The notes beneath the pieces were generated by a model, which was given only the letters and a program-made list of their open reading frames with translations, made no database searches and was not told the origin of the DNA. Shown here piece after piece: positions 1 to 64,000 of a stretch of 64,000 bases of DNA. The translations under genes and the position numbers were made by a program. The DNA lies in assembly GCA_963674785.1 (NCBI GenBank), contig OY771555.1:576001-640000 (forward strand), in the 5' to 3' direction. The DNA is from Caldisericia bacterium (GTDB lineage: Bacteria; Caldisericota; Caldisericia; JAAYUI01). Numbering within the stretch: position 1 is the stretch's first letter; each line of letters opens with the position of its first letter.

Positions 1-1317
1 AAGCTCAGTATCTGAATATTGATCAAGGATTTTATTAAGATTTCCCCGATCAACACCATTTGTCCATCCTTCGGGAGATTCCTCTTTGACATAATCAATG
101 TACTGTTTTACAAGCTCTTCAAGATTGTTCCAGTCTCTAAACTCTGATACATTCGACGCCCTTGCATAATCACTCGTTCCCTTGTTGTGACTTTTGAGCC
201 AATTGTCATATTTATCATTTAAAAACTCATCCCAGCTATCGACACCCTCTGCAACATCTGGAGACTGAGACACAGGAATCTCTTTGTTCAACGCTTTCCA
301 GGTACCCTTGTCCTCATTGTATTCCCAGTTTTTTCTCTGGTTGGGATTTTCCTTCAACCACTGTGAGAATTTCTGTGGGTCATTTTCTGCCATACTGTAA
401 ACTGACCCCTGGGCAAGCCCAATTCCCGTGTACCACTCCTCAAGATAGCTACTGTAATCAGTGCCTCCAGCAAAAGCTGAATGCACACCACTACCCTCAT
501 TTGCTGGTTTTGATTTTGTCATGATGTCTCTGAAAAGCTTGAACTCATCAGCAAGCTTAGAGTCATCCGCCATCTTCAAAATGTTTTCGGACTCCCTATA
601 ATCGACTCCAGTGGAACTGTAAAGAGATGAGATTGACCCATCCGCTGTGGTTGGAATTTTCCTGAAAGTTTCAGAGAATCTCTCTGTAACAGATTCAATG
701 TAACTTGTCATTTGTGAGGTATCAGAGATGTCAAACGCTGATACCATCATATTTGATATCTTTGTGAGTTTTTCAGATAATACATCTTCAGCAGATACCA
801 ATCCCGATGCAAGCAATGTTACAAGTCTTTTTGTCCAGAGCTGTGGGTCTTCTTTTGATAGTGGTCCCAATCTTGCAGGTGAGTGAAGCTCAAAATATCC
901 TGCCAGAATATCTGAAATCCTGTAAGCAGCTGACTCAATCTCACTTGAACCTTGGGTTAGTCCACTTGCAAACATCGATGCCGCTGTCACTCCCCAGTTG
1001 AACATCAAGTCGGGAAGTTCAGTCAGTGATTTGTTTATGGATGATGTGAGTGATGACCCAAAATCAGTTCCAATCTCACTTGCCATCTCTCTCATTTTCA
1101 GAGCCGAAAGCTGCAGTGATTTTGTGGTTTCATCAAGTTTTGTTTTGAGCTTTGTTGCTCCGTTTTCAGCAATCTTCCAGGAGGAAACAAGAGTCTTTAT
1201 TGCGGAAGAATTCTTTTCAATTCCAGCTGATAATTCAGCTACTCCGCTTTCTACCTCTGAAATAATCGCTGTTGCGTTATCTTTTGCTTCGATTTCTATT
1301 GATAGTTTTTCTGTCAA
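1..1317 (-). CDS. Tape measure-like protein (3' end runs off window)
   Basis: Not in the ORF track. I translated an open frame from TTG at 1317 (RBS AGGAGG) to base 1. N-terminus MTEKLSIEIEAKDNATAII and motif FELHSPARLGPLS resemble siphophage tape measure proteins. It lies downstream of the tail chaperone. Confidence 0.75.
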   Translation of the reverse strand, partial: MTEKLSIEIEAKDNATAIISEVESGVAELSAGIEKNSSAIKTLVSSWKIAENGATKLKTKLDETTKSLQLSALKMREMASEIGTDFGSSLTSSINKSLTELPDLMFNWGVTAASMFASGLTQGSSEIESAAYRISDILAGYFELHSPARLGPLSKEDPQLWTKRLVTLLASGLVSAEDVLSEKLTKISNMMVSAFDISDTSQMTSYIESVTERFSETFRKIPTTADGSISSLYSSTGVDYRESENILKMADDSKLADEFKLFRDIMTKSKPANEGSGVHSAFAGGTDYSSYLEEWYTGIGLAQGSVYSMAENDPQKFSQWLKENPNQRKNWEYNEDKGTWKALNKEIPVSQSPDVAEGVDSWDEFLNDKYDNWLKSHNKGTSDYARASNVSEFRDWNNLEELVKQYIDYVKEESPEGWTNGVDRGNLNKILDQYSDTEL

Positions 1318-1401
1318 TTTTTCCTCCTGTATTCAATTACGTAAATTCCTTTTTCAAGGGAGTGACCACCAGTGGTATAGGCGCATCCTATCATTTCTTC
1401 A

Positions 1402-1712
1402 TCATTCCCTCGCAGGCGGGAATAAAGGGGATGAAAAAATACATCCTTTTTGTTTGGTTAGATGATTTGACCATCATCAATAATTCCCCACAAAATATTT
1501 TGTGAATCAAAAGTAACCCTGGATGCCAGATCAAGTCTGGCATGACGAGGTATTCATCCTGAACTTGATTCAGGATCTGGCAGAAAGAATCGCATCTGAT
1601 TAGGGTTGAGATTCCCGGTCATAGCCGGGAATGACGTGAAAGTAGGCTGGAATAACGGGTTTTAAATGCCCTCCCTGAAGAGGGAGGGAGATGCCATTGA
1701 CATCCGGGAGGG
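1402..1712. repeat. Composite palindromic repeat element, copy A (CGTC/GTCAT-tagged REP-like)
   Basis: Palindromes TCATTCCC..GGGAAT (1402-1423), GATGCCAGATCAAGTCTGGCATGACG (~1522-1547), TCATCCTGAACTTGATTCAGGATC, GATTCCCGG..CCGGGAATGACG and CCCTCCC..GGGAGGG. The spacer resembles copies B, D and E. Confidence 0.8.
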
Positions 1713-1723
1713 TTTTCTCCATT

Positions 1724-1752
1724 AAAAAAGGCCTCCGGTCACCGGAGGCCTT
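1724..1752 (-). terminator. Intrinsic terminator after menA
   Basis: AGGCCTCCGG-TCA-CCGGAGGCCT hairpin followed by a T-tract on the minus strand. Confidence 0.8.
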
Positions 1753-1777
1753 GATGTTTTTAAGATATCTTGTGTGC

Positions 1778-2695
1778 TTAGATTATAAATCCAATCGCGA
1801 TAAGAAGCGACATGGCAACATGCCCCATGACTGTCATTGCACAAGCACCTGTTAGCTTTGATGGTTCTTTGTAGTTTGCCCGAAGCTCAACATTTGATTT
1901 CACAAGTATCGGCAGTGCCAAAAATCCAAGTGACGTCCAAGGTGGCATATGAGTAAAAATAAGCCCACAGCCAAGTGCAATAAATGGTGTGAGGATAAGG
2001 AAGAAGTGAAGTCTTGCTGCAACGTCTGCACCGAGTCTTACGATCAAATGACGTTTACCTGTAGCTTCATCTGCCACCCTATCTGGGAATTCATTCACAT
2101 AGAGAATAAGCCCAACAAGGATCGTCATTGGAAGTGTCACAATCACAGGAACCCACGAGAGCATCCCTGTTTGTATGTAGAATGTTGCAAGTGCGACAAG
2201 CGCTCCGCATGTGATACCGGTTATCAGTTCACCAAAACCTGTTGAACCAAGCTCAATTGGTTTTGCTGTGTAGAAGTATCCAATCAAAATTCCAAGAGCT
2301 CCGATAATAAGTGTCCATATTCCCGAAACAAGATAGAGGTATACACCAATTGCAGCAGAAATAGTAAAGAGGAAGATCGCAAATCTAAGTGCACCCTTTG
2401 GGCTGATTGCTCCACTTTGAATGAGTCTGCTTCCACCAGTAAATGGTCTTACTGGAGTTTCATTTTTTTCATCGCAACCGGAGACATGATCCCAATAATC
2501 ATTTGCAGCATTTGTTGCAAAATTTGCAGTCACAGTTGCAAGAACTGTCAAAATGGCATTTAGCCAATTGAGAGTTCCAAATACACTCCAGATCATGGCA
2601 CATGTGACGATTACAGTCATTGCTGTTGCTGTGAAAAATTCTGGTCTCATCTCAGCAATCCAAACACCAAATGGTACTTTTTTCTTTTCGGTCAT
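1778..2695 (-). CDS. menA: 1,4-dihydroxy-2-naphthoate polyprenyltransferase (UbiA family)
   Basis: NDYWD..G.D, GGSR, GFGE and NEFPD..AD..TGKR.L.VRLG motifs with multiple TM helices. Start moved to ATG 2695 (RBS GAGGTG). Confidence 0.9.
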   Translation of the reverse strand: MTEKKKVPFGVWIAEMRPEFFTATAMTVIVTCAMIWSVFGTLNWLNAILTVLATVTANFATNAANDYWDHVSGCDEKNETPVRPFTGGSRLIQSGAISPKGALRFAIFLFTISAAIGVYLYLVSGIWTLIIGALGILIGYFYTAKPIELGSTGFGELITGITCGALVALATFYIQTGMLSWVPVIVTLPMTILVGLILYVNEFPDRVADEATGKRHLIVRLGADVAARLHFFLILTPFIALGCGLIFTHMPPWTSLGFLALPILVKSNVELRANYKEPSKLTGACAMTVMGHVAMSLLIAIGFII

Positions 2696-2758
2696 ACTAC
2701 TTTCACCTCGAAGGTTATTTTCAGTTACACATGATAAAAACAACTTCATTAAAAGGAA

Positions 2759-2995
2759 TCAAGATACCCTATGGGAGTTTCCACTCATCTTTTTGACTTG
2801 CAAAAGTTTCTGTTTTTTTCTGACATCAGACACAACTTCTGAAACCTTCACGAGCAGATAATCTTGAACCAGAAGTCCTCCAGAGTTTGTCCACAGACCA
2901 AGTTTGTTTACACTTTCAATCCACGATAAAACAATTTGAAATTTACGAGGCACGCTTTGAGATATTCCAAAGAGTGCCTCCTCGATTAGTTTTTT
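2759..2995 (-). CDS. Tail assembly chaperone -1 frameshift extension (gpT-like part of a gpGT fusion)
   Basis: The -1 frame is open from slippery A AAA AAC (2989-2995) through LIEEALFGISQSVPRKFQIV to the stop at 2759. Confidence 0.75.
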   Translation of the reverse strand, partial: KKLIEEALFGISQSVPRKFQIVLSWIESVNKLGLWTNSGGLLVQDYLLVKVSEVVSDVRKKQKLLQVKKMSGNSHRVS

Positions 2996-3321
2996 TCCGA
3001 ATTTGTGAAGCTATGAAACTCCATTACCTCGGCCAATAACAAATTGAAATATAGAGCATCAAGTCCGGCAAGAGCTTCCTTTGATACCGACATTTTTTCA
3101 CCACCCACAGTCAAGCTGTGTGTAGCAAGAGTGACCATCTCAAGGTTTGCATCGTTACCCGACTTAAAACTCTCTGATGAGTTTTCATCACCCTCAATCA
3201 AAATCTCCTGGATACGCCTGAAGTCTCCCATGGAGACCCCATGAATTTCAGCTTTATCACCCTTACAACATCTTGAATCAAGGGCGTGAAAATCAATCTT
3301 TTTTGATCTGATGTAACTCAT
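2986..3321 (-). CDS. Tail assembly chaperone (gpG-like)
   Basis: 111-aa acidic ORF directly after the tail tube gene, ending in a slippery heptamer. Confidence 0.75.
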   Translation of the reverse strand: MSYIRSKKIDFHALDSRCCKGDKAEIHGVSMGDFRRIQEILIEGDENSSESFKSGNDANLEMVTLATHSLTVGGEKMSVSKEALAGLDALYFNLLLAEVMEFHSFTNSEKN

Positions 3322-4554
3322 CTAGTAGCTCCCATTTACGAGTTCTACTTTGAGTGCAAAACCTTCCTCATCATCATAAACAGCCATTGCATTCCATGAT
3401 TGAGCAATTCTTCTGCCTATTTCTACTGGCACTGAACATTTTGTCATGTATACATTAGGCATAATAAGTTTTAATGAGTAATTATTCAATTCAGAATTAC
3501 CAATTGTCTCTCCAGTAGTTGTGATTGTGGCTGCAAATGGGGTTGTTGTCTGTTTGACATCATATTCAGAACCGCTTGCTCCAAGGAATCTCTGAAGGTC
3601 TGTGTCTGAATCAAAGATAGCCTCAGCTGAAAAATTCGCAGAAACTCCACCTGGGCTTCCCTTTGTGGTAAAGATTCCTGATTCGAGAGTTCGGTCTGCT
3701 CCCTCAAGACCATTTGAGATGTCGATTTTGAGAGACTTTACGATTCCAGTTTTGTTTGTGCTATCAAACTCAACTACGGTGTCTCTTGTGAAAAGAGGCT
3801 CAAGGTCTGTGTAGCTTGGAGTGGAATTTGTATTGTGTATGCTCATTTTTGAACCGATGAAACTTGTTGTGGTCATGATGGGTTCCATAGCCTGGTAATC
3901 AAGATTCACGGATTTTGCGGTCATTCCTGAGAATTTTGCGGTGCTACTACCTTCTGGTGTTCCAAGGTCGAGTTCCCAAGTGTAGCTTGGAAGTTCACTT
4001 GTATCGCTGAAAGTGTGTTTATAGGCAGGTGTTGTGTTTTCATCCACTGCATCACCAAGGTCATGGTCAAACAAAAGTCCATTCCCACTGCCTTCTGCTT
4101 CAATCATGAGAGTATTTGTAGAGATGTTTGTGATTTTTGCAAACTCACAGGTTGACCCTGTATCGATTGCGATATAATCACCAACCACAAGTCCTGTGGC
4201 ATCTGTTACATCAAATACTGTATCTCCTGCGATCACTGCTTCTGCAAGTGTTGTTTGCACGCCACCTGTTGGTCTCTCAGGAAGTGCCGTTGTTGTTTTT
4301 GCCCCGAACAACCCATACAGAAGTTCACAGGTTGCATCGGGGTCTGCTTCCATCTTCAGTGAACCACTCTGATTCCAACCACGCTGGACGACCTCTGATG
4401 ATTGAGCTGATCCACCGATTCTAAATCTTCTTTGCATCTCACGGCCCCAGTCCATGGAGCATGAGAGTACCTTCCAAAAATTATCAGCCGATACTTCGGT
4501 TCCGTATGTTGATTCTCTTCCGAAACCAAAATAGCTAGATTCTCCTTTTGGCAT
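3322..4554 (-). CDS. Phage tail tube protein with inserted beta domain
   Basis: N-terminal FGFGRESTYGT and central H.F....LPSYT.E motifs are typical of siphophage tail tube proteins. Gene position fits. Confidence 0.8.
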   Translation of the reverse strand: MPKGESSYFGFGRESTYGTEVSADNFWKVLSCSMDWGREMQRRFRIGGSAQSSEVVQRGWNQSGSLKMEADPDATCELLYGLFGAKTTTALPERPTGGVQTTLAEAVIAGDTVFDVTDATGLVVGDYIAIDTGSTCEFAKITNISTNTLMIEAEGSGNGLLFDHDLGDAVDENTTPAYKHTFSDTSELPSYTWELDLGTPEGSSTAKFSGMTAKSVNLDYQAMEPIMTTTSFIGSKMSIHNTNSTPSYTDLEPLFTRDTVVEFDSTNKTGIVKSLKIDISNGLEGADRTLESGIFTTKGSPGGVSANFSAEAIFDSDTDLQRFLGASGSEYDVKQTTTPFAATITTTGETIGNSELNNYSLKLIMPNVYMTKCSVPVEIGRRIAQSWNAMAVYDDEEGFALKVELVNGSY

Positions 4555-4661
4555 AATTATTTCTCCTTTAGTGATTATGAAACTTGAAAACCATCCTTAT
4601 CTCGAATGGTTTCGATTAAAACCTATATCAAATTTCCTCTTATCTCTCCTGCATTTCTCTA

Positions 4662-4870
4662 CGTCATTCCCGCGCAGGCGGGAATCTAGGGCATAAAAAA
4701 ACGCACATGTTTTTCTGGCCAGATTATTTGACCGACACAATGAATTCCTCAATAGAAAACTCATGTTTCAAATTAACCCTGGATGCCGTGTCAAGCACGG
4801 CATGACGTGGTGGGATTACAAGACGATTGTTTTCCCCACTCCTTTCTGAGGAGAGGGGTTAGGGGTGAGG
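4662..4870. repeat. Composite palindromic repeat element, copy B
   Basis: CGTCATTCCCGCGCAGGCGGGAATC, a ~95-bp spacer, GGATGCCGTGTCAAGCACGGCATGACG, then a GGAGAGGGGTTAGGGGTGAGG-type repeat. Confidence 0.85.
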
Positions 4871-4874
4871 AGTA

Positions 4875-5279
4875 CTATATCTTCACCTCAACCACGACCA
4901 TCAGTTGTGACTGTAAAATAAAGCTGTTTTCTGAAAAGATCGGGTTTCCGATAAACTCTGTGGTCACCAAAGATGATGGATTTGAGAGGAAATTTTTGTT
5001 CCTTACAACACTTTCAATCTCTGCTGTCAGCTCTGAGAGTTTCAGATAACCATCCTCTTTTCCTGTTAATCCCTGAACCATCACTGTTAAGACAAGAGGA
5101 ATGAGTATATTTTTCCCACCTGCAAATGTCTCTGGTTTTTCTGTTGTCTTTGCAAGATGCAAACAACATGCGGGATATTTTGGCACAGCTTGCTTGAGGC
5201 CAATGAATATGAGCACATCATCCAAAGCTTCAGCCAAATTTGTTTTTGCTTCAAGCAATAACTCTTTATATGGTGTCAT
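4875..5279 (-). CDS. Putative tail terminator / tail completion protein
   Basis: 134 aa with a YPACC-type motif, immediately upstream of the tail tube gene. Mainly a positional call. Confidence 0.55.
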   Translation of the reverse strand: MTPYKELLLEAKTNLAEALDDVLIFIGLKQAVPKYPACCLHLAKTTEKPETFAGGKNILIPLVLTVMVQGLTGKEDGYLKLSELTAEIESVVRNKNFLSNPSSLVTTEFIGNPIFSENSFILQSQLMVVVEVKI

Positions 5280-5655
5280 TTTCTCCCCCCATCAAAAACC
5301 TCAGTAGTATCTCCTTCACCTTATCAACCCATCCTGGAGGCATGTTCATGAATGACCTTTTTGGAATTGTTTTTGAGCCAAACTCGTGGACAGCCGCATA
5401 TGGGAGCTCAGAAAGTCCTGTGCCAATCTCTGCCCTGTTTCCAGCAATAGTAACTGAGGTTGCTGCATTTTTGAGACTACCAGATTTATGCAAGTTTTTT
5501 CCACCAGTCCATTTTGGTCTTCCTCCTGATGTGAAGTTTTGATTGATTTCACTTACCACAAACGCTGATGAATCCTTCAAAGCATCATAAGGATTTGTGA
5601 TCTTCTCCTTTAAATCCGTGAGGATTTTTGTTACAGAAAATGTTATGCCTAACAT
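5266..5655 (-). CDS. Phage virion morphogenesis (tail completion) protein
   Basis: NF.SGGRPKW, L..SG.L, YAAVHEFG and IPKRSFM motifs of the virion morphogenesis family. Confidence 0.8.
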   Translation of the reverse strand: MLGITFSVTKILTDLKEKITNPYDALKDSSAFVVSEINQNFTSGGRPKWTGGKNLHKSGSLKNAATSVTIAGNRAEIGTGLSELPYAAVHEFGSKTIPKRSFMNMPPGWVDKVKEILLRFLMGGENDTI

Positions 5656-6017
5656 ATCCAAAGCTCTCCCCATGTCTCTTTTTTTGTGAGTCCTGATTCT
5701 ATTGTTCCACCCACTATACCCTTCAGAGTTTCAAGACAGCGTTTATATTTTCTGTTTGCTGTCTCAAAAAATCCCCCGTTTTCTTCACTGTAGAGAAACT
5801 CCAGAATCAATGAGACAGCAAGTTCAGTGGAAAGTTCATTAATCAAATCGGGTACAGGTTCAGTGATTATGAATGTTTCAGATAGATTTGCATCGATTAT
5901 ACGGTCTGCTTTTGTGATGGCATGTTCAACCGAAAATTCGGTTTCGGATTGATCAGGCACAACCGACGAGTCGATTCCTTTCAATGATTTTCGTACATCA
6001 AGAATAGTTGTATACAT
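5649..6017 (-). CDS. Head-tail adaptor (Mu gp36/DUF1320-like)
   Basis: MYTT..DV, AI..AD..ID..L and P.LI..L patterns; located after the capsid gene. Confidence 0.7.
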   Translation of the reverse strand: MYTTILDVRKSLKGIDSSVVPDQSETEFSVEHAITKADRIIDANLSETFIITEPVPDLINELSTELAVSLILEFLYSEENGGFFETANRKYKRCLETLKGIVGGTIESGLTKKETWGELWIC

Positions 6018-6079
6018 TGTTACTCCTTTGTTTCTCTGCTTGAATCACATGTTTTCTTTCGACTTTCCAACGAAAGCTG

Positions 6080-6205
6080 CAATCCAGGATTATTCATGAT
6101 TCAGGCATTTCTACGGGATAATCTTTGATAAAAGAACAATAGTCTCACCAAACAAAAAGAAGACGATTTTCTTTGCCCTGGTTACCCGTTTTCACGGGAA
6201 GACGT
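6080..6205. repeat. Degenerate composite repeat, copy C (inverted orientation)
   Basis: ATCCAGGATTA...GCCCTGG..CCCG..CGGGA.GACG matches the layout of copy E. Confidence 0.5.
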
Positions 6206-6248
6206 AGTAGGGAATATGAGAGTTAGCATTAATTAACGCTGAATTCCT

Positions 6249-6407
6249 CTACTTCTTCCTCTTCTTTTTGAAGATTTTGAAATCAGGATTTCTTTTCAGA
6301 TATTCAATTTCATCTGCAGAATTTGTTGAAAACGGAATCCCATTTTCAGCTCTTCTCCACCTTGTTACAACTGATTTTTTACTGCCAGAAAGTACATATC
6401 TCGGCAT
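6249..6407 (-). CDS. Small basic protein downstream of capsid (52 aa)
   Basis: Below the ORF-track cutoff. MPRYVLSGSKKSVVTRWRRAENGIPFSTNSADEIEYLKRNPDFKIFKKKRKK starts 2 bp after the capsid stop. Confidence 0.6.
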   Translation of the reverse strand: MPRYVLSGSKKSVVTRWRRAENGIPFSTNSADEIEYLKRNPDFKIFKKKRKK

Positions 6408-6409
6408 GA

Positions 6410-7585
6410 CTACTTGACCTTCAAGCTATCAAGCACAACAACAGCATCTGGGTTTTCAAGTGCACAATCACATCTGAGAGTAACAACAAAGTATGTAACA
6501 CCTTCTGTCGCACGGCGTTCGGTTTCAATGTTGATGTCTTGCTGGATTCCAAGGATGAGGTTATTGTAGTCACAAAGCATGGAGAATGTTCCATCAAGTG
6601 TGACTTCAACAACTGCTTCACTTGAGTCGTGATCATATTCAAGTGCAGTTTTTAGTGTGAGGTCATTACTTGATTTTGAATCAATCTCTCTTACCTCACG
6701 TTTTGCACCAGACCCAATTGTGATTTTGTCACCTGCTGTGAAGTTTGTGCCATCGGCGACAGTGATTACTGTATCAGTTGCACTTGCCGAAGAGCCAAGG
6801 GTTGATGTTGCACCAGAGGCAACCGCAACTGGAAGGTCGTTTGGTAGAAGCGCACATGGAGCAAGCGGAATCCTTCCAAATGAAAGTAGTGAACTTCCTG
6901 TGATTGCACTATCTCCAAGTGGTGTTGTTCTTGTGCCAATTACCTCTACAAAATCCTGATAAAGATCATCAGAAAGGATGAATCTGAGATTTTCACGATT
7001 TCCGCGATATTTGCTTGCAAGTGTTTTGATTGCTCTTGAAAGCTTTTCTTCATCGATGTTTCTATCATCAAATGATGTGCAATCGACAACGTGACCATTT
7101 GAAATGGCATCAGTATACCAGCCATCAATCTGCTCCCAGATATGGTTTTTTGTTTCATCACCGGTGTCTTCGCCCATGAGGTAGGCATACTCGAGCTGAT
7201 TACCAATCTGGTTTGCGACCATCCTCATGAGATGATCTGCAAATGCCTCTCCCTCAATGTTGTCCATCATCGCATCATCTGCAATTGGCACAACAGCCTT
7301 CATTGTTTTTGAGGTGAGTGTAATCTGGTCTGTTGTCACACTAACAGAGTTGTCCTGAGTGGAACCATATGTTCCGGGTCTCAAAACCTCTTCACCGATG
7401 CCGAGCCTTACAAGCTTTTTGGTATTGCTCCTCATCTTTTCAATTCTTGCGTTGTCTTTGAGGAATGATGCATCGATGATGTAATCGATGAATCTATCTG
7501 CATCCTCTGTTGAAAGCCCTATTCGAGTTGCAAAAGTGCTTGATGTTATTGCTGATTTTGAAAGTAATTCTTCGTTTGTTATCAT
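6410..7585 (-). CDS. Major capsid protein (HK97 fold, PBSX XkdG-like) with inserted beta domain
   Basis: L..E.ADRFID and DNIEGE.F motifs, E.AYL.G, and C-terminal LILGIQ.DI..E..R...T.R.D..LE. Start moved to ATG 7585 (RBS GGGAG). Confidence 0.9.
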   Translation of the reverse strand: MITNEELLSKSAITSSTFATRIGLSTEDADRFIDYIIDASFLKDNARIEKMRSNTKKLVRLGIGEEVLRPGTYGSTQDNSVSVTTDQITLTSKTMKAVVPIADDAMMDNIEGEAFADHLMRMVANQIGNQLEYAYLMGEDTGDETKNHIWEQIDGWYTDAISNGHVVDCTSFDDRNIDEEKLSRAIKTLASKYRGNRENLRFILSDDLYQDFVEVIGTRTTPLGDSAITGSSLLSFGRIPLAPCALLPNDLPVAVASGATSTLGSSASATDTVITVADGTNFTAGDKITIGSGAKREVREIDSKSSNDLTLKTALEYDHDSSEAVVEVTLDGTFSMLCDYNNLILGIQQDINIETERRATEGVTYFVVTLRCDCALENPDAVVVLDSLKVK

Positions 7586-7605
7586 ATTTTTTCTCCCAAT
7601 TATTT

Positions 7606-8334
7606 TTATGAGATGAGTCTCTGAATTGATTCCCATTTCATGGTTTTCTTGCCCCCAGCCTGACCTTCGACTGATTTTTTGGCTGTCAGTTTTGATTCAA
7701 TCCCTGCTAACCTTTCTTTCAATGATTCAAAGTTATCATTGAATTTCTCAAAAATCTCGAGAAGGCTTTCAATTGCTCCCTCATTTTTTTTGACTTTTTC
7801 TGTAAGCTCCAGTAAAAGCTCCTCAGGAAGCTTATCCTTCTCTTTTTCTTCTTCTGGTTTCATGACTTTTCCTAACCATTTTTCGAACAATTCACTTTCC
7901 TCCTTTTTTGTATTTTCTACCCAAATAAATTCAGCTTCGTTGTTTGCGGGTTGGTCAACAACAGAGATTTCTGCAATCGTCATTTTTGTGACAACATTCG
8001 CCATCCTGCCATTTACAAATCTGCGGGTTCTGTCATGCACAATTCCACCGATTGAAAATGCTCTGTAATGACGATTTCTAATCATTTCAAGACAGTTTTT
8101 ATCGGTGATTTCGGCACCCACAAGAAGTCCTCGTCCTGGAATTACAAACAGATACTTTGCTATTCCGACGGTTTTTTGGTGATGCATCTCACGGATATTT
8201 CGCCATTTTTTGTAATCACCGATTGCACGACTTACTGCTACTTCAGAGATGATGTCGCCCTCTTTATCGAGTGCATCTGTTGTTGCAAAACCCCAAACAA
8301 GACTACTTTTTACATCTGTTTTTTTGACTTCAAT
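7606..8334 (-). CDS. Prohead protease/scaffold (XkdF/HK97-like); start codon ambiguous
   Basis: The frame extends upstream of the track start: IEVKKTD..LVWGFA..D.EGDII..IREMH, then AFSIGG and EISVVDQPAN, with a coiled-coil C-terminus. No in-frame ATG/GTG/TTG lies upstream of the conserved N-terminus. Confidence 0.8.
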   Translation of the reverse strand: MEVKKTDVKSSLVWGFATTDALDKEGDIISEVAVSRAIGDYKKWRNIREMHHQKTVGIAKYLFVIPGRGLLVGAEITDKNCLEMIRNRHYRAFSIGGIVHDRTRRFVNGRMANVVTKMTIAEISVVDQPANNEAEFIWVENTKKEESELFEKWLGKVMKPEEEKEKDKLPEELLLELTEKVKKNEGAIESLLEIFEKFNDNFESLKERLAGIESKLTAKKSVEGQAGGKKTMKWESIQRLIS

Positions 8335-8420
8335 ATTTACCTCCCAGTTTTTTTAATATTGTCATTTACTACAATTTTTCGCCACTCCCAGTCTCTCTTT
8401 GCTTTTCCAGTTGCCCTGCA

Positions 8421-8669
8421 GTCACCCCGGGCGAAGACCCGGGGTCTATAGCATAAAAAGGCGTGCTCTTTTTTATCAGGTAAAATTGCCCATCCAATAT
8501 CAAGAATTATAAAAATAGAGAATCCATGCATCAAAAGTAACGCTAGATGCCCGATCTGTCATCCCGCACTTGATGCGGGACGGGCATGACGGGTGGAATA
8601 GCCCGGAATGAAGAGTCTAAAAAGCCCTCCCTCATCAGGGAGGGATGGTGACGAAGTCACCAGGGAGGG
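8421..8669. repeat. Composite palindromic repeat element, copy D (with a nested palindrome)
   Basis: GTCACCCCGGGCGAAGACCCGGGGTC, spacer ending TCAAAAGTAAC, GATGCCCG[..GTCATCCCGCACTTGATGCGGGA]CGGGCATGACG, then CCCTCCC..GGGAGGG. Confidence 0.8.
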
Positions 8670-9857
8670 TTACTCCAAACCCATCCTCTTCCTGACCTCA
8701 TCAGCCGAAATAACCCCTGCATCAATCAATATCTTGTCAATCTGTGCGAGTCTGAGTTCATCCTCAACATCAAGCTCATTGAAAACAAATCTGACAGATT
8801 TTACACCCAAACCCTGATTTATGATGAGTCTTGTGATTCTTTCAGAGAGAAATCTTTGACGTGGTGAGATTATGAGATTTTTGAAGTTTGTAAGTTGTGT
8901 TTCACCTGTTCCACCACCAAGATTTCCACTCTCGATTATCCCAAGCAGGTGTGGTGGGACACCATGTGCAACAACCATCAAATCACGATTCATCATTCTA
9001 TAATCAGCAAATGATGCGTCTTTTGGACTAGCAGAAATTGGTTTCAGTTCGCCCGTTATCCCTTGAGGAAACTGCAAAACCATCGTCTTGTGTGGGTTTC
9101 CTTTGAGGTCAGACAGATATCTTGTAAGTTCCTCTTTGTCCTTTGTTGATAAGGTACCACCAGAAATCATGAGGCAATACTGCGGTGTGGCGTTGTTGTC
9201 AAAAAAATTCACATTGTAGTCACGTGCCATAAGATCACCCATCAAAGCACCAATTGCAGGAACAGAATCTGGCATCCCGTAAAATGAGGATGCGGGATTA
9301 TATTTTGCAAGGTGGATGATTTCAGACATCGGGAGATTTGTTGTCTCATCAATTTCAATTGTTTCTGCGCCAAACCTTGCGAACTCTCTTTTTTTACCAT
9401 TCCTAATCTGCAAAAATCCACCATCCCTCTTCACTCTCACTGTTTGTGCTGGGATGTGGAAAAGCCGACTTATTCTTCCAAGAGAATCACGTGTGACTTC
9501 AAGATAGCTGTTGCCAAGACATTCAAGGTCGATCATCACAGAACTTAATAGCTCAGAGAATGAAAGCTCCGGGTTACAAGAACCTAAAAATTCAGAAACC
9601 CTTTCTCTATCGATGGGATTTGGTGTAGACCCATTATCAACAAGCCTCCATCCAAGACCAACAGTGTATTGAGCCTTGATGTTTACGGCACGATAATATA
9701 TCTCACTGCTTCTGTAAAGCTCTAGAAGCCTTTCAAAATCAAGGTACTCTGGTGGGCTTATCACCCCATCAATCCCAGCGAAGGAATCTTCAATCTGTCT
9801 TGAATTATCAACCGTCAACTTGTCTATAAAATCCAGTTTTGCTGTTTTAATCATCAC
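8670..9857 (-). CDS. Phage portal protein (PBSX family)
   Basis: D.E.LGN.YLEV.R, EIIH...YNP...YG.P, N..FF.N.A.P and AHGVPP.L.GI motifs. Confidence 0.92.
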   Translation of the reverse strand: MMIKTAKLDFIDKLTVDNSRQIEDSFAGIDGVISPPEYLDFERLLELYRSSEIYYRAVNIKAQYTVGLGWRLVDNGSTPNPIDRERVSEFLGSCNPELSFSELLSSVMIDLECLGNSYLEVTRDSLGRISRLFHIPAQTVRVKRDGGFLQIRNGKKREFARFGAETIEIDETTNLPMSEIIHLAKYNPASSFYGMPDSVPAIGALMGDLMARDYNVNFFDNNATPQYCLMISGGTLSTKDKEELTRYLSDLKGNPHKTMVLQFPQGITGELKPISASPKDASFADYRMMNRDLMVVAHGVPPHLLGIIESGNLGGGTGETQLTNFKNLIISPRQRFLSERITRLIINQGLGVKSVRFVFNELDVEDELRLAQIDKILIDAGVISADEVRKRMGLE

Positions 9858-9871
9858 CTAGCCCCTTTCTC

Positions 9872-11263
9872 TTAGAAAAAATCAACCCTTGCGCATCTAT
9901 TCAAACTTGTACCAAGTCTCACAGCCATCTCGAAAGCATCAATCCTGTCATCATGACTTCCTTTTGGAAACTCCAGAAGCTCATCCCTGAATGCCTTATG
10001 ACCTTTGCCGATAAAGACTTTACCTTCCTCAAACAAAGGTTGCAAAGTCCTTATTCTTGCTTGCTTTGATACCTTAGTGTGCGAAATTGGCACAATTGGA
10101 GTTTCAATCTGTTCTCTCAGTCTTTCAATCATCACTCGCTGATAACCAACATCCTCTATTCCGAGTTTTTCCGGATTCCATTCATTTACTTTCCTGATTA
10201 TCAATTCTTGTTGAGTCAAAAATGTGAATCTGCCAGAAACCTCATCTAAAAGAAACCAGTTTCCAGCACTGTTCACACCAACCACAACAAGCGAAAAAAG
10301 GTCGGCATTTTCAGAATCAGATATTGCAAGATCGCACGCCATATAGACATTCATGTCAGCCCTTTCAGGCTGGTTCATCCAGTGTTTTATCCATTTCTCC
10401 TGAAAGATATTCCCGGTCATCCCGGCAGTATCATTCTGCTTTTCTCGGTCAAACATGAGTGATCCTGAAAGCAATCTGTCAACAAGCAACCTGTTTATGT
10501 TCCATTCTTTTCCCCAAAGGGTTTTCCATGTACCGGTTTTATCAACTGAAAGTAGCTTCCCTTCAGGTGAAAAGTGAAAGAATCTTTCTATCGGTTCGCC
10601 ATTTTCAATTGCCTTTTCGAAATTATCTGGGTAGTTGATAATCGCACGCTCAACCTGAACACTCCAAGCGGGATTACCGATAAATTCAGAGGAAACATCC
10701 TCAGGATGTTTCCTCGTGCCGAGAACAAGAAGCCTTGTTTTTGGCAATGCAAGCTGAAGTAGCGACCCTTTAAACCATTCAGAAATTTTTGCTCGAGAGG
10801 TTTTTGTGCTACTGTTCATCTCATCGATGATGTCATCACAGAGGATAAAGTCGTAGTGCATTCCAGTTATCGATCCACCAACCCCACATGCTGTAATTGA
10901 TGGCTCTTTGCATATATTTGCCAAAAGCCGCAATTCGGTTTTATTCTTTGGTTTGCCGATTTCAAATTCAGGGTAAGAAGAAAGCTTTGTCTCAATCGTG
11001 TTTTTAATCTGGGTAAGAAGTCTTGCTGCAAGTGTTTCTGTTTTTGAGACTATCAAAACCCTTGTTTCCGGATTCATCTTCAGAATCGAAATGATTCCAA
11101 GCAGTCCCCATATTGTTGTTTTACCATGTCCACGAGGGGAAAGCTGAAGCCTTCGATCCCAATTGCCATTATACGCTTCAAGCCATTTTTTGTGATGTGC
11201 TGCAAGTCGAATATCAAGAATTTCGGCAATCTCAAGTGATGTATCCAAAAGGGAGCAACCCAT
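9872..11263 (-). CDS. terL: Terminase large subunit
   Basis: Walker A PRGHGKT, Walker B FILCDD, coupling GTRKH, nuclease CDLAIS and HDDRIDA motifs are all intact. Start ATG 11263 lies downstream of the promoter. Confidence 0.92.
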   Translation of the reverse strand: MGCSLLDTSLEIAEILDIRLAAHHKKWLEAYNGNWDRRLQLSPRGHGKTTIWGLLGIISILKMNPETRVLIVSKTETLAARLLTQIKNTIETKLSSYPEFEIGKPKNKTELRLLANICKEPSITACGVGGSITGMHYDFILCDDIIDEMNSSTKTSRAKISEWFKGSLLQLALPKTRLLVLGTRKHPEDVSSEFIGNPAWSVQVERAIINYPDNFEKAIENGEPIERFFHFSPEGKLLSVDKTGTWKTLWGKEWNINRLLVDRLLSGSLMFDREKQNDTAGMTGNIFQEKWIKHWMNQPERADMNVYMACDLAISDSENADLFSLVVVGVNSAGNWFLLDEVSGRFTFLTQQELIIRKVNEWNPEKLGIEDVGYQRVMIERLREQIETPIVPISHTKVSKQARIRTLQPLFEEGKVFIGKGHKAFRDELLEFPKGSHDDRIDAFEMAVRLGTSLNRCARVDFF

Positions 11264-11305
11264 TTCTCGCCCCCTTTTCATTGATATAGTTTTTTGACAT
11301 ATCAT

Positions 11306-11333
11306 ATAGTATCTATAATATATTCACTGTCAA
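11306..11333 (-). promoter_or_regulatory. Sigma70-type promoter for the terL operon
   Basis: TTGACA-16 bp-TACTAT on the minus strand, ~45 bp upstream of terL. Confidence 0.65.
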
Positions 11334-11546
11334 ATCAAATAGTACAATTGCTATCCAAATAAGTCCCTAGATACCAGAATCAATTATTGTTATTATACAA
11401 TAATTTAGATGAGACACATGGTTTTGAAAATGGTGCAGGATGGACTCTAAAAAATGTCGTAAATACAAACAAACCCTTACCAAACATGAATTTTATAAAT
11501 CGTCGAAACAAGCAAAAATGTCGCTTTTTTCATATCTTGAAAAACA

Positions 11547-11575
11547 TTGACCAAACATGAAAAAACAAGTAACAT
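11547..11575 (+). promoter_or_regulatory. Sigma70-type promoter
   Basis: TTGACC-17 bp-TAACAT upstream of the 11600 CDS. Confidence 0.5.
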
Positions 11576-11599
11576 CATAGCCAAGGAGAATTTACCTAA

Positions 11600-14155
11600 A
11601 TGAGAAGATTTCTAATTTTATTTGTAGTTTGTTTGCTTATCGTCCCCACTGTTTTGCTTGCTGACATGAACCTTGAATTCACTGCAGTTGGTCACGGTCC
11701 TCTTAAAGGGGAGCTTGGTCTGCCAATAAAGATGTGTCCACTCCCAGATGGCAGATTTGCAGTGCTTGATGGAGCAACAAAGATGGTTTCTGTTTTTTCT
11801 GACTCTGGAGAGTTTGAAAAAAACATCAGCCTTCCAAAAACCTTCCAATATGAAGTAATCAAAAATGTTGAAAACTTCGATACAACATCACTCAACTTCT
11901 CTTTGACAAATCTCGATATGGTTTCAAATTCTCTTTCTGAAATCTTCTTTTTGACAGAAACAAACATCCTGAAACTGGGTTCTGATGGAACTGTGAAGGA
12001 CAGGATTGGAGATTTTGAAGTAAAAAGCTCTATGATCACAAAACCAGTCTCATTTGATATCGGCGATGACGGTAATTTCTATGTTCTTGATAAAAACAAC
12101 TGTGTTGTTGTGGTCGATACCAAAGGCAAACAGCTCAGGAAAATCGGTGAAATTGGCGAGGGAAAACAGAAGGTTTTAAATCCTCTGATGGTTTGGGTTG
12201 AAGACGATCTTGTAATCGTGCTTGACGACTCTGGTAAACTGACCGCAAGCCCACAAACAGACGATAATGCGATAACAGTCTGGAAACGTGATGGGACATT
12301 TGTCAGAGAGTTTGCTGCATTTTGCGATAGATTCGAACCAGAAGACCATCAGATTTTCCACAGTGTGATCGGTGAGGTATCAGGTGAAGATATTTATCTT
12401 CTTGACCTGCACGCATCACTTGGTGGAATGTACTGGACAATCAAACACTTCCAGACAAATGGTGACTATATGAAGGTCATCAAATCACCTGTTGAAGATA
12501 TGCATCCAGTCGCATCTGTAATTTTTGATATCTATGCAAATGGTGACAAACTCTTCTTCTGTTATCCATTTTTATCAAAAATAGTTTCAGAAGACGGCAA
12601 AAATGAAATCGGAAAACCAACTGAAGAAACACTTACCTCACCATATTCTGCTTGTCCAATTTCTGATTCTGAAATGATTATCATGGAAAGCAATCCTCTC
12701 AGGCTTCACAAATATGATGAGGACGGCAATCACATCAAGGTCGCCACTCTAAACACAAAAACACACGGTCTTCCCGGACTCGAATACACAGTTGGTGTTG
12801 ATATTGATTTTGACGGTGAAAACATAATTGTTGCAACAATGGACTCAATTCTCATGGTTGACCCAAAAAACCTCGAGATTGAAGACAGCATAGAGCTTTC
12901 AAGAAACATCGACAACCTTGCTCTGACAAAAGCCATGGCAGAATCAAACGGAGTTATCCATGTTCTCGATACTCTCTCACAACTAACCAGCTTTACAAAG
13001 GGATTACCAATAACATTCGATTTGAGTGAGTCACTTCCTGATCACAAATTTGTTGACATCGCAACTGATCTGAATGAAAACATTCTTGTTTTATCAACAG
13101 AAAAACCAGGCATTGGATGGTTTTCAAAATCTGGTGATTACAGTAATTTTGTGAGTCTTCCAGATGTCAAATCACCTTCATCAATCTGTGTTACAGATAA
13201 GGGTTTGATTTTTGTAACATCTCTTGAAGAAAACAAAGTATACAACGTCTCAAAAACTGGAAGTGTCGTGTGGGAGGGTGGAGTATCCGAGTTCATAAGC
13301 AAATTTGATACAGCAGAAGATTATGCAGCAACCCCTGACTACATGGTGTACCCTGTAAAGATAAGAACATTTGATAATCAGATTGCAGTACTTGATTTTG
13401 GAAACTTCAGAGCTTTGAAACTATCCGAGAAAGAAGAAGCAGCACCAGAGAAAACCCCAGCAAAACTTGTTGTTACTCAGGACTTCATAGACTTTGGTGA
13501 AGAGATTTATTACCCCGAAAAAATCAAAAAAATCATCCAGATAAAAAATACCGGTGAATTACCACTTGAAGGAACAGCAAGCACAGATTCAAAATATCTT
13601 TCCGTAAGCCCAACCGCAATTGAAAACGATACCCTCATAATCTACGTCACTTGCGAGTTTTCAATTGATGACGCCTGGAAAACAATTTCAGACCAGACTA
13701 TCAAGATTGAGACAAACGGTGGGACAGAAATTGTTAAGATAAACCCAATGAATGTTGTTGGAAAGATCGTTTATATGGATATTGGTAATCCAATCTTCAG
13801 GGTAAAAACAGTTGGTGCCGACCGCGATTTTGAAACAAATCGTGCCCCGATAATTGAAAATAGCAGAACATATGTTCCACTTCGTGCACTTGGTGATGTG
13901 CTTGGTGCAAGCGTCGACTGGGATGGTGATGACCGCCGTGTTACATTCAAGCTTGACAGTAACACTGTTGAACTCTGGATTGGGAAAAATGTCGCAAGAG
14001 TCAACGGTGCTGAGGTTGAACTGACAGACCTTCCGATTATCGTGAATGATTCAACATATGTTCCCGTAAGGTTTGTCTCAGAGCGTCTTGGTGCGGGTGT
14101 TTCATGGATTGCCGCAACCAGGACGGTTGAGATTAAGTATCCGGTTGCTGAATAA
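11600..14155 (+). CDS. Secreted NHL/beta-propeller protein with C-terminal copper amine oxidase N-terminal (stalk) domain
   Basis: Signal peptide, NHL-like repeats and C-terminal P.I.N.RTYVPLR / YVPVRFVSE.LG..V.W. Confidence 0.8.
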   Translation: MRRFLILFVVCLLIVPTVLLADMNLEFTAVGHGPLKGELGLPIKMCPLPDGRFAVLDGATKMVSVFSDSGEFEKNISLPKTFQYEVIKNVENFDTTSLNFSLTNLDMVSNSLSEIFFLTETNILKLGSDGTVKDRIGDFEVKSSMITKPVSFDIGDDGNFYVLDKNNCVVVVDTKGKQLRKIGEIGEGKQKVLNPLMVWVEDDLVIVLDDSGKLTASPQTDDNAITVWKRDGTFVREFAAFCDRFEPEDHQIFHSVIGEVSGEDIYLLDLHASLGGMYWTIKHFQTNGDYMKVIKSPVEDMHPVASVIFDIYANGDKLFFCYPFLSKIVSEDGKNEIGKPTEETLTSPYSACPISDSEMIIMESNPLRLHKYDEDGNHIKVATLNTKTHGLPGLEYTVGVDIDFDGENIIVATMDSILMVDPKNLEIEDSIELSRNIDNLALTKAMAESNGVIHVLDTLSQLTSFTKGLPITFDLSESLPDHKFVDIATDLNENILVLSTEKPGIGWFSKSGDYSNFVSLPDVKSPSSICVTDKGLIFVTSLEENKVYNVSKTGSVVWEGGVSEFISKFDTAEDYAATPDYMVYPVKIRTFDNQIAVLDFGNFRALKLSEKEEAAPEKTPAKLVVTQDFIDFGEEIYYPEKIKKIIQIKNTGELPLEGTASTDSKYLSVSPTAIENDTLIIYVTCEFSIDDAWKTISDQTIKIETNGGTEIVKINPMNVVGKIVYMDIGNPIFRVKTVGADRDFETNRAPIIENSRTYVPLRALGDVLGASVDWDGDDRRVTFKLDSNTVELWIGKNVARVNGAEVELTDLPIIVNDSTYVPVRFVSERLGAGVSWIAATRTVEIKYPVAE

Positions 14156-14163
14156 TTAGTTAA

Positions 14164-14380
14164 CCCTCCCTGATGGGGAGGGCATTTAAACCGGTTATTC
14201 TTGGCTACTTCCACGTCATTCCCGTCCCTCCGTCATTCCGGGCTTGACCCGGAATCCAGGATTACTTTTGATACATGAATTATTTATTCAGCGATTCTTG
14301 TTGTTTGAAAAATCATTTCACCCAATAAAACAAATACGCTTTTTAATGCCCTAGACCCAAGGTCTTCGCCCGGGGTGACG
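14164..14380. repeat. Composite palindromic repeat element, copy E (inverted, outside the phage module)
   Basis: Reverse complement of the A/D layout: CCCTCCC..GGGAGGG-CATTTAAA, CGTCATTCCGGGCTTGACCCGGAATCCAGG-TTACTTTTGA, spacer, GACCC..CTTCGCCCGGGGTGACG. Confidence 0.8.
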
Positions 14381-14623
14381 GAAAAGGGTGCGAAGGTATC
14401 ACCCACTAACACCTCTGGAATGACAAAGAAAGAACAAGGATATTGTGAAGAGATTCTCAATCCTTCATTCCAAACTCCCTCTCCATTCATTTTGATAGGC
14501 TCCTGAGCCTGGTTTATCCAGAGCTTGTCGAAAGGCAAAGCATGATAGGAATTTAGATGTTTGTTTTGTTTATATGCAATATTATTTTTGCTAAAATCCC
14601 CTTAGTTGGTTTGGAGGAGATTC

Positions 14624-15937
14624 ATGAAAAAAGCGACCATTTTGAGTGTATCAATTCTTCTTGTTGTAGGCTTTGTGTTACTTTTTGCTTACAATTTTGT
14701 CGCCTATGGCGGAGATGAGAAACTCGCTGAGGGAAGCTACCGCACAAAAAACTTCTTCCTGCTTGATGTAAAAAACAAAACTCTTCCAAAAACCGAATAC
14801 AAACTCAAAACAGACTTTGATTATCCAGAAGATTCAATTTACAAACCAACCAATGATTTTGAGCTGATTACAAAAAATCTTCCAAGACCAAAATATACAA
14901 GGGATTATGATCCTGATAAGAAGTTTGAGCCTGTGTTTTTGAATGAATATCAGGGTGAGGGAGAACTTGAAGAGGTTTGGAGAATAAACTATGAAGAATT
15001 GATTTACAATCTGGATTGTTTTAAAAATGCAGCATCAAGAGTCTTCCTGTTTGACAATATTTTGGAAGTAAATATAAACGGTAACTATTTTGAAGGTTTT
15101 AGATTCACTTATTATTTTGATTTGCTGACTGGAAAAGGTGCTGATTTTAACGGTTTTAAATCTAAAATCTCTGAGTATCAAAGTAAAAATGTTTTTTCCA
15201 ATACTACTTTTTCTCCTTTTAAAAATGAGTACTTAAGATCAGATTACCCAAAACTTGAATTACTTGATAGATTCGGAAACATAATTTGGCGAATTGAATC
15301 TTATGACAATCCGTGTGATTTGTTTGGTGTATTTGATATGGATGGAAATAATTTTTTTTCAACAAAAGACAACGGAATAATATGCACTAACACCCAAACT
15401 GCCGAAACAAACTGGATTTTGCAGTGTTCTGATAAAAAAACAATTTTGGATTCTGTATACAAAAATGGATATTTATGGGTAAATACAATCGATATGCCAT
15501 TTGGTGGATACTTACAGGCCAATAATACTTCGAGGTTTTATCGAATTGATCTAGCAAGTTTAGAGGTTCTTGAGTTAGAAAATAAAGATTTTTATTCTCA
15601 TAGCTCATTTGCATTTGAAGGCTCAAAACTCGCCATGGAGTCAAAAAAAGGGACATATTTTTTTGAAATCGAGACAGGATCAGAGATCGAAGTAAAGCAT
15701 AAGCCTGATAGTTTAGATACTTACAACAGAACAGGATACTTCCAAAATTCAAAATTATCCAAGTGGGACAAAGACAGCTCAAGATTCATTGGTATATCAA
15801 AGCCAGATATGACACCTGACTGGCAAATAGACACAAGTAATCTTCCCACACATGAAAAGATTTTTGCTTCAGAGGATATTACTGGTGTATATATATCCGG
15901 TGAAAGCTTTGTGGCATGCTACAGAAAACCAGAATAA
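14624..15937 (+). CDS. Membrane-anchored/secreted hypothetical protein, probable PQQ-like beta-propeller
   Basis: N-terminal hydrophobic helix and G..IW / T..W propeller-type motifs. Confidence 0.55.
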   Translation: MKKATILSVSILLVVGFVLLFAYNFVAYGGDEKLAEGSYRTKNFFLLDVKNKTLPKTEYKLKTDFDYPEDSIYKPTNDFELITKNLPRPKYTRDYDPDKKFEPVFLNEYQGEGELEEVWRINYEELIYNLDCFKNAASRVFLFDNILEVNINGNYFEGFRFTYYFDLLTGKGADFNGFKSKISEYQSKNVFSNTTFSPFKNEYLRSDYPKLELLDRFGNIIWRIESYDNPCDLFGVFDMDGNNFFSTKDNGIICTNTQTAETNWILQCSDKKTILDSVYKNGYLWVNTIDMPFGGYLQANNTSRFYRIDLASLEVLELENKDFYSHSSFAFEGSKLAMESKKGTYFFEIETGSEIEVKHKPDSLDTYNRTGYFQNSKLSKWDKDSSRFIGISKPDMTPDWQIDTSNLPTHEKIFASEDITGVYISGESFVACYRKPE

Positions 15938-15943
15938 AAATAG

Positions 15944-16624
15944 CTAACTTCTCTTCAACACCCCACAACCAGCAATAGCATTTGCAAGCTTTACATCCCC
16001 TTGATGTGTGATTTTGATGTTTGTTGTCTCACCCGGTACTGTAAGTACTGATATCCCAAACTCAGCCATGATATGTGCTGTGTCGCGGAAACCGCTCAGG
16101 TTTCCTTTTAACTTTTCATAAGCAAAACGGAGGGGTTTGAGATATGCAAACTGGGGGGTTTGGGTTACGTATAGACTATCTTTGATACTAGCTGAAACAC
16201 GCTGGTCGGCACGGATTTTTTTGACAGCACCGTTAATTGGCAAAATCGGCACAATACAACCGGCTTCAGTTTTTCTTGATAACATCAAATCAATCAGTTT
16301 TGATGTTGCAAATGGTCTTGCACCGTCATGCACAAAAACCGCATCATAATCATCGGGGATTTTCTGTAGTGCATTGTAAACAGTCTCAGCTCGGGACATC
16401 CCTGGCTCTGAAAACTCGATATTTGAGGCAGTAAAGCCCGAGATTTGCTTTTTTGAGTGTTTCTGGTCTGCTATAGCGACAACAACAAAATCGATGCTCT
16501 GATGGAGTGAAAGCAGAGAAACCGACCAAGCAAGTACGGACTTGCCAGAAAACTTCAGACCCAGTTTGTCAGAACCGAACCTGCTTGAGTTTCCACCTGC
16601 AGCAATTATCCCGGCTATTTTCAC
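15944..16624 (-). CDS. ispD: 2-C-methyl-D-erythritol 4-phosphate cytidylyltransferase
   Basis: AAGG.SSRFG..K, VHDGARPF, QTPQ and NIKIT motifs; follows a PIN/TRAM gene as in the yacL-ispD arrangement. Confidence 0.85.
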   Translation of the reverse strand: MKIAGIIAAGGNSSRFGSDKLGLKFSGKSVLAWSVSLLSLHQSIDFVVVAIADQKHSKKQISGFTASNIEFSEPGMSRAETVYNALQKIPDDYDAVFVHDGARPFATSKLIDLMLSRKTEAGCIVPILPINGAVKKIRADQRVSASIKDSLYVTQTPQFAYLKPLRFAYEKLKGNLSGFRDTAHIMAEFGISVLTVPGETTNIKITHQGDVKLANAIAGCGVLKRS

Positions 16625-17691
16625 AGACTATTTATCCTGCCAAAAACGATCCTTCCCTGTGGGTTTTGTAACAGTGACGTGCATGTAATTGTGACAGTTT
16701 TTCCAATTGAATCCTTGCCATCCTCAACAACAACCATCGTCCCGTCATCAAGGAATCCGATTCCCTGTTCACGGTCTTTTCCTTCTTTGATGACTTTTAT
16801 TTCAATCTTTTCACCAGGGACAATTACGGTCTTTAAGGCTGATGCAAGTTCATTCAGGTTTATCACCATGCCACCCGCAGCACGGATTTCATCAGTGATC
16901 TCACGGTCGCAACTGATTATCTTTGCGCCTTCTTTTACAAAACCCATAAGAAGGTCTGTGTGTCTTCCTCTGTTTGGTGAAGGAAGCACCTCAAGTTTTT
17001 TTGGGAAAATCTCCTGGAGTTTTTCCATCGCCTTTGTTCCGCGTTTCCCACGATGTGCAAGGATTGGATCAGGTGAATCTGAAATCCTTTGAAGGTCTAC
17101 GAGTACAAAAGAGGGGACTGCAAATCTACCAGAAAGTGTGTTTGTTTCAAGAAACTCTGTTATTCTTCCATCAATCAGCGATGAACTATCGAGAATATAT
17201 TTTTCTTTGGTTCCTTTTCCACCACCAGATACACCGATGAAACCTCTGATTGCATCAGTTATTGCGTCCTTTTTTGCAACTCCAATCATCCAAAGAATTA
17301 TAAAAAGTGTTGGTGTGATCAGCATCGGAACTAGGTCTTTAAGTTTCGTATCATATGAAAGAGCATATCTAAGAATTGGCTCTAAAAAGAGGTAGATTAC
17401 GGTTGTCAAAATAAGGGCAAAAATCAGGATAATCATATCCGTGAGCGCCCACCTCTTCAAAACTTTTGAGAAAAATTTCTGCAACATCTTCATGAATTTT
17501 GTTATTTCAGGATAGATGATATAAAAGATAAAAGCACCAAGGATGCAAGCAAGGAGAATCCACATAAAGAATATGTTTCGATCATTACTTTGTCCAACCA
17601 AAGCCCTCAAAAACGAAGAACCTTTAAAGGTATATCCAGCAAGCAGTGCCCCTGCAAGGGAAAAAATCAATCTGTCTAGTATCATTCTCAT
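16621..17691 (-). CDS. Membrane PIN/TRAM domain protein (YacL-like)
   Basis: TM helices, ILDSS.LIDGRI PIN motif and GK...QG.GFLDDGTMVVVEDG TRAM motif. Confidence 0.9.
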   Translation of the reverse strand: MRMILDRLIFSLAGALLAGYTFKGSSFLRALVGQSNDRNIFFMWILLACILGAFIFYIIYPEITKFMKMLQKFFSKVLKRWALTDMIILIFALILTTVIYLFLEPILRYALSYDTKLKDLVPMLITPTLFIILWMIGVAKKDAITDAIRGFIGVSGGGKGTKEKYILDSSSLIDGRITEFLETNTLSGRFAVPSFVLVDLQRISDSPDPILAHRGKRGTKAMEKLQEIFPKKLEVLPSPNRGRHTDLLMGFVKEGAKIISCDREITDEIRAAGGMVINLNELASALKTVIVPGEKIEIKVIKEGKDREQGIGFLDDGTMVVVEDGKDSIGKTVTITCTSLLQNPQGRIVFGRINSL

Positions 17692-17757
17692 GTTAATAAA
17701 TCACCTCAACTAGCTATTGTACTACAAATAATCATAAATTCAAAAAAGGTAGCAAAT

Positions 17758-17787
17758 AAAAAAGGGCAACCCGAAGGCTGCCCTTTT
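17758..17787 (-). terminator. Intrinsic terminator
   Basis: AAAGGGCAACCCGAAGGCTGCCCTTT hairpin with flanking A/T tracts. Confidence 0.8.
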
Positions 17788-17817
17788 CTTGGTAATCGAA
17801 CTTTGATTAAAAGCTGA

Positions 17818-20800
17818 TTATTGTTCTCTTGTGAGTGTTACCTCGTATGTTGCTTTGTTACCAGCCTGGTCAACAAACTCGAACATTACCTTAAGGGTAT
17901 CAAGGTTTGCATTCATGTTGACTTTTACTTCCCATTTGTCGTATGGGCATTTTGCTGGAGCACCGTTTGCGGTGACTGTTGAGAACTGCTCAACTCTACC
18001 GGTGATGATAACCTCTGTTTCGTCTGCAGGTACCATAAGTACACCGTCTTTTTCATCGTCAATGATGAAGGTTGGTTTTGTGGTGTCGAGTGTTGTGGCC
18101 ATTGTGTGGCTAACTCTATTTCCACCAGCGTCAACAGCAACAACATAGATTGCGTTTTCGCCTTCTGCAAGAGCGATTTTTGCACTGAATCTTCCGCTGC
18201 TTTCAACCTTGGCTGAAACACCGTTGACTGTGACTTTTGCACCTGGGTCTGTTTTACCAGTTACCTCAAGTGATGGCTCGTTTGTAAATTCTGGAGCTGG
18301 GTCAACTTCGAGGATTGGTGGGACTGTGTCTGTTCCGATTCCGATCCAGGTTTTTCCTGGGATGTATTCTTCATGTTCAACATTGATGAAGATTCTGCCG
18401 GATTCATTTGGCATGACAACAATCTTTGCCTCACCCTTGGCATTTGTTGTTTTTGGTGTTGCTTCGATTCCTGGTCCTTCAATGTAAACGGTTGCTTCTG
18501 CAACTGGAAGACCAGCACCAAGTTCTGTTACAACAATTGTAAGTTCTGTCTCTGTCATTGGTGCAAGGTCTGAGCTTACAACAACAACATCAAGTCCTTT
18601 GGCTGAATCAACGTGATAGATGTTTTTAAGTACATAGTACTCTGGGCTGATGAATTTGATATCCATATCGTCGCAGCAATTGATGTCTGGAACGTAGTAC
18701 ATGTTTTTCTGCATGTATGAAAGGTAAACAACTGACTGTCCGTCGCCATCTGGGGTGACGTGGAATGTTGTCTGCTGGACATCATCATCATTTGCGGTTG
18801 TTACACCATATGCAACCTGTTCTTCGATGCTACCTGAGACGAAGAGTTTACCATTGTCTCTAAGCTGGACATCGTCACGTGTTGCTGGATAAATCTTGGC
18901 AATAACGTGGTTTGGACTTCTGTAAACCATGTCATAGTTGTCAACATTGAGGAGGTCTTTTGTAAGTTCAAGACCGGTCTCGGCATCAAAGAGTTCAACT
19001 CTTGGATATGAAACTGGTGCAACTGTGAGTGGGATACCTTCCCAGTCAAGGTAGAATGTTGTGTCGTTTGTAACGCCACCACGGAATCTCTTCCATGTGT
19101 AACGTGGGTTTGTTTTGTCTGTGTATGGTGGGTAACCAACAAGGTCGCCTTCTGCTGGAACATTACAGTACTGGTTCTGTCCAACAAGTCCACCAACATA
19201 GTAGCAGTCTTCAGCAAACACATAGAAGCTTGTCTGTGCGTTTACGTCGAGTGCAAGTGAATCGTGATAGTCAAGTTTTCCGTCCTGATCAATATCTGTG
19301 AAGAGGAATCCACCCCAATATGGGTTGTTGTAGATTGCACCGAGTCCCCATCCCATGTTTCCTGGAGGTGGGAGCATAAGGTTGACCCACTCGACTGACA
19401 TTCCGGTTGTACCTTCGTTGATGATCTTCCATGTGTGGTCGTATGTGTAGAATTCGTTGATTGTGTTATAGAAGACTTCTCCGACTGCCTGTCTGTTCCA
19501 GCATGTGTTTGTGATTGGGCTCAAGTGGAATGAACCGGCTGAGTAGATCTCTTTGTTCTGCCATTCTGGCTGTTCGTTTGCATTGAAATCGAATGCAAAG
19601 TGTGGGTAGATAACCTGTGCACATGGAACGTCGTCGCAGGATTCCTGCATGAAGTCGAATGATGATGGTCTTGTTGTAAATGGTGTAAATCTTGCGGTAT
19701 TTTTGACACCGCCACCGCAAACGCTGACGCCTTTGCTAACACCTTTGACCAATACACCCTGTGCGTTGTAGACGGTTGCTGTAACTTTATAGATTCTGTT
19801 ATCAGCAGCTGTCATCAAGAAGTCTGGCTGTCCTGGAACTGTGAATACCTGAGAGTTTGGATCATCGTAGTTTACGATTTCATACTCAACTCTTGGGTTT
19901 TCAATCTTGACATCAACATATCCTCTGTGTCTTCTGTCTGGGGTGTAGACAAAGACTCTCATCTTGTGATCATCTTCCCAAGCATCTCTGTCTGGGTGAT
20001 CTTCATCTTTGAGCCAAACGTTGCTGTCGTTGGCACAGAATCCCTTGAAGTAGTATCTTCCGGCTTCGCCATCAGCACTAAATTCGATTGGTTCAAATGC
20101 GTGAGTGATTGTTTCTGTGCAATCATTGTCTTCGCTACGTGCTCTTGCACTGTAGAGTTCACGGTTATTTTCTTTGGTTGAGTCGTAGTTGTGAAGGTCG
20201 GTTCTGAGGAAGTAGTACTGTGGAAGTTTTGCTTCCTGACCATAGTAGTATGTATTGTCTGGATGTGGATCTTTGAAGAGGAAGTTCCACACATCATCTT
20301 CATCAACTGCAACCTCACCATACTGGTCTACAATACCTTCGAGGAGGTTTACTGGGTTTCCATCTTCATCTTTAACGATGAAGGTAAGAGGTGTGTTTAC
20401 GTCAACAAGTTCTGGTGTGATACCTGATGTAAGTGGGTTTGGAACGTATGTAACGATGAGGTCATCAAATGGCTCAATTGGAACTGCAATCTGACCTGCA
20501 AGATAAACCTCGTGTGAGTATCTTGTTCTGTCATATTCGTTCTGATCATCTGTTGTTGAGTAGTATGGATCGAAATCCCACCATGGGCTAAATGATCTGT
20601 CGTTATTGTCGTCACCATATTTGTATGCGGTTACATACACTGGGAATGTTTCATTGTCTGAGATGATATGATCTGGTTCGTCACATTCGCCGACCTCACC
20701 ACCAAAGTCGATTCCGACTTCGTCGACAACAGCGCCTGCTGCCTCAGTGAGTTCGAAGTCATATCTTCCACCGTTTCTCTGGAATGTTCTTGCATCAATA

Positions 20801-23800
20801 ATTCCTGAGATCCATGTGTTTGCGGCCATATCGTATGTTCCGAGGATTTCTGTTTCGAAATCGTTGAAGCTGATATAACCATCATCATTATAATCCTGAT
20901 CTGGTCTAAACTGTGTTGAGTAATTCTCTGCTCTTGATGATGTTGGTGAAGCTGTAATCCAACCATCACCGGCACCAACTCTAAGTCTTCCGTCTGGATC
21001 AGCAATATCTTTGATACCTCTGTCCTGCCAGCAGAACATTACAGCATCGTTACAGTATGATTCGACCTGGATTTCTTCATGCTCTTTAAGAGTGAATGCA
21101 AGGTGGTTGTCCTGATCAAGTGTGAGATATTCAACATAGTCGTATGTGTTATCTTCAACTGATGAGTCTGGTCCGTTGATCTGCTGAATTTCAAGTGCTC
21201 TTACATCGATACCGTCAACTGGTGGTGATGTACAGCAGTCCTGATACATCTTGAATGTTCCGTCCATGAGTGTGACGTAGATGAGGATCTTGCCATAGTT
21301 CCATGGGATAAGTTCATCAACAACAAAGACGTTATCAAGAGAACAGTAGTTGAGACGTTTTGTTCTCTTCATGTAAATGTTCTCATTTGAACCGAAATCA
21401 ACATTTCCAAGTGCTGACCAATTAAGGAAGTCTCCACCTGGATTGTGCTCAAACTGTGACCAGTTTGTTTCGTCAATTACAATCTTACCTGAGAAGTCAT
21501 ACTGAATTGGAACATTTCTAAGTCCGTTGTAGCAATATTTGTTTTCAACAGTATTTGTGAGAACGTCAACAATCTTTGGTCTTGCAAATGGACCTTCGAT
21601 GACGATCTGTTTAAGCTGTTTTTCAATATCATCTGATGTGAAGGAAAGGTGGTTGCCTTCACCATCTTTAAGGATGAAGTAAAGTCCATAGTCTGTAAGT
21701 GGGAAGAACTCTGTACCAAGCTTAAAGAATTTCTCTGCTTTTGTATCTCTCTGGGTTGTTTCACTCCAGATTGCTGGATATGCGTTCCATCCAAATGCTC
21801 CACCATTCTGGTTGAAGTTTGCACCATCAACTCTACCTGTGTGTGTCTGTCCACCAGGATAACATCTGAATCCACCGTGCGATGTTCTAAGAATTGGCCA
21901 GTATGGAACCTGAATCTGTGGTGCTGGTGGCTGAAGTGGTGAAAGTGGTGGGTTAGATGATGGGCCAGCTGTGTAGTTAACATTACTGTACTGGAGTGCC
22001 TTATCAACGATAAGCCATTCAGCAAAGTTTACATATGGGTCAGCCTGATAAACCTTAAGATCGATAAATCCGGCATAGTCAATTCCGTTAACAGTTTTTC
22101 CGAAGGAGAAGATGTTTGGATTTGTTGCCTCAACTCCGAGTGAGTTATCGAATCTAAAGTATGCTCCACCTGTAAATGGGTGAGCTGCTGTTGAGTTATA
22201 ATCAAAGATTGCGTTTGTAAGATAAACGTGAATCTTGACATGTGTTGAACCATCATTTGGAAGCAATGTGATAAGACATTCGCCGCCTTCGTCTGATTCA
22301 GTGATTTCACCATATGGTGTAACGTAGGTTGGAACACCATAGCTCAAAATCCAACCAAATCCACCATCAAAGAGACCGTAGTGGTCTGACTGAGTTGAAC
22401 CATTGTAATAACCTGTAACGTCACCGATTGGCTTCATACCTTCTGGCATATAGATGTCGCAATTTGCATAGTATCTCTGTGCTGAACAATCTGAATCTGT
22501 CCATGTGGAACGATCATCGACCTTGATTGCTTCACGGTTCAAACCGATTGGGCAGTCGTCTGAGAAGTCAGCCCACTGCTCACCAACAATCCAGTCATTA
22601 GGATCAATAGCGTTGTAAACCTGTGGTCCGAGTGCTGGGTCGGTGTTGTCTGGTTCATACCAATACCAGTAGTTATATGTACCATCTTCGTTTGCCTGGA
22701 AGATAATTTTTTCATGCCAAACGCTTGGATTTGCAAGCTGTGCTACACCAAGCCAGTCAATTCCGCCACCATGTGCGTTGTAAACAGCAACGAGTGGCTG
22801 TTCACCAGTCTGGAATGTCCAGTCTGTATTTTCTGGAACTGAGAATGGGATGTTGTAAGGATCGTTTACATCATTGGGGTTGTCCATGTTTCTAAGTTTA
22901 AGCTGGACATTTGGGAATCTCTGGTCAAGAGTTGTAATACAAGCAACACTTGCTTCGATCTCAAGTTCTTCTGGAGCAACTGCTGCGTAGGATTCACCAT
23001 AGCAATCATAATGATCTGAAAGGATTGCAGGGAATGGTGGTGAAGGCATAAGATCTCTGTACCATTTGCTCTCATCTGGAAGCGACATACCTGGAACTCT
23101 ATAACCGTATTCTCTCTGAGATTTATTCCAGTGTTTCCATAATGGATCTCTGTCATTGATAACTCTGTACCAATCACCTGACCACCACATGTCTCTGTAG
23201 TAATGTCTTGTTTCTTGTCTGTAGAGATATGGGTTATCAGCGGTTGGATCATAGTATCCTGGATGCTGGTCTGGTGGGACAACTCTTACATTTGTTCTTC
23301 CAGTTCTTCCAGCAAATGTATTAATTTCAGGATTCATCTTGAAGGCCTGTACTCTGTACTGTGCCTCTGTGTCTACACCAAGTACTCCTGGTGTTGGGTT
23401 ACATGAACCTCTGTACGGGGTAAGTGTAAATGTTGCCTCTGGTGCATTTGGAGTAAGAACCCTGTATGCTGAGTAGAGGTTAAGTGATGCGTCTGCGGTT
23501 GAACCATAGTCTACACCAACATTTTCTCTGACCATGACATAAATCTTCTCGTCTGGAATCCAGACTCTGTGATCACCGAGATCTCTCCAGTGTCCTGCTT
23601 TTGGTGGAGGATCAACAGAGATTGTGATGTCTGAGGTCTGCTCAACCTTAAGTGGCTTATTAAGCTCAACATTAAGATTGATGTTTCCTGGAATAACTTC
23701 CCAATCAAGGAATCTGTGGTCACAGTTAAGTCCAGCTGTGATTCCATATGGTGTTGATGGGAATGCCCAGAAGTCAAATGATGGAACAATTGAACCACAC

Positions 23801-26676
23801 TCATAATATGTGTCGCCAACGTATCCACCTGTAAGTCTTGTAAATCCAGCCTGGACATAAACTTCATCCAGTGTTGTTGGATTAGCAACAACAAAGTCTG
23901 CGGTTCCACCACTGAATGTGTCATAAATAATCTCGCCAATATCATATGTTCCATTTGGAGGAACAACCACGTTCGGATTATTTGGATCAACAACAAAATC
24001 ATCAAAGAACATTGGAAGATGCCACTGTCCCTGAGCAAACTGCTGATAGGTGAATATGTGAAGGTCATTGTTTGCACCAGCAAAGGCATTAACATCGACA
24101 TCACCATCGTTGACGATTGAAGCAGCTGCGTATTCAATAATGGCGCCGTTTCTGACAATTTTCATGTCATTAAGTCTGACATCACCGCGGCTGATTTCAT
24201 AATCATCATCCATGTCAACATAGATTGCTTCACCGCAACCATAATAGATACCGTCGCCTGGAGCACCACCCATTGCGGATGGAAGAGAAGAATCTCTAAA
24301 TCTAATTGGTGGGTCAACAGAGAAGAATGGTGTAAGTTTTCTTCCGACGTCCTTACCGACCATTGAAGCCATGTTGTAACCAGTGGCATAATCATTTGTA
24401 AGGACAACTGAATCTGTGAGGTTTGAGATCATGAACATTGGATCTGTTGCGCCAAGGAACATCTCACCAGTTTTTCCTGGTCTGTAATCGTCAGAAAGGT
24501 TGTTATAAAGAAGTCTTTCAGTATCAGGAAGAAGTTCGTCTTCATTTGTGTAGTGCTGAACACCAAGGTTGTTGTCAATTCCGTTGTCTACAAATATCTC
24601 AACACCCATGTACTGTCTTGATCCAATATAACAATCATGGAATGTTGTTGCAGGAACAGCGAAAGATGTTGGGGTTGGCCCAAGAACTGTTGACTTATTG
24701 ATTGTCTGAGTTCTCTGAACAACCTCACCAACCTGTGAACGAAGAGTTGCACTGCACTGTGCAGGAATCATTCCTTCCCAGAGGTCTGTTTCGACTGAAA
24801 GGTTATAGAAGTCATCATCGTTGCAAACAGCTGTCAATACTTCAGCAAGAACAAGTACATCACCAATCCACATTCCACCAAGAGCATTCTCATTTGTTCC
24901 TGTGTATTCTCTTACTGACCATGGGTGTGAGTTACTGTTTACGTTTGAAAGTCTGAGGTCACCGTATTCAACTGTGTCGCCATCGTTTGAAACTCTACCT
25001 GTTGTTGTGATTGCATAACCTTTTCTGTAGATGTGTTCATATGGGTCATAGATTGTTGAATTTGACTGTCCGACTGTTGCATTTGAAATATTGTCAGCGT
25101 GAAGCTCGTCATCCTCAGTTGGGTTTACACCTGGGTCTGGAACACCAAAGTTGAGGGCTGAGAGGTTAAATCTAATAAGTGGTCTTGGGTCAGGAAGTGG
25201 ATCTGGGTTTCCATCAGCATCAAGAAGATCCATGTTACCGATGTCATAGTCATCGCCTGGATCCCAGAAACCAATGCTGGTACCAGCAACACCACCAAGT
25301 CCTCTATCAATTGGAACTGTTCCTGGTGCATAGTTATATGTGAATCCACCCTGAAGTGATACTCCACCTGATCCTGCAGATGCAACTTTAATATGTACTG
25401 AAACAGGTGTAAGTCTAAGGTCACCATATGGCTCAAAGTCATAAACCACAAATGGGTCGTAACCGATAACCACATTGTCACCGCCAGCAATCTGAGAGTG
25501 TACCCAACCTGCTCTGTAGATCCATTCACCTGGATCATACTTGCCATTGTAGGAAAGGTTTTCTGCGTGCCACTCTTCTCCCCACTGGAGATCATTATCG
25601 TTTGCGTCCACCCAGAATGTTGCATCTGGTCCCTCTGGGTTTCCTGTACCAATACCATCTCTGAATCTGGCAAGTGGCATGTTGAAATCCCAGTCATCCC
25701 ATCTGTGCTGCCAGAAGTCATCTGCTGGAATTCCAAAACTTGAAGCCTGAGTTACCCAGGTCTCAGCTCTGTAACTACCACCAACGACTGTTGGCCAAAG
25801 AGCTCCATCAACTGATGGGTTATATGGATTGTCCTCATTTGAACCTGTAAGGTTAAGTGGGAAGTCTACTCTATCAACCCAACCAATGCGGAAAACTTTT
25901 TTGCCTTCTGAGGTGCTTGCTGGCATGAAGTACATTGGAGTTGAACCGAAACCAGTTCTATCAAATGTGCTACCATTTGTGTCGCCAACATTTGCCTGGA
26001 AGAAATCAATGTAACCTGGGTTTGGATCTCCAGCCTCAGTTGTTGGAAGGAATGGATATGGTCCCTGTGTGTTGTTTGAGCGGATTGGGTCGACGAGTGC
26101 TGATGGGTTTCTTGTGCAATGGTCGAATCTTGAATTGTCGTCCTGAGCATAGAGCATATCCTCTGGATCGGCATAAGCATAGTATCTGCTGTCATGGAAA
26201 TATCCGTCTGGGTCAAACCAGAGGTTTCCGCCAGAGTCGACAACAACAAACCAGTGATCATCTTCAGTTGATCTTCCACCCTCTGGCTTAACTGTGAGAT
26301 AAACCTCACACCAGAAACGTGGCTCAACCGATTCTGCAGCGGATGTTGCTGGGACATTATATAGACTTGTTCTTACACCCAATGGCTGCACAACCGCACC
26401 AGTTACAGGATCATCAGTGCAAGCTGGCATGAGATAACCTTCTCTACCAAATCCGGTGTAGGTTCCGCCAATCTCAAATGTTCGCTCACGATCTGGGTAA
26501 AGCTCCGTTCCAGACCATGAATAGCCAACAGGTGCGAACCTTGTGGCGATGTAAACGGCATTACGACCATCTACTGTAAAGTCATTTTCTGGCTCTTCAG
26601 CAAGTGCCACGCCGAAGCCAGCAAACATGGTCGCAACCATCATAATTGCAATTGCAAAGGTAAGTACTCTCTTCAT
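17818..26676 (-). CDS. Giant secreted surface/S-layer-like protein (~2950 aa)
   Basis: Signal peptide MKRVLTFAIAIMMVATMFAGFGVALA after RBS AGGAG. Acidic and aromatic-rich, with DxDxDG-type motifs and C-terminal Ig-like domains (VTGKTDPGAKVTVNG). Confidence 0.75.
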   Translation of the reverse strand: MKRVLTFAIAIMMVATMFAGFGVALAEEPENDFTVDGRNAVYIATRFAPVGYSWSGTELYPDRERTFEIGGTYTGFGREGYLMPACTDDPVTGAVVQPLGVRTSLYNVPATSAAESVEPRFWCEVYLTVKPEGGRSTEDDHWFVVVDSGGNLWFDPDGYFHDSRYYAYADPEDMLYAQDDNSRFDHCTRNPSALVDPIRSNNTQGPYPFLPTTEAGDPNPGYIDFFQANVGDTNGSTFDRTGFGSTPMYFMPASTSEGKKVFRIGWVDRVDFPLNLTGSNEDNPYNPSVDGALWPTVVGGSYRAETWVTQASSFGIPADDFWQHRWDDWDFNMPLARFRDGIGTGNPEGPDATFWVDANDNDLQWGEEWHAENLSYNGKYDPGEWIYRAGWVHSQIAGGDNVVIGYDPFVVYDFEPYGDLRLTPVSVHIKVASAGSGGVSLQGGFTYNYAPGTVPIDRGLGGVAGTSIGFWDPGDDYDIGNMDLLDADGNPDPLPDPRPLIRFNLSALNFGVPDPGVNPTEDDELHADNISNATVGQSNSTIYDPYEHIYRKGYAITTTGRVSNDGDTVEYGDLRLSNVNSNSHPWSVREYTGTNENALGGMWIGDVLVLAEVLTAVCNDDDFYNLSVETDLWEGMIPAQCSATLRSQVGEVVQRTQTINKSTVLGPTPTSFAVPATTFHDCYIGSRQYMGVEIFVDNGIDNNLGVQHYTNEDELLPDTERLLYNNLSDDYRPGKTGEMFLGATDPMFMISNLTDSVVLTNDYATGYNMASMVGKDVGRKLTPFFSVDPPIRFRDSSLPSAMGGAPGDGIYYGCGEAIYVDMDDDYEISRGDVRLNDMKIVRNGAIIEYAAASIVNDGDVDVNAFAGANNDLHIFTYQQFAQGQWHLPMFFDDFVVDPNNPNVVVPPNGTYDIGEIIYDTFSGGTADFVVANPTTLDEVYVQAGFTRLTGGYVGDTYYECGSIVPSFDFWAFPSTPYGITAGLNCDHRFLDWEVIPGNINLNVELNKPLKVEQTSDITISVDPPPKAGHWRDLGDHRVWIPDEKIYVMVRENVGVDYGSTADASLNLYSAYRVLTPNAPEATFTLTPYRGSCNPTPGVLGVDTEAQYRVQAFKMNPEINTFAGRTGRTNVRVVPPDQHPGYYDPTADNPYLYRQETRHYYRDMWWSGDWYRVINDRDPLWKHWNKSQREYGYRVPGMSLPDESKWYRDLMPSPPFPAILSDHYDCYGESYAAVAPEELEIEASVACITTLDQRFPNVQLKLRNMDNPNDVNDPYNIPFSVPENTDWTFQTGEQPLVAVYNAHGGGIDWLGVAQLANPSVWHEKIIFQANEDGTYNYWYWYEPDNTDPALGPQVYNAIDPNDWIVGEQWADFSDDCPIGLNREAIKVDDRSTWTDSDCSAQRYYANCDIYMPEGMKPIGDVTGYYNGSTQSDHYGLFDGGFGWILSYGVPTYVTPYGEITESDEGGECLITLLPNDGSTHVKIHVYLTNAIFDYNSTAAHPFTGGAYFRFDNSLGVEATNPNIFSFGKTVNGIDYAGFIDLKVYQADPYVNFAEWLIVDKALQYSNVNYTAGPSSNPPLSPLQPPAPQIQVPYWPILRTSHGGFRCYPGGQTHTGRVDGANFNQNGGAFGWNAYPAIWSETTQRDTKAEKFFKLGTEFFPLTDYGLYFILKDGEGNHLSFTSDDIEKQLKQIVIEGPFARPKIVDVLTNTVENKYCYNGLRNVPIQYDFSGKIVIDETNWSQFEHNPGGDFLNWSALGNVDFGSNENIYMKRTKRLNYCSLDNVFVVDELIPWNYGKILIYVTLMDGTFKMYQDCCTSPPVDGIDVRALEIQQINGPDSSVEDNTYDYVEYLTLDQDNHLAFTLKEHEEIQVESYCNDAVMFCWQDRGIKDIADPDGRLRVGAGDGWITASPTSSRAENYSTQFRPDQDYNDDGYISFNDFETEILGTYDMAANTWISGIIDARTFQRNGGRYDFELTEAAGAVVDEVGIDFGGEVGECDEPDHIISDNETFPVYVTAYKYGDDNNDRSFSPWWDFDPYYSTTDDQNEYDRTRYSHEVYLAGQIAVPIEPFDDLIVTYVPNPLTSGITPELVDVNTPLTFIVKDEDGNPVNLLEGIVDQYGEVAVDEDDVWNFLFKDPHPDNTYYYGQEAKLPQYYFLRTDLHNYDSTKENNRELYSARARSEDNDCTETITHAFEPIEFSADGEAGRYYFKGFCANDSNVWLKDEDHPDRDAWEDDHKMRVFVYTPDRRHRGYVDVKIENPRVEYEIVNYDDPNSQVFTVPGQPDFLMTAADNRIYKVTATVYNAQGVLVKGVSKGVSVCGGGVKNTARFTPFTTRPSSFDFMQESCDDVPCAQVIYPHFAFDFNANEQPEWQNKEIYSAGSFHLSPITNTCWNRQAVGEVFYNTINEFYTYDHTWKIINEGTTGMSVEWVNLMLPPPGNMGWGLGAIYNNPYWGGFLFTDIDQDGKLDYHDSLALDVNAQTSFYVFAEDCYYVGGLVGQNQYCNVPAEGDLVGYPPYTDKTNPRYTWKRFRGGVTNDTTFYLDWEGIPLTVAPVSYPRVELFDAETGLELTKDLLNVDNYDMVYRSPNHVIAKIYPATRDDVQLRDNGKLFVSGSIEEQVAYGVTTANDDDVQQTTFHVTPDGDGQSVVYLSYMQKNMYYVPDINCCDDMDIKFISPEYYVLKNIYHVDSAKGLDVVVVSSDLAPMTETELTIVVTELGAGLPVAEATVYIEGPGIEATPKTTNAKGEAKIVVMPNESGRIFINVEHEEYIPGKTWIGIGTDTVPPILEVDPAPEFTNEPSLEVTGKTDPGAKVTVNGVSAKVESSGRFSAKIALAEGENAIYVVAVDAGGNRVSHTMATTLDTTKPTFIIDDEKDGVLMVPADETEVIITGRVEQFSTVTANGAPAKCPYDKWEVKVNMNANLDTLKVMFEFVDQAGNKATYEVTLTREQ

Positions 26677-26938
26677 GTACCCTTTCTCCTTTCGAGGTGC
26701 ATTTGGTCTCGAAGAACACATATCAAAACGAATGGTTCTACGACCCACCAAACGCTAGTATCTAGCAATGTCACCAGACCAAACCTCTTCATCGCTTGTT
26801 CCTGCTAAACGAATCTCTCAAATTATAAATAGCCCAAAATTACGGCTCAGACTTGATTCGACTCAAGTCATCCGAAACAGGGCAGAATAAAACTGTGCGC
26901 GTAAAAGAACCACGCTACACGCAACCACACTCCCTTTA

Positions 26939-26954
26939 TGCAATTACTGTGCCA
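26939..26954 (-). promoter_or_regulatory. Sigma54 (-24/-12) promoter of the giant surface protein gene
   Basis: TGGCACAGTAATTGCA matches TGGCAC-N5-TTGCW. Confidence 0.75.
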
Positions 26955-27010
26955 TGGAATGAATGTTGCTTCCGCTCAAGGTTTTGTAGACATGTTTCTT
27001 TCATCCACTA

Positions 27011-27038
27011 ACTATAGCAAATAGATAAATGATGTCAA
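27011..27038 (-). promoter_or_regulatory. Sigma70-type promoter (extended -10) upstream of the giant gene
   Basis: TTGACA-16 bp-TATAGT with a TGn extension. Confidence 0.6.
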
Positions 27039-27114
27039 TATTGGGTCAACTGCACACGTGATGGAATAATATTTCACATACTACAAAAAATATATACAGA
27101 TATGTTACCTCATA

Positions 27115-27142
27115 TTGACATTTTCACGACTCAACCTAGAAT
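27115..27142 (+). promoter_or_regulatory. Sigma70-type promoter of serS
   Basis: TTGACA-16 bp-TAGAAT. Confidence 0.6.
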
Positions 27143-27162
27143 GCACTCACAGCGAGGTAAAC

Positions 27163-28437
27163 ATGATAGATATAAAAAAATGGCGTGAGGATATAACAGG
27201 TCTAAGAAGTGCGATGGAATCAAGAGGACTCGACTCTTCTCCCGCAGATAGAATTGTAGAGCTAGACAAAAGAAGAAGAGATATACTTGTTCAAGTTGAG
27301 GATCTCAGATCAAAGAGAAACACTGTTTCAAAAAAGATCGGTGAGTTGATGAAAAAGGGTGAACCGGTTGATGAGATCAAAGCTGAAACAAAAAAGATTG
27401 GTGAAGATATAAAAGAGTTTGATGCAGAATTATCTGGAATCGAAGATGAACTCAATATCATCGCACTTTCAATACCCAATGTTCCGATGGAAGATGTTCC
27501 GCATGGATTATCTGAGGATGACAATGTAATCATAAAAACAGTTGGGGAGCCAAAAAAATTCACCTTCACACCAAAACCACACTGGGAGATCGGAACCGAT
27601 CTAGATATATTAGACAATGAACGTGCCGTGAAACTATCTGGTGCAAGGTTCAACATGTTCAAAGGTGATCTTGCAAAACTTCAGCGTTCTCTCATCTCAT
27701 ACATGATTGACACACATATAAAAAATGGATTTCAAGAAGTTTTTGCTCCAGTAATAGTTAATGCAGAAACAGCACTCGGAACAGGTCAACTTCCAAAATT
27801 TGCAGGCGATATGTACAAAATTGAGGGCGAAGATCAGTTTTTAATTTCAACAAATGAGATAACGCTCGTAAACTACCATTCAAATGAGACGATTCTCGCA
27901 GAAAGTCTTCCCGCAAGATACACAGGATACGCTCTCTGTTTCAGAAAGGAAGCGGGAGCCGCAGGAAGAGATACACGAGGACTCATAAGGGTTCATCAGT
28001 TTGAGAAGGTTGAAATGGTAAGCTTCTGCAAACCTGAGGATTCGGATTCAGAATTGAATGCACTAACTGAATATGCAGGGTTTCTACTTGAATCTCTTGG
28101 TTTGCCCTATCGAGTGTCACTTATGTGCACAGGTGATATGTCAGGATTTTCAGCAGCAAAATCATTTGACCTCGAAATGTGGTTACCAAGCTATGAAAAA
28201 TATGTTGAGGTCTCATCATGCAGCAACTGTACAGATTTCCAGGCGAGACGTGCAAGTATCAAATACAAAGAGACACAGGGAAAAAAATCAGAGTTTGTCC
28301 ATACACTTAATGGATCAGGTTTGGCAATTGGTAGAACAATGGCAGGCATTCTTGAAAATCACCAACTTGAGGATGGAACGGTCGCTGTACCAGAGGTTTT
28401 GGTTCCATATATGGGCAAAGAGGTTATCGGACAGTAG
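27163..28437 (+). CDS. serS: Serine--tRNA ligase
   Basis: N-terminal coiled coil, FRKEAGAAGRDTRGLIRVHQFEKVE, EVSSCSNCTDFQARR and HTLNGSGLAIGR. Confidence 0.97.
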   Translation: MIDIKKWREDITGLRSAMESRGLDSSPADRIVELDKRRRDILVQVEDLRSKRNTVSKKIGELMKKGEPVDEIKAETKKIGEDIKEFDAELSGIEDELNIIALSIPNVPMEDVPHGLSEDDNVIIKTVGEPKKFTFTPKPHWEIGTDLDILDNERAVKLSGARFNMFKGDLAKLQRSLISYMIDTHIKNGFQEVFAPVIVNAETALGTGQLPKFAGDMYKIEGEDQFLISTNEITLVNYHSNETILAESLPARYTGYALCFRKEAGAAGRDTRGLIRVHQFEKVEMVSFCKPEDSDSELNALTEYAGFLLESLGLPYRVSLMCTGDMSGFSAAKSFDLEMWLPSYEKYVEVSSCSNCTDFQARRASIKYKETQGKKSEFVHTLNGSGLAIGRTMAGILENHQLEDGTVAVPEVLVPYMGKEVIGQ

Positions 28438-28459
28438 AGGTTTAAGTTTCACAATCAAT

Positions 28460-28489
28460 AAAAAGGCACCGAAAATTGGTGCCTTTTTT
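28460..28489. terminator. Bidirectional intrinsic terminator
   Basis: AAAAAGGCACC-GAAAATT-GGTGCCTTTTT between convergent genes. Confidence 0.8.
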
Positions 28490-28527
28490 AATATCAGAGA
28501 TAACCAAACAACTACTTATATATAATG

Positions 28528-30672
28528 CTAACTCCTAACAAGTGGGAAGGTCAGATAGAATGTTGCCCCTCCAAGCTCTCCTGGAGATGAGAGCCAGATA
28601 CTTCCCCCGATTGATTCGATATAGTTTTTAGAGAGATAAAGCCCCAATCCAGAACCACTCTCTTTGCTTGAAGCTCTTCCATATTTTGTAAAAATCTTTG
28701 TCTGGTCGCTTCGAGAAACGCCAGGCCCATCATCTGATACCGTAACTCTTACAAATCTTTCATTTAAAGCCTCAGATTTTAAAATCACAAGTCCGTCCTT
28801 ACCAGTGAATTTTGATGCATTTCCTAAAACATTGATCATTATCTGCTCAAGATTAGTTTTGTTTGCCATCACATCGAGTCTTTCATCAGTTAACTCGGTT
28901 CTAAATTCAATTTGAGTATTAAAGAAAATTGGTTTCATAAGGTTGGCAATATCTGATAAAAACTTCGAAATGTCGATATTTGTTTTCTTCGGGTCATCAA
29001 CTCCTGAATTGAGCATGGACGTATACCCGGTCAATTCCTCAATCAATCTATTCATAAGATCGGCAGATTTCTTTATTGAATCGATGGACTCCTTTTTTTC
29101 ATCCTCAGAAAGAATATCCATCTGTAAAAGCTCTGAAAAACCGATTATTGAAGTAAGAGGGGTTCTCAAGTCATGATTCACAGCTTCTAAAATATCCGAT
29201 CTGAATTGATTCAATTTCTCCAATCTCTTTGTTTTATGTTGAAGTTCAATACGGTTTTTCATCTCTCGAAGACCTATCTCAACAACTTTTTTTATATCTG
29301 AAACACTGAGTGCGATATCAGACTTCAGAGACTCAAATTGCAAATAAATCGCGTATAAGTCATGATAATCAAGAATAATTGGAATGATCATATCAGTCTC
29401 AAAATCACCAGATGAACTCGTAACCTTTATCTCATCAGACTCGCATGACTTTGCAAGAAGGTCAAACCGCAGATCATCAAGGTCATCATCTTGATGCTGA
29501 TTTTTGTTTGACCACACAATTTCGGGTTTTCCATCAACAATCTGAGCCAAATAAACATTTTTAGCAAAAAGCCCATGTGCAATATCTCCTGCAACAAGAA
29601 TCAGGGCTGAAAAGACATCAGTTGAGTGAACAAGATAACTCAATATAAGATTATAAAGACTCAAAATACGTTGATCAGATTCAAGTTCTTCGATTGCTTT
29701 TATGTATTCAGTAATCTTGATAGCAAATAAAACAACGGCAGGGGCATTATCAAGAGTGATTGTGTACCCCTGAACAGCAAAATCATCAACTTTAAAGTCT
29801 TTGTCTTTGATCTTGACCTTGTGATCAAACATCAGACCTTTACTTGTAGATACACTGTTTATGAGTTCTGTAATCCAGTTTTGATCATCCTTATCTGGAA
29901 ACACTGCCTCAATGTCGCTCGAAAAGCCAGAACCAAGAGCCAGTTGATTAATATTTGTTGTTGGGTTTGTGTAAACAATTCCATCCTTTGAGATAATAAG
30001 TGAGGACACGAGTTTCTCATCTAAACACTTAAAAATCCCATGACCATCAGGTGAGCTTTCAAACGAGTGGTGTATATCTATTCCTGTTACAAGAAAAAAT
30101 GGACTCCCATCAGCAGAATACTTCGTAACAGTCCACTTAATTGTACTCCCCTCACAAGGGCCAGAAGGAACAAGTGTGGTAAAGCTTTTAAGCTCGAAAA
30201 ACATGTTTTTTATTGAAGAACCTGTGAGTTCGACATTTTTTAGTGTATCAATGAGTCTGTCCCAACCATCTTTTATAAGAAATTCATTATCGGAAGCGTT
30301 AATAAGTCTTCTAAGTTTCTTTGTGCTCATCAGAAAGTCGCCATCATTTGAGGCAAAAAATGCGTACAAATCGACATCTCCAATAACATTACTTAAAAGA
30401 TGAACGTTATCATAAGGAGACGAAAAAATATAAAATGTTTTACCATCGATATCGATCTTTTTTGATAACTTAAGAGGCAAACCAGAGACATCTAGATACG
30501 GTTCAGAATTGGAACCAGCTTTAAGGTTGGAGAAAATATTAACTGCATCACTACCCAAAAGGGAATAACCAAAAAGACCATCCGAATAGTCATTTGAAAA
30601 GAATACTTTTCCATTCTCATCAACACCAATAATCGGTTTATCAATCTGTAGCAACAACTCTTTCCAGTTCAA
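28528..30672 (-). CDS. Sensor histidine kinase with PAS/GAF-like N-terminus
   Basis: H-box HDLRTPLTSI, N-box NVLGNASKF, G1 DDGPG and G2 GSGLGL. Confidence 0.9.
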   Translation of the reverse strand: MNWKELLLQIDKPIIGVDENGKVFFSNDYSDGLFGYSLLGSDAVNIFSNLKAGSNSEPYLDVSGLPLKLSKKIDIDGKTFYIFSSPYDNVHLLSNVIGDVDLYAFFASNDGDFLMSTKKLRRLINASDNEFLIKDGWDRLIDTLKNVELTGSSIKNMFFELKSFTTLVPSGPCEGSTIKWTVTKYSADGSPFFLVTGIDIHHSFESSPDGHGIFKCLDEKLVSSLIISKDGIVYTNPTTNINQLALGSGFSSDIEAVFPDKDDQNWITELINSVSTSKGLMFDHKVKIKDKDFKVDDFAVQGYTITLDNAPAVVLFAIKITEYIKAIEELESDQRILSLYNLILSYLVHSTDVFSALILVAGDIAHGLFAKNVYLAQIVDGKPEIVWSNKNQHQDDDLDDLRFDLLAKSCESDEIKVTSSSGDFETDMIIPIILDYHDLYAIYLQFESLKSDIALSVSDIKKVVEIGLREMKNRIELQHKTKRLEKLNQFRSDILEAVNHDLRTPLTSIIGFSELLQMDILSEDEKKESIDSIKKSADLMNRLIEELTGYTSMLNSGVDDPKKTNIDISKFLSDIANLMKPIFFNTQIEFRTELTDERLDVMANKTNLEQIMINVLGNASKFTGKDGLVILKSEALNERFVRVTVSDDGPGVSRSDQTKIFTKYGRASSKESGSGLGLYLSKNYIESIGGSIWLSSPGELGGATFYLTFPLVRS

Positions 30673-30749
30673 AAATCACCTCGAACACTAAGAATAATGT
30701 GAAATAAACGGGTCTTCAACATATAAAAATGAAATCAACAGTAAGAAAT

Positions 30750-30781
30750 AAAAAAACAGGACACTTATGGTGTCCTGTTTT
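30750..30781 (-). terminator. Intrinsic terminator
   Basis: AAACAGGACAC-TTATG-GTGTCCTGTTT with an A-tract. Confidence 0.8.
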
Positions 30782-30810
30782 GGAGTGTCATATAGATAAA
30801 ACCAAGATAA

Positions 30811-31350
30811 CTACTCTTTTATCTCTGCAGAATTTAATATCTCCTGAACCTGCTCCATATATGCCATCATCGTCTTTGAACTTCCAACGATACTGATATG
30901 AAGCAATGTATCATCAGAAATCATGACCCTTAGGAGTCCCATAGCCACACCTTCATAATCAGAATGTCTTCCTGAAACAGAAACTCTTCTGTCATGAACA
31001 CCAAATTGGAGATTGTCATCTTTTGTGCTGTTTGTAATCTTTTCAAACTCATCCTGAAATGCAGTTTGTGCAGCTTCAAAATAATCATCCAAATCCTGTT
31101 CTAAGGCAAAAGGATGAAATCCGGAAACCATGACATCAACTCTTCCATTTTCGTCTTCAAGCTCAAGGGTTAAAAACTCGGAATCAGATGAGATAACGGA
31201 AAAAACGTCGGAGTCATAGGATAATTTGAAACCTTCATTATCCCATAATGTTGACATATCACCACAAGAAACAAATGTGAAGCCGACAATGATAAGAAAT
31301 AATAAACCCCACACCAAAAAGTGTGGGGTTTTATTTGAATACCTAAACAT
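30811..31350 (-). CDS. Lipoprotein, PsbP/DcrB-like
   Basis: Lipobox FVSC; the fold is guessed from the pattern. Confidence 0.55.
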   Translation of the reverse strand: MFRYSNKTPHFLVWGLLFLIIVGFTFVSCGDMSTLWDNEGFKLSYDSDVFSVISSDSEFLTLELEDENGRVDVMVSGFHPFALEQDLDDYFEAAQTAFQDEFEKITNSTKDDNLQFGVHDRRVSVSGRHSDYEGVAMGLLRVMISDDTLLHISIVGSSKTMMAYMEQVQEILNSAEIKE

Positions 31351-31364
31351 AATTACTCAAACAA

Positions 31365-32099
31365 TTATGACATTGGCTGGGTTACCATGACTTCCTGGAA
31401 CATATAGTCAAGGTTTCCGTTTTCCCAAGCATCATTGAATACTTCTTCTTCGGCCTCTGCTGAAAGACAGATTCCGAATCCTGGTCCAAATTCTGTTTCG
31501 CTGATTCTGTTTCCGCGGATTGCATAGAACATCTTGCGTCCCATCATGCCATCTTTTTTATATGTCACCCAGAAACCTGTTGCCATTGATTCAGTATGTT
31601 TGAATTTACCTGTTTCAATAACTTCACCATCGACATAATCAGTAAGTTTATCTTCAAAGTAGTCAATATCATTCCATCCAAGTCCTTCAATCTCTTCATA
31701 TTTAACAACAAACTGAAGTTCTGGATTTTTTTCATACTCGAAAGTCTGAACGATTTCTGCATCCCAAGTCTCTTGAGTTCTTGGAACTTCTTTCCAACCC
31801 TCAAACATATTTCCAGTTACGTCGAGACCTTTGACCTCATAACATGTCCAGAACATTCTTGGGTGTGGTGGAACCTTAAGTTCGCCAACAAGTTCTTTTT
31901 CTTTAACAGGAGTAAGTGTGTTTTCTCTGTCACCAGGATCATTTGTTACAACAATACCCTCATTTGGATTCTTTTCTCCCCAGTCAACAACGGGCTGCCC
32001 ATTATTGTTATTATTCCCGTTATCATCACCGCCGCCTCCACAAGAAACAAGTGAGACAGAAAGTGCAATTAAAAGTATAAATACTAATGCTTTTCTCAT
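31365..32099 (-). CDS. Lipoprotein of unknown function
   Basis: Lipobox LVSC followed by a G/N-rich linker; start ATG 32099 (RBS AGGAG). Confidence 0.6.
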   Translation of the reverse strand: MRKALVFILLIALSVSLVSCGGGGDDNGNNNNNGQPVVDWGEKNPNEGIVVTNDPGDRENTLTPVKEKELVGELKVPPHPRMFWTCYEVKGLDVTGNMFEGWKEVPRTQETWDAEIVQTFEYEKNPELQFVVKYEEIEGLGWNDIDYFEDKLTDYVDGEVIETGKFKHTESMATGFWVTYKKDGMMGRKMFYAIRGNRISETEFGPGFGICLSAEAEEEVFNDAWENGNLDYMFQEVMVTQPMS

Positions 32100-32166
32100 G
32101 CTTTCTCCTTTCAAGAAATCGCTAGTCAATCACTAATTATAAGATGTTTGATAGTGTTGTCAAACA

Positions 32167-32700
32167 CTAATCTTCCCATCCATTTTTTGGTGCAAGCAAA
32201 AAACTATCCATCATTTCTTTAACTTGGTCACCAAGGATGAAATCGTTTTCAGGATATGTTCCTGTCACAAAAATGGCTTTGATATTTCTTGCGTAAAGGT
32301 GTTGGATCACGGTAAATGCCTGACCATTATATTCAGCTGAAAATACAAGCTCATATCTCTGTTCTCTCTGTGCCTGTGGGACAAACTGATACTTATCAGA
32401 AATTAGAGTATATCCAAGTTCATCAACAGCTTTCTGGGCATAATCAGTTGTAACTTCATCAATTCTTCCCCATGTAATTTTTGCATCGGTCTGAGATTGA
32501 ATCTTTAAGTTTGCGGAGGTACCAGTTTCCTCTGGTGAAATAAAGACCTCATAATTAGCAGCATCACCAGTTGTCACACGTTTCCAACCATTGAGGATAC
32601 CGATTTTGTAGTCGTCACCTTTTACAGTTGTTGCAAATGGGCTTCCACAAGATGACAAAAAGATGACTGTTATAAGGAAAAAAGGAAAGAGCTTTTTCAT
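32167..32700 (-). CDS. Lipoprotein, PsbP/DcrB-like
   Basis: Lipobox LSSC; RBS AGGAGG. Confidence 0.6.
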   Translation of the reverse strand: MKKLFPFFLITVIFLSSCGSPFATTVKGDDYKIGILNGWKRVTTGDAANYEVFISPEETGTSANLKIQSQTDAKITWGRIDEVTTDYAQKAVDELGYTLISDKYQFVPQAQREQRYELVFSAEYNGQAFTVIQHLYARNIKAIFVTGTYPENDFILGDQVKEMMDSFLLAPKNGWED

Positions 32701-32730
32701 ATGTCCTCCTCTTAAAAGTGAGATAAAACC

Positions 32731-32817
32731 TGGCAGAAGGTGGGGGATTCGAACCCCCGTGAGCTTTCACCCTCTGCATTTCAAGTGCAGCGCCATAGAC
32801 CACTCGGCCAACCTTCT
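32731..32817 (-). tRNA. tRNA-Ser (TGA)
   Basis: Acceptor AGAAGGT/ACCTTCT-G-CCA, anticodon arm CTGCA-CTTGAAA-TGCAG, long variable arm and GGTTCGAATCC T-arm. Confidence 0.95.
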
Positions 32818-32876
32818 GGAAAACATCTTATCCAACATTTCCTTGAGTTTCAAGAAATAAATTAATAATAGCGGAC

Positions 32877-34745
32877 ATGAAGGATTTTGATGTAATAATT
32901 GTAGGCGCAGGGCATGCTGGACTTGAAGCAGCGATGGCTTCAAACAGAGCCGGTGCAAGAACTTTGGTTATAACGATTAACACTGATGACATTGCTCATA
33001 TGCCATGTAACCCAGCAATGGGCGGAATGGGCAAATCTCAGGTTATCTCAGAAATACACGCCTTGGGCGGAGTAACGGGTAAAATTTCCGAAGAAACCGC
33101 GACAAGCATAAGGCTTCTAGCAACCTCAAAAGGAAAAGCTGTCCAATCATCAAGAGTTCAGGTTGACAGACACATGTACACTTTGGTTGCAGGTAACAGA
33201 CTTGAGCAGGGTAAAAACATCACAGTTTTGCAAGGCAAGGTTATTAAGCTAACAACTACAAACGATAGTAAAGAAGTTACCGGAGTAATTCTTGAAGATG
33301 GAAGAGAGTTTAAAAGCAAAGCTGTTGTTTTGACATGTGGTACATATCTGAGAGGTAGAGTTCATCTCTCAGAAATCAGTCGGGATGGTGGAAAATGGAG
33401 TGCTGTAGCGGTTGACTCACTTTCTCCACAACTATCTGAACTTGGGCTTAAGGTTGAAAGATTCAATACAGGAACTACACCAAGAGTTGATAGAAGAAGT
33501 CTGGATTATTCAGAGCTTCGAAGACAAGATGGTGATACATTCCCACTTGCTATGGTCTCTGAGCCATACGTATTCAAAAATCAGATTCCAAGCTGGGAAG
33601 GAAGAACAAATCAGCAGACTCAAGATGTCATTAAAAAATACATGCACCTTGCACCATCTGCTCAGGGAAGAATGGTCAAAGTGGGACCTCGAACATGTCC
33701 ATCACTTGAAGAGAAAGTGAAGTGGTTTCCAGACAGAGTAAGTCATACATTCTTCATCGAACCAGAATCCAGATACAGAAACGAAATGTACCTTCAGGGA
33801 TTATATATGAGCATCCCACCCGAGCTTCAACTTGAGGTTTTAAAAACTCTTCCAGGCATGAAAAACGTCATCATGATCAAACCAGGATATGTTATTGATT
33901 ATGATTATGTTGACCCACTTGAACTTGAGATAACTCTTGAGACAAAAAAAATCAAAAACCTTTTCCTCGCAGGACAGATAATCGGAACAACCGGATATGA
34001 TGAGGCAGCTGCAATGGGGTTGATCGCGGGAGCAAATGCTGCACTTTCAGCAACAGGAAACGACCCACTTGAACTAAAAAGAACAGATGGTTATCTGGGT
34101 GTAATGGTTGATGACCTTACACACAAAGGAGTAACCGAACCATACAGAATCACACCATCTCATGTAGATACAAGACTTTCAAATCGCGGTGACAATGCCA
34201 TTTTCAGGCTTGGTCCAATTGCCAGAAAACTTGGACTTCTGTCAAAAGAACGAAGTGAAGAATTCCTTCAAATAGAAAAAGATAGAGAAGAGTTTTACAA
34301 GATCATTGAACAGTATCGATACACCCCAAGTAAGAGTACAAATGAGTTTTTGACCTCAATTGGAATTGGAGTTCTTGACGTACCAACAACACTTGAACAA
34401 TTGATCAGAAGGCCAGAAATGACAATGACGCACATGCACATTCTGGCGCCTGAAATCAAAAATCTTTCTTTCCGAGCAACTCATAGTGCAATGATCGATG
34501 TCTCATATGATTCATATTTAAAAAGAGAAGCTACTATAGTCAGAAACATCAACCGTTGGGAGAATCTCAAACTTCCAGAGGATTTGGATTACAAAAATAT
34601 CGATACACTTTCTACGCTCGCAAGGGAAAGATTAACTGCAGTTCGACCAAAAACTTTGGGTTCAGCGATGAGAGTTGATGGCGTAAAATTCTCTGATATT
34701 GAGGCTTTGACACAATATGTTTCACGTGAAACATCCAAGCAATAA
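32877..34745 (+). CDS. mnmG: tRNA uridine-5-carboxymethylaminomethyl synthesis enzyme MnmG/GidA (divergent)
   Basis: VIIVGAGHAG.EAA, CNPA.GG.GK, TGT.PR, GPR.CPS.E.K, LFLAGQI.GT.GY.EAA and EPYR motifs. Confidence 0.93.
   Translation: MKDFDVIIVGAGHAGLEAAMASNRAGARTLVITINTDDIAHMPCNPAMGGMGKSQVISEIHALGGVTGKISEETATSIRLLATSKGKAVQSSRVQVDRHMYTLVAGNRLEQGKNITVLQGKVIKLTTTNDSKEVTGVILEDGREFKSKAVVLTCGTYLRGRVHLSEISRDGGKWSAVAVDSLSPQLSELGLKVERFNTGTTPRVDRRSLDYSELRRQDGDTFPLAMVSEPYVFKNQIPSWEGRTNQQTQDVIKKYMHLAPSAQGRMVKVGPRTCPSLEEKVKWFPDRVSHTFFIEPESRYRNEMYLQGLYMSIPPELQLEVLKTLPGMKNVIMIKPGYVIDYDYVDPLELEITLETKKIKNLFLAGQIIGTTGYDEAAAMGLIAGANAALSATGNDPLELKRTDGYLGVMVDDLTHKGVTEPYRITPSHVDTRLSNRGDNAIFRLGPIARKLGLLSKERSEEFLQIEKDREEFYKIIEQYRYTPSKSTNEFLTSIGIGVLDVPTTLEQLIRRPEMTMTHMHILAPEIKNLSFRATHSAMIDVSYDSYLKREATIVRNINRWENLKLPEDLDYKNIDTLSTLARERLTAVRPKTLGSAMRVDGVKFSDIEALTQYVSRETSKQ
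34718..34733. promoter_or_regulatory. parS centromere site
   Basis: Perfect palindrome TGTTTCACGTGAAACA inside the 3' end of mnmG. Confidence 0.9.
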
Positions 34746-34822
34746 CTCAGAACTAAAACTTACAAAATAATTGATTCTTAAGCAATATTGGCTATGATTC
34801 TTTATCATCTAGGAGGTGAATC

Positions 34823-35236
34823 TTGTCAATAGGAATTGATGAACTTAAGTCAGCGGTAAACTTAATGGAAGAGGCAATTGCAAGCTCTGCAGATAAGATT
34901 CCAAATCGTCCAAATATCGATCCAATTCCAAGAGTTTTGCGAGCAGGTGTTATAAAGATATTTGAAAACACTTTTGACATGGCATCTACATTCATTACCG
35001 AATGGCTGAAAGAAAACACTCTTGTAAATGAGTTCAGATTGCTCACATCAAAAGATATTTTTTACTTTGCAGATCAGTCGAATCTCATCAGTCATCCCAA
35101 TTATTGGAACAAATTTTTTGAGTATAGAAAAATCAGCTCGAAATCATTCAATCAAAATAATGCGGCACAGATTTATAAAATCGCTTTGGAGTTTTTTCCT
35201 GAAGTGAAAAGTATGCTCTCAAAGGTGCAATCATAG
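34823..35236 (+). CDS. HEPN (nucleotidyltransferase substrate-binding, HI0074-like) paralog with degenerate active site
   Basis: LRAGVIK.FE.TF motif; RKISSKSF in place of RxxxxHxY. Confidence 0.75.
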   Translation: MSIGIDELKSAVNLMEEAIASSADKIPNRPNIDPIPRVLRAGVIKIFENTFDMASTFITEWLKENTLVNEFRLLTSKDIFYFADQSNLISHPNYWNKFFEYRKISSKSFNQNNAAQIYKIALEFFPEVKSMLSKVQS

Positions 35237-35281
35237 ATTGAATAATTTTGCCGAAAAACTAGAATAGTATTGAGGTGAAAA

Positions 35282-35701
35282 ATGGGTCTAAGCCTATCAA
35301 AAATTGAAGATGCGATATTATCACTCAAAGAGATAATTGACTATTCAAAAGATAAGATCAACGAGAGGGATTTGGACATACTGGGGAAAGGACTTCGATC
35401 AGCGGTTATCCACAGTTTTGAATACACATATGAACGTACAATTCTGACCCTAAGAAGATGGTTAGACGAAAACTACTTTAGAGGGAAAAGTGCCGGTACA
35501 TCAAAAATGGAAATACTTAAGCTGTCACTAAGGGAAGAACTGATAGACGACTTAGAGGCTTGGGTTGAATTTGGAAAAGCTAGAAACCTCTCATCTCACA
35601 CATACAATGAGAATAATGCATCCTACGTTTACAATGTCGCGTTAACATTTCTTCCACGTGCAACATACACACTCGGAAAATTGAAAGAGTCAAATGATTA
35701 A
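35282..35701 (+). CDS. HEPN toxin (HI0074-like)
   Basis: R.AVIHSFEYTYE motif and intact RNLSSHTY. Confidence 0.85.
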   Translation: MGLSLSKIEDAILSLKEIIDYSKDKINERDLDILGKGLRSAVIHSFEYTYERTILTLRRWLDENYFRGKSAGTSKMEILKLSLREELIDDLEAWVEFGKARNLSSHTYNENNASYVYNVALTFLPRATYTLGKLKESND

Positions 35702-35987
35702 TCTTCAAAACAAATATTTGCTAGAAATAGAAAAAACAATCAGGAAACATTTTCCAAGATGTAGAATATTGGTTTTTGGATCAAGGTTATCAAAAATTCA
35801 TAAAAAATATTCAGATATTGACATATCGATAGATTGTGCGAAAAAAATAGATACATCAAAACTGCTTGATCTAAAAGATGAACTTATGGAATCAATGATT
35901 CCGATCATCGTCGACATATGCGATTTCAACTCAGTCTCAGAAGAGTTCAGAAAAATAATTCTAGAAAATTACGAAATCCTCGACTAA
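35694..35987 (+). CDS. Minimal nucleotidyltransferase (MNT) antitoxin
   Basis: FGSR...YSDID (GSx10DxD) motif; overlaps the HEPN gene. Confidence 0.88.
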   Translation: MINLQNKYLLEIEKTIRKHFPRCRILVFGSRLSKIHKKYSDIDISIDCAKKIDTSKLLDLKDELMESMIPIIVDICDFNSVSEEFRKIILENYEILD

Positions 35988-36171
35988 AATTAAACATATA
36001 TAGCAATCAAATCATACATATATTTTTGTCAATAGCAAAATAATGCTGAACAGCAAAGGGTCTTTAAAACACAGATTTTTCAATCGAAAAAAACAAGCTA
36101 ACTTTTAAAGGGTCTTGAATCTACCAAACTCTTTTTTAAAATCTGACGTGATCCAAATTGAGGTGGTGGGT

Positions 36172-37206
36172 ATGAAGCAATTCGTATTTCAGAAATCAAG
36201 GGTGAAGGAACTCCTTTCAAACTTGATATCCAATTATCCAAATGTTTATGCGCCCGTTGCGCGTGGTAACAGCCATGTTTTCGACAGGATAACTGATCCG
36301 GCAAAAGCTGAATTCAACTATGTCAGATCGATTCTTCCTCCAAAAAAATACCTGATGCCACAGCATGAGAGTCTTGTTTCCTTCAAGCTTGGGGAGAACA
36401 CTGAATTCTCCGAAGTTATTGAAGCCCCAAAACAGGTTATCGTGGGTGTAAGACCGAGTGACGTCAGAGCAATCAAATTGCTCGACGACGTGATGATTTC
36501 GAATAATTGCGACAAAAACTACAAAGCACGTCGCGATAACACAATCATCATCGGTATCGACGGTATTCCTGATGAATACAGCTATGAAGACTCCGTGATG
36601 GATCTTCATGTCACGGAAGGGTTTGACCTTTTTCTGACAGACCTTGGAAATGTTGTTCTTGTTGATGTAGCAACGGATGAGGGAATGAACATTCTCAAAT
36701 CAATTGAACACGAAGAAGCAACAAGTGAACACATTGCAATGAGAGTACAGACCATCAAGTCCCAAAAAGAGATGTTCAAAGCAAAATTTGACATCCCAGT
36801 AAAATTGATTCCACTCACACTTGAGGGAAAATGGGATCATCCAGTTTGGGAAAAAATGGGCAAAAAATGTCTCTCATGTGGACAGTGTATTCTTGTCTGC
36901 CCAACATGTTACTGCTTCAACGTTACAGATGACATGGCTCTTTCAATGAAGGAAGGCACAAGAACCCGTCATTGGGACGGTTGTCAGCTTTCAGAATTCA
37001 CAATGGTAGGTCATGGTGAAAACTTCAGAGACGACGCAGGCGCGAGAGTAAGACATCGTTTCTACAGAAAATTCAAATATCACATCGACTCATTCTCAGA
37101 GATATTCTGCACAGGTTGTGGTCGTTGCTGGCAGACATGTCCAGCAGACATCAATCTTGTAGAGATTGCAAACATACTAGCAAACGAGGAGGTGGAGTGT
37201 GCCTAA
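36172..37206 (+). CDS. hydB: Group 3b [NiFe] sulfhydrogenase beta (Fe-S) subunit
   Basis: CLSCGQC..VCPTCYCF, R.WDGC and CTGCGRC...CP motifs. Confidence 0.88.
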   Translation: MKQFVFQKSRVKELLSNLISNYPNVYAPVARGNSHVFDRITDPAKAEFNYVRSILPPKKYLMPQHESLVSFKLGENTEFSEVIEAPKQVIVGVRPSDVRAIKLLDDVMISNNCDKNYKARRDNTIIIGIDGIPDEYSYEDSVMDLHVTEGFDLFLTDLGNVVLVDVATDEGMNILKSIEHEEATSEHIAMRVQTIKSQKEMFKAKFDIPVKLIPLTLEGKWDHPVWEKMGKKCLSCGQCILVCPTCYCFNVTDDMALSMKEGTRTRHWDGCQLSEFTMVGHGENFRDDAGARVRHRFYRKFKYHIDSFSEIFCTGCGRCWQTCPADINLVEIANILANEEVECA

Positions 37207-38026
37207 TATTACAGAAAACTCCTACGTCCCTTTAATTTCCAAAATTAAGGATGTACAAACACTTACACCAACAGAGAAAATCTTCGAAATTGAACTTCCA
37301 GATGGAAAGAAACTAAACCATGACCCAGGTCAGTTTGTTCAGCTTCTCATCCCTGGAATCGGTGAAGCACCAATCTCAATCTGCTCATCACCAACTGACA
37401 AAAACTTTTTCCTAACGATCAGAAAAGTTGGAGATGTCACAACAGCAGTCCACAACATGAAAGCTGGAGATATTGTTGGAATCCGTGGTTCATTTGGATG
37501 GGGATTCCCTGTTGAAAAGATGAAAGGACAAAACGTTCTTATCGTCGCCGGTGGAATCGGACTTGCTCCACTTCGTTCAGTTATAAGATATATTCTTGCA
37601 AACCGTGATGATTACAAGGATTTCACAATCCTCCACGGTGCAAGAACACCAACTGATAGGCTCTTCAAAGAGGAACTTGACTCCTGGATGAACAACCCAA
37701 GAATCAATCTTCTTGAAACTGTTGACCATGGAGACGACAGCTGGAAGGGCAACACAGGCGTTATCACAACACTGTTCAAACACATCACTGTTGACCCAGA
37801 AAACACATATGCACTCGTTTGTGGCCCTCCTGTAATGTATAAGTTTGTCATTCTTGAATGTCAGGGAAAAGGTATCCCAGACGGAAAAATCCTTGTCTCA
37901 CTTGAAAGACATATGAAATGTGGTCTCGGAAAATGTGGACACTGCCAGATCAATGGGTTATACACCTGCCAGCAGGGTCCAGTATTCTCCTACACTCAGG
38001 TCAAAAACCTTGAGGAGGCATTATGA
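37199..38026 (+). CDS. hydG: Sulfhydrogenase gamma subunit (FAD/NAD(P)-binding, 2Fe-2S)
   Basis: PGQF, GEAPISI, AGGIGLAPLRS, CGPP.MY and MKCG.GKCGHC motifs. Confidence 0.9.
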   Translation: MPNITENSYVPLISKIKDVQTLTPTEKIFEIELPDGKKLNHDPGQFVQLLIPGIGEAPISICSSPTDKNFFLTIRKVGDVTTAVHNMKAGDIVGIRGSFGWGFPVEKMKGQNVLIVAGGIGLAPLRSVIRYILANRDDYKDFTILHGARTPTDRLFKEELDSWMNNPRINLLETVDHGDDSWKGNTGVITTLFKHITVDPENTYALVCGPPVMYKFVILECQGKGIPDGKILVSLERHMKCGLGKCGHCQINGLYTCQQGPVFSYTQVKNLEEAL

Positions 38027-38766
38027 GCAAACCACGCATAGCATTTTTTGACTTTGCATCCTGTGAAGGTTGCCAACTCGAAGCAATCAACTTTGTCGAT
38101 GAGTTCCTTGCACTTCTTGGTCATGTCGACATTGTACAGTTCAGAGAAGCAATGACTGAGGCAGAATGGGACATCGATGTAGCTTTTGTTGAAGGTTCAA
38201 TCACGAGAGAACAGGACATCGCAAGACTCGAAAAGATAAGAGAAAACTCAAAGGTTGTCATCGCTCTTGGTGCGTGTGCATGTACCGGTGGTGTCAACGC
38301 AATCAAAAACACTCGTCCACTTGAAGATGTCAGAACCGATGTCTACGGAGACAAAAAAGATTGGTATCCAACTTTCCCAACTCGTCCAATCGACCAGGTT
38401 GTAAAAGTTGATGGGTACATCTACGGTTGCCCAATCGACAGAAACGACTTCCTAAAAAATGTACAGCTCATTCTCCAGGGCAAAAAAACACTCAGCCACA
38501 ATGACCCCGTCTGTGTTGAGTGCAGACTCAAAGAGAATGAATGTCTTTTATCAAAAGGAATCCCATGTGTCGGCCCAATCACAAGAGGTGGCTGCGGAGC
38601 AATCGACCCAACATACGGCTCAAGCTGCACAGGTTGCCGTGGTTTTGTTGATGAACCCAACAAAAACGGTGCAATGGATGTCCTTGAGAAACACGGTCTG
38701 ACAGTTGATGACATCAAGTCATACATGACTATTTTCAACTCCTTCAAACCGGAGGATATAAAATGA
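38023..38766 (+). CDS. hydD: Sulfhydrogenase delta (small) subunit
   Basis: SCEGC, VEGS, GACA..GG and GCP motifs with a Cys-rich C-terminus. Confidence 0.9.
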   Translation: MSKPRIAFFDFASCEGCQLEAINFVDEFLALLGHVDIVQFREAMTEAEWDIDVAFVEGSITREQDIARLEKIRENSKVVIALGACACTGGVNAIKNTRPLEDVRTDVYGDKKDWYPTFPTRPIDQVVKVDGYIYGCPIDRNDFLKNVQLILQGKKTLSHNDPVCVECRLKENECLLSKGIPCVGPITRGGCGAIDPTYGSSCTGCRGFVDEPNKNGAMDVLEKHGLTVDDIKSYMTIFNSFKPEDIK

Positions 38767-40067
38767 GCAAAAATATAGATTTACACGTCCATCACGTAAC
38801 CAGAGTCGAAGGTCACGGAGATGTACTCCTTAATGTAAAAGATGGCAAAGTTGAGCATGTTTCACTGAATATAGTTGAAGCACCAAGATTCTTCGAGGGA
38901 ATGCTCAAAGGAAGAGCACACTACGAAGTAAGAGAGATCGTCTCACGTATCTGTGGTATCTGTGCTTGTGGACACGCCCTTGCATCAATCCGTGCATCAG
39001 AGGCAGCACTTGGAGTTGAACCAAGTGAGCAGGTTGTTGACCTAAGAAAAATGGTACTCCACGGTGAAAACCTCTCATCCCATTTCCTTCACATCTTCTT
39101 CCTGGTTGCACCTGACCTCTTTGGTGTCAAATCAGTGATTCCGCTTGCAACATCACACACAGACCTCGTCGTTCGTGCACTCAAGCTCAAAAAGCTTGGT
39201 AACAGAGTTTCAGATGTAATCGTTGGAAGACACACACATCCAATCGCAATGCATATAAAGGGTTTCACAAAACTTCCTGAGAAAGCAGAACTTCTTGATG
39301 TCCAGAAACAGCTTCGCGAAGCACTTCCAGAGGTTGAAGACACAGTTGATCTTATCGCAAGCATCGCAGATAAGATTCCAAACTTCATCCGTGAAACAGA
39401 ATATGTTTCGCTAGGTCCAATCGACGGAAGCACAGAATATCCATTCTACGATGGTGTCATCAAATCATCTGAAGGAATCACCTACTATCCAGAGGACTAT
39501 CAGAAGGTAACAAACGAATTCTGTACTCCAGCATCAACCGCAAAGCACACAAAACACAAACGTGAATCATACATGGTTGGAGCACTTGCAAGATTCAACA
39601 ACAACTACGATCTTCTCAGACCAGAAGCAAAAGCAGCCGCAGAAAAACTTGGTATCAAAGCACCTTGCCATAATCCTTACATGATCACAGTTGCACAGCT
39701 TGTTGAAACCATCCATATCATGCACGATGCAATCGAGCTTATCGACAAGATCGTAAAAAGAGGAATCAAACAAGAAGACTACTCCTATCAGCCAAAAGCA
39801 GGAACAGGTGCTGGTGCTGTAGAAGTCCCAAGAGGTATACTTTTCCACAATTACACGTATAATACAAGTGGAAGAGTTGAGCAGGCAGATTGCGTCATCC
39901 CAACAACCCAGAATCTTGAAAACATCGACCAGGACTTCAGAAAAATCGCACCAACAATCCTCGATAAAGAAGAGGAAGAGATTTCTCTTTTACTTCAGAT
40001 GTTGGTCAGAGCATACGATCCATGTATCTCATGCTCAACACATCAGCTTAATGTGAGGTTTAAATAA
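38763..40067 (+). CDS. hydA: [NiFe] hydrogenase large (alpha) subunit, group 3b
   Basis: TRVEGHG, L1 RICGIC and L2 DPCISCSTH motifs plus a short cleavable tail. Confidence 0.93.
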   Translation: MSKNIDLHVHHVTRVEGHGDVLLNVKDGKVEHVSLNIVEAPRFFEGMLKGRAHYEVREIVSRICGICACGHALASIRASEAALGVEPSEQVVDLRKMVLHGENLSSHFLHIFFLVAPDLFGVKSVIPLATSHTDLVVRALKLKKLGNRVSDVIVGRHTHPIAMHIKGFTKLPEKAELLDVQKQLREALPEVEDTVDLIASIADKIPNFIRETEYVSLGPIDGSTEYPFYDGVIKSSEGITYYPEDYQKVTNEFCTPASTAKHTKHKRESYMVGALARFNNNYDLLRPEAKAAAEKLGIKAPCHNPYMITVAQLVETIHIMHDAIELIDKIVKRGIKQEDYSYQPKAGTGAGAVEVPRGILFHNYTYNTSGRVEQADCVIPTTQNLENIDQDFRKIAPTILDKEEEEISLLLQMLVRAYDPCISCSTHQLNVRFK

Positions 40068-40535
40068 GTGGGACTTCTTGTTGTTGGACTTGGAAACATC
40101 TTGCTTCAAGATGAGGGCGTAGGGGTTCACGTTGTGAATTCTCTTCGCAAGAAACCTCTACCATCGGGAGTTGAACTGATGGACGGAGCAACAATGGGTG
40201 TGGATTTATTAAATGACATCCTTGAATCAGACAAGGTGATAATTGTTGATTCAGCCCAAATGGGGCTTGCAGCAGGAGAGATTAGAACATTTGGTATATC
40301 TGACATCGATGAAAAAGAGTTTCCAAACTACTCACTGCATGACCTTTCTTTTGCAGAGACAATCGCACTTGGTGGAATAGTTTCCAATCTTCCACCAATC
40401 CTAATAATTGGGATTCAGCCTGAGAGCATCGAACCAGGTGATGAACTCACAGAAAACCTAAAAAAGAACTTCAGTGGATACGTAGATCATGTCTACGACA
40501 CAATACTTGATTTCAATGAGGAGGCCATAAATTGA
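40068..40535 (+). CDS. Hydrogenase maturation protease
   Basis: GLGNILL.DEGVG, IIVDS, SLHD and GIQP motifs. Confidence 0.92.
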   Translation: MGLLVVGLGNILLQDEGVGVHVVNSLRKKPLPSGVELMDGATMGVDLLNDILESDKVIIVDSAQMGLAAGEIRTFGISDIDEKEFPNYSLHDLSFAETIALGGIVSNLPPILIIGIQPESIEPGDELTENLKKNFSGYVDHVYDTILDFNEEAIN

Positions 40536-40933
40536 GCAAAAAGATAATGATTATTGACGATGATGTTGATGTGGTAGAGGCAATGAAGATCGCTCTCGAA
40601 TCCGTTGGTTATGAAATCGAATACGCTCACGACACCGAAGATGGATTTGAGAAACTTCTGAAGTTTAAACCCAATCTTCTCATCCTTGATGTCATGATGA
40701 ACACAGACACAGAAGGCTTCAACGCAGCTTGGGATATCAGAAGCAGCGACAAAGATAGCCGTTTCATTGAATTCAAAGACATGCCAATCCTTATGATCTC
40801 TGCAGTCTCAGCTGAAAAGAAAATGAGCTTTGATCCGAAAAAAGACAAAGAATTTCTTCCAGTTTCAGACTTTGTCGAAAAACCAATAGCACCAAAGGTA
40901 CTCATAGAAAAGGTTAGGGAACTCATAGGTTGA
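40532..40933 (+). CDS. Single-domain response regulator
   Basis: IIDDD, LILDVMM, ISA and EKP receiver motifs. Confidence 0.9.
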   Translation: MSKKIMIIDDDVDVVEAMKIALESVGYEIEYAHDTEDGFEKLLKFKPNLLILDVMMNTDTEGFNAAWDIRSSDKDSRFIEFKDMPILMISAVSAEKKMSFDPKKDKEFLPVSDFVEKPIAPKVLIEKVRELIG

Positions 40934-42744
40934 GTCCTAAAGGAACCCTGAATTCCATTTGGGGCGATGCAGGAGTATTTTCCAATCCAGAGAGCACTCG
41001 CCCCTTAATTATCCTACGTTTTTATGCCGTAGTGGCACTTCTTTTGACCTCAGCGGTTCTTTATTTTGCAAAGCTTGATATTTCATATATCCCTGTTCTA
41101 ATAATCGCATTATCAGTACTTCTTTATAACTTTTTATTTCTTTTCATTATCCAGAAAAAAATTGAATTTCACGGATTTCTGGTTCTTCAAGTAACAACCG
41201 ACTGGATGGCGTTGTTTTTTGTAGCCCTGTATACAGGTGGAATAGTCAGTCCAGCAATCTATGTTTTCCCGGTTTATAGTGCGATTGCGGGTTTTCTGCT
41301 CTCATCAAGAGCATCACTTATTCTGACAGGTTTTGGCTCATTCCTAATATTGGTCATATTTGCAAATGACGTATCAACGGGTCATATTTCTTCAAAGGGA
41401 TTGATTTATCATATTGGTGCCTCACTGATTTATATAACAGTTCTTTTCATGATAACACTTCTTTCAATATGGATTTCTGATTTCATGAGGAAGAAAATTG
41501 TCACCATTGATGTTTTAAAAAACAAAATAGCGATTGATAATGAGAGGCTGAGAAAATCACACGAGCTTTCAATAAACATGAACGCAGACCTCTCACTTGA
41601 TCACACACTGAAAGCAATCACAAAAACAATATCAGAATCACCTCGAATCACCGCCTGTGTTATCAGGTTACTCACTGAAGATGGAGAAAACATTGAAATA
41701 AAAGACACATCGGGTGTTTCAGAGGAACATGCAGCAAGAGGGTCTGTAAAACTTGCAGATTGCCCGATAGACCTTGAAGCAATCAAAACAAAAAAGCCCG
41801 TTTATATTCCGAATGTTCTTCTGTGTGACAGATTCACCTACAAAGAAGATGCAAGGGCTGAGGGGCTGGTTTCAATGATTAGCATCCCTCTCATATCTAG
41901 AGACAATCCAGTTGGTGTAATCAGATGTTACACAAACTACGAACATGTATTTTCTGAAAATGATTTAAAATTCCTAAACACAGTTGCAACAAGCTCAGCA
42001 CTTTCTGTTGCAAATTCACAGCAGTTTCAAAAGCTCGAAAAACTCAACAACACAAGGTCAGCATTTTTGAGACTTGCAACACACGAACTTCGTGCACCAA
42101 TGGCAGCAGTTCAATCAATATTGAGACTCGTGCTTGACGGTTTCGCAGGCAAAACCACAAAAAAACAGCGTGAACTCTTTGAACGTGCAAACAAGAGAAT
42201 CGATAGATTACTGCAACTTGTTTCTGAGCTTCTCGAGCTTGAGGGATTTTCTGAAAAAAATATGGAATTTGAAATGGTCAATCTCCATGAGCTTCTCTCT
42301 GAGGTTGTTGCAGACATCGCCCCAAAATCAGATGCTAAGGGCATAAAAATGAGAGTCCACATCCCCAGAGGTGACATTCAGATCGAATGTGATCATGATG
42401 CAATCTACAGAGTGATTGAAAATCTGATAGACAACGCCGTAAAATATACGATAAGCAATGGTGTCGTGATGGTAATCGTTGATGAGCAGAAGGACAAAAT
42501 ATCAATAGAAATAATTGATAACGGAATTGGAATCTCAGAAGATGACCAGAAAAATCTTTTCAAGGAATTTTTCAGATCAAAAAACGCAAGAAAAATCGAA
42601 GTAAACGGTACAGGACTAGGTCTATCAATCTGTAAAAAAATAGTAGAATCCCATAAAGGCACGATTTGTGTTTCCTCGAAACTTGGTGGTGGAACGAGAT
42701 TTAAAGTCGAACTACCAATAAATCAAGGAAAACAGCAGGGTTGA
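40930..42744 (+). CDS. Membrane GAF-domain histidine kinase
   Basis: N-terminal TM helices, a GAF region, HELRAP, NLIDNAVKY, DNGIG and GTGLGL. Confidence 0.9.
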   Translation: MSPKGTLNSIWGDAGVFSNPESTRPLIILRFYAVVALLLTSAVLYFAKLDISYIPVLIIALSVLLYNFLFLFIIQKKIEFHGFLVLQVTTDWMALFFVALYTGGIVSPAIYVFPVYSAIAGFLLSSRASLILTGFGSFLILVIFANDVSTGHISSKGLIYHIGASLIYITVLFMITLLSIWISDFMRKKIVTIDVLKNKIAIDNERLRKSHELSINMNADLSLDHTLKAITKTISESPRITACVIRLLTEDGENIEIKDTSGVSEEHAARGSVKLADCPIDLEAIKTKKPVYIPNVLLCDRFTYKEDARAEGLVSMISIPLISRDNPVGVIRCYTNYEHVFSENDLKFLNTVATSSALSVANSQQFQKLEKLNNTRSAFLRLATHELRAPMAAVQSILRLVLDGFAGKTTKKQRELFERANKRIDRLLQLVSELLELEGFSEKNMEFEMVNLHELLSEVVADIAPKSDAKGIKMRVHIPRGDIQIECDHDAIYRVIENLIDNAVKYTISNGVVMVIVDEQKDKISIEIIDNGIGISEDDQKNLFKEFFRSKNARKIEVNGTGLGLSICKKIVESHKGTICVSSKLGGGTRFKVELPINQGKQQG

Positions 42745-42795
42745 CAACCATATAATTTAATTTAATATTAATAATGTTTGGTAAAGGAGGCAAAT

Positions 42796-44079
42796 ATGCG
42801 CTACATTCCTGAAGGTAAACCTCAGTATGAGAAACTGCCAACAGTTTTTTTGAACTGGGATGAAATGTCTACCAAATTAAGGTCAGACAAGTTCAGTGGT
42901 TACATAGAAATTTCAGGCAAAGATGATGTTGGGTTTATTCTGTTTTCCGAGGGAAGAATCTCTGGTTCACTTTACGTATCTGAAACTGAAGATGACTTGA
43001 GAGGACAGAAGGCGCTCTCAAAGATCACCATGACAATCCAGGAGAGAAAGGGTTCACTTTCGATCTATTCTTGTACAACAGAGGTTTGCGAGCTTATCGC
43101 ATGGTATATCCAAGGAAACAGACTCTACACACCAATGGAATCAGTTTTCATAAACTGGGAAAAGTTCCTCGGTGTTATGAAAGAGAAAAAAATCACAGGT
43201 TTCATAAGGATTGCGAACCTTGTCTACACAGAATTCATCAGACTTGACGAAGGAGAGATCAAGGGTCATTTCATTGGCGGAAACGAAGGATTCTCAAATG
43301 AAACAGATGAACTGACATCAGTTTTATCTGGAAAAGATGCCGAGATCGAAGTATTCCTCAAAGCAGATCCATCATCTGTGGTTTCAAAACTCGAGCAATC
43401 ACATGTAACAAAAAAACCAGAGCCTGTAAAACCTGAAAAACCAGATCCAGTGACCTTTGAAAAGAAACCTGAAATCCCAAAAACTGAACCAACACCACCA
43501 CCAAGGAAAGAAGTCAAACCAATAAGCAGACCAGAACCAACGCCACCAAAGGAAGAAAAAGAGCCATTAATTCCTCCAGATGAAATCCCCGATCCATTTG
43601 CTCAGATGGAAAAAGAGGGTGCAGTGCCATTTGAAGGTTTTTCAAAAATGGGACTCGACAAAAAAGATGAGCCTAAACCAGAACCAATAAAAGAAGAAGT
43701 CAAAAAAGAAGAACCCTTCAAGATTCCTGAAAAGAAGGTTGACTTTGAGGTTCCAAAAGAAGAAAAGAAATCAAGGAAGACACCGACTGCAGGTGGCGGA
43801 CAGACAATGGTTTCAAAACCATCAGGAAGAATCGCATTCCTTCTTGACGGCATCAGAAAAGTTGCCCAGAGCAACATCGGCGACGATATTCTTCCATGGC
43901 TTGACGGACAGATCAACAGAATCCAATCAGTAAACCCAAAACTTACCAAACATGACCTCAATCTTCTTGTTGATGAAGTTGAAAGATATGTCAGACAGGT
44001 AAGACAGAATCCGGGCAAAGCCACGAAGCTTGCGTCACAGTTAAAACACATCATAGATAGTTTTGCATCAGATCTTTGA
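42796..44079 (+). CDS. Hypothetical protein with two tandem PATAN/DUF4388-like repeats and a P/E/K-rich linker
   Basis: Duplicated F.NW..... K.(S/T)G(Y/F)I.I...G.I.G unit, then a low-complexity linker and a helical C-terminus. Confidence 0.55.
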   Translation: MRYIPEGKPQYEKLPTVFLNWDEMSTKLRSDKFSGYIEISGKDDVGFILFSEGRISGSLYVSETEDDLRGQKALSKITMTIQERKGSLSIYSCTTEVCELIAWYIQGNRLYTPMESVFINWEKFLGVMKEKKITGFIRIANLVYTEFIRLDEGEIKGHFIGGNEGFSNETDELTSVLSGKDAEIEVFLKADPSSVVSKLEQSHVTKKPEPVKPEKPDPVTFEKKPEIPKTEPTPPPRKEVKPISRPEPTPPKEEKEPLIPPDEIPDPFAQMEKEGAVPFEGFSKMGLDKKDEPKPEPIKEEVKKEEPFKIPEKKVDFEVPKEEKKSRKTPTAGGGQTMVSKPSGRIAFLLDGIRKVAQSNIGDDILPWLDGQINRIQSVNPKLTKHDLNLLVDEVERYVRQVRQNPGKATKLASQLKHIIDSFASDL

Positions 44080-44095
44080 TCTGAAATGAAATAGG

Positions 44096-44127
44096 AAAAA
44101 GCAGCAGCCTCGGTTGCTGCTTTTTTT
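44096..44127 (+). terminator. Intrinsic terminator
   Basis: GCAGCAGC-CTCG-GTTGCTGC-TTTTTTT. Confidence 0.8.
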
Positions 44128-44151
44128 ATGGGAAGAAATAGGAGTGTAAAA

Positions 44152-46854
44152 ATGTTTAAAAAACTTGGATTAATCACATTATCGTTTGTACTTTTTTGTA
44201 CATTAATAGGTAACCCTTTATATTCGTCAGCAGAAGAGACAAACTCAAAATTCATATGCCTTGCGGCATTTGATGAAAATAAGGTACTACTTTCGTGGGA
44301 AGATGTTCCATTTGCAGACTCATACGAAGTACAAAAAAATAATATGTCTCAAATAACTCTAACATCTGAAAAATCATTCTTCTTAGACACAAAAGTTGAA
44401 AGAGGGAAAGATTACACCTATAGGATAATTGCAAAAAATAACGATGACATAGTAGTATCTGAAAGCTTAGAAGTTCCAGTCTCAATGAATCATAAAGAGA
44501 TACACGAAAAAATAAATCTAAAATTCAAACTTGAAGATTACATGTACTGGGTAAATGGCGAAATGAAGGGGCCAATGTCGACTCCGCCAACAATAAAAAA
44601 CGGTAGATCTTTCCTAGTAATAAGGTATATAACAGAGGTTCTGAATGCTGAGATAATGTGGGAAGGAACAGAAAAAAAGGTAACAATTGCAACAAAAGAT
44701 GAAAACGTAATTGAACTATGGATAGGTAAACCAGTTGCGAAGGTAAACGGAGAAGAGGTTCAAATCGATGCAGATGATAATGAAGTTGTACCTTTTATAT
44801 CAGAGGGAAGAACGCTTCTTCCGCTCAGATTTGTTTCAGAATCGCTTGGTGCAAATGATGTCTTGTGGGACGGAACAGAAAGAAGTATCACACTTCTTTG
44901 GGAAGAAAAACAAATAGCGCAAACACAGATGGTATTGGGTGTTGAGGATATAAACAATCTTGAAAAAAACATCTTTAAAGATTCTGTCGGCAATAAGTAT
45001 GCAGTTGAAGGATTTCCAATGGTCTCAGAGCTTACAAAAGATGATTCTATTATTTTTTCATATGGGATTTCTGATCTGGATACGAACTTAGACATGGCAA
45101 CTATTAAAATAACAGAGTTTTCCAAAGTTGAATCTGAAAAAAAGTTTACCGGAGTAGTTGTTGCAAACGAAAAAGGTGAAACAGTAAATACACTAAAAGT
45201 TGAAACAGGCGAAGATATTCAGGTTCTATATTATGACAAGAAGTTTAATAATCTTTGCAATGTAGCCGATCAATCATGGGTCATGGTAGAAATTGACGTT
45301 AAAAACGACATTAAAAAATGGGGATATTTGAGAAATCAAATACATGAGGACTGCATAGAAAAATCAGTTGAGTTTACATCAATCGACTATGAAGCAACAG
45401 CTACAAAACTAAGCATAAGTCCAGAATACATTTCAAGTGAAAACGTGGACAGGTACTTTATTTTCGAAAATGATGATGAATGGCAGATTGAGAAAAATAC
45501 CTGTTACAAAATAAACTACAAAACAAATTGGCTTGGGAGAAATATTGTCACATCTATCGAAAACATGGAGTGTCCATGTGAATTTGAAGTTACTCCAATT
45601 GAAATAGAATCAGCAGAGATGTTTGGTGGAACAAAAAATAACTTCACATATGAACTTAAAAACACATATTCTCTTGAAAGTAGGATCGAAACGTTTGCGG
45701 AGGTAACAGGAGATAAAGAATTTCCTGGAACAATAAAACTAGCGAGGGGATTTGCACTTCTTGAAAAGAATGGATCAATAAAAGAATCGATAATAATATC
45801 ACCTGACAAGGAAGCAGAAGGGGAATTTATCATCAAATATGGTGCAAGGTGCCGAGAATTTGAAGACACATACACATTACGAATAAATATCACACCCGAC
45901 AACACGAATTATGAAATAATATTGCCAGAAAAAGTTTATGGTTCCAGAAATAGCTGGGAAGTCAACTTTGAAGGAGAAATAATTAACAACTCCGAAGAAA
46001 AAATCGATTTAGAACTTTACTCAAAAAAACTTGCATCTGAAACAGTTATGCTTTCGAAAGAGAAGTTTACAATTGCAGGAAAATCAAAAGAGAAGTTTGA
46101 AATAAAGATTGATATCCCCACAAGTCAAAAAACTTCTATAGGTGATATGAAAGAAATTGTTTTATTTTCAAAAGACTATGTTGGTGAAAAAAAATACAAA
46201 ACTAAGCTTGTATACGACATAGAAAAACATCCAATTGTCGATGTGGAAACCAAGTTAGATAAATCTACTAAAACAGTAACTTTAAATGCAGAGGTAAATT
46301 GGGAAGTATTCAAAGCAGATCATATTGAGGTGAAATGGGGTGATGGAAGTGTCACAAAATACGCTGAAGAATTTCCACTTGAACATAAATATAAAAAAGA
46401 TGGTTTATACAATATAGAAGTAACAGCATACACAACGCTAAGCAAATATAGACTGCCTTGCCAGGGATGGGGCTACAAAACAATTGAGATTGGCAAAACG
46501 CCAAGCTACCCAAAATTAGAAGAACTTAACGTGAAAATAAATGAAGATAACCCAACAAAAATAATTCTTACGTGTAACCCCAAACTGTACAAATATACTA
46601 AAGGTGATATATTTATACATATCAGATGGGGCGATGGTTACACATGGGGTCAAACATTCGCAAAAGATTTTAACAAGACATATCCACTAATCGATGACGG
46701 AAAATTAGAATACCAATATCAGAAATATATCAGACACGAAGATGATAAGCAAAGAATTATTTACGTTCAGATATTCTCAACAGAGGACATGGAAAATCCG
46801 GAACTCCTAAGATCATATAAGCTAAAAACAACAATCGAGGGAAGTACAAAATGA
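44152..46854 (+). CDS. Secreted FN3 + stalk (CuAO-N) + Ig/PKD-like surface protein, paralog 1
   Basis: Signal peptide, LLSWE.V..A..Y, GRTLLPLRFVSE.LG and WGDG motifs. Confidence 0.75.
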   Translation: MFKKLGLITLSFVLFCTLIGNPLYSSAEETNSKFICLAAFDENKVLLSWEDVPFADSYEVQKNNMSQITLTSEKSFFLDTKVERGKDYTYRIIAKNNDDIVVSESLEVPVSMNHKEIHEKINLKFKLEDYMYWVNGEMKGPMSTPPTIKNGRSFLVIRYITEVLNAEIMWEGTEKKVTIATKDENVIELWIGKPVAKVNGEEVQIDADDNEVVPFISEGRTLLPLRFVSESLGANDVLWDGTERSITLLWEEKQIAQTQMVLGVEDINNLEKNIFKDSVGNKYAVEGFPMVSELTKDDSIIFSYGISDLDTNLDMATIKITEFSKVESEKKFTGVVVANEKGETVNTLKVETGEDIQVLYYDKKFNNLCNVADQSWVMVEIDVKNDIKKWGYLRNQIHEDCIEKSVEFTSIDYEATATKLSISPEYISSENVDRYFIFENDDEWQIEKNTCYKINYKTNWLGRNIVTSIENMECPCEFEVTPIEIESAEMFGGTKNNFTYELKNTYSLESRIETFAEVTGDKEFPGTIKLARGFALLEKNGSIKESIIISPDKEAEGEFIIKYGARCREFEDTYTLRINITPDNTNYEIILPEKVYGSRNSWEVNFEGEIINNSEEKIDLELYSKKLASETVMLSKEKFTIAGKSKEKFEIKIDIPTSQKTSIGDMKEIVLFSKDYVGEKKYKTKLVYDIEKHPIVDVETKLDKSTKTVTLNAEVNWEVFKADHIEVKWGDGSVTKYAEEFPLEHKYKKDGLYNIEVTAYTTLSKYRLPCQGWGYKTIEIGKTPSYPKLEELNVKINEDNPTKIILTCNPKLYKYTKGDIFIHIRWGDGYTWGQTFAKDFNKTYPLIDDGKLEYQYQKYIRHEDDKQRIIYVQIFSTEDMENPELLRSYKLKTTIEGSTK

Positions 46855-49487
46855 GCAAAGGTTTTTTGAAAATAACTCTAGCAATATTGTTGATAGCTAC
46901 TCTTATTCACATCCCAAAACTTGCAGTTGCCCAAAATGAAATTCCACGCTTTATATGTATGTCATATTCAGACAAATCAAAGATATTGCTTTCATGGGAG
47001 AAAGTGGCATATGCTGATTCATACGAAGTGTTGAAGAACAATAAAAAGATCTTCGAGGCAACAGATAAAACAACAGAACTAATTGATGGGAACACATCCC
47101 CGGGTATGAACTACAATTATCAGATTGTTGCAAAAAAGGGTGAAGAGATACTTGCATTATCACTTAGAACATCCGCATTCATAGAGGAAAAAGAGGAAAA
47201 TAAAAGTCTTTCACTAGAATTCAAACTTGATGATTACATGTACAAGATCAATGGTCAGATGGAAGGGCCGATGGATACACCACCAATCATCAAAAACGGA
47301 AGATCATTCCTTGTAATCAGATATATAACAGAGGCAGTTGGGGCAGAACTTTCCTGGGATGGCACTGATAAAAAGGTCAGCATAGAGACAAATGATAAAA
47401 CAATAGACCTTTGGATTGGAAAACCTGTTGCAAAAATAAACGGCGAAGAGATTCAGATAGATTCAGAAGATGATCAGATAGTACCGTTCATTTCTGAAGG
47501 AAGGACACTTCTTCCACTAAGGTTTGTATCAGATAATCTTGATGCAAGTGATGTAATCTGGAATGGAGATGAAAGGTCAATCACACTTCTTTGGAATTAT
47601 AGTCAGAAGATCATACAACCAAGGATTCTTCTTACAAAACAAACCGGTGAATCAAATATCTACAAAGATTCACTAGGCAACAATTACAAACTCAACAATA
47701 TGAATGAAGAGCCATCATCTGAAGTAATTGCACTAAGCTCGTACGAGATAGACAGATACACGGTCGAGAATAGCTGTGTTGAGCTTTCGACAGAAGAATT
47801 TGTAGTGATAGAAAAAGCAGATGCTCAGATTGGGAAGATATTATCAAACAGCTTTAATGGTGAAACTGGAAAACTATCTGTTGAAACTGACGGAAAAAAC
47901 ATCGAATTGTCATACGATAAAACATTTGACAATCTCTCAAGAGCAAGCGATGACTCCTGGATAAAATTAATTTCATCCGATGATTCGATAACGTATTGGG
48001 AATATCTGACAAACACTGCTCATGGCGGGACAGAACAACTTGAAATTGAGTTTTTGAATGTTGGACTTAATCCAGAAGAAATGTCGTTGAGTCTCGAGGG
48101 GGAAACAATTCTTTCAGGTGAAAGAACTGATGTCCATTTTATTTGGGATTCTTGGGATTATGACAAACTAAAACCAAACACATGTGGTAAAATAACATAC
48201 ACAAAAAACTGGCTTGGGAGGAATATTGTCCTGTCTTTTGAAAGAAACATCTGCCCATGTGAGTTTGAGTTAACAGGTTCCTCCAAAAAAGAGATACTTC
48301 TAAGAGGTGAGGATAACAATGACGTCGAGTTCATGGCAAAAAATAACTCATTTGTAGCAAAGGAATTTGAAGTCTTCTGGCAATGTGAAAATGATTTCCC
48401 GGGAACAATCAAACCACTTGTAGATACAATCAAGCTTTACCCAGGGGAAGAAGGCAAATGTGGAATCTATATCAAATCGGAGAAAAGTGGGGATGGGTTA
48501 TTTGAGATTTTCTATGGAGTCAGATGCGGTGATGTTGAGAAGACGGAGAGTGTCGCAGTAGAGTTGATTCCAAATCCAAATGATTATGACGCATACATAA
48601 AAGAAGAATTCGTCATCCCAAGAAATCAAAAGGAAGTTGAGTTCACGGCAATTGTGGAGAATAACTCAGAAAAAGCAGTACGTCTTGAAACAAAAGCTAT
48701 AGAAACAGAAAAATGCAGAATAACCTTTGAAAGAAAAGCAATACTTGTAGAAGGAAACTCAAAAGAAGAGTTTACAGGATTAGTAATATTTAGTGATCAA
48801 TATGACAGAACACCAGGTACACAGTTTCTAATCAATATTGAAGTTGAAGATAGTTTCACAGTAAAAAGATTCCCTCTGAAGATAAATTTTGACGTCGCAA
48901 AGATTCCAATTGTTGATATTGAAGCAACATATGATGAAAAAAAGAAGGAAATCACAGTTAATGGAAATGTTGACTGGAACGGGCTTCCTGAAGGAAAAAT
49001 TGAAATAAGAAATTCAAACCCAGGAAAAACATTCGCAAATGTTGAACTGCCATACACATTCAAAGCAGAAGACACAACGGCAACAACCATAACAGTCACA
49101 GCATATTCAGGGGGCGGAGAAAATGAGGGAGTTGGATATGCTCTTGTGACAAATGATAAATTCAATAAGGAGTTTAGAAAGTACGGTATAAAAGAACCTT
49201 ACATAATCAAACGTGGAAAAAATGTTACTCTAGATATCGACACATCGTTTAATATTGGAAATTGTCAAATGACACTAAGTGTTTTATGGGGAGATGGAAC
49301 GGAAAGTCGTGAAACATTCTCAGAAGAAGGGGATCATGTGAATGTAAAGATGGAACACAATTACGGCACCCCAATAAATGAAAAAGATGGAGAGAATTAC
49401 GTTATCCATATACGCCTGTATTCAAGCCCAAAGGGAATGTCAGAAGTCTTTCTCACCGACGTTCATAAGGTAAAAGTGGAGTTTTAA
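46851..49487 (+). CDS. Secreted FN3 + stalk + Ig/PKD-like surface protein, paralog 2
   Basis: Same architecture; shares NWLGRNIV...CPCEF with paralog 1. Confidence 0.75.
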   Translation: MSKGFLKITLAILLIATLIHIPKLAVAQNEIPRFICMSYSDKSKILLSWEKVAYADSYEVLKNNKKIFEATDKTTELIDGNTSPGMNYNYQIVAKKGEEILALSLRTSAFIEEKEENKSLSLEFKLDDYMYKINGQMEGPMDTPPIIKNGRSFLVIRYITEAVGAELSWDGTDKKVSIETNDKTIDLWIGKPVAKINGEEIQIDSEDDQIVPFISEGRTLLPLRFVSDNLDASDVIWNGDERSITLLWNYSQKIIQPRILLTKQTGESNIYKDSLGNNYKLNNMNEEPSSEVIALSSYEIDRYTVENSCVELSTEEFVVIEKADAQIGKILSNSFNGETGKLSVETDGKNIELSYDKTFDNLSRASDDSWIKLISSDDSITYWEYLTNTAHGGTEQLEIEFLNVGLNPEEMSLSLEGETILSGERTDVHFIWDSWDYDKLKPNTCGKITYTKNWLGRNIVLSFERNICPCEFELTGSSKKEILLRGEDNNDVEFMAKNNSFVAKEFEVFWQCENDFPGTIKPLVDTIKLYPGEEGKCGIYIKSEKSGDGLFEIFYGVRCGDVEKTESVAVELIPNPNDYDAYIKEEFVIPRNQKEVEFTAIVENNSEKAVRLETKAIETEKCRITFERKAILVEGNSKEEFTGLVIFSDQYDRTPGTQFLINIEVEDSFTVKRFPLKINFDVAKIPIVDIEATYDEKKKEITVNGNVDWNGLPEGKIEIRNSNPGKTFANVELPYTFKAEDTTATTITVTAYSGGGENEGVGYALVTNDKFNKEFRKYGIKEPYIIKRGKNVTLDIDTSFNIGNCQMTLSVLWGDGTESRETFSEEGDHVNVKMEHNYGTPINEKDGENYVIHIRLYSSPKGMSEVFLTDVHKVKVEF

Positions 49488-49530
49488 AACAAGAAAATTG
49501 AAACTGCTTTCAGTAATCAGGAGAGGAATA

Positions 49531-52197
49531 ATGAAAAAAACTTTTAGAGTTGCACTTTGTTTGTTGCTGGTAGTTGGGTTTATGTTTACAAACACCATTA
49601 ATGCAGAAGAAATGATCGAAACCCCAAGGTTTGTGTGCATAGTATACTCAGATCAAAACACAGTTCTATTATCATGGGAAAAGGTTCCTTTCGCGGAAGA
49701 CTATGTGATCTACAAGGATGGAGAAGAGTACAGCAGAACACACATAACAAACAGCGATTACTTTTCAGAAGTGGACATAGACATAGAAAAGGATACGCCC
49801 ATATTCTGTGTCGAGGCATATGATGTAGATGGAGAAAAGATTGCTGAGAGTATCGAAGCAAAAATAAATCCAGCACAGCTTTTAGAGCCCGGCGATCCGT
49901 TAAATATGAAATTCCAACTAGGAAACAAAACATACTGGATAAATGGTGGAGAAAAAGGAGAGATGGACACAGCACCGATTATCAAAAACGGAAGGTCTTT
50001 CCTTGTTATCAGGCACATAACGGAAGAGATCGGTGCATCAATATCATGGAATGGTGATGAAAAGATGGTCACCATAACAACAAAAGATAACAAAACTATC
50101 AGGCTTTGGATTGGAAAACCAACGGCTCATGTGGATGGTTACGAGGTTCAAATCGATGAAGACGATGAGATTGTTCCATTCATCTCAGAAGGAAGAACAC
50201 TTCTCCCTCTAAGATTTGTATCAGATAATCTTGGTGCAGACGAAGTACTTTGGAATGCTGACACGAAAGAGATTGAACTTGTTTGGGAAAACTTTTACAA
50301 AAAGTATCTAAGTGAGGTTTTAAAAACTGAAGAGGAAGACGGTAACGTAATACTTTCAAACGGGCATTTTTGGTTGATATTTGTAGGAAAAGACTCGGAG
50401 CTTGAGGGTGGGAAATACTATAGAATCGACCTTAAGTTTATTGATCAATCGACGACAAGATTCGAGTCACAGGGAGCAGAGGAAATCCTGATAGATGAAA
50501 ACAAAAAAATCATGGGTACGGTGATTTCCAACAAAGATAGAAAAATAGAGATCCGAAGTAAAAGTGGTGAAAAGATACCCTTAACATATGCAGAGTTTGA
50601 CTGTACCGCATATGGTATCTTAGAAAATTCAGTAATATCGGCCTTTTATGACGAAAATAAACAAATCACATATTGGCAGTACATCAGAAACGAAGCCCTC
50701 GAATCAGATCCAGCAACTGAAATAAAAGTGATGTTTTCAGGGGATATTGAATCCGATAGAGGATTCATAAAGATTCAACCAGAGCAGACCATTGAGGGTG
50801 AAAAGGAAGAGAAGATTCTCTTCATGGGAGATAATGAATTATCGGACTTCGAGAATGGCAAATTATACAAAATCACATATCAAACAAATTGGTTGGGAAG
50901 AGACATCGTATTAAAAACAGAAGAACTCGAACTAAAAAGGGAACTTAAACTATATAAATCAGATACGAGCAATCTTGAATTCAGAGAAGAACCGAATGCA
51001 GTTTTCGATTTTTCAGTTAAAAATGAATCAGATATAGACTTGGAAGTTGAATACTTTTGCAACGTGCCAGTCGAATTCAAAGGGTCAGTAAAACTCACAG
51101 CACAAAGCGAACTGCTCAAAAAGAACCAAGCAAAAAAAATCAAAGTAGTAATATACCCTGAAAACACTCCACCAGGTGAATACACTTTGATATATGGTGG
51201 AAAATCAGATGAATTGATCGTTTCGGAGGAAATCAAAATCAGCATTCTAAAAGATGAAACTGACTACGAGATAACATTCCCAGAGAAAATTATAGTTCCA
51301 TCGAATTTTTCAAGATTTGAGGTTATGTGCAAAGCAAAAAACAATTCAAAAGAAGACGTAACATTTAGATGTATCAGCGACATTGACCCAAACATAACAA
51401 TTAGCTATCTGAAAAGAAATCTTACAATTGGCGGAAAAAAGGAAGTAGATTTCCCAATAACAGTCGAACTAGGTGAACATTTTAGAAAAAGGACAGGTGA
51501 GCAAAAGACCATCTCTGTAGGATGCGAAGATAGTTTCGCGAAAAAAGTATTTGTGGGAAAGGTTCTGTTTGATGCCCCAATATTTCCGCAAACAAAAGTT
51601 AAAGTTACTAGCGAAGAAGAAGACTGGATAATCGACGCTGATATCAACTGGAATGGGCTACAACCAGGAGTAATTAATCTAAAAAGAGTAAGTCCTCTGC
51701 TAAGAGGGATAAGTGACGAAAAAGCCGAAAACCATTATGATGTTGAGCTCCCACTTAAAATCGAAAAGAATGATAATGCCGGGATAGAAACACTTGTTCT
51801 AGAAATAAATTCACATGATAACCAGGTCTCAAGCCAAGCATTCGAAACTGTATATAAAAGCAGTTCAATCAGGAAAATTACAGAGGTTTTATCCGATCCC
51901 GATATTTCAATCGATGACAGAGAAGTAATTATTGACTTCGATACTCTTGAAAAGGAATTGAAAAACTTTGAACAACTAGACATGTATATGGATGTTTTTT
52001 GGGGAGACAATACAACATCAACTGAAAGTATCCCATACTCAAATCGATATAAAAACTTGGAATTCAAACATAAATATGATGAACCACTTTCAAAAAGAGC
52101 AAACGAAAACTTTTACGTTTATGTTAGTTTGTATGCAGGAAGCGAAAACAACAAGTCGATTTTCGACGTAAAGAGGATTGACATCGCATTGGACTAA
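49531..52197 (+). CDS. Secreted FN3 + stalk + Ig/PKD-like surface protein, paralog 3
   Basis: Same architecture; TNWLGRDIV motif. Confidence 0.75.
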   Translation: MKKTFRVALCLLLVVGFMFTNTINAEEMIETPRFVCIVYSDQNTVLLSWEKVPFAEDYVIYKDGEEYSRTHITNSDYFSEVDIDIEKDTPIFCVEAYDVDGEKIAESIEAKINPAQLLEPGDPLNMKFQLGNKTYWINGGEKGEMDTAPIIKNGRSFLVIRHITEEIGASISWNGDEKMVTITTKDNKTIRLWIGKPTAHVDGYEVQIDEDDEIVPFISEGRTLLPLRFVSDNLGADEVLWNADTKEIELVWENFYKKYLSEVLKTEEEDGNVILSNGHFWLIFVGKDSELEGGKYYRIDLKFIDQSTTRFESQGAEEILIDENKKIMGTVISNKDRKIEIRSKSGEKIPLTYAEFDCTAYGILENSVISAFYDENKQITYWQYIRNEALESDPATEIKVMFSGDIESDRGFIKIQPEQTIEGEKEEKILFMGDNELSDFENGKLYKITYQTNWLGRDIVLKTEELELKRELKLYKSDTSNLEFREEPNAVFDFSVKNESDIDLEVEYFCNVPVEFKGSVKLTAQSELLKKNQAKKIKVVIYPENTPPGEYTLIYGGKSDELIVSEEIKISILKDETDYEITFPEKIIVPSNFSRFEVMCKAKNNSKEDVTFRCISDIDPNITISYLKRNLTIGGKKEVDFPITVELGEHFRKRTGEQKTISVGCEDSFAKKVFVGKVLFDAPIFPQTKVKVTSEEEDWIIDADINWNGLQPGVINLKRVSPLLRGISDEKAENHYDVELPLKIEKNDNAGIETLVLEINSHDNQVSSQAFETVYKSSSIRKITEVLSDPDISIDDREVIIDFDTLEKELKNFEQLDMYMDVFWGDNTTSTESIPYSNRYKNLEFKHKYDEPLSKRANENFYVYVSLYAGSENNKSIFDVKRIDIALD

Positions 52198-52198
52198 G

Positions 52199-52228
52199 AA
52201 AAAAAGGGGTAGCTTTATGCTACCCCTC
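52199..52228. terminator. Intrinsic terminator between convergent genes
   Basis: AGGGGTAGC-TTTAT-GCTACCCCT with an A-tract. Confidence 0.75.
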
Positions 52229-52249
52229 TCATAATTTTATTCAATAATA

Positions 52250-54793
52250 TCAATCGATACCAATTCCAAGCATTTTAACAACGTCATCGATACAGGCAAC
52301 ATCGAAAACATCAGGAATTGGGATATGGTGACCCGGATGACCAGCACGTTTCAAAAGCATATCAAGGTAATCCCATTTGTTATCGTGTGGGATAAATACG
52401 GCTTTAACACCCTTTTCATTTGTAGCTTCAATCTTTTCCTTAATCCCACCGACAGCCAAAACACGACCCATGGAGGAGATTTCACCGGTCATTGTGATTT
52501 CGCGTGGTAGCGGTTTGCCAGTGTACGCAGAAATCATGGCAAGTGCGATTGGAAGACCTGCAGATGGGCCATCGTACTTTGGATGCCATCCGGGGACATC
52601 AACATGCATGACTCTGTCATCTCGAGGCATAAGCCCTTTTTTGGTCAAATACCTGAGGAAGAATTTATAAGCAACTTTGATACTATTAACAAAGGAATCC
52701 CCGAGGTTTCCAGTGATTTCATAACCACCTTTTCCCGGAAGATACGATACCTCAATTTTCCCAATAGAACCAATTGAAAAATATCTTTTAGGAACACCTG
52801 CGGAATCACCATCAGGACGGAGAATTTGTGGAGCATAAACGGATAAAACCTTAACTTCACCAGGATAGTCGCATGTGCTAGTTCTGTCGAAATTCAGTTC
52901 TTTTTTTGGAAGCCCCTCAAGGAGCTTTTGAGATTTTTCTTTTTCTCCCGCTTCCTCATAGAGGTTTGCAAGATATTCGTTTGCCATTGGAACTTTTTTT
53001 GAAATATCTTTCAGTTTCTCGGCATACTTAATCGCTGATTCAAGATATTCGGGTGAGGAGAAAAGAAGATTGCTATAAAGTTGGTGGTATGACCTTGAAA
53101 TCCAGAAATTGGAAAGGTCTCTGTATACACCCTCAGTTTTTGTAGATTTCATAAAAGACCTGATAGCAAGGAGATACTCCTTCTTCATGTAATAAACATG
53201 GCTTAGATAGTAGTTTGATTCAATATTTCTTGGGTCTTTCTCAACAGCAATTGCCAGAAGTTCACTTGCCTCATCAAGGGCAAAATCAGAACCAATAATC
53301 TTTGCTTCCTTAAGGTATATCTTTGCAAGCTTGACAATTACTCTCAAATCATAAGGGAGAATTGCTTTTGCACTTGCCAAATATTGTTCACCTTCAGCAA
53401 TCCAGCCAAATTTGATGGCAATTTCTGATGCCTGAATGAGAGCTTCAACAGTATAGTTTGTGTTTACAATACGATCATTGATTATGCTTCTAAAGTGGGA
53501 GTATGCCTGAATATTGTCACCCTCTTCCACAAAAGCAAGACCAAGATTCAACTTTGCAAGGTGATTACCAGGATCAAGTTTCAGTGCTTTCTCGTAATAA
53601 GATTTTGCATCAGGATGACCATATTTTCCAAGAAGGAAACCCATCTTCAGGTGAGCATCAGCACTGTTTGGAGATGAAGCGAGGTAACGCTTCATGCAGG
53701 CAACAGAGGCTGATACAAGCTTTGTATATAGTGTTTCCTTCCGAGCTTCAAACTCTTCTTTCTCGACTGGTTTTAAACCGATCCCAGTTTTACACCTCTG
53801 TGCAAGGTCTGAGGCAACATTTGATAAATAGGTTGAAAACTCTGGGGACATCGATACTTGAGGATTATTCCATGAATCATAGATGTATCGAGCCAAACCA
53901 TAATCATCAAAATCTAAGCACAGTGCGGAAAGAATATCAATGACTGCAGCATCAAGTGGATGGGCTTTCGCACGCATCTTGTTGAAAAGATCATCGCTTG
54001 GAAAAAAGATTGTGAATCGAATAAAAAACGACAAAAGAGTATTCATAATCTCAAAGGAACGTTCTTTTTTAAGTGATTCCTCAAGAATATCTCTCAAAGT
54101 ATCTGGTTTTGGATAGAAGAAATTGCAATACAAAGAAAGAATGTTGAATGCAAACTCATTGTCAGGATATTCTTGGATTGATTTATAGATATTATCCAAG
54201 GCCTTGTCACAAGAACGATTTTTTAGGTCATCTGACTGGATATCAAAATAAGCAGCAGCGAGGTACTTGTCTTTATCATCAACATCTGCAAGCTTTTCAT
54301 GAAGCGGCAGGATATCATCAATCTGATTCTGATGTTTGAAATAATCAGCTCTCATCATAAGAGTTTGTGAAGTAACTCCATATTTGTCTTCATACCTTGC
54401 TATCTCTGGGAGTGCTTGGTCAGCCATTTCCTTTTCTCTGAACATGAGAAGTTTGATTCGCAAGTCAGTATCATCAGAAGGTGAAAGTTCAAGTATCTTC
54501 TTTGATGTGTCGTCTTTCATCTGAGTATACTTAACAAGGATCGAGGCGTCTTGTTTATCAAAATACTCAGCACTAAGCTGCAAAATCATCTTTGAGTATC
54601 TGTTGCAATTAAAGAGGATTTTCAGGCTTTTCGGAAACTTTGTAATAACATCCATACCAACAGCCAAAAACTTCTCATACTGATTCTGAAAACCGGCTAA
54701 AAAAGCGATTAGTTCGAGAGCAGACTGCTCATCCTGTTTAATATTATATCGTTCCTCGAGAGTCCCAAATCTTATAAGATTCATTTTATCCAT
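52250..54793 (-). CDS. TPR-repeat protein fused to a Lon (S16) protease domain
   Basis: TPR patterns (YYEKALKLDP..AKLNLG). C-terminal HVDVP...DGPSAG (Ser) and MTGEI...G.V..VGGIKEK (Lys). No Walker A motif seen. Confidence 0.85.
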   Translation of the reverse strand: MDKMNLIRFGTLEERYNIKQDEQSALELIAFLAGFQNQYEKFLAVGMDVITKFPKSLKILFNCNRYSKMILQLSAEYFDKQDASILVKYTQMKDDTSKKILELSPSDDTDLRIKLLMFREKEMADQALPEIARYEDKYGVTSQTLMMRADYFKHQNQIDDILPLHEKLADVDDKDKYLAAAYFDIQSDDLKNRSCDKALDNIYKSIQEYPDNEFAFNILSLYCNFFYPKPDTLRDILEESLKKERSFEIMNTLLSFFIRFTIFFPSDDLFNKMRAKAHPLDAAVIDILSALCLDFDDYGLARYIYDSWNNPQVSMSPEFSTYLSNVASDLAQRCKTGIGLKPVEKEEFEARKETLYTKLVSASVACMKRYLASSPNSADAHLKMGFLLGKYGHPDAKSYYEKALKLDPGNHLAKLNLGLAFVEEGDNIQAYSHFRSIINDRIVNTNYTVEALIQASEIAIKFGWIAEGEQYLASAKAILPYDLRVIVKLAKIYLKEAKIIGSDFALDEASELLAIAVEKDPRNIESNYYLSHVYYMKKEYLLAIRSFMKSTKTEGVYRDLSNFWISRSYHQLYSNLLFSSPEYLESAIKYAEKLKDISKKVPMANEYLANLYEEAGEKEKSQKLLEGLPKKELNFDRTSTCDYPGEVKVLSVYAPQILRPDGDSAGVPKRYFSIGSIGKIEVSYLPGKGGYEITGNLGDSFVNSIKVAYKFFLRYLTKKGLMPRDDRVMHVDVPGWHPKYDGPSAGLPIALAMISAYTGKPLPREITMTGEISSMGRVLAVGGIKEKIEATNEKGVKAVFIPHDNKWDYLDMLLKRAGHPGHHIPIPDVFDVACIDDVVKMLGIGID

Positions 54794-54879
54794 GGATTAA
54801 TGATATGAACTAAAGGATTAAGATACAAGCGAGAAAAAGCGACGCTAGTCAAGATGGATCGAATTTGAATTGTTATTGT

Positions 54880-55440
54880 CTACTTTGAAACATCCTTAAA
54901 TCTGAGGGTATTAAGCATCAAAAGAAGATCATCATTGTAGAATTCACCAGCAACATCTTCACTTGATGTCTCAGTTGTTATGATAAAAAGATCATCACCA
55001 ACAATGCAGTCATGGACTGTGACGATATAGGATGTTTCACCCCAGGACTCAGGAGATGCCGAGAATCGGGTTCTTGAAAAACTTTTTTTACCAATCTTTA
55101 GAGGCTCAAGCTCATCTCTGGAACTAAAAAGCGGCATCATGTTGTCGAGCATCTGGGCAACGGTGATCTCTTCGTCATTTACGATGAATGTTTCAGAATC
55201 AGGGTAGATTCGAAATCTTATTTTATCAAAGGTCTGTTTCACAACCTTTTTTTCATAAAACACTTCAAATGAGCCATCATCATATTTACTGTTTCGGGTT
55301 AGGTACCAGAACCTTGGAACAGACATCTCAAAGGCGTCATGAGTAAAAACCTTCTCGTTTGGATTAGCATCACCTGAACCACAGGAGACAAAAGAGAACA
55401 ACATAAGAGCAATTAACGAAGCAGAACATATTTTTTTCAT
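54880..55440 (-). CDS. Lipoprotein, PsbP-like
   Basis: Lipobox FVSC; paralogous to the neighbouring gene. Confidence 0.6.
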   Translation of the reverse strand: MKKICSASLIALMLFSFVSCGSGDANPNEKVFTHDAFEMSVPRFWYLTRNSKYDDGSFEVFYEKKVVKQTFDKIRFRIYPDSETFIVNDEEITVAQMLDNMMPLFSSRDELEPLKIGKKSFSRTRFSASPESWGETSYIVTVHDCIVGDDLFIITTETSSEDVAGEFYNDDLLLMLNTLRFKDVSK

Positions 55441-55452
55441 AATTTCATCCAC

Positions 55453-56211
55453 CTATTCACCATCTAAATCAGAATCATCAGATTTTTCAACATCTTTAAA
55501 GACCATTGAATTTATCATATTCCAGCCATCCTCTGAGTAATAGTCATGTACGAGATTTTCTTCATGAGTGCCTGTTGCAATAAGAAAAGAATCATCATCA
55601 ACAACCGCAAAATGAATCACAGACATGGCAAGCTCTTCCTCATTGACATCACGAAGTTCAAGTGTCTTAAACCTTGAAAATTTGTGTCCATCAAGTTCAA
55701 TTGGAGAGATAATCTCAACATCATCAAAGATTTCCTGAAACTTCGCAAGGATTTTTTCGTCTGTGAAGGGTCCTGGCATATCCCAAATAGTCTCTGCATC
55801 GGGGAAGATATTTGTGTAAACCATGTCCATATAAACACCATCTACAAACTTGTCTGCCTGGATGAAATAAAAATCTTCCTTTTTTTCAGTCATGTCCGCG
55901 ATCACCCAGCGGTTCGGGTAGAGCATCTCAAGACCTTCACCCACAAAATAAGTTTTTCCGTCAACCTCTTTTGTTGTGCTCACAATTTCAAGAGTGTCAT
56001 CATCTTTCTTGTCGGATTCTTTTTTGAATTTCTCAGCAATTTCGGCGGAATCTAAATCTGAATGCATAGCAATATCATCTTCTTTTTCAATATCTTCTGA
56101 AACATTTACCGAATCGGAAACTTCAAAATCTGATTCTTGTTGAGTGTTTCCACAGGCGGAAACACCAACAACAAGTGTCAGAGTGAGTAATAGTATCGAA
56201 AATCTCTTCAT
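55453..56211 (-). CDS. Lipoprotein, PsbP-like
   Basis: Lipobox VSAC; shares I(Y/F)PD.ET and FSR motifs with 54880-55440. Confidence 0.6.
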   Translation of the reverse strand: MKRFSILLLTLTLVVGVSACGNTQQESDFEVSDSVNVSEDIEKEDDIAMHSDLDSAEIAEKFKKESDKKDDDTLEIVSTTKEVDGKTYFVGEGLEMLYPNRWVIADMTEKKEDFYFIQADKFVDGVYMDMVYTNIFPDAETIWDMPGPFTDEKILAKFQEIFDDVEIISPIELDGHKFSRFKTLELRDVNEEELAMSVIHFAVVDDDSFLIATGTHEENLVHDYYSEDGWNMINSMVFKDVEKSDDSDLDGE

Positions 56212-56720
56212 AACCGTTTATCTCTCCTATAAATGCTCTTTACAACAGAGCCATCAATAACCTCAGTTGAAATATGATTCAGATTCATCATTTTATCAAG
56301 ACTTCCAAAAAGTGGAATCCCGGATCCAAGCAGAACTGGAATTCGATGAATAATCATCTCATCAATGAGGTCATGGGCTAGAAACGATCGGATCGTTTTG
56401 CCTCCATCGATACGAATATTATTGATACCCTCCCACTCAAGTTCCCTTATGATGCCAACCAGGTCTCCGCCTACAATTTCCATCTTTCCATAGAGACGTT
56501 CTGGAACGGGGGAGAGAGAATTTGAAAGAACAAAAACTGGAATTTTGTATGGCCAGTTTATCTCTTGCACCAGAACCTCAAAGGTGTTTCTTCCCATAAT
56601 GATAGCATCTATTCGAGATTCACTTTGTGGAAAAGGAAGTCCTATCCAATCCGTTGAGTAATCAGGGGTTGCAATATATCCATCTAGGCTTTGAAATACT
56701 GAACAAAAAAATATGCACAC
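56208..56720 (-). CDS. Dihydrofolate reductase / RibD C-terminal family protein
   Basis: SLDGYIA, MGRNTFE, IDGG..I..FL..DLIDE and PVLLG.GIPLF motifs. Confidence 0.85.
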   Translation of the reverse strand: MCIFFCSVFQSLDGYIATPDYSTDWIGLPFPQSESRIDAIIMGRNTFEVLVQEINWPYKIPVFVLSNSLSPVPERLYGKMEIVGGDLVGIIRELEWEGINNIRIDGGKTIRSFLAHDLIDEMIIHRIPVLLGSGIPLFGSLDKMMNLNHISTEVIDGSVVKSIYRRDKRL

Positions 56721-56989
56721 GTTGATTTTGGTGGAAAACTATGGAGAAATCAAGTTTTGCTAAAAAAACAAAATTGGATAACAGAATCAAGGGTGTAGCA
56801 AAATAAGCATTCGGTTACGTCTACGGAAGAATAATGGGTCGCATAATCCGAACTTTACAAAAGTTTACAAGTTCATATGTATCAACTAATAGTTAATGAG
56901 ATAAACAACCAAGAAGAGGAGTGATTTTCCAAAAGCTTGAAACACAAAACAATAAAACATCAGATATATTTCAAATCAAAAGGATAAGG

Positions 56990-57180
56990 AAACAAGGAAA
57001 GAATTATAGTTAAATTACTATATTAGAGAAAACTGAAAAAATGTGGATAACTGTGAAACAACCAGTGAAACAGGGTTATTCAACATGGTTACAATATTGG
57101 ATAATAAAGAATCCTTTTATAGATGGTGTTTTGTATACATGTCACTTATCCACACTGTTACTAACAGTGTGGATATGGTA
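56990..57180. other. DnaA-box cluster, candidate oriC
   Basis: TGTGGATAA 57042-57050, TTATCCACA 57146-57154, TGTGGATAT 57168-57176 and degenerate ATTGGATAA 57096-57104, next to an AT-rich tract in a ~480-bp non-coding gap. Confidence 0.6.
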
Positions 57181-57197
57181 TGAATGCTAAAAACCCG

Positions 57198-58772
57198 CTA
57201 CAGTAGAGGGGCGAGAAAATCCAATTTGCCATCATGTATCATATTTTCAATATTTCTTATATGTGGAGAAATCGGTTCATCGGTATAAAGGAAAGGAACA
57301 ACGTCCCTGACTGCAAAAAATGCCTTTTTTGTAAGCTCTGATAGACCTTCATTTTCGTTTATTTTGTCTTCCATCGCTCTGAATGTTATCGCTTGACAGG
57401 CAGTCAAAATTTCTATTGCTACAACCGAAAGATAATTTTCTGCAATCTCAAGAAGTTTGAAAGCAGAAACAGGTGCCATCGATACATGGTCTTCCTGCCC
57501 TTCGCATGTTGGAATAGTATCTACAGACCCCGGAAAACACATCGATTTTGCGTGTGATACAAGGTTTGCTGCCGTATATTGTGCAATCATGAGACCTGAT
57601 GAAACCCCAGGATCACTTGTCAAAAATGAAGGAAGCCCAGAAAACCTGTTTGTGATAAGTCTAAAAACCCTTCTTTCAGAAATTGATGCGAGGTCAACTG
57701 CGGCAACTGAGGCAATATCTGAGGCATGGGCAATTGGTGCGCCATGAAAGTTTCCACCAGAAATCGAATCGAGAGTGTCATCACTTCCTTCAAAAAGAAG
57801 TGGGTTATCGGTAGCACTGTTCATCTCAGTTGAAAGTATCTGGTCACTCAGTTTCAAAATATCATAAGCAGAACCTGCAACCTGCGGGAAACACCTGAAA
57901 GAATAGGCATCCTGAACACGAGTCTTTTCCGTATCGAGAAATTTGCTACCTGAGATTACTTTTCTGATAACATCAGAAATCAAAGTCTGTCCCGGATGAG
58001 GACGAACGTCATGTACTCTGGAATCATAGGCTGATGTATTGCCATTGATAGCTTGAAGTGAAAGACCAAAAGCCAGGAGGGATACGGAAAATGCTTTTTT
58101 GATGACATCAAGAGCGTGCCCAGAAACAGAGTTTGAGACCTGGCAACCATTATTTAAAGCCAGGCCTTCTTTAGCCTGAAGTTTTACAGGTTTGAGTCCC
58201 TTGAATTTCAAGGCTTCAAAGGACTTCATCTCAGTCCATGTTCCATCAGAAACCTTTACATCAACCATCGGCTGATACTCTGAGTCTCCATCTTCAATCA
58301 TGGCTAGTGCCATAGCGGAAAGAAGGGCAAGGTCTCCAGATGCACCAACGGAACCATATTTTGGAATCTGAGGATATATGTCATTATTTAGCATATCACG
58401 GATAAGATTTGCGATGTCTATCCTTACCCCAGAATGACCAAGAGAAAGGGTATTGAGCCTCAGAATCATTGCACCCCTGACAAACTCAATTGGCAGCAGT
58501 TCACCGGTTCCTGCAGTGTGACTTCTAATGAGGTTTTTCTGAAGCTGTTCAAGTTTGTCGGCATCAATTTTGATTTCAGAAAGAGAACCGAAACCGGTGT
58601 TGATACCGTAGATCACCCGGTCTCTTTTAAGGGTGTTCTCAAGACCCTCACGGCATTTTTTTATGCGACCTATTGCATCCACCGAAAGCTCGATTTCTAT
58701 GTCAAAATTTGAGGAAAGATGTGAAAGAATCGAAGTATTTAAATCATGTCCTGTTAATGTGACTTTGTTCAT
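57198..58772 (-). CDS. hutH: Histidine ammonia-lyase
   Basis: YGINTGFG, NLIRSH, MIO-forming GSVGASGDL, QDAYSFRC.PQV, SGGNFHG and QEDHVSM motifs. Confidence 0.9.
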   Translation of the reverse strand: MNKVTLTGHDLNTSILSHLSSNFDIEIELSVDAIGRIKKCREGLENTLKRDRVIYGINTGFGSLSEIKIDADKLEQLQKNLIRSHTAGTGELLPIEFVRGAMILRLNTLSLGHSGVRIDIANLIRDMLNNDIYPQIPKYGSVGASGDLALLSAMALAMIEDGDSEYQPMVDVKVSDGTWTEMKSFEALKFKGLKPVKLQAKEGLALNNGCQVSNSVSGHALDVIKKAFSVSLLAFGLSLQAINGNTSAYDSRVHDVRPHPGQTLISDVIRKVISGSKFLDTEKTRVQDAYSFRCFPQVAGSAYDILKLSDQILSTEMNSATDNPLLFEGSDDTLDSISGGNFHGAPIAHASDIASVAAVDLASISERRVFRLITNRFSGLPSFLTSDPGVSSGLMIAQYTAANLVSHAKSMCFPGSVDTIPTCEGQEDHVSMAPVSAFKLLEIAENYLSVVAIEILTACQAITFRAMEDKINENEGLSELTKKAFFAVRDVVPFLYTDEPISPHIRNIENMIHDGKLDFLAPLL

Positions 58773-58786
58773 ATATTATTCCTTTT

Positions 58787-59437
58787 TTATACCCATGTTT
58801 TTGGTTTATGTATTTTTGTTCCGTCTGGCAAAATAATAGTATTGGGAAACTGAGAGTTAGCAATATCTGTATTTTTCATGGTTATACACTTATTCCCAAC
58901 TTCATTCATAAGCACTTTGTTCCTTTTGTCAGGAAAAATTAGAAACACATCCTTATTCGGATTTTTAAAAACATGCTTCACTTTTCTTATTGCAGGAGCT
59001 AAATCAGTGTCTCCACCAAGAAGATACGCTCTTTTATAATTATTTTTGTATGCATCAACAAGCATCTCACACGCTATATTCACATCGGTCAGTTTTTCTT
59101 TGGGTATTGAAAACTTATGATCACAGTATGGGGCGATATTTTTCGGTTTTTTGCATTCCCTGATTTCATTAAAGAAATAACCATAAATCACACTTATCCC
59201 CGTTGACTCAAGAGCTGCGACATAAGTCCTATGACGAAGCTCTTTAGAAGCGTTTACGGTTGGGATGCTTGTAAAATATTTTACACCAACAAGTTGTTCA
59301 TCCGGTCGCAATATCTTTACCAGGTAGTTCTTAATATCGAACCAAATATACTTTCTTTCACACCCTAATTTCTTGAATTTCCGCCTAAGACTAAAATAAA
59401 GATTGAACCCGTCAACATAACACAAAACGTTCTTCAC
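58787..59437 (-). CDS. NYN (PIN-like, LabA/DUF88) domain ribonuclease
   Basis: YVDGFNLY, EK.TDVNIA and GDTDL.P acidic motifs are intact. Likely GTG start at 59437 (RBS AGGTGG). Confidence 0.88.
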   Translation of the reverse strand: MKNVLCYVDGFNLYFSLRRKFKKLGCERKYIWFDIKNYLVKILRPDEQLVGVKYFTSIPTVNASKELRHRTYVAALESTGISVIYGYFFNEIRECKKPKNIAPYCDHKFSIPKEKLTDVNIACEMLVDAYKNNYKRAYLLGGDTDLAPAIRKVKHVFKNPNKDVFLIFPDKRNKVLMNEVGNKCITMKNTDIANSQFPNTIILPDGTKIHKPKTWV

Positions 59438-59459
59438 AAAAACCACCTACAATTATCGC

Positions 59460-59509
59460 TTGACTAACATCTAATCCCTCAGTATACTATTATTAGCCTT
59501 ATTGGTCAA
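59460..59509. promoter_or_regulatory. Overlapping divergent sigma70 promoters sharing a palindromic -10
   Basis: Plus strand TTGACT(59460)-17-TATACT; minus strand TTGACC(59509)-17-TATACT. Both use AGTATACT at 59481-59488. Confidence 0.75.
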
Positions 59510-59546
59510 TTGGCCAACTCGCCCTCGCTCGGGGGCATTTTTGTTT
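59495..59546 (+). ncRNA. Candidate ~50-nt small RNA divergent from the NYN gene
   Basis: Promoter, then hairpin TTGGTC-AATT-GGCCAA, then terminator hairpin GCCCTC-GCTC-GGGGGC-ATTTTTGTTT. No ORF. Confidence 0.55.
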
Positions 59547-59588
59547 CAGGCAAAATCTTCCAAGGATCTAAAAAACCCCGCAAAATAA

Positions 59589-59620
59589 CAACCGGCGACC
59601 TACTCAGGGTCGCCGGTTGC
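59589..59620 (-). terminator. Hairpin terminator after the carboxyltransferase gene
   Basis: CAACCGGCGACC-TACTCAG-GGTCGCCGGTTG. Confidence 0.7.
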
Positions 59621-59650
59621 CAATCAAAAAAAGGAGAATTTTTGTAAAAA

Positions 59651-61170
59651 CTAATGAAGTTTTGCACCACTCCCAGCGCCACCAGCCTCACCAAAGAAAT
59701 CCTTGGCAGGTCCTGGAAGCATGAGATAGAGAAGAAGGTCGCGGTGGTTGTGGATAAATGGTGGTGGGTTTAATCCATCATCTTCTGTAAGGGGTGCTGA
59801 TTTCACGTAAAAACCTGATCTCTGGTCGTATCTTTGAGTAGTTTTTGCAACACGGGTTATAAAATCATCGTCAATAATCCCTGGTTTACCATATCTTCCA
59901 CAGATCATATCTTTAAACTCACGTGAACAAACTGAGTATCTGTCTGCAGTCTCGACATTAAAGGACGCCTGTGCGCCGATAATCTGTGATGATGGGGTAA
60001 CAAGTGGAGGATAACCGACATCTTTTCGAACCTGTTGAACCTCTTCGAGAATCTTTGGAAGTTTTTCAAGCTGACCAACCGTTGAAAGCTGTGTTCTGAG
60101 ATTTGAAAGCATCCCACCTGGAACTTGACTCTGAAGCTGAGTTTCATCAGGAACTGGATATCCAAGTGAACTCATAAGTTCAACGGTTTTATCTCTTGCT
60201 TCAGTGAATTTTTTATCTTTGACAAGTGAGACAATTATTTCCATCTTATCAGTTACAGTTGGTGGTAGTGGGTATGGAATAGGTTCAGGTACTTCGTCTT
60301 TCCATTTGTCAAACTGAGCAAGGGTTTTTCTGATCTCACGCAACTTCTTGGCTGCTTTGTAAACATGGGATAAATCAATATCATGTTCAAATCCCATCAG
60401 TTCAGCAAATTTTGCAACAAGCGATACCGGTGGATGACTTGTACCGCCGGCAAATGGACCAATTGCTGTATCTATTCTATCGGCTCCTGCACTCATGGCA
60501 ACAACGGTGTTAATTGTTGCATATCCACATGTGCAGTGACTGTGAAGTGTGAGTGTTTGTCTACATTTTCCTTGATCTTTGAGATAAGGTTGAAGGCATC
60601 AGATGGTGTAAGAAGCCCTGCCATATCCTTGATTGTGATAATGTCTGCACCCATATGAGCCATGTCAATTGCAAGGTCTGAAAATGATTCAGGAGAGTGA
60701 ACGGGTGATGTTGTGTAACTGAAACACATCTCAGCTGTTCCACCATAGGCCTTGGTTGCAAGCAGTGAAATCATCAGATTTCTTCTGTCATTGAGTGCAT
60801 CAAACATCCTCATCACACCGATACCTGATTCTATTGCAGACTTGCAGAAAGCAACAACAAGATTGTCGGCAAACGGAGAATAAGCAAAAAGGTTCTGTCC
60901 TCTGATGAGCGCTCTTATTTTTGCTCTGCCCATGCACATCTTTTTGTATTCATCGAGCCTGTCCCATGGGTTTTCCTTGAGGAATCTAAGTGGTGCATCG
61001 ATTGTTGCTCCACCCCAAAGCTCAAGCTCTGTAAATCCAGCCTCTAAAATGTCGGGTAAAACGGAAAAGGCTTGGTCGGAAGTCATTCTTGTGGCAAGAA
61101 GACTCTGCTGTCCATCGCGCAATGTTAAGTCACATAGCTGAATCTTTTTCATGGTGGGGATTGTAGCCAC
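59651..61170 (-). pseudogene. Pyruvate carboxylase B / oxaloacetate decarboxylase alpha-type carboxyltransferase, split by a 1-bp frameshift
   Basis: D.TLRDG.QSL.ATRM, E.WGGAT.D and IKDMAGLL lie in ORF1. HSHCT lies in the -1 frame near 60555. QVPGGM.SN and GYPPLVTP.SQI lie in ORF2. Confidence 0.8.
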
Positions 61171-61318
61171 TCTTTACCACGTTTCAACATCAAATCGGTT
61201 TTTGATGGATTAATTGATATTAAATATTGATTAATTGTGAAGATAGAATGAAGAGAAACTGATAACAACACTTTCGTATAACAGTGTTTTCCTTTACTAT
61301 TGATTGAAATGAGGAGGA

Positions 61319-63220
61319 GTGATGAAAAGAAAAAGTATATTTGTCGTTGTCTACCTGGTTGTGATTTGTTTGGTATTTGGTGGGTGTGGAGGAAAGAAAA
61401 CAAGCAGCACGGATGGAGAGATAAAAAAGAAATCTGAACTCAAATATCACCAAAAGGTTCGACTTTCAAAAATTGCAAAAACTGCACTAACAAAAAGAAT
61501 AAAGTATATCGAATCAAAGATGTCTGAAGTATCAGAGCAGATTGAAGAACAAAAACCCACAATAGCACCCAATGAACTAAGTGTTGAGGTGGAATACATT
61601 GAGATTACTCCTGAAGAATACTATGCGTATGAACCAGGAGTTTCTTCATCAATTCCAGATGATCTTGTGAAGCTATGGGAACATAAAGAAGATCCATTTG
61701 ATTTTGTTTTTGGTGAATATTTTTTACATGGTGATCAGCTCTATTTCGATGGCACATATAATGATGGACCAGGAGAATCAAGCTATTTTATATTCATCGG
61801 TGATATAGAAAAGCTATCAGGAAAAAGAAACTACATGTGTAATGAAAATTTTAAAGGCTTTCTTATCTCACCAAACCGTCTTTCATGTGTCAAAGATGGG
61901 TTTTCATATTATACAAAAGATTATGAATATAGCGGGATATCAAAGTTTATATGCGGAAATAGTTGTGGATACACACCACTTGCTATAAATGAATATATTG
62001 AAACAAATAATCAAGTTGGAGGAAAATTTATTGCTTGTGATGAAAACACTGGACACTTAGTGCTTGTTCAAGAGTTTGTGGAGTTTAACTATGACATTGA
62101 TTCGTATGAAGATACGTATTCTGTTTTCTTTTTCAACATTAGCACTGATGAGGTAGATAAAACAATCAGCTTTTCTCCAAATGATAGGTTGATAAAGGAC
62201 ATCAAATATGATGATGGACAATTGAAAGTTTATTATGCCTTGAAAGAAAAAATGTTATTTAAAAGAGGCGAGGATGAGTATGACGACTACAACCTAATTC
62301 GAATAATTCATTATGAAGGGTTTTGGTATAAATTTTTTAGAGGCAGCAGGAAACCGAATGTAGAAGTATACGACACGTCAGCAAATCTTATTTCTAAATT
62401 TAGTTTTTCGGGAAACTATTTTTTGAAGGGCAATCATCTGTATGCCATAAAAAAAGATGCAGAATCACAAACATCTACATTGTGTTGTTTTGATGCTTCC
62501 ACTGGGGCAATTGTCTGGGAATCAAAGACTCACATTCTGAATTTCACACAGTTTGAAGATTACCTCTTGGTTTCACATGAAAAAGGTGAAAATATTGAGT
62601 TTTCGTCAGTTGATTATCAAACAGGTGAATTTGACAGTTCCCCACTTCCTGATGTTCCAATACAAAAAAATTATCTCACGAGATTTTATGGATATATGAG
62701 TTCTGGTTATAAAGTTCAAAAGCTTGGTGACCTAATAATCGTAGGAGATCGAATATGCTACGCACCAAACAACCAAATAGAAAACTCGAATCTTTATGAG
62801 GAAGACGAATACTCAACAGATAGAGCATACAGAAATGTTATTATTACAAGGAATGATATTGTGTTTTCCTGGATTGATGATTTTGAGTTTTTTTGGGGAG
62901 AAAGTGGTACCTATCAAGGATTCAAAAAATGGGGATTTGAAGCCAGTGATTCATTTGAAATTATAAACAACACGAGTGATGAAAAAAGCTTCAACATTTC
63001 ATCAAAAGATGAAAGATTGACAATCTCCGATACAGACTTTTCCTTAGCACCAGGTATAAAAAAAGAAGTATTCATATCACAAGCTGTCAGGAAATATGGG
63101 GAGGATGTTTTTGATGTGCACAAGGAAATTGAGTTTGATGATATAAGGGTTACATGGGATGATGGTGAAAAAATAATCCCTGTGAGATTTGGATCGGCGT
63201 TTGTACCGGTTTTTGAATAG
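61319..63220 (+). CDS. Lipoprotein with PQQ-like beta-propeller features
   Basis: Lipobox FGGC; CFDASTGAIVW motif. Confidence 0.65.
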   Translation: MMKRKSIFVVVYLVVICLVFGGCGGKKTSSTDGEIKKKSELKYHQKVRLSKIAKTALTKRIKYIESKMSEVSEQIEEQKPTIAPNELSVEVEYIEITPEEYYAYEPGVSSSIPDDLVKLWEHKEDPFDFVFGEYFLHGDQLYFDGTYNDGPGESSYFIFIGDIEKLSGKRNYMCNENFKGFLISPNRLSCVKDGFSYYTKDYEYSGISKFICGNSCGYTPLAINEYIETNNQVGGKFIACDENTGHLVLVQEFVEFNYDIDSYEDTYSVFFFNISTDEVDKTISFSPNDRLIKDIKYDDGQLKVYYALKEKMLFKRGEDEYDDYNLIRIIHYEGFWYKFFRGSRKPNVEVYDTSANLISKFSFSGNYFLKGNHLYAIKKDAESQTSTLCCFDASTGAIVWESKTHILNFTQFEDYLLVSHEKGENIEFSSVDYQTGEFDSSPLPDVPIQKNYLTRFYGYMSSGYKVQKLGDLIIVGDRICYAPNNQIENSNLYEEDEYSTDRAYRNVIITRNDIVFSWIDDFEFFWGESGTYQGFKKWGFEASDSFEIINNTSDEKSFNISSKDERLTISDTDFSLAPGIKKEVFISQAVRKYGEDVFDVHKEIEFDDIRVTWDDGEKIIPVRFGSAFVPVFE

Positions 63221-63232
63221 AAAGAAGGAGTT

Positions 63233-64000
63233 ATGAGAAAAAATTTGATTTATACAATTGTCACCTTGATTGTGATTTGTTTGGTATTTGGAGGATGTGG
63301 AGGAAAATCACCACAGCCAAATGACTCAAAGACGACTGAAGGAAGAGTTGAGGAAACTATTGATGTTGAATCAGGCAATATCCTGGATGGAATGATTGAA
63401 GTCGAAACCACAACACCCGATGAAACAGAAACTTCAGGGGAAATCACAGAGACCGATGTAGTAATTGAGGAGCCAGAAAACCCGATATTTTCAGAGCTTG
63501 ATAAAAAGTACCAAGACATCAAACCAGAAGACCTTCCAGAGATTGAATATATTGAGATAACCCCCGAAGAAGCCTTTGAAATAAAGGAATCAGAGGTTTA
63601 TGATATTTCCGGAAAACTCATCAAACTTTGGGAGGTGAAGGATGATGTAGCTGCACAAGGACATTGGTTTGGAGGTATTTTTGAATATGAAGAAGGTTTT
63701 TACTTCGATTGGTCAACAATGTACATGGGAGATGTTCCCAAGGGTTATATCGGAAAGGTAAATCTTGAAAATGGTATTCGAGAGTATTGTTTTTACTCGA
63801 AAAAAGATATTGTCTCACCGGTCAAGGTTATATTTGAAGGTTTATTTGTTCCCGAATATAAAAGAAATACTTATCTACTTGTTGATCCTTTCAAGTTGTA
63901 CATTAATTCATATCTGTATGATTTAGCATGCAATGATTACATTACCGTTTTTGAATTCGATAATGAAACAAAAAGGTATAAAGTAAAAGACTACAAAGAG
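63233..64000 (+). CDS. Paralogous lipoprotein (3' end off window)
   Basis: Not in the ORF track. MRKNLIYTIVTLIVICLVFGGCGGK after RBS AGGAG; shares EYIEITPEE and L.KLWE with 61319-63220. Confidence 0.7.
   Translation, partial: MRKNLIYTIVTLIVICLVFGGCGGKSPQPNDSKTTEGRVEETIDVESGNILDGMIEVETTTPDETETSGEITETDVVIEEPENPIFSELDKKYQDIKPEDLPEIEYIEITPEEAFEIKESEVYDISGKLIKLWEVKDDVAAQGHWFGGIFEYEEGFYFDWSTMYMGDVPKGYIGKVNLENGIREYCFYSKKDIVSPVKVIFEGLFVPEYKRNTYLLVDPFKLYINSYLYDLACNDYITVFEFDNETKRYKVKDYKE

What the first reader, a model, noticed from the sequence alone, without database searches (positions are those of the whole stretch)
1..11340. Apparently domesticated phage head-tail module: candidate new gene-transfer-agent-like system
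Seen: an ordered virion morphogenesis set (TerL, portal, protease, capsid, adaptor, completion proteins, tail tube, frameshifted chaperone, tape measure) with intact catalytic motifs. It begins abruptly at terL behind a TTGACA-type promoter, back-to-back with a host surface-protein gene. No small terminase, integrase, repressor or replication genes occur on that side. Four spacers carry host-type repeats, and menA sits inside the operon. Known: GTAs (RcGTA) and PBSX are structural modules kept by the host that package chromosomal DNA. Inference: long residence with retained function, i.e. a non-contractile GTA-like particle in a lineage where I know of none described. The distal end is outside the window.
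Basis: partly seen in the sequence, partly recalled or inferred. Interest (0 to 1): 0.9.

Follow-up and report, generated by a model that had tools for sequence, protein, structure and literature searches.

The report
Inherited phage-particle gene cluster in Caldisericia
A 19.5-kb block of phage head, tail and lysis genes with no integration or replication genes has been inherited vertically and kept intact by selection in one family of uncultured Caldisericia bacteria, so it is a candidate gene-transfer-agent-like particle, though the copy in this genome shows early signs of decay.

Summary
On the minus strand lie terL, portal, S78 protease-scaffold, HK97-type capsid, connectors, tail tube, a G/GT chaperone with a conserved A_AAA_AAC slip site, menA and the tape measure. 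The cluster runs 8.2 kb past the left edge (hub-like, fibre-like and lysis-type genes) and ends at host genes. No integrase, tRNA or replication gene was found there.

The organism is a Caldisericia MAG. The cluster is single-copy in 8 of 10 other genomes of its family (three genera) and in 0 of 82 genomes of six other families. Gene order and the divergent NHL-repeat neighbour are conserved. Trees match rpoB+gyrB. In one genus every cluster gene has dN/dS 0.02-0.14, with dS like the flanking host genes.

So long vertical residence under purifying selection is supported: a defective-prophage module of GTA/PBSX type. Gene transfer itself is untested.

Caveats: one relative has lost the cluster at this locus and another has an IS3-linked tail deletion. 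In this genome the endolysin has lost its catalytic residues, the protease lacks a canonical start codon, and four repeat-bearing spacers (two with terminator-like hairpins) interrupt the operon. No small terminase was found with four Pfam models.

The parts
1..1317 (-). N-terminal 439 aa of the 871-aa tape measure protein. The gene runs on past the left edge of the window to genome position 574702.
   Evidence: Sits directly after the G/GT chaperone. phrog_2276 E=1.7e-5, and the orthologues in G004 and G007 hit several tape-measure PHROGs. 43% identical over 900 aa to G002.
1318..1777 (.). Spacer holding dispersed-repeat copies (about 1426-1553 and 1626-1688) and a two-way terminator-like hairpin at 1728-1752.
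1778..2749 (-). menA (1,4-dihydroxy-2-naphthoate polyprenyltransferase). It is the only UbiA-family gene in this genome.
   Evidence: TIGR00751 at 111.3 bits against a cut-off of 102.15. One PF01040 match in the genome. Same position in G002 and G003. Seven hydrophobic segments.
2759..3321 (-). Tail assembly chaperone G (2986-3321) and its -1 frameshift extension T (frame open to 2759). The slip site A_AAA_AAC is at 2995-2989.
   Evidence: The heptamer is conserved before the stop codon in 9 of 9 genomes. Both parts have homologues in the relatives.
3322..4554 (-). Tail tube protein (410 aa) with an inserted Ig-like domain that the capsid protein also carries.
   Evidence: PF18906 E=8.4e-15. 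The capsid profile hits its internal domain.
4555..4874 (.). Spacer with a copy of the dispersed repeat.
   Evidence: 27 other genomic hits.
4875..5279 (-). 134-aa conserved protein of unknown family, between the neck and tube genes. Tail terminator is my inference from its position.
   Evidence: Homologues in all 8 relatives. dN/dS 0.018-0.055 in genus g2. No Pfam or PHROG match.
5266..5673 (-). Neck1/tail-completion-like protein (135 aa).
   Evidence: phrog_26 E=1.8e-9. No homologue found in the four g2 genomes.
5649..6017 (-). Mu gp36-like head-tail connector protein (122 aa).
   Evidence: PF07030 E=5.4e-6. Homologues in all 8 relatives.
6018..6409 (.). Spacer with weaker copies of the repeat.
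   Evidence: 5 other genomic hits.
6410..7636 (-). HK97-fold major capsid protein. The likely start is at 7585, giving 391 aa.
   Evidence: PF05065, TIGR01554 and phrog_1623. 68-84% identical across the family.
7606..8334 (-). Prohead serine protease with a scaffold-like C-terminal part. There is no ATG, GTG or TTG at its true N-terminus; an ATT at 8334 follows a GGGAGG.
   Evidence: Contigs of other runs show no insertion or deletion here. The REMH and FSIGG motifs are conserved in 8 genomes.
8335..8669 (.). Spacer with repeat copies (8421-8644) and a terminator-like hairpin at 8644-8625.
8670..9857 (-). Portal protein.
   Evidence: PF04860 E=4.8e-39; phrog_12 E=1.6e-60.
9872..11305 (-). Large terminase. 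The likely start is at 11263.
   Evidence: phrog_38 E=3e-86; Terminase_6C. ATPase and nuclease motifs are invariant in 8 of 8 genomes.
11306..11333 (-). Promoter-like site TTGACA-N16-TACTAT upstream of terL.
   Evidence: An equivalent site is present in 8 of 8 genomes (the pattern was chosen after seeing the sequences).
11600..14155 (+). Divergent neighbour: an 851-aa secreted protein with NHL repeats and a Cu_amine_oxidN1 domain. It is a host surface-type protein and the conserved flank of the cluster.
   Evidence: PF07833 E=4.9e-34. Stands next to terL in all 7 relatives whose terL is assembled.

Best explanation
This is a domesticated, defective-prophage morphogenesis module of the GTA/PBSX kind.

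Shown here:
- It spans about 19.5 kb, genome 567763-587305, which is window 1-11305 plus 8.2 kb to the left.
- It encodes DNA packaging (TerL, portal), an HK97-type head (protease-scaffold, capsid) and connectors.
- It encodes a non-contractile tail: tube, G/GT chaperone, tape measure, a hub-like 572-aa protein, and fibre-like proteins of 168 and 451 aa.
- It ends in a lysis-type segment: small membrane proteins and an Amidase_2 endolysin carrying the host's own Cu_amine_oxidN1-type wall-binding domain.
- No integrase, repressor, replication gene or recognisable small terminase is attached.
- It was already in the ancestor of this Caldisericia family, has been inherited vertically beside the same surface-protein gene, and is under purifying selection.

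Inferred:
- The host RNA polymerase transcribes it from a consensus-like promoter upstream of terL.
- In a fraction of cells it builds DNA-filled siphovirus-like particles. Without a specificity subunit, these would be filled with chromosomal DNA by the headful.
- The particles are released by holin and amidase lysis and bind neighbouring cells through a carbohydrate-binding-like tip domain.

The copy in this genome is structurally complete, but its release and expression functions look impaired.
For: Content:
- Family matches for 10 of the genes.
- TerL motifs invariant in 8 of 8 genomes.
- Frameshift site conserved in 9 of 9 genomes.
- The left continuation ends at Fic and UDP-glucose dehydrogenase genes.
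- Amidase_2 plus a partial Cu_amine_oxidN1 domain in G004 (E=2.7e-18) and G003 (E=3.3e-15), and PHROG endolysin E=5e-15.
- Small proteins with two hydrophobic segments in g1 and g2.

No mobility genes:
- One PF00589 match, 1.3 Mb away, and no PF00239 match.
- No tRNA in the 20 kb to the left or within 21 kb to the right.
- Flanking ORFs are surface proteins, IspD, PIN-TRAM, Fic and Ugd.
- The flanks in G002, G007 and G004 map to host genes elsewhere in G000.

Distribution:
- The capsid profile hits 8 of 10 other family genomes and 0 of 82 genomes in six other families of the phylum. There is one full-length copy per genome.
- In the 5.8-billion-protein set, 14 clusters are 69-98% identical. 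The next full-length hits are at 42% or less.
- The best isolate phages reach 30% or less for the capsid and 27% or less for TerL.
- In IMG/VR only one contig (L072) carries the cluster, and it carries the cluster alone.

Vertical descent:
- Same gene order in all relatives.
- The NHL-repeat neighbour stands beside terL in 7 of 7 relatives, and a DUF4388 gene follows it in 6 of 7.
- The cluster tree recovers the three genera at 100% support, and (G002,(G000,G003)) matches the rpoB+gyrB tree.
- Identities fall in step with RpoB and GyrB.
- menA is inserted at the same spot in G000, G002 and G003.

Selection:
- G004 against G006: 14 of 14 cluster ORF pairs have dN/dS 0.020-0.105 at dS 0.24-0.70. 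The 8 flanking pairs have dN/dS 0.038-0.155 at dS 0.21-0.50.
- Three genes that my ORF picker dropped give 0.018-0.14.
- Every structural gene aligns in one frame without an internal stop in every genome that holds it, apart from one TGA in G002.
Against: - No particle, expression or packaging data exist, and no RNA run holds the locus.
- The small terminase was sought with only four Pfam models (PF03592, PF05119, PF16677, PF10668). These proteins are very diverse, so one may simply be unrecognised.
- The module is dispensable. G001 has menA and the NHL gene 1.1 kb apart with no trace of cluster genes. G003 has an IS3 transposase in place of the tape measure through the 234-aa gene, and no terL or portal was found in it.
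- G002 has an in-frame TGA in the 168-aa tail gene.
- The endolysin is degenerate in G000 (zinc and catalytic residues gone) and cut down to its C-terminal domain in G002 and G007.
- In G000 the protease has no canonical start codon, and terminator-like hairpins follow the portal gene and menA.
- The four g2 genomes lack a selected Neck1-like gene. The 87-aa ORF at that place has dN/dS near 1.
- Outside g2, dS is saturated, so selection there is inferred only from intact frames.
- Cluster GC is 41.3% against 39.1% for the genome (96th percentile of 114 windows), and its tetranucleotide distance is at the 94th percentile. Its composition is therefore at the edge of the host range.
Confidence: 0.55

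Rival explanations
1. Relic in decay. The module was an ancestral prophage remnant. It may still work in genus g2, but in this genome and its genus it no longer makes releasable particles. It persists there because the host's only menA gene sits inside it and because deletions are slow to arise.
For: - Degenerate amidase in G000 and G002.
- Non-canonical protease start codon.
- Four repeat insertions, with terminator-like hairpins in two of them.
- A TGA in a G002 tail gene.
- An IS3-linked deletion in G003.
- Complete loss in G001 with menA kept.
- menA is the sole UbiA-family gene in G000.
Against: - All 17 core structural frames of G000 are full length when compared with G002.
- G000 shows no branch acceleration relative to G002 or G003.
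- dN/dS is 0.06-0.34 in g1 comparisons where it could be computed, although dS is saturated there.
- A related strain from another study keeps the same protease 5' region without any insertion or deletion.
- ATT start codons are used in bacteria (recalled, not tested here).
Confidence: 0.25
2. Killer particle. The module is maintained as a PBSX-like, bacteriocin-type weapon whose particles kill related cells. DNA packaging would then be incidental, not a route of gene transfer.
For: - It shares with the main explanation the structural-only module, host control and lysis genes.
- The tip proteins are the most diverged genes: 30-58% identity between genera, against 68-84% for the capsid. That pattern fits diversifying target recognition.
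Against: - Head, portal and TerL genes are as strongly constrained as the tail genes (dN/dS 0.035-0.06). A pure tail weapon would not need that constraint.
- The tail is non-contractile. No sheath family was matched in any cluster gene.
Confidence: 0.1
3. Live mobile element. The module belongs to an active temperate phage or satellite whose lysogeny, replication and small-terminase genes are unrecognised or lie elsewhere.
For: - Several cluster and flank ORFs have no family match.
- IMG/VR lists one such contig as viral.
- Composition is at the edge of the host range.
Against: - Single copy at a conserved locus, with dS equal to that of the flanks.
- Host genes lie within 3 kb of both ends in the closed genome G002.
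- No recombinase lies within 1.3 Mb.
- No capsid relatives between 69% and 42% identity.
- No excision joints in contigs. The listed joints have sides of 20-37 bases at the repeats.
Confidence: 0.05

Closest known systems
RcGTA-type gene transfer agents of Alphaproteobacteria (recalled from the literature; not read here)
   Same: A head-tail cluster beginning with terminase, portal, protease and HK97-type capsid, then connectors, tube, chaperones, tape measure and distal tail. No integrase or replication genes. Vertical inheritance across genera under purifying selection. Losses in some lineages.
   Different: No specific homology. The only GTA-named NCBIfam match is GTA_spike_fiber at E=0.0011 and 19.5 bits, below its 36-bit cut-off. 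The tape measure is much longer (871 aa). Lysis genes are attached to the cluster. No small terminase was recognised. The phylum is different. DNA packaging and transfer are untested.
PBSX and related defective prophages of Bacillus (recalled)
   Same: A chromosomal structural-plus-lysis module conserved at one locus among related species. The host keeps it, and it is not self-propagating.
   Different: PBSX has a contractile tail and a recognisable small terminase (both recalled). Here no sheath and no small terminase were found.
Vertically inherited defective prophages under purifying selection in enterobacteria (Bobay et al. 2014; recalled. only showed the title phrase in 220 papers)
   Same: The same evolutionary signature: conserved locus, intact frames, dN/dS far below 1.
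   Different: Here a complete head-tail-lysis set is kept across three genera, not scattered fragments.
GTA clusters inferred by comparative genomics in protist endosymbionts (PMC9254644; I saw the search listing and the start of the abstract only)
   Same: A GTA reading based only on conserved clusters and selection in organisms that cannot be cultured.
   Different: By their abstract, those clusters are homologues of the alphaproteobacterial GTA. This one is an independent lineage.

Membership tests
Gene transfer agent (functional definition) | A chromosomal phage-like structural cluster without integration, replication or lysogeny genes | tested here: met
Gene transfer agent (functional definition) | Vertical inheritance with the host, under purifying selection | tested here: met
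   Synteny, distribution, trees, and dN/dS 0.02-0.14 with dS like the flanks in g2. dS is saturated in the other genera.
Gene transfer agent (functional definition) | Particles carry essentially random host DNA | not testable with these tools
   Needs sequencing of particle DNA. The failure to recognise a small terminase is only a hint.
Gene transfer agent (functional definition) | Head capacity smaller than the encoding locus, and transfer of DNA to recipient cells | not testable with these tools
   Capsid size cannot be read from the sequence, and no culture exists.
RcGTA family (homology) | Matches to GTA-specific protein models | tested here: not met
   An NCBIfam scan of 8 cluster proteins gave only GTA_spike_fiber, at 19.5 bits against a 36-bit cut-off.
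Intact temperate prophage | An adjacent integrase or recombinase, and an attachment site such as a tRNA | tested here: not met
   Flank ORFs.
Intact temperate prophage | A small terminase next to terL | tested here: not met
   The 294-bp terL to NHL-gene spacer holds only a 57-aa ORF on the opposite strand. Four small-terminase Pfam models found nothing in the genome. Remote families were not excluded.
HK97-like siphovirus morphogenesis module | TerL, portal, S78 protease, HK97 capsid, tube, frameshifted G/GT chaperone and tape measure, in that order | tested here: met
PBSX-like phage-tail-type particle | Contractile tail (sheath gene) | tested here: not met
   No sheath family matched among 20 cluster proteins scanned against Pfam and PHROGs.
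MenA (TIGR00751) | Score over the curated equivalog cut-off | tested here: met
   111.3 bits against 102.15. The other MenA equivalog models scored below their cut-offs.

The most novel reading that the evidence does not exclude
An independently evolved, true gene transfer agent in the phylum Caldisericota. It would be a siphovirus-like particle with no small terminase that packages chromosomal DNA by the headful, is driven by a host housekeeping-type promoter, and has been kept since the origin of one family. In one genus the host's only menA gene has been captured inside the tail operon.
Probability: 0.3. Interest if true: 0.75.

Novelty: new member of a known kind. Interest (0 to 1): 0.55.

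Why it matters
Only a handful of independently domesticated DNA-packaging particles are known (recalled: RcGTA, BaGTA, Dd1, VSH-1, VTA, PBSX), and all come from cultured lineages. This one would add a deep-branching, almost uncultured phylum found in anaerobic digesters and sediments.

The family also provides a natural series of states:
- complete with endolysin (genus g2);
- structurally complete but with a dead endolysin (this genome, G002, G007);
- tail deleted by an IS element (G003);
- lost entirely (G001).

That series could show how such elements are kept and lost.

The sole menA gene wedged between the chaperone and the tape measure is an unusual case of an apparently housekeeping host gene (the genome's only UbiA-family member) living inside a phage tail operon. 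It also dates the residence of the cluster to before the genus split.

Tried and rejected
- Expression: no RNA holder was listed for the locus.
- Read laying: only contigs were available. It confirmed the sequence over 1-8664 and 8643-14259 and showed no insertion or deletion at the protease start. The listed joints have short sides at the repeats, and I do not read them as excision.
- Small terminase by way of related phages: the IMG/VR contigs that share the capsid or portal do not share TerL, and isolate phages are 27% identical or less in TerL. No transferable small-terminase query was obtained.
- The DUF4388 gene upstream, in the same orientation as terL, was considered as a displaced small terminase. 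I rejected it: it is a PATAN-type domain with no PHROG match.
- PDB sequence-profile searches for the 451-, 243- and 234-aa proteins gave nothing significant.
- AlphaFold models were poor: mean pLDDT 47 for the 572-aa protein and 56 for the 451-aa protein. Their fold matches are therefore leads only. The 572-aa protein matches baseplate hub, Mu gp44 and VgrG-like chains at TM 0.1-0.2. The C-terminus of the 451-aa protein matches carbohydrate-binding modules, with target TM up to 0.77.
- An apparent empty site at G000 230.8-237.1 kb was examined. It is a rearranged copy of the ancestral flank (DUF4388 plus a split NHL paralogue), not a clean empty site.
- Absence from G005 is not counted as a loss. 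Its contig starts 108 bases from the NHL gene, exactly where terL would follow.
- An ORF with dN/dS above 1 in g2 (G004 joined coordinates 37048-37518) lies out of frame over the real 135-aa gene, which itself gives 0.018-0.055.

Full report
**What is there.** The window is G000:C1:576001-640000 of a 2.23-Mb single-contig genome. Record titles of related loci call them MAGs of Caldisericia, Caldisericales or Caldisericota.

On the minus strand, reading from 11305 down to 1, lie these genes:
- terL, portal, an S78-type prohead protease with a scaffold-like C-terminal part, and an HK97-type capsid gene;
- a Mu gp36-like gene, a Neck1/tail-completion gene and a 134-aa gene;
- a Phage_tube_2 tube gene and a tail chaperone;
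- menA and the start of a tape measure gene.

The chaperone ends in GAA-AAA-AAC-TAA, and the -1 frame stays open for another 75 codons. The A_AAA_AAC heptamer stands just before the stop codon in all 9 genomes that hold the gene. TerL Walker A, Walker B and the nuclease acidic motifs are invariant in 8 of 8 genomes.

**Beyond the left edge.** The tape measure is 871 aa. After it come, in order:
- a 572-aa protein;
- a 168-aa protein with a weak tail-fibre-collar match;
- a 451-aa protein with an Ig-like domain that the capsid and tube proteins share;
- proteins of 96, 243 and 234 aa;
- in this genus only, a 228-aa and a 93-aa protein each with one hydrophobic segment, a 181-aa protein, and a 110-aa protein with two hydrophobic segments.

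Next come a Fic-domain gene, a UDP-glucose dehydrogenase gene and SH3-domain surface protein genes. No integrase, tRNA or replication gene lies there. The genome has a single tyrosine recombinase, 1.3 Mb away, and no serine recombinase.

To the right of terL lie a divergent 851-aa gene (NHL repeats plus Cu_amine_oxidN1), a 443-aa gene, ispD, a PIN-TRAM gene and a 2977-aa gene. Housekeeping genes follow.

**Lysis genes.** The 181-aa protein is the counterpart of a 208-211-aa Amidase_2 endolysin found in G003 and G004. That endolysin carries a partial Cu_amine_oxidN1 C-terminal domain, the same domain that marks many surface proteins of these genomes.
- In G000 the zinc and catalytic positions and part of the domain are gone.
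- In G002 and G007 only the C-terminal domain remains.
- The g2 genomes also carry a 96-aa ORF with two hydrophobic segments between portal and protease. Its dN/dS is about 0.1.

**Distribution.**
- TerL is found in 7 of 10 other genomes of the family, at 59% identity within the genus and 47-49% in the other two genera.
- A capsid profile finds one full-length copy in 8 of 10 other family genomes and none in 82 genomes of six other families of the phylum.
- In the 5.8-billion-protein collection, 14 clusters are 69-98% identical to the capsid. The named ones are all from Caldisericia. The next full-length relatives are at 42% or less.
- IMG/VR holds one contig with the whole cluster and nothing else. 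Otherwise it holds only distant capsid and portal relatives that lack this TerL.
- Isolate phages reach 30% (capsid) and 27% (TerL) at most.

**Vertical descent.**
- Gene order is the same in all relatives.
- The NHL-repeat gene stands back-to-back with terL in all 7 relatives whose terL is assembled. A DUF4388 gene follows it in 6 of those 7; in G009 the contig ends there.
- In G000 the DUF4388 orthologue lies 350 kb away, beside a split NHL paralogue. This genome has therefore been rearranged at a spacer that carries the dispersed repeat.
- The right flank of G000 (PIN-TRAM, ispD, giant gene) recurs in G001.
- A tree of nine concatenated cluster proteins recovers the three genera at 100% support. 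The capsid-plus-tube tree gives (G002,(G000,G003)), as does the rpoB+gyrB tree, which places G001 as sister to G000+G003.
- Pairwise identities of cluster proteins fall in step with RpoB and GyrB.
- menA sits between chaperone and tape measure in G000, G002 and G003. It is the only UbiA-family gene in G000. Genera g2 and g3 carry their best UbiA-family gene on other contigs.

**Selection.** Synonymous sites are unsaturated only in genus g2.
- G004 against G006 gives dN/dS 0.020-0.105 for 14 of 14 cluster ORF pairs, at dS 0.24-0.70. The 8 flanking pairs give 0.038-0.155 at dS 0.21-0.50. The other two g2 comparisons agree.
- One ORF with a ratio above 1 is an out-of-frame call over the 135-aa gene, which itself gives 0.018-0.055. 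Chaperone G gives 0.07-0.11 and the scaffold-like part 0.045-0.14.
- Across all genomes each core gene aligns in a single frame without an internal stop. The exceptions are a TGA in the 168-aa gene of G002 and a conserved stop that separates protease from scaffold in g2.
- In g1 and g3, dS is saturated for cluster and host genes alike.

**Signs of loss and decay.**
- G001 (96% complete) has menA, a 187-aa ORF and the NHL gene within 5 kb, with no trace of any cluster gene.
- G003 keeps protease through menA and the small distal genes. An IS3-family transposase replaces the tape measure through the 234-aa gene, and terL and portal were not found in it.
- G005 cannot be judged, because its contig begins 108 bases from the NHL gene.
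- The g2 genomes lack a selected Neck1-like gene.
- In G000 the protease frame has no ATG, GTG or TTG at its true N-terminus; an ATT follows a GGGAGG. Contigs from the likely source sample, and from a roughly 95%-identical strain in another study, show no insertion or deletion there.
- Four spacers of 320-482 bp carry a repeat family of about 40 loci that is concentrated between 300 and 1100 kb of the genome. G002 has no such gaps.
- Terminator-like hairpins follow the portal gene and menA.
- Cluster GC is 41.3% against 39.1% for the genome, the 96th percentile of 114 windows.

**Interpretation.** The module was present in the ancestor of the family. It has stayed in the chromosome beside the same neighbour and is kept by purifying selection, yet it lacks everything a phage needs to integrate, replicate or regulate itself.

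Head, portal and terminase genes are as constrained as the tail genes. What is maintained is therefore a DNA-filled particle, not just a tail.

A consensus-like TTGAC[AT]-N15-19-TA..[AT]T site upstream of terL occurs in 8 of 8 genomes (pattern chosen after seeing the sequences). This points to transcription by the host's main sigma factor.

No small terminase was recognised with four Pfam models. If it is truly absent, packaging would not be sequence-specific. That step is inferred.

The fold matches suggest a baseplate hub (572-aa protein) and a glycan-binding tip domain (451-aa protein). The models are of low confidence, so these are leads only.

My estimates:
- about 0.55 that this is a particle-producing, host-kept module of GTA/PBSX type;
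- about 0.3 that it is a true gene transfer agent;
- about 0.25 that the copy in this genome and genus is already a non-functional relic;
- 0.1 for a killer-particle role;
- 0.05 for a live mobile phage or satellite.

**Comparison with what is known.** It works like RcGTA-type agents and PBSX (both recalled, not read here). It is not a homologue of the RcGTA family: no GTA-specific model scored over its cut-off. It also has no sheath gene.

The evolutionary signature matches that reported for domesticated defective prophages (recalled). It also matches GTA clusters inferred in protist endosymbionts (PMC9254644; I saw the listing and the start of the abstract only).

Two full-text searches found no paper on a Caldisericota prophage of this kind or a Caldisericota GTA. 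The passages I read mention the phylum only in lists or as an outgroup. Supplements were not consulted.

**Verdict.** The functional part, meaning particles and gene transfer, remains open. For this particular genome it is weakened by the dead endolysin and the interrupted operon.

Noticed in passing
window 1426-1553, 1626-1688, 4685-4817, 8421-8644, 14156-14605; about 40 loci in the whole genome: A dispersed intergenic repeat family of 100-250 bp, 70-90% alike. 34 of its 40 merged loci lie between 500 and 1100 kb of the 2.23-Mb genome (14 of them at 500-600 kb). Short-read contigs break at these copies. No Rfam family matches in the window.
   Followed up: partly
window 44128-52197 (+): Three tandem genes of 878-908 aa, each with a Cu_amine_oxidN1 domain near residues 130-260. 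The same domain occurs in the terL neighbour, in the endolysin C-terminus and in many other surface proteins, so it looks like this lineage's general wall-anchoring module.
   Followed up: partly
window 6410-7636, 3322-4554, and L009:15156-16511: The capsid, tube and the 451-aa tail protein share an internal domain of about 80 residues (capsid profile positions about 250-340). It is modelled with pLDDT near 90 in the 451-aa protein and is probably an Ig-like decoration domain.
   Followed up: partly
L029/L033/L035/L038 (g2 genomes), protease gene: In all four g2 genomes a conserved stop followed by a GTG separates the protease domain from the scaffold-like C-terminal part. The two parts are fused in g1 and g3.
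   Followed up: partly
L026/L027 (G007), terL: The terL reading frame of G007 is open for 502 codons, but the first ATG, GTG or TTG lies 93 codons in, at about the Walker A motif. Together with the ATT at the G000 protease and a possible ATT restart after the TGA in G002, this hints at frequent non-canonical start codons in this lineage.
   Followed up: no
L009:10131-11321 (-), just left of the cluster: A 396-aa Fic/DOC-domain protein (PF02661 E=1.2e-17; phrog_5978 E=3e-59) sits between the cluster and the UDP-glucose dehydrogenase gene in G000. At the equivalent place G003 holds other ORFs (259, 176 and 128 aa).
   Followed up: no
L070:6789-8396 (G000 234789-236396): An NHL plus Cu_amine_oxidN1 gene split into two ORFs of 258 and 276 aa lies beside the DUF4388 gene. 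It looks like a broken paralogue of the terL neighbour, left at the ancestral flank after a rearrangement.
   Followed up: partly
window 17818-26751 (-): A 2977-aa ORF, 72% identical to a 2974-aa ORF in G001. Its family was not examined.
   Followed up: no
window 32877-34745 (+) and G000 520285-522162: mnmG (gidA) lies in the window. gyrB lies 11-56 kb from the distal end of the cluster in G000, G002 and G007. The cluster may therefore sit in the origin-proximal region.
   Followed up: no
L181 (G005:C18:109-2685): The G005 orthologue of the NHL neighbour gene carries one in-frame TGA.
   Followed up: no
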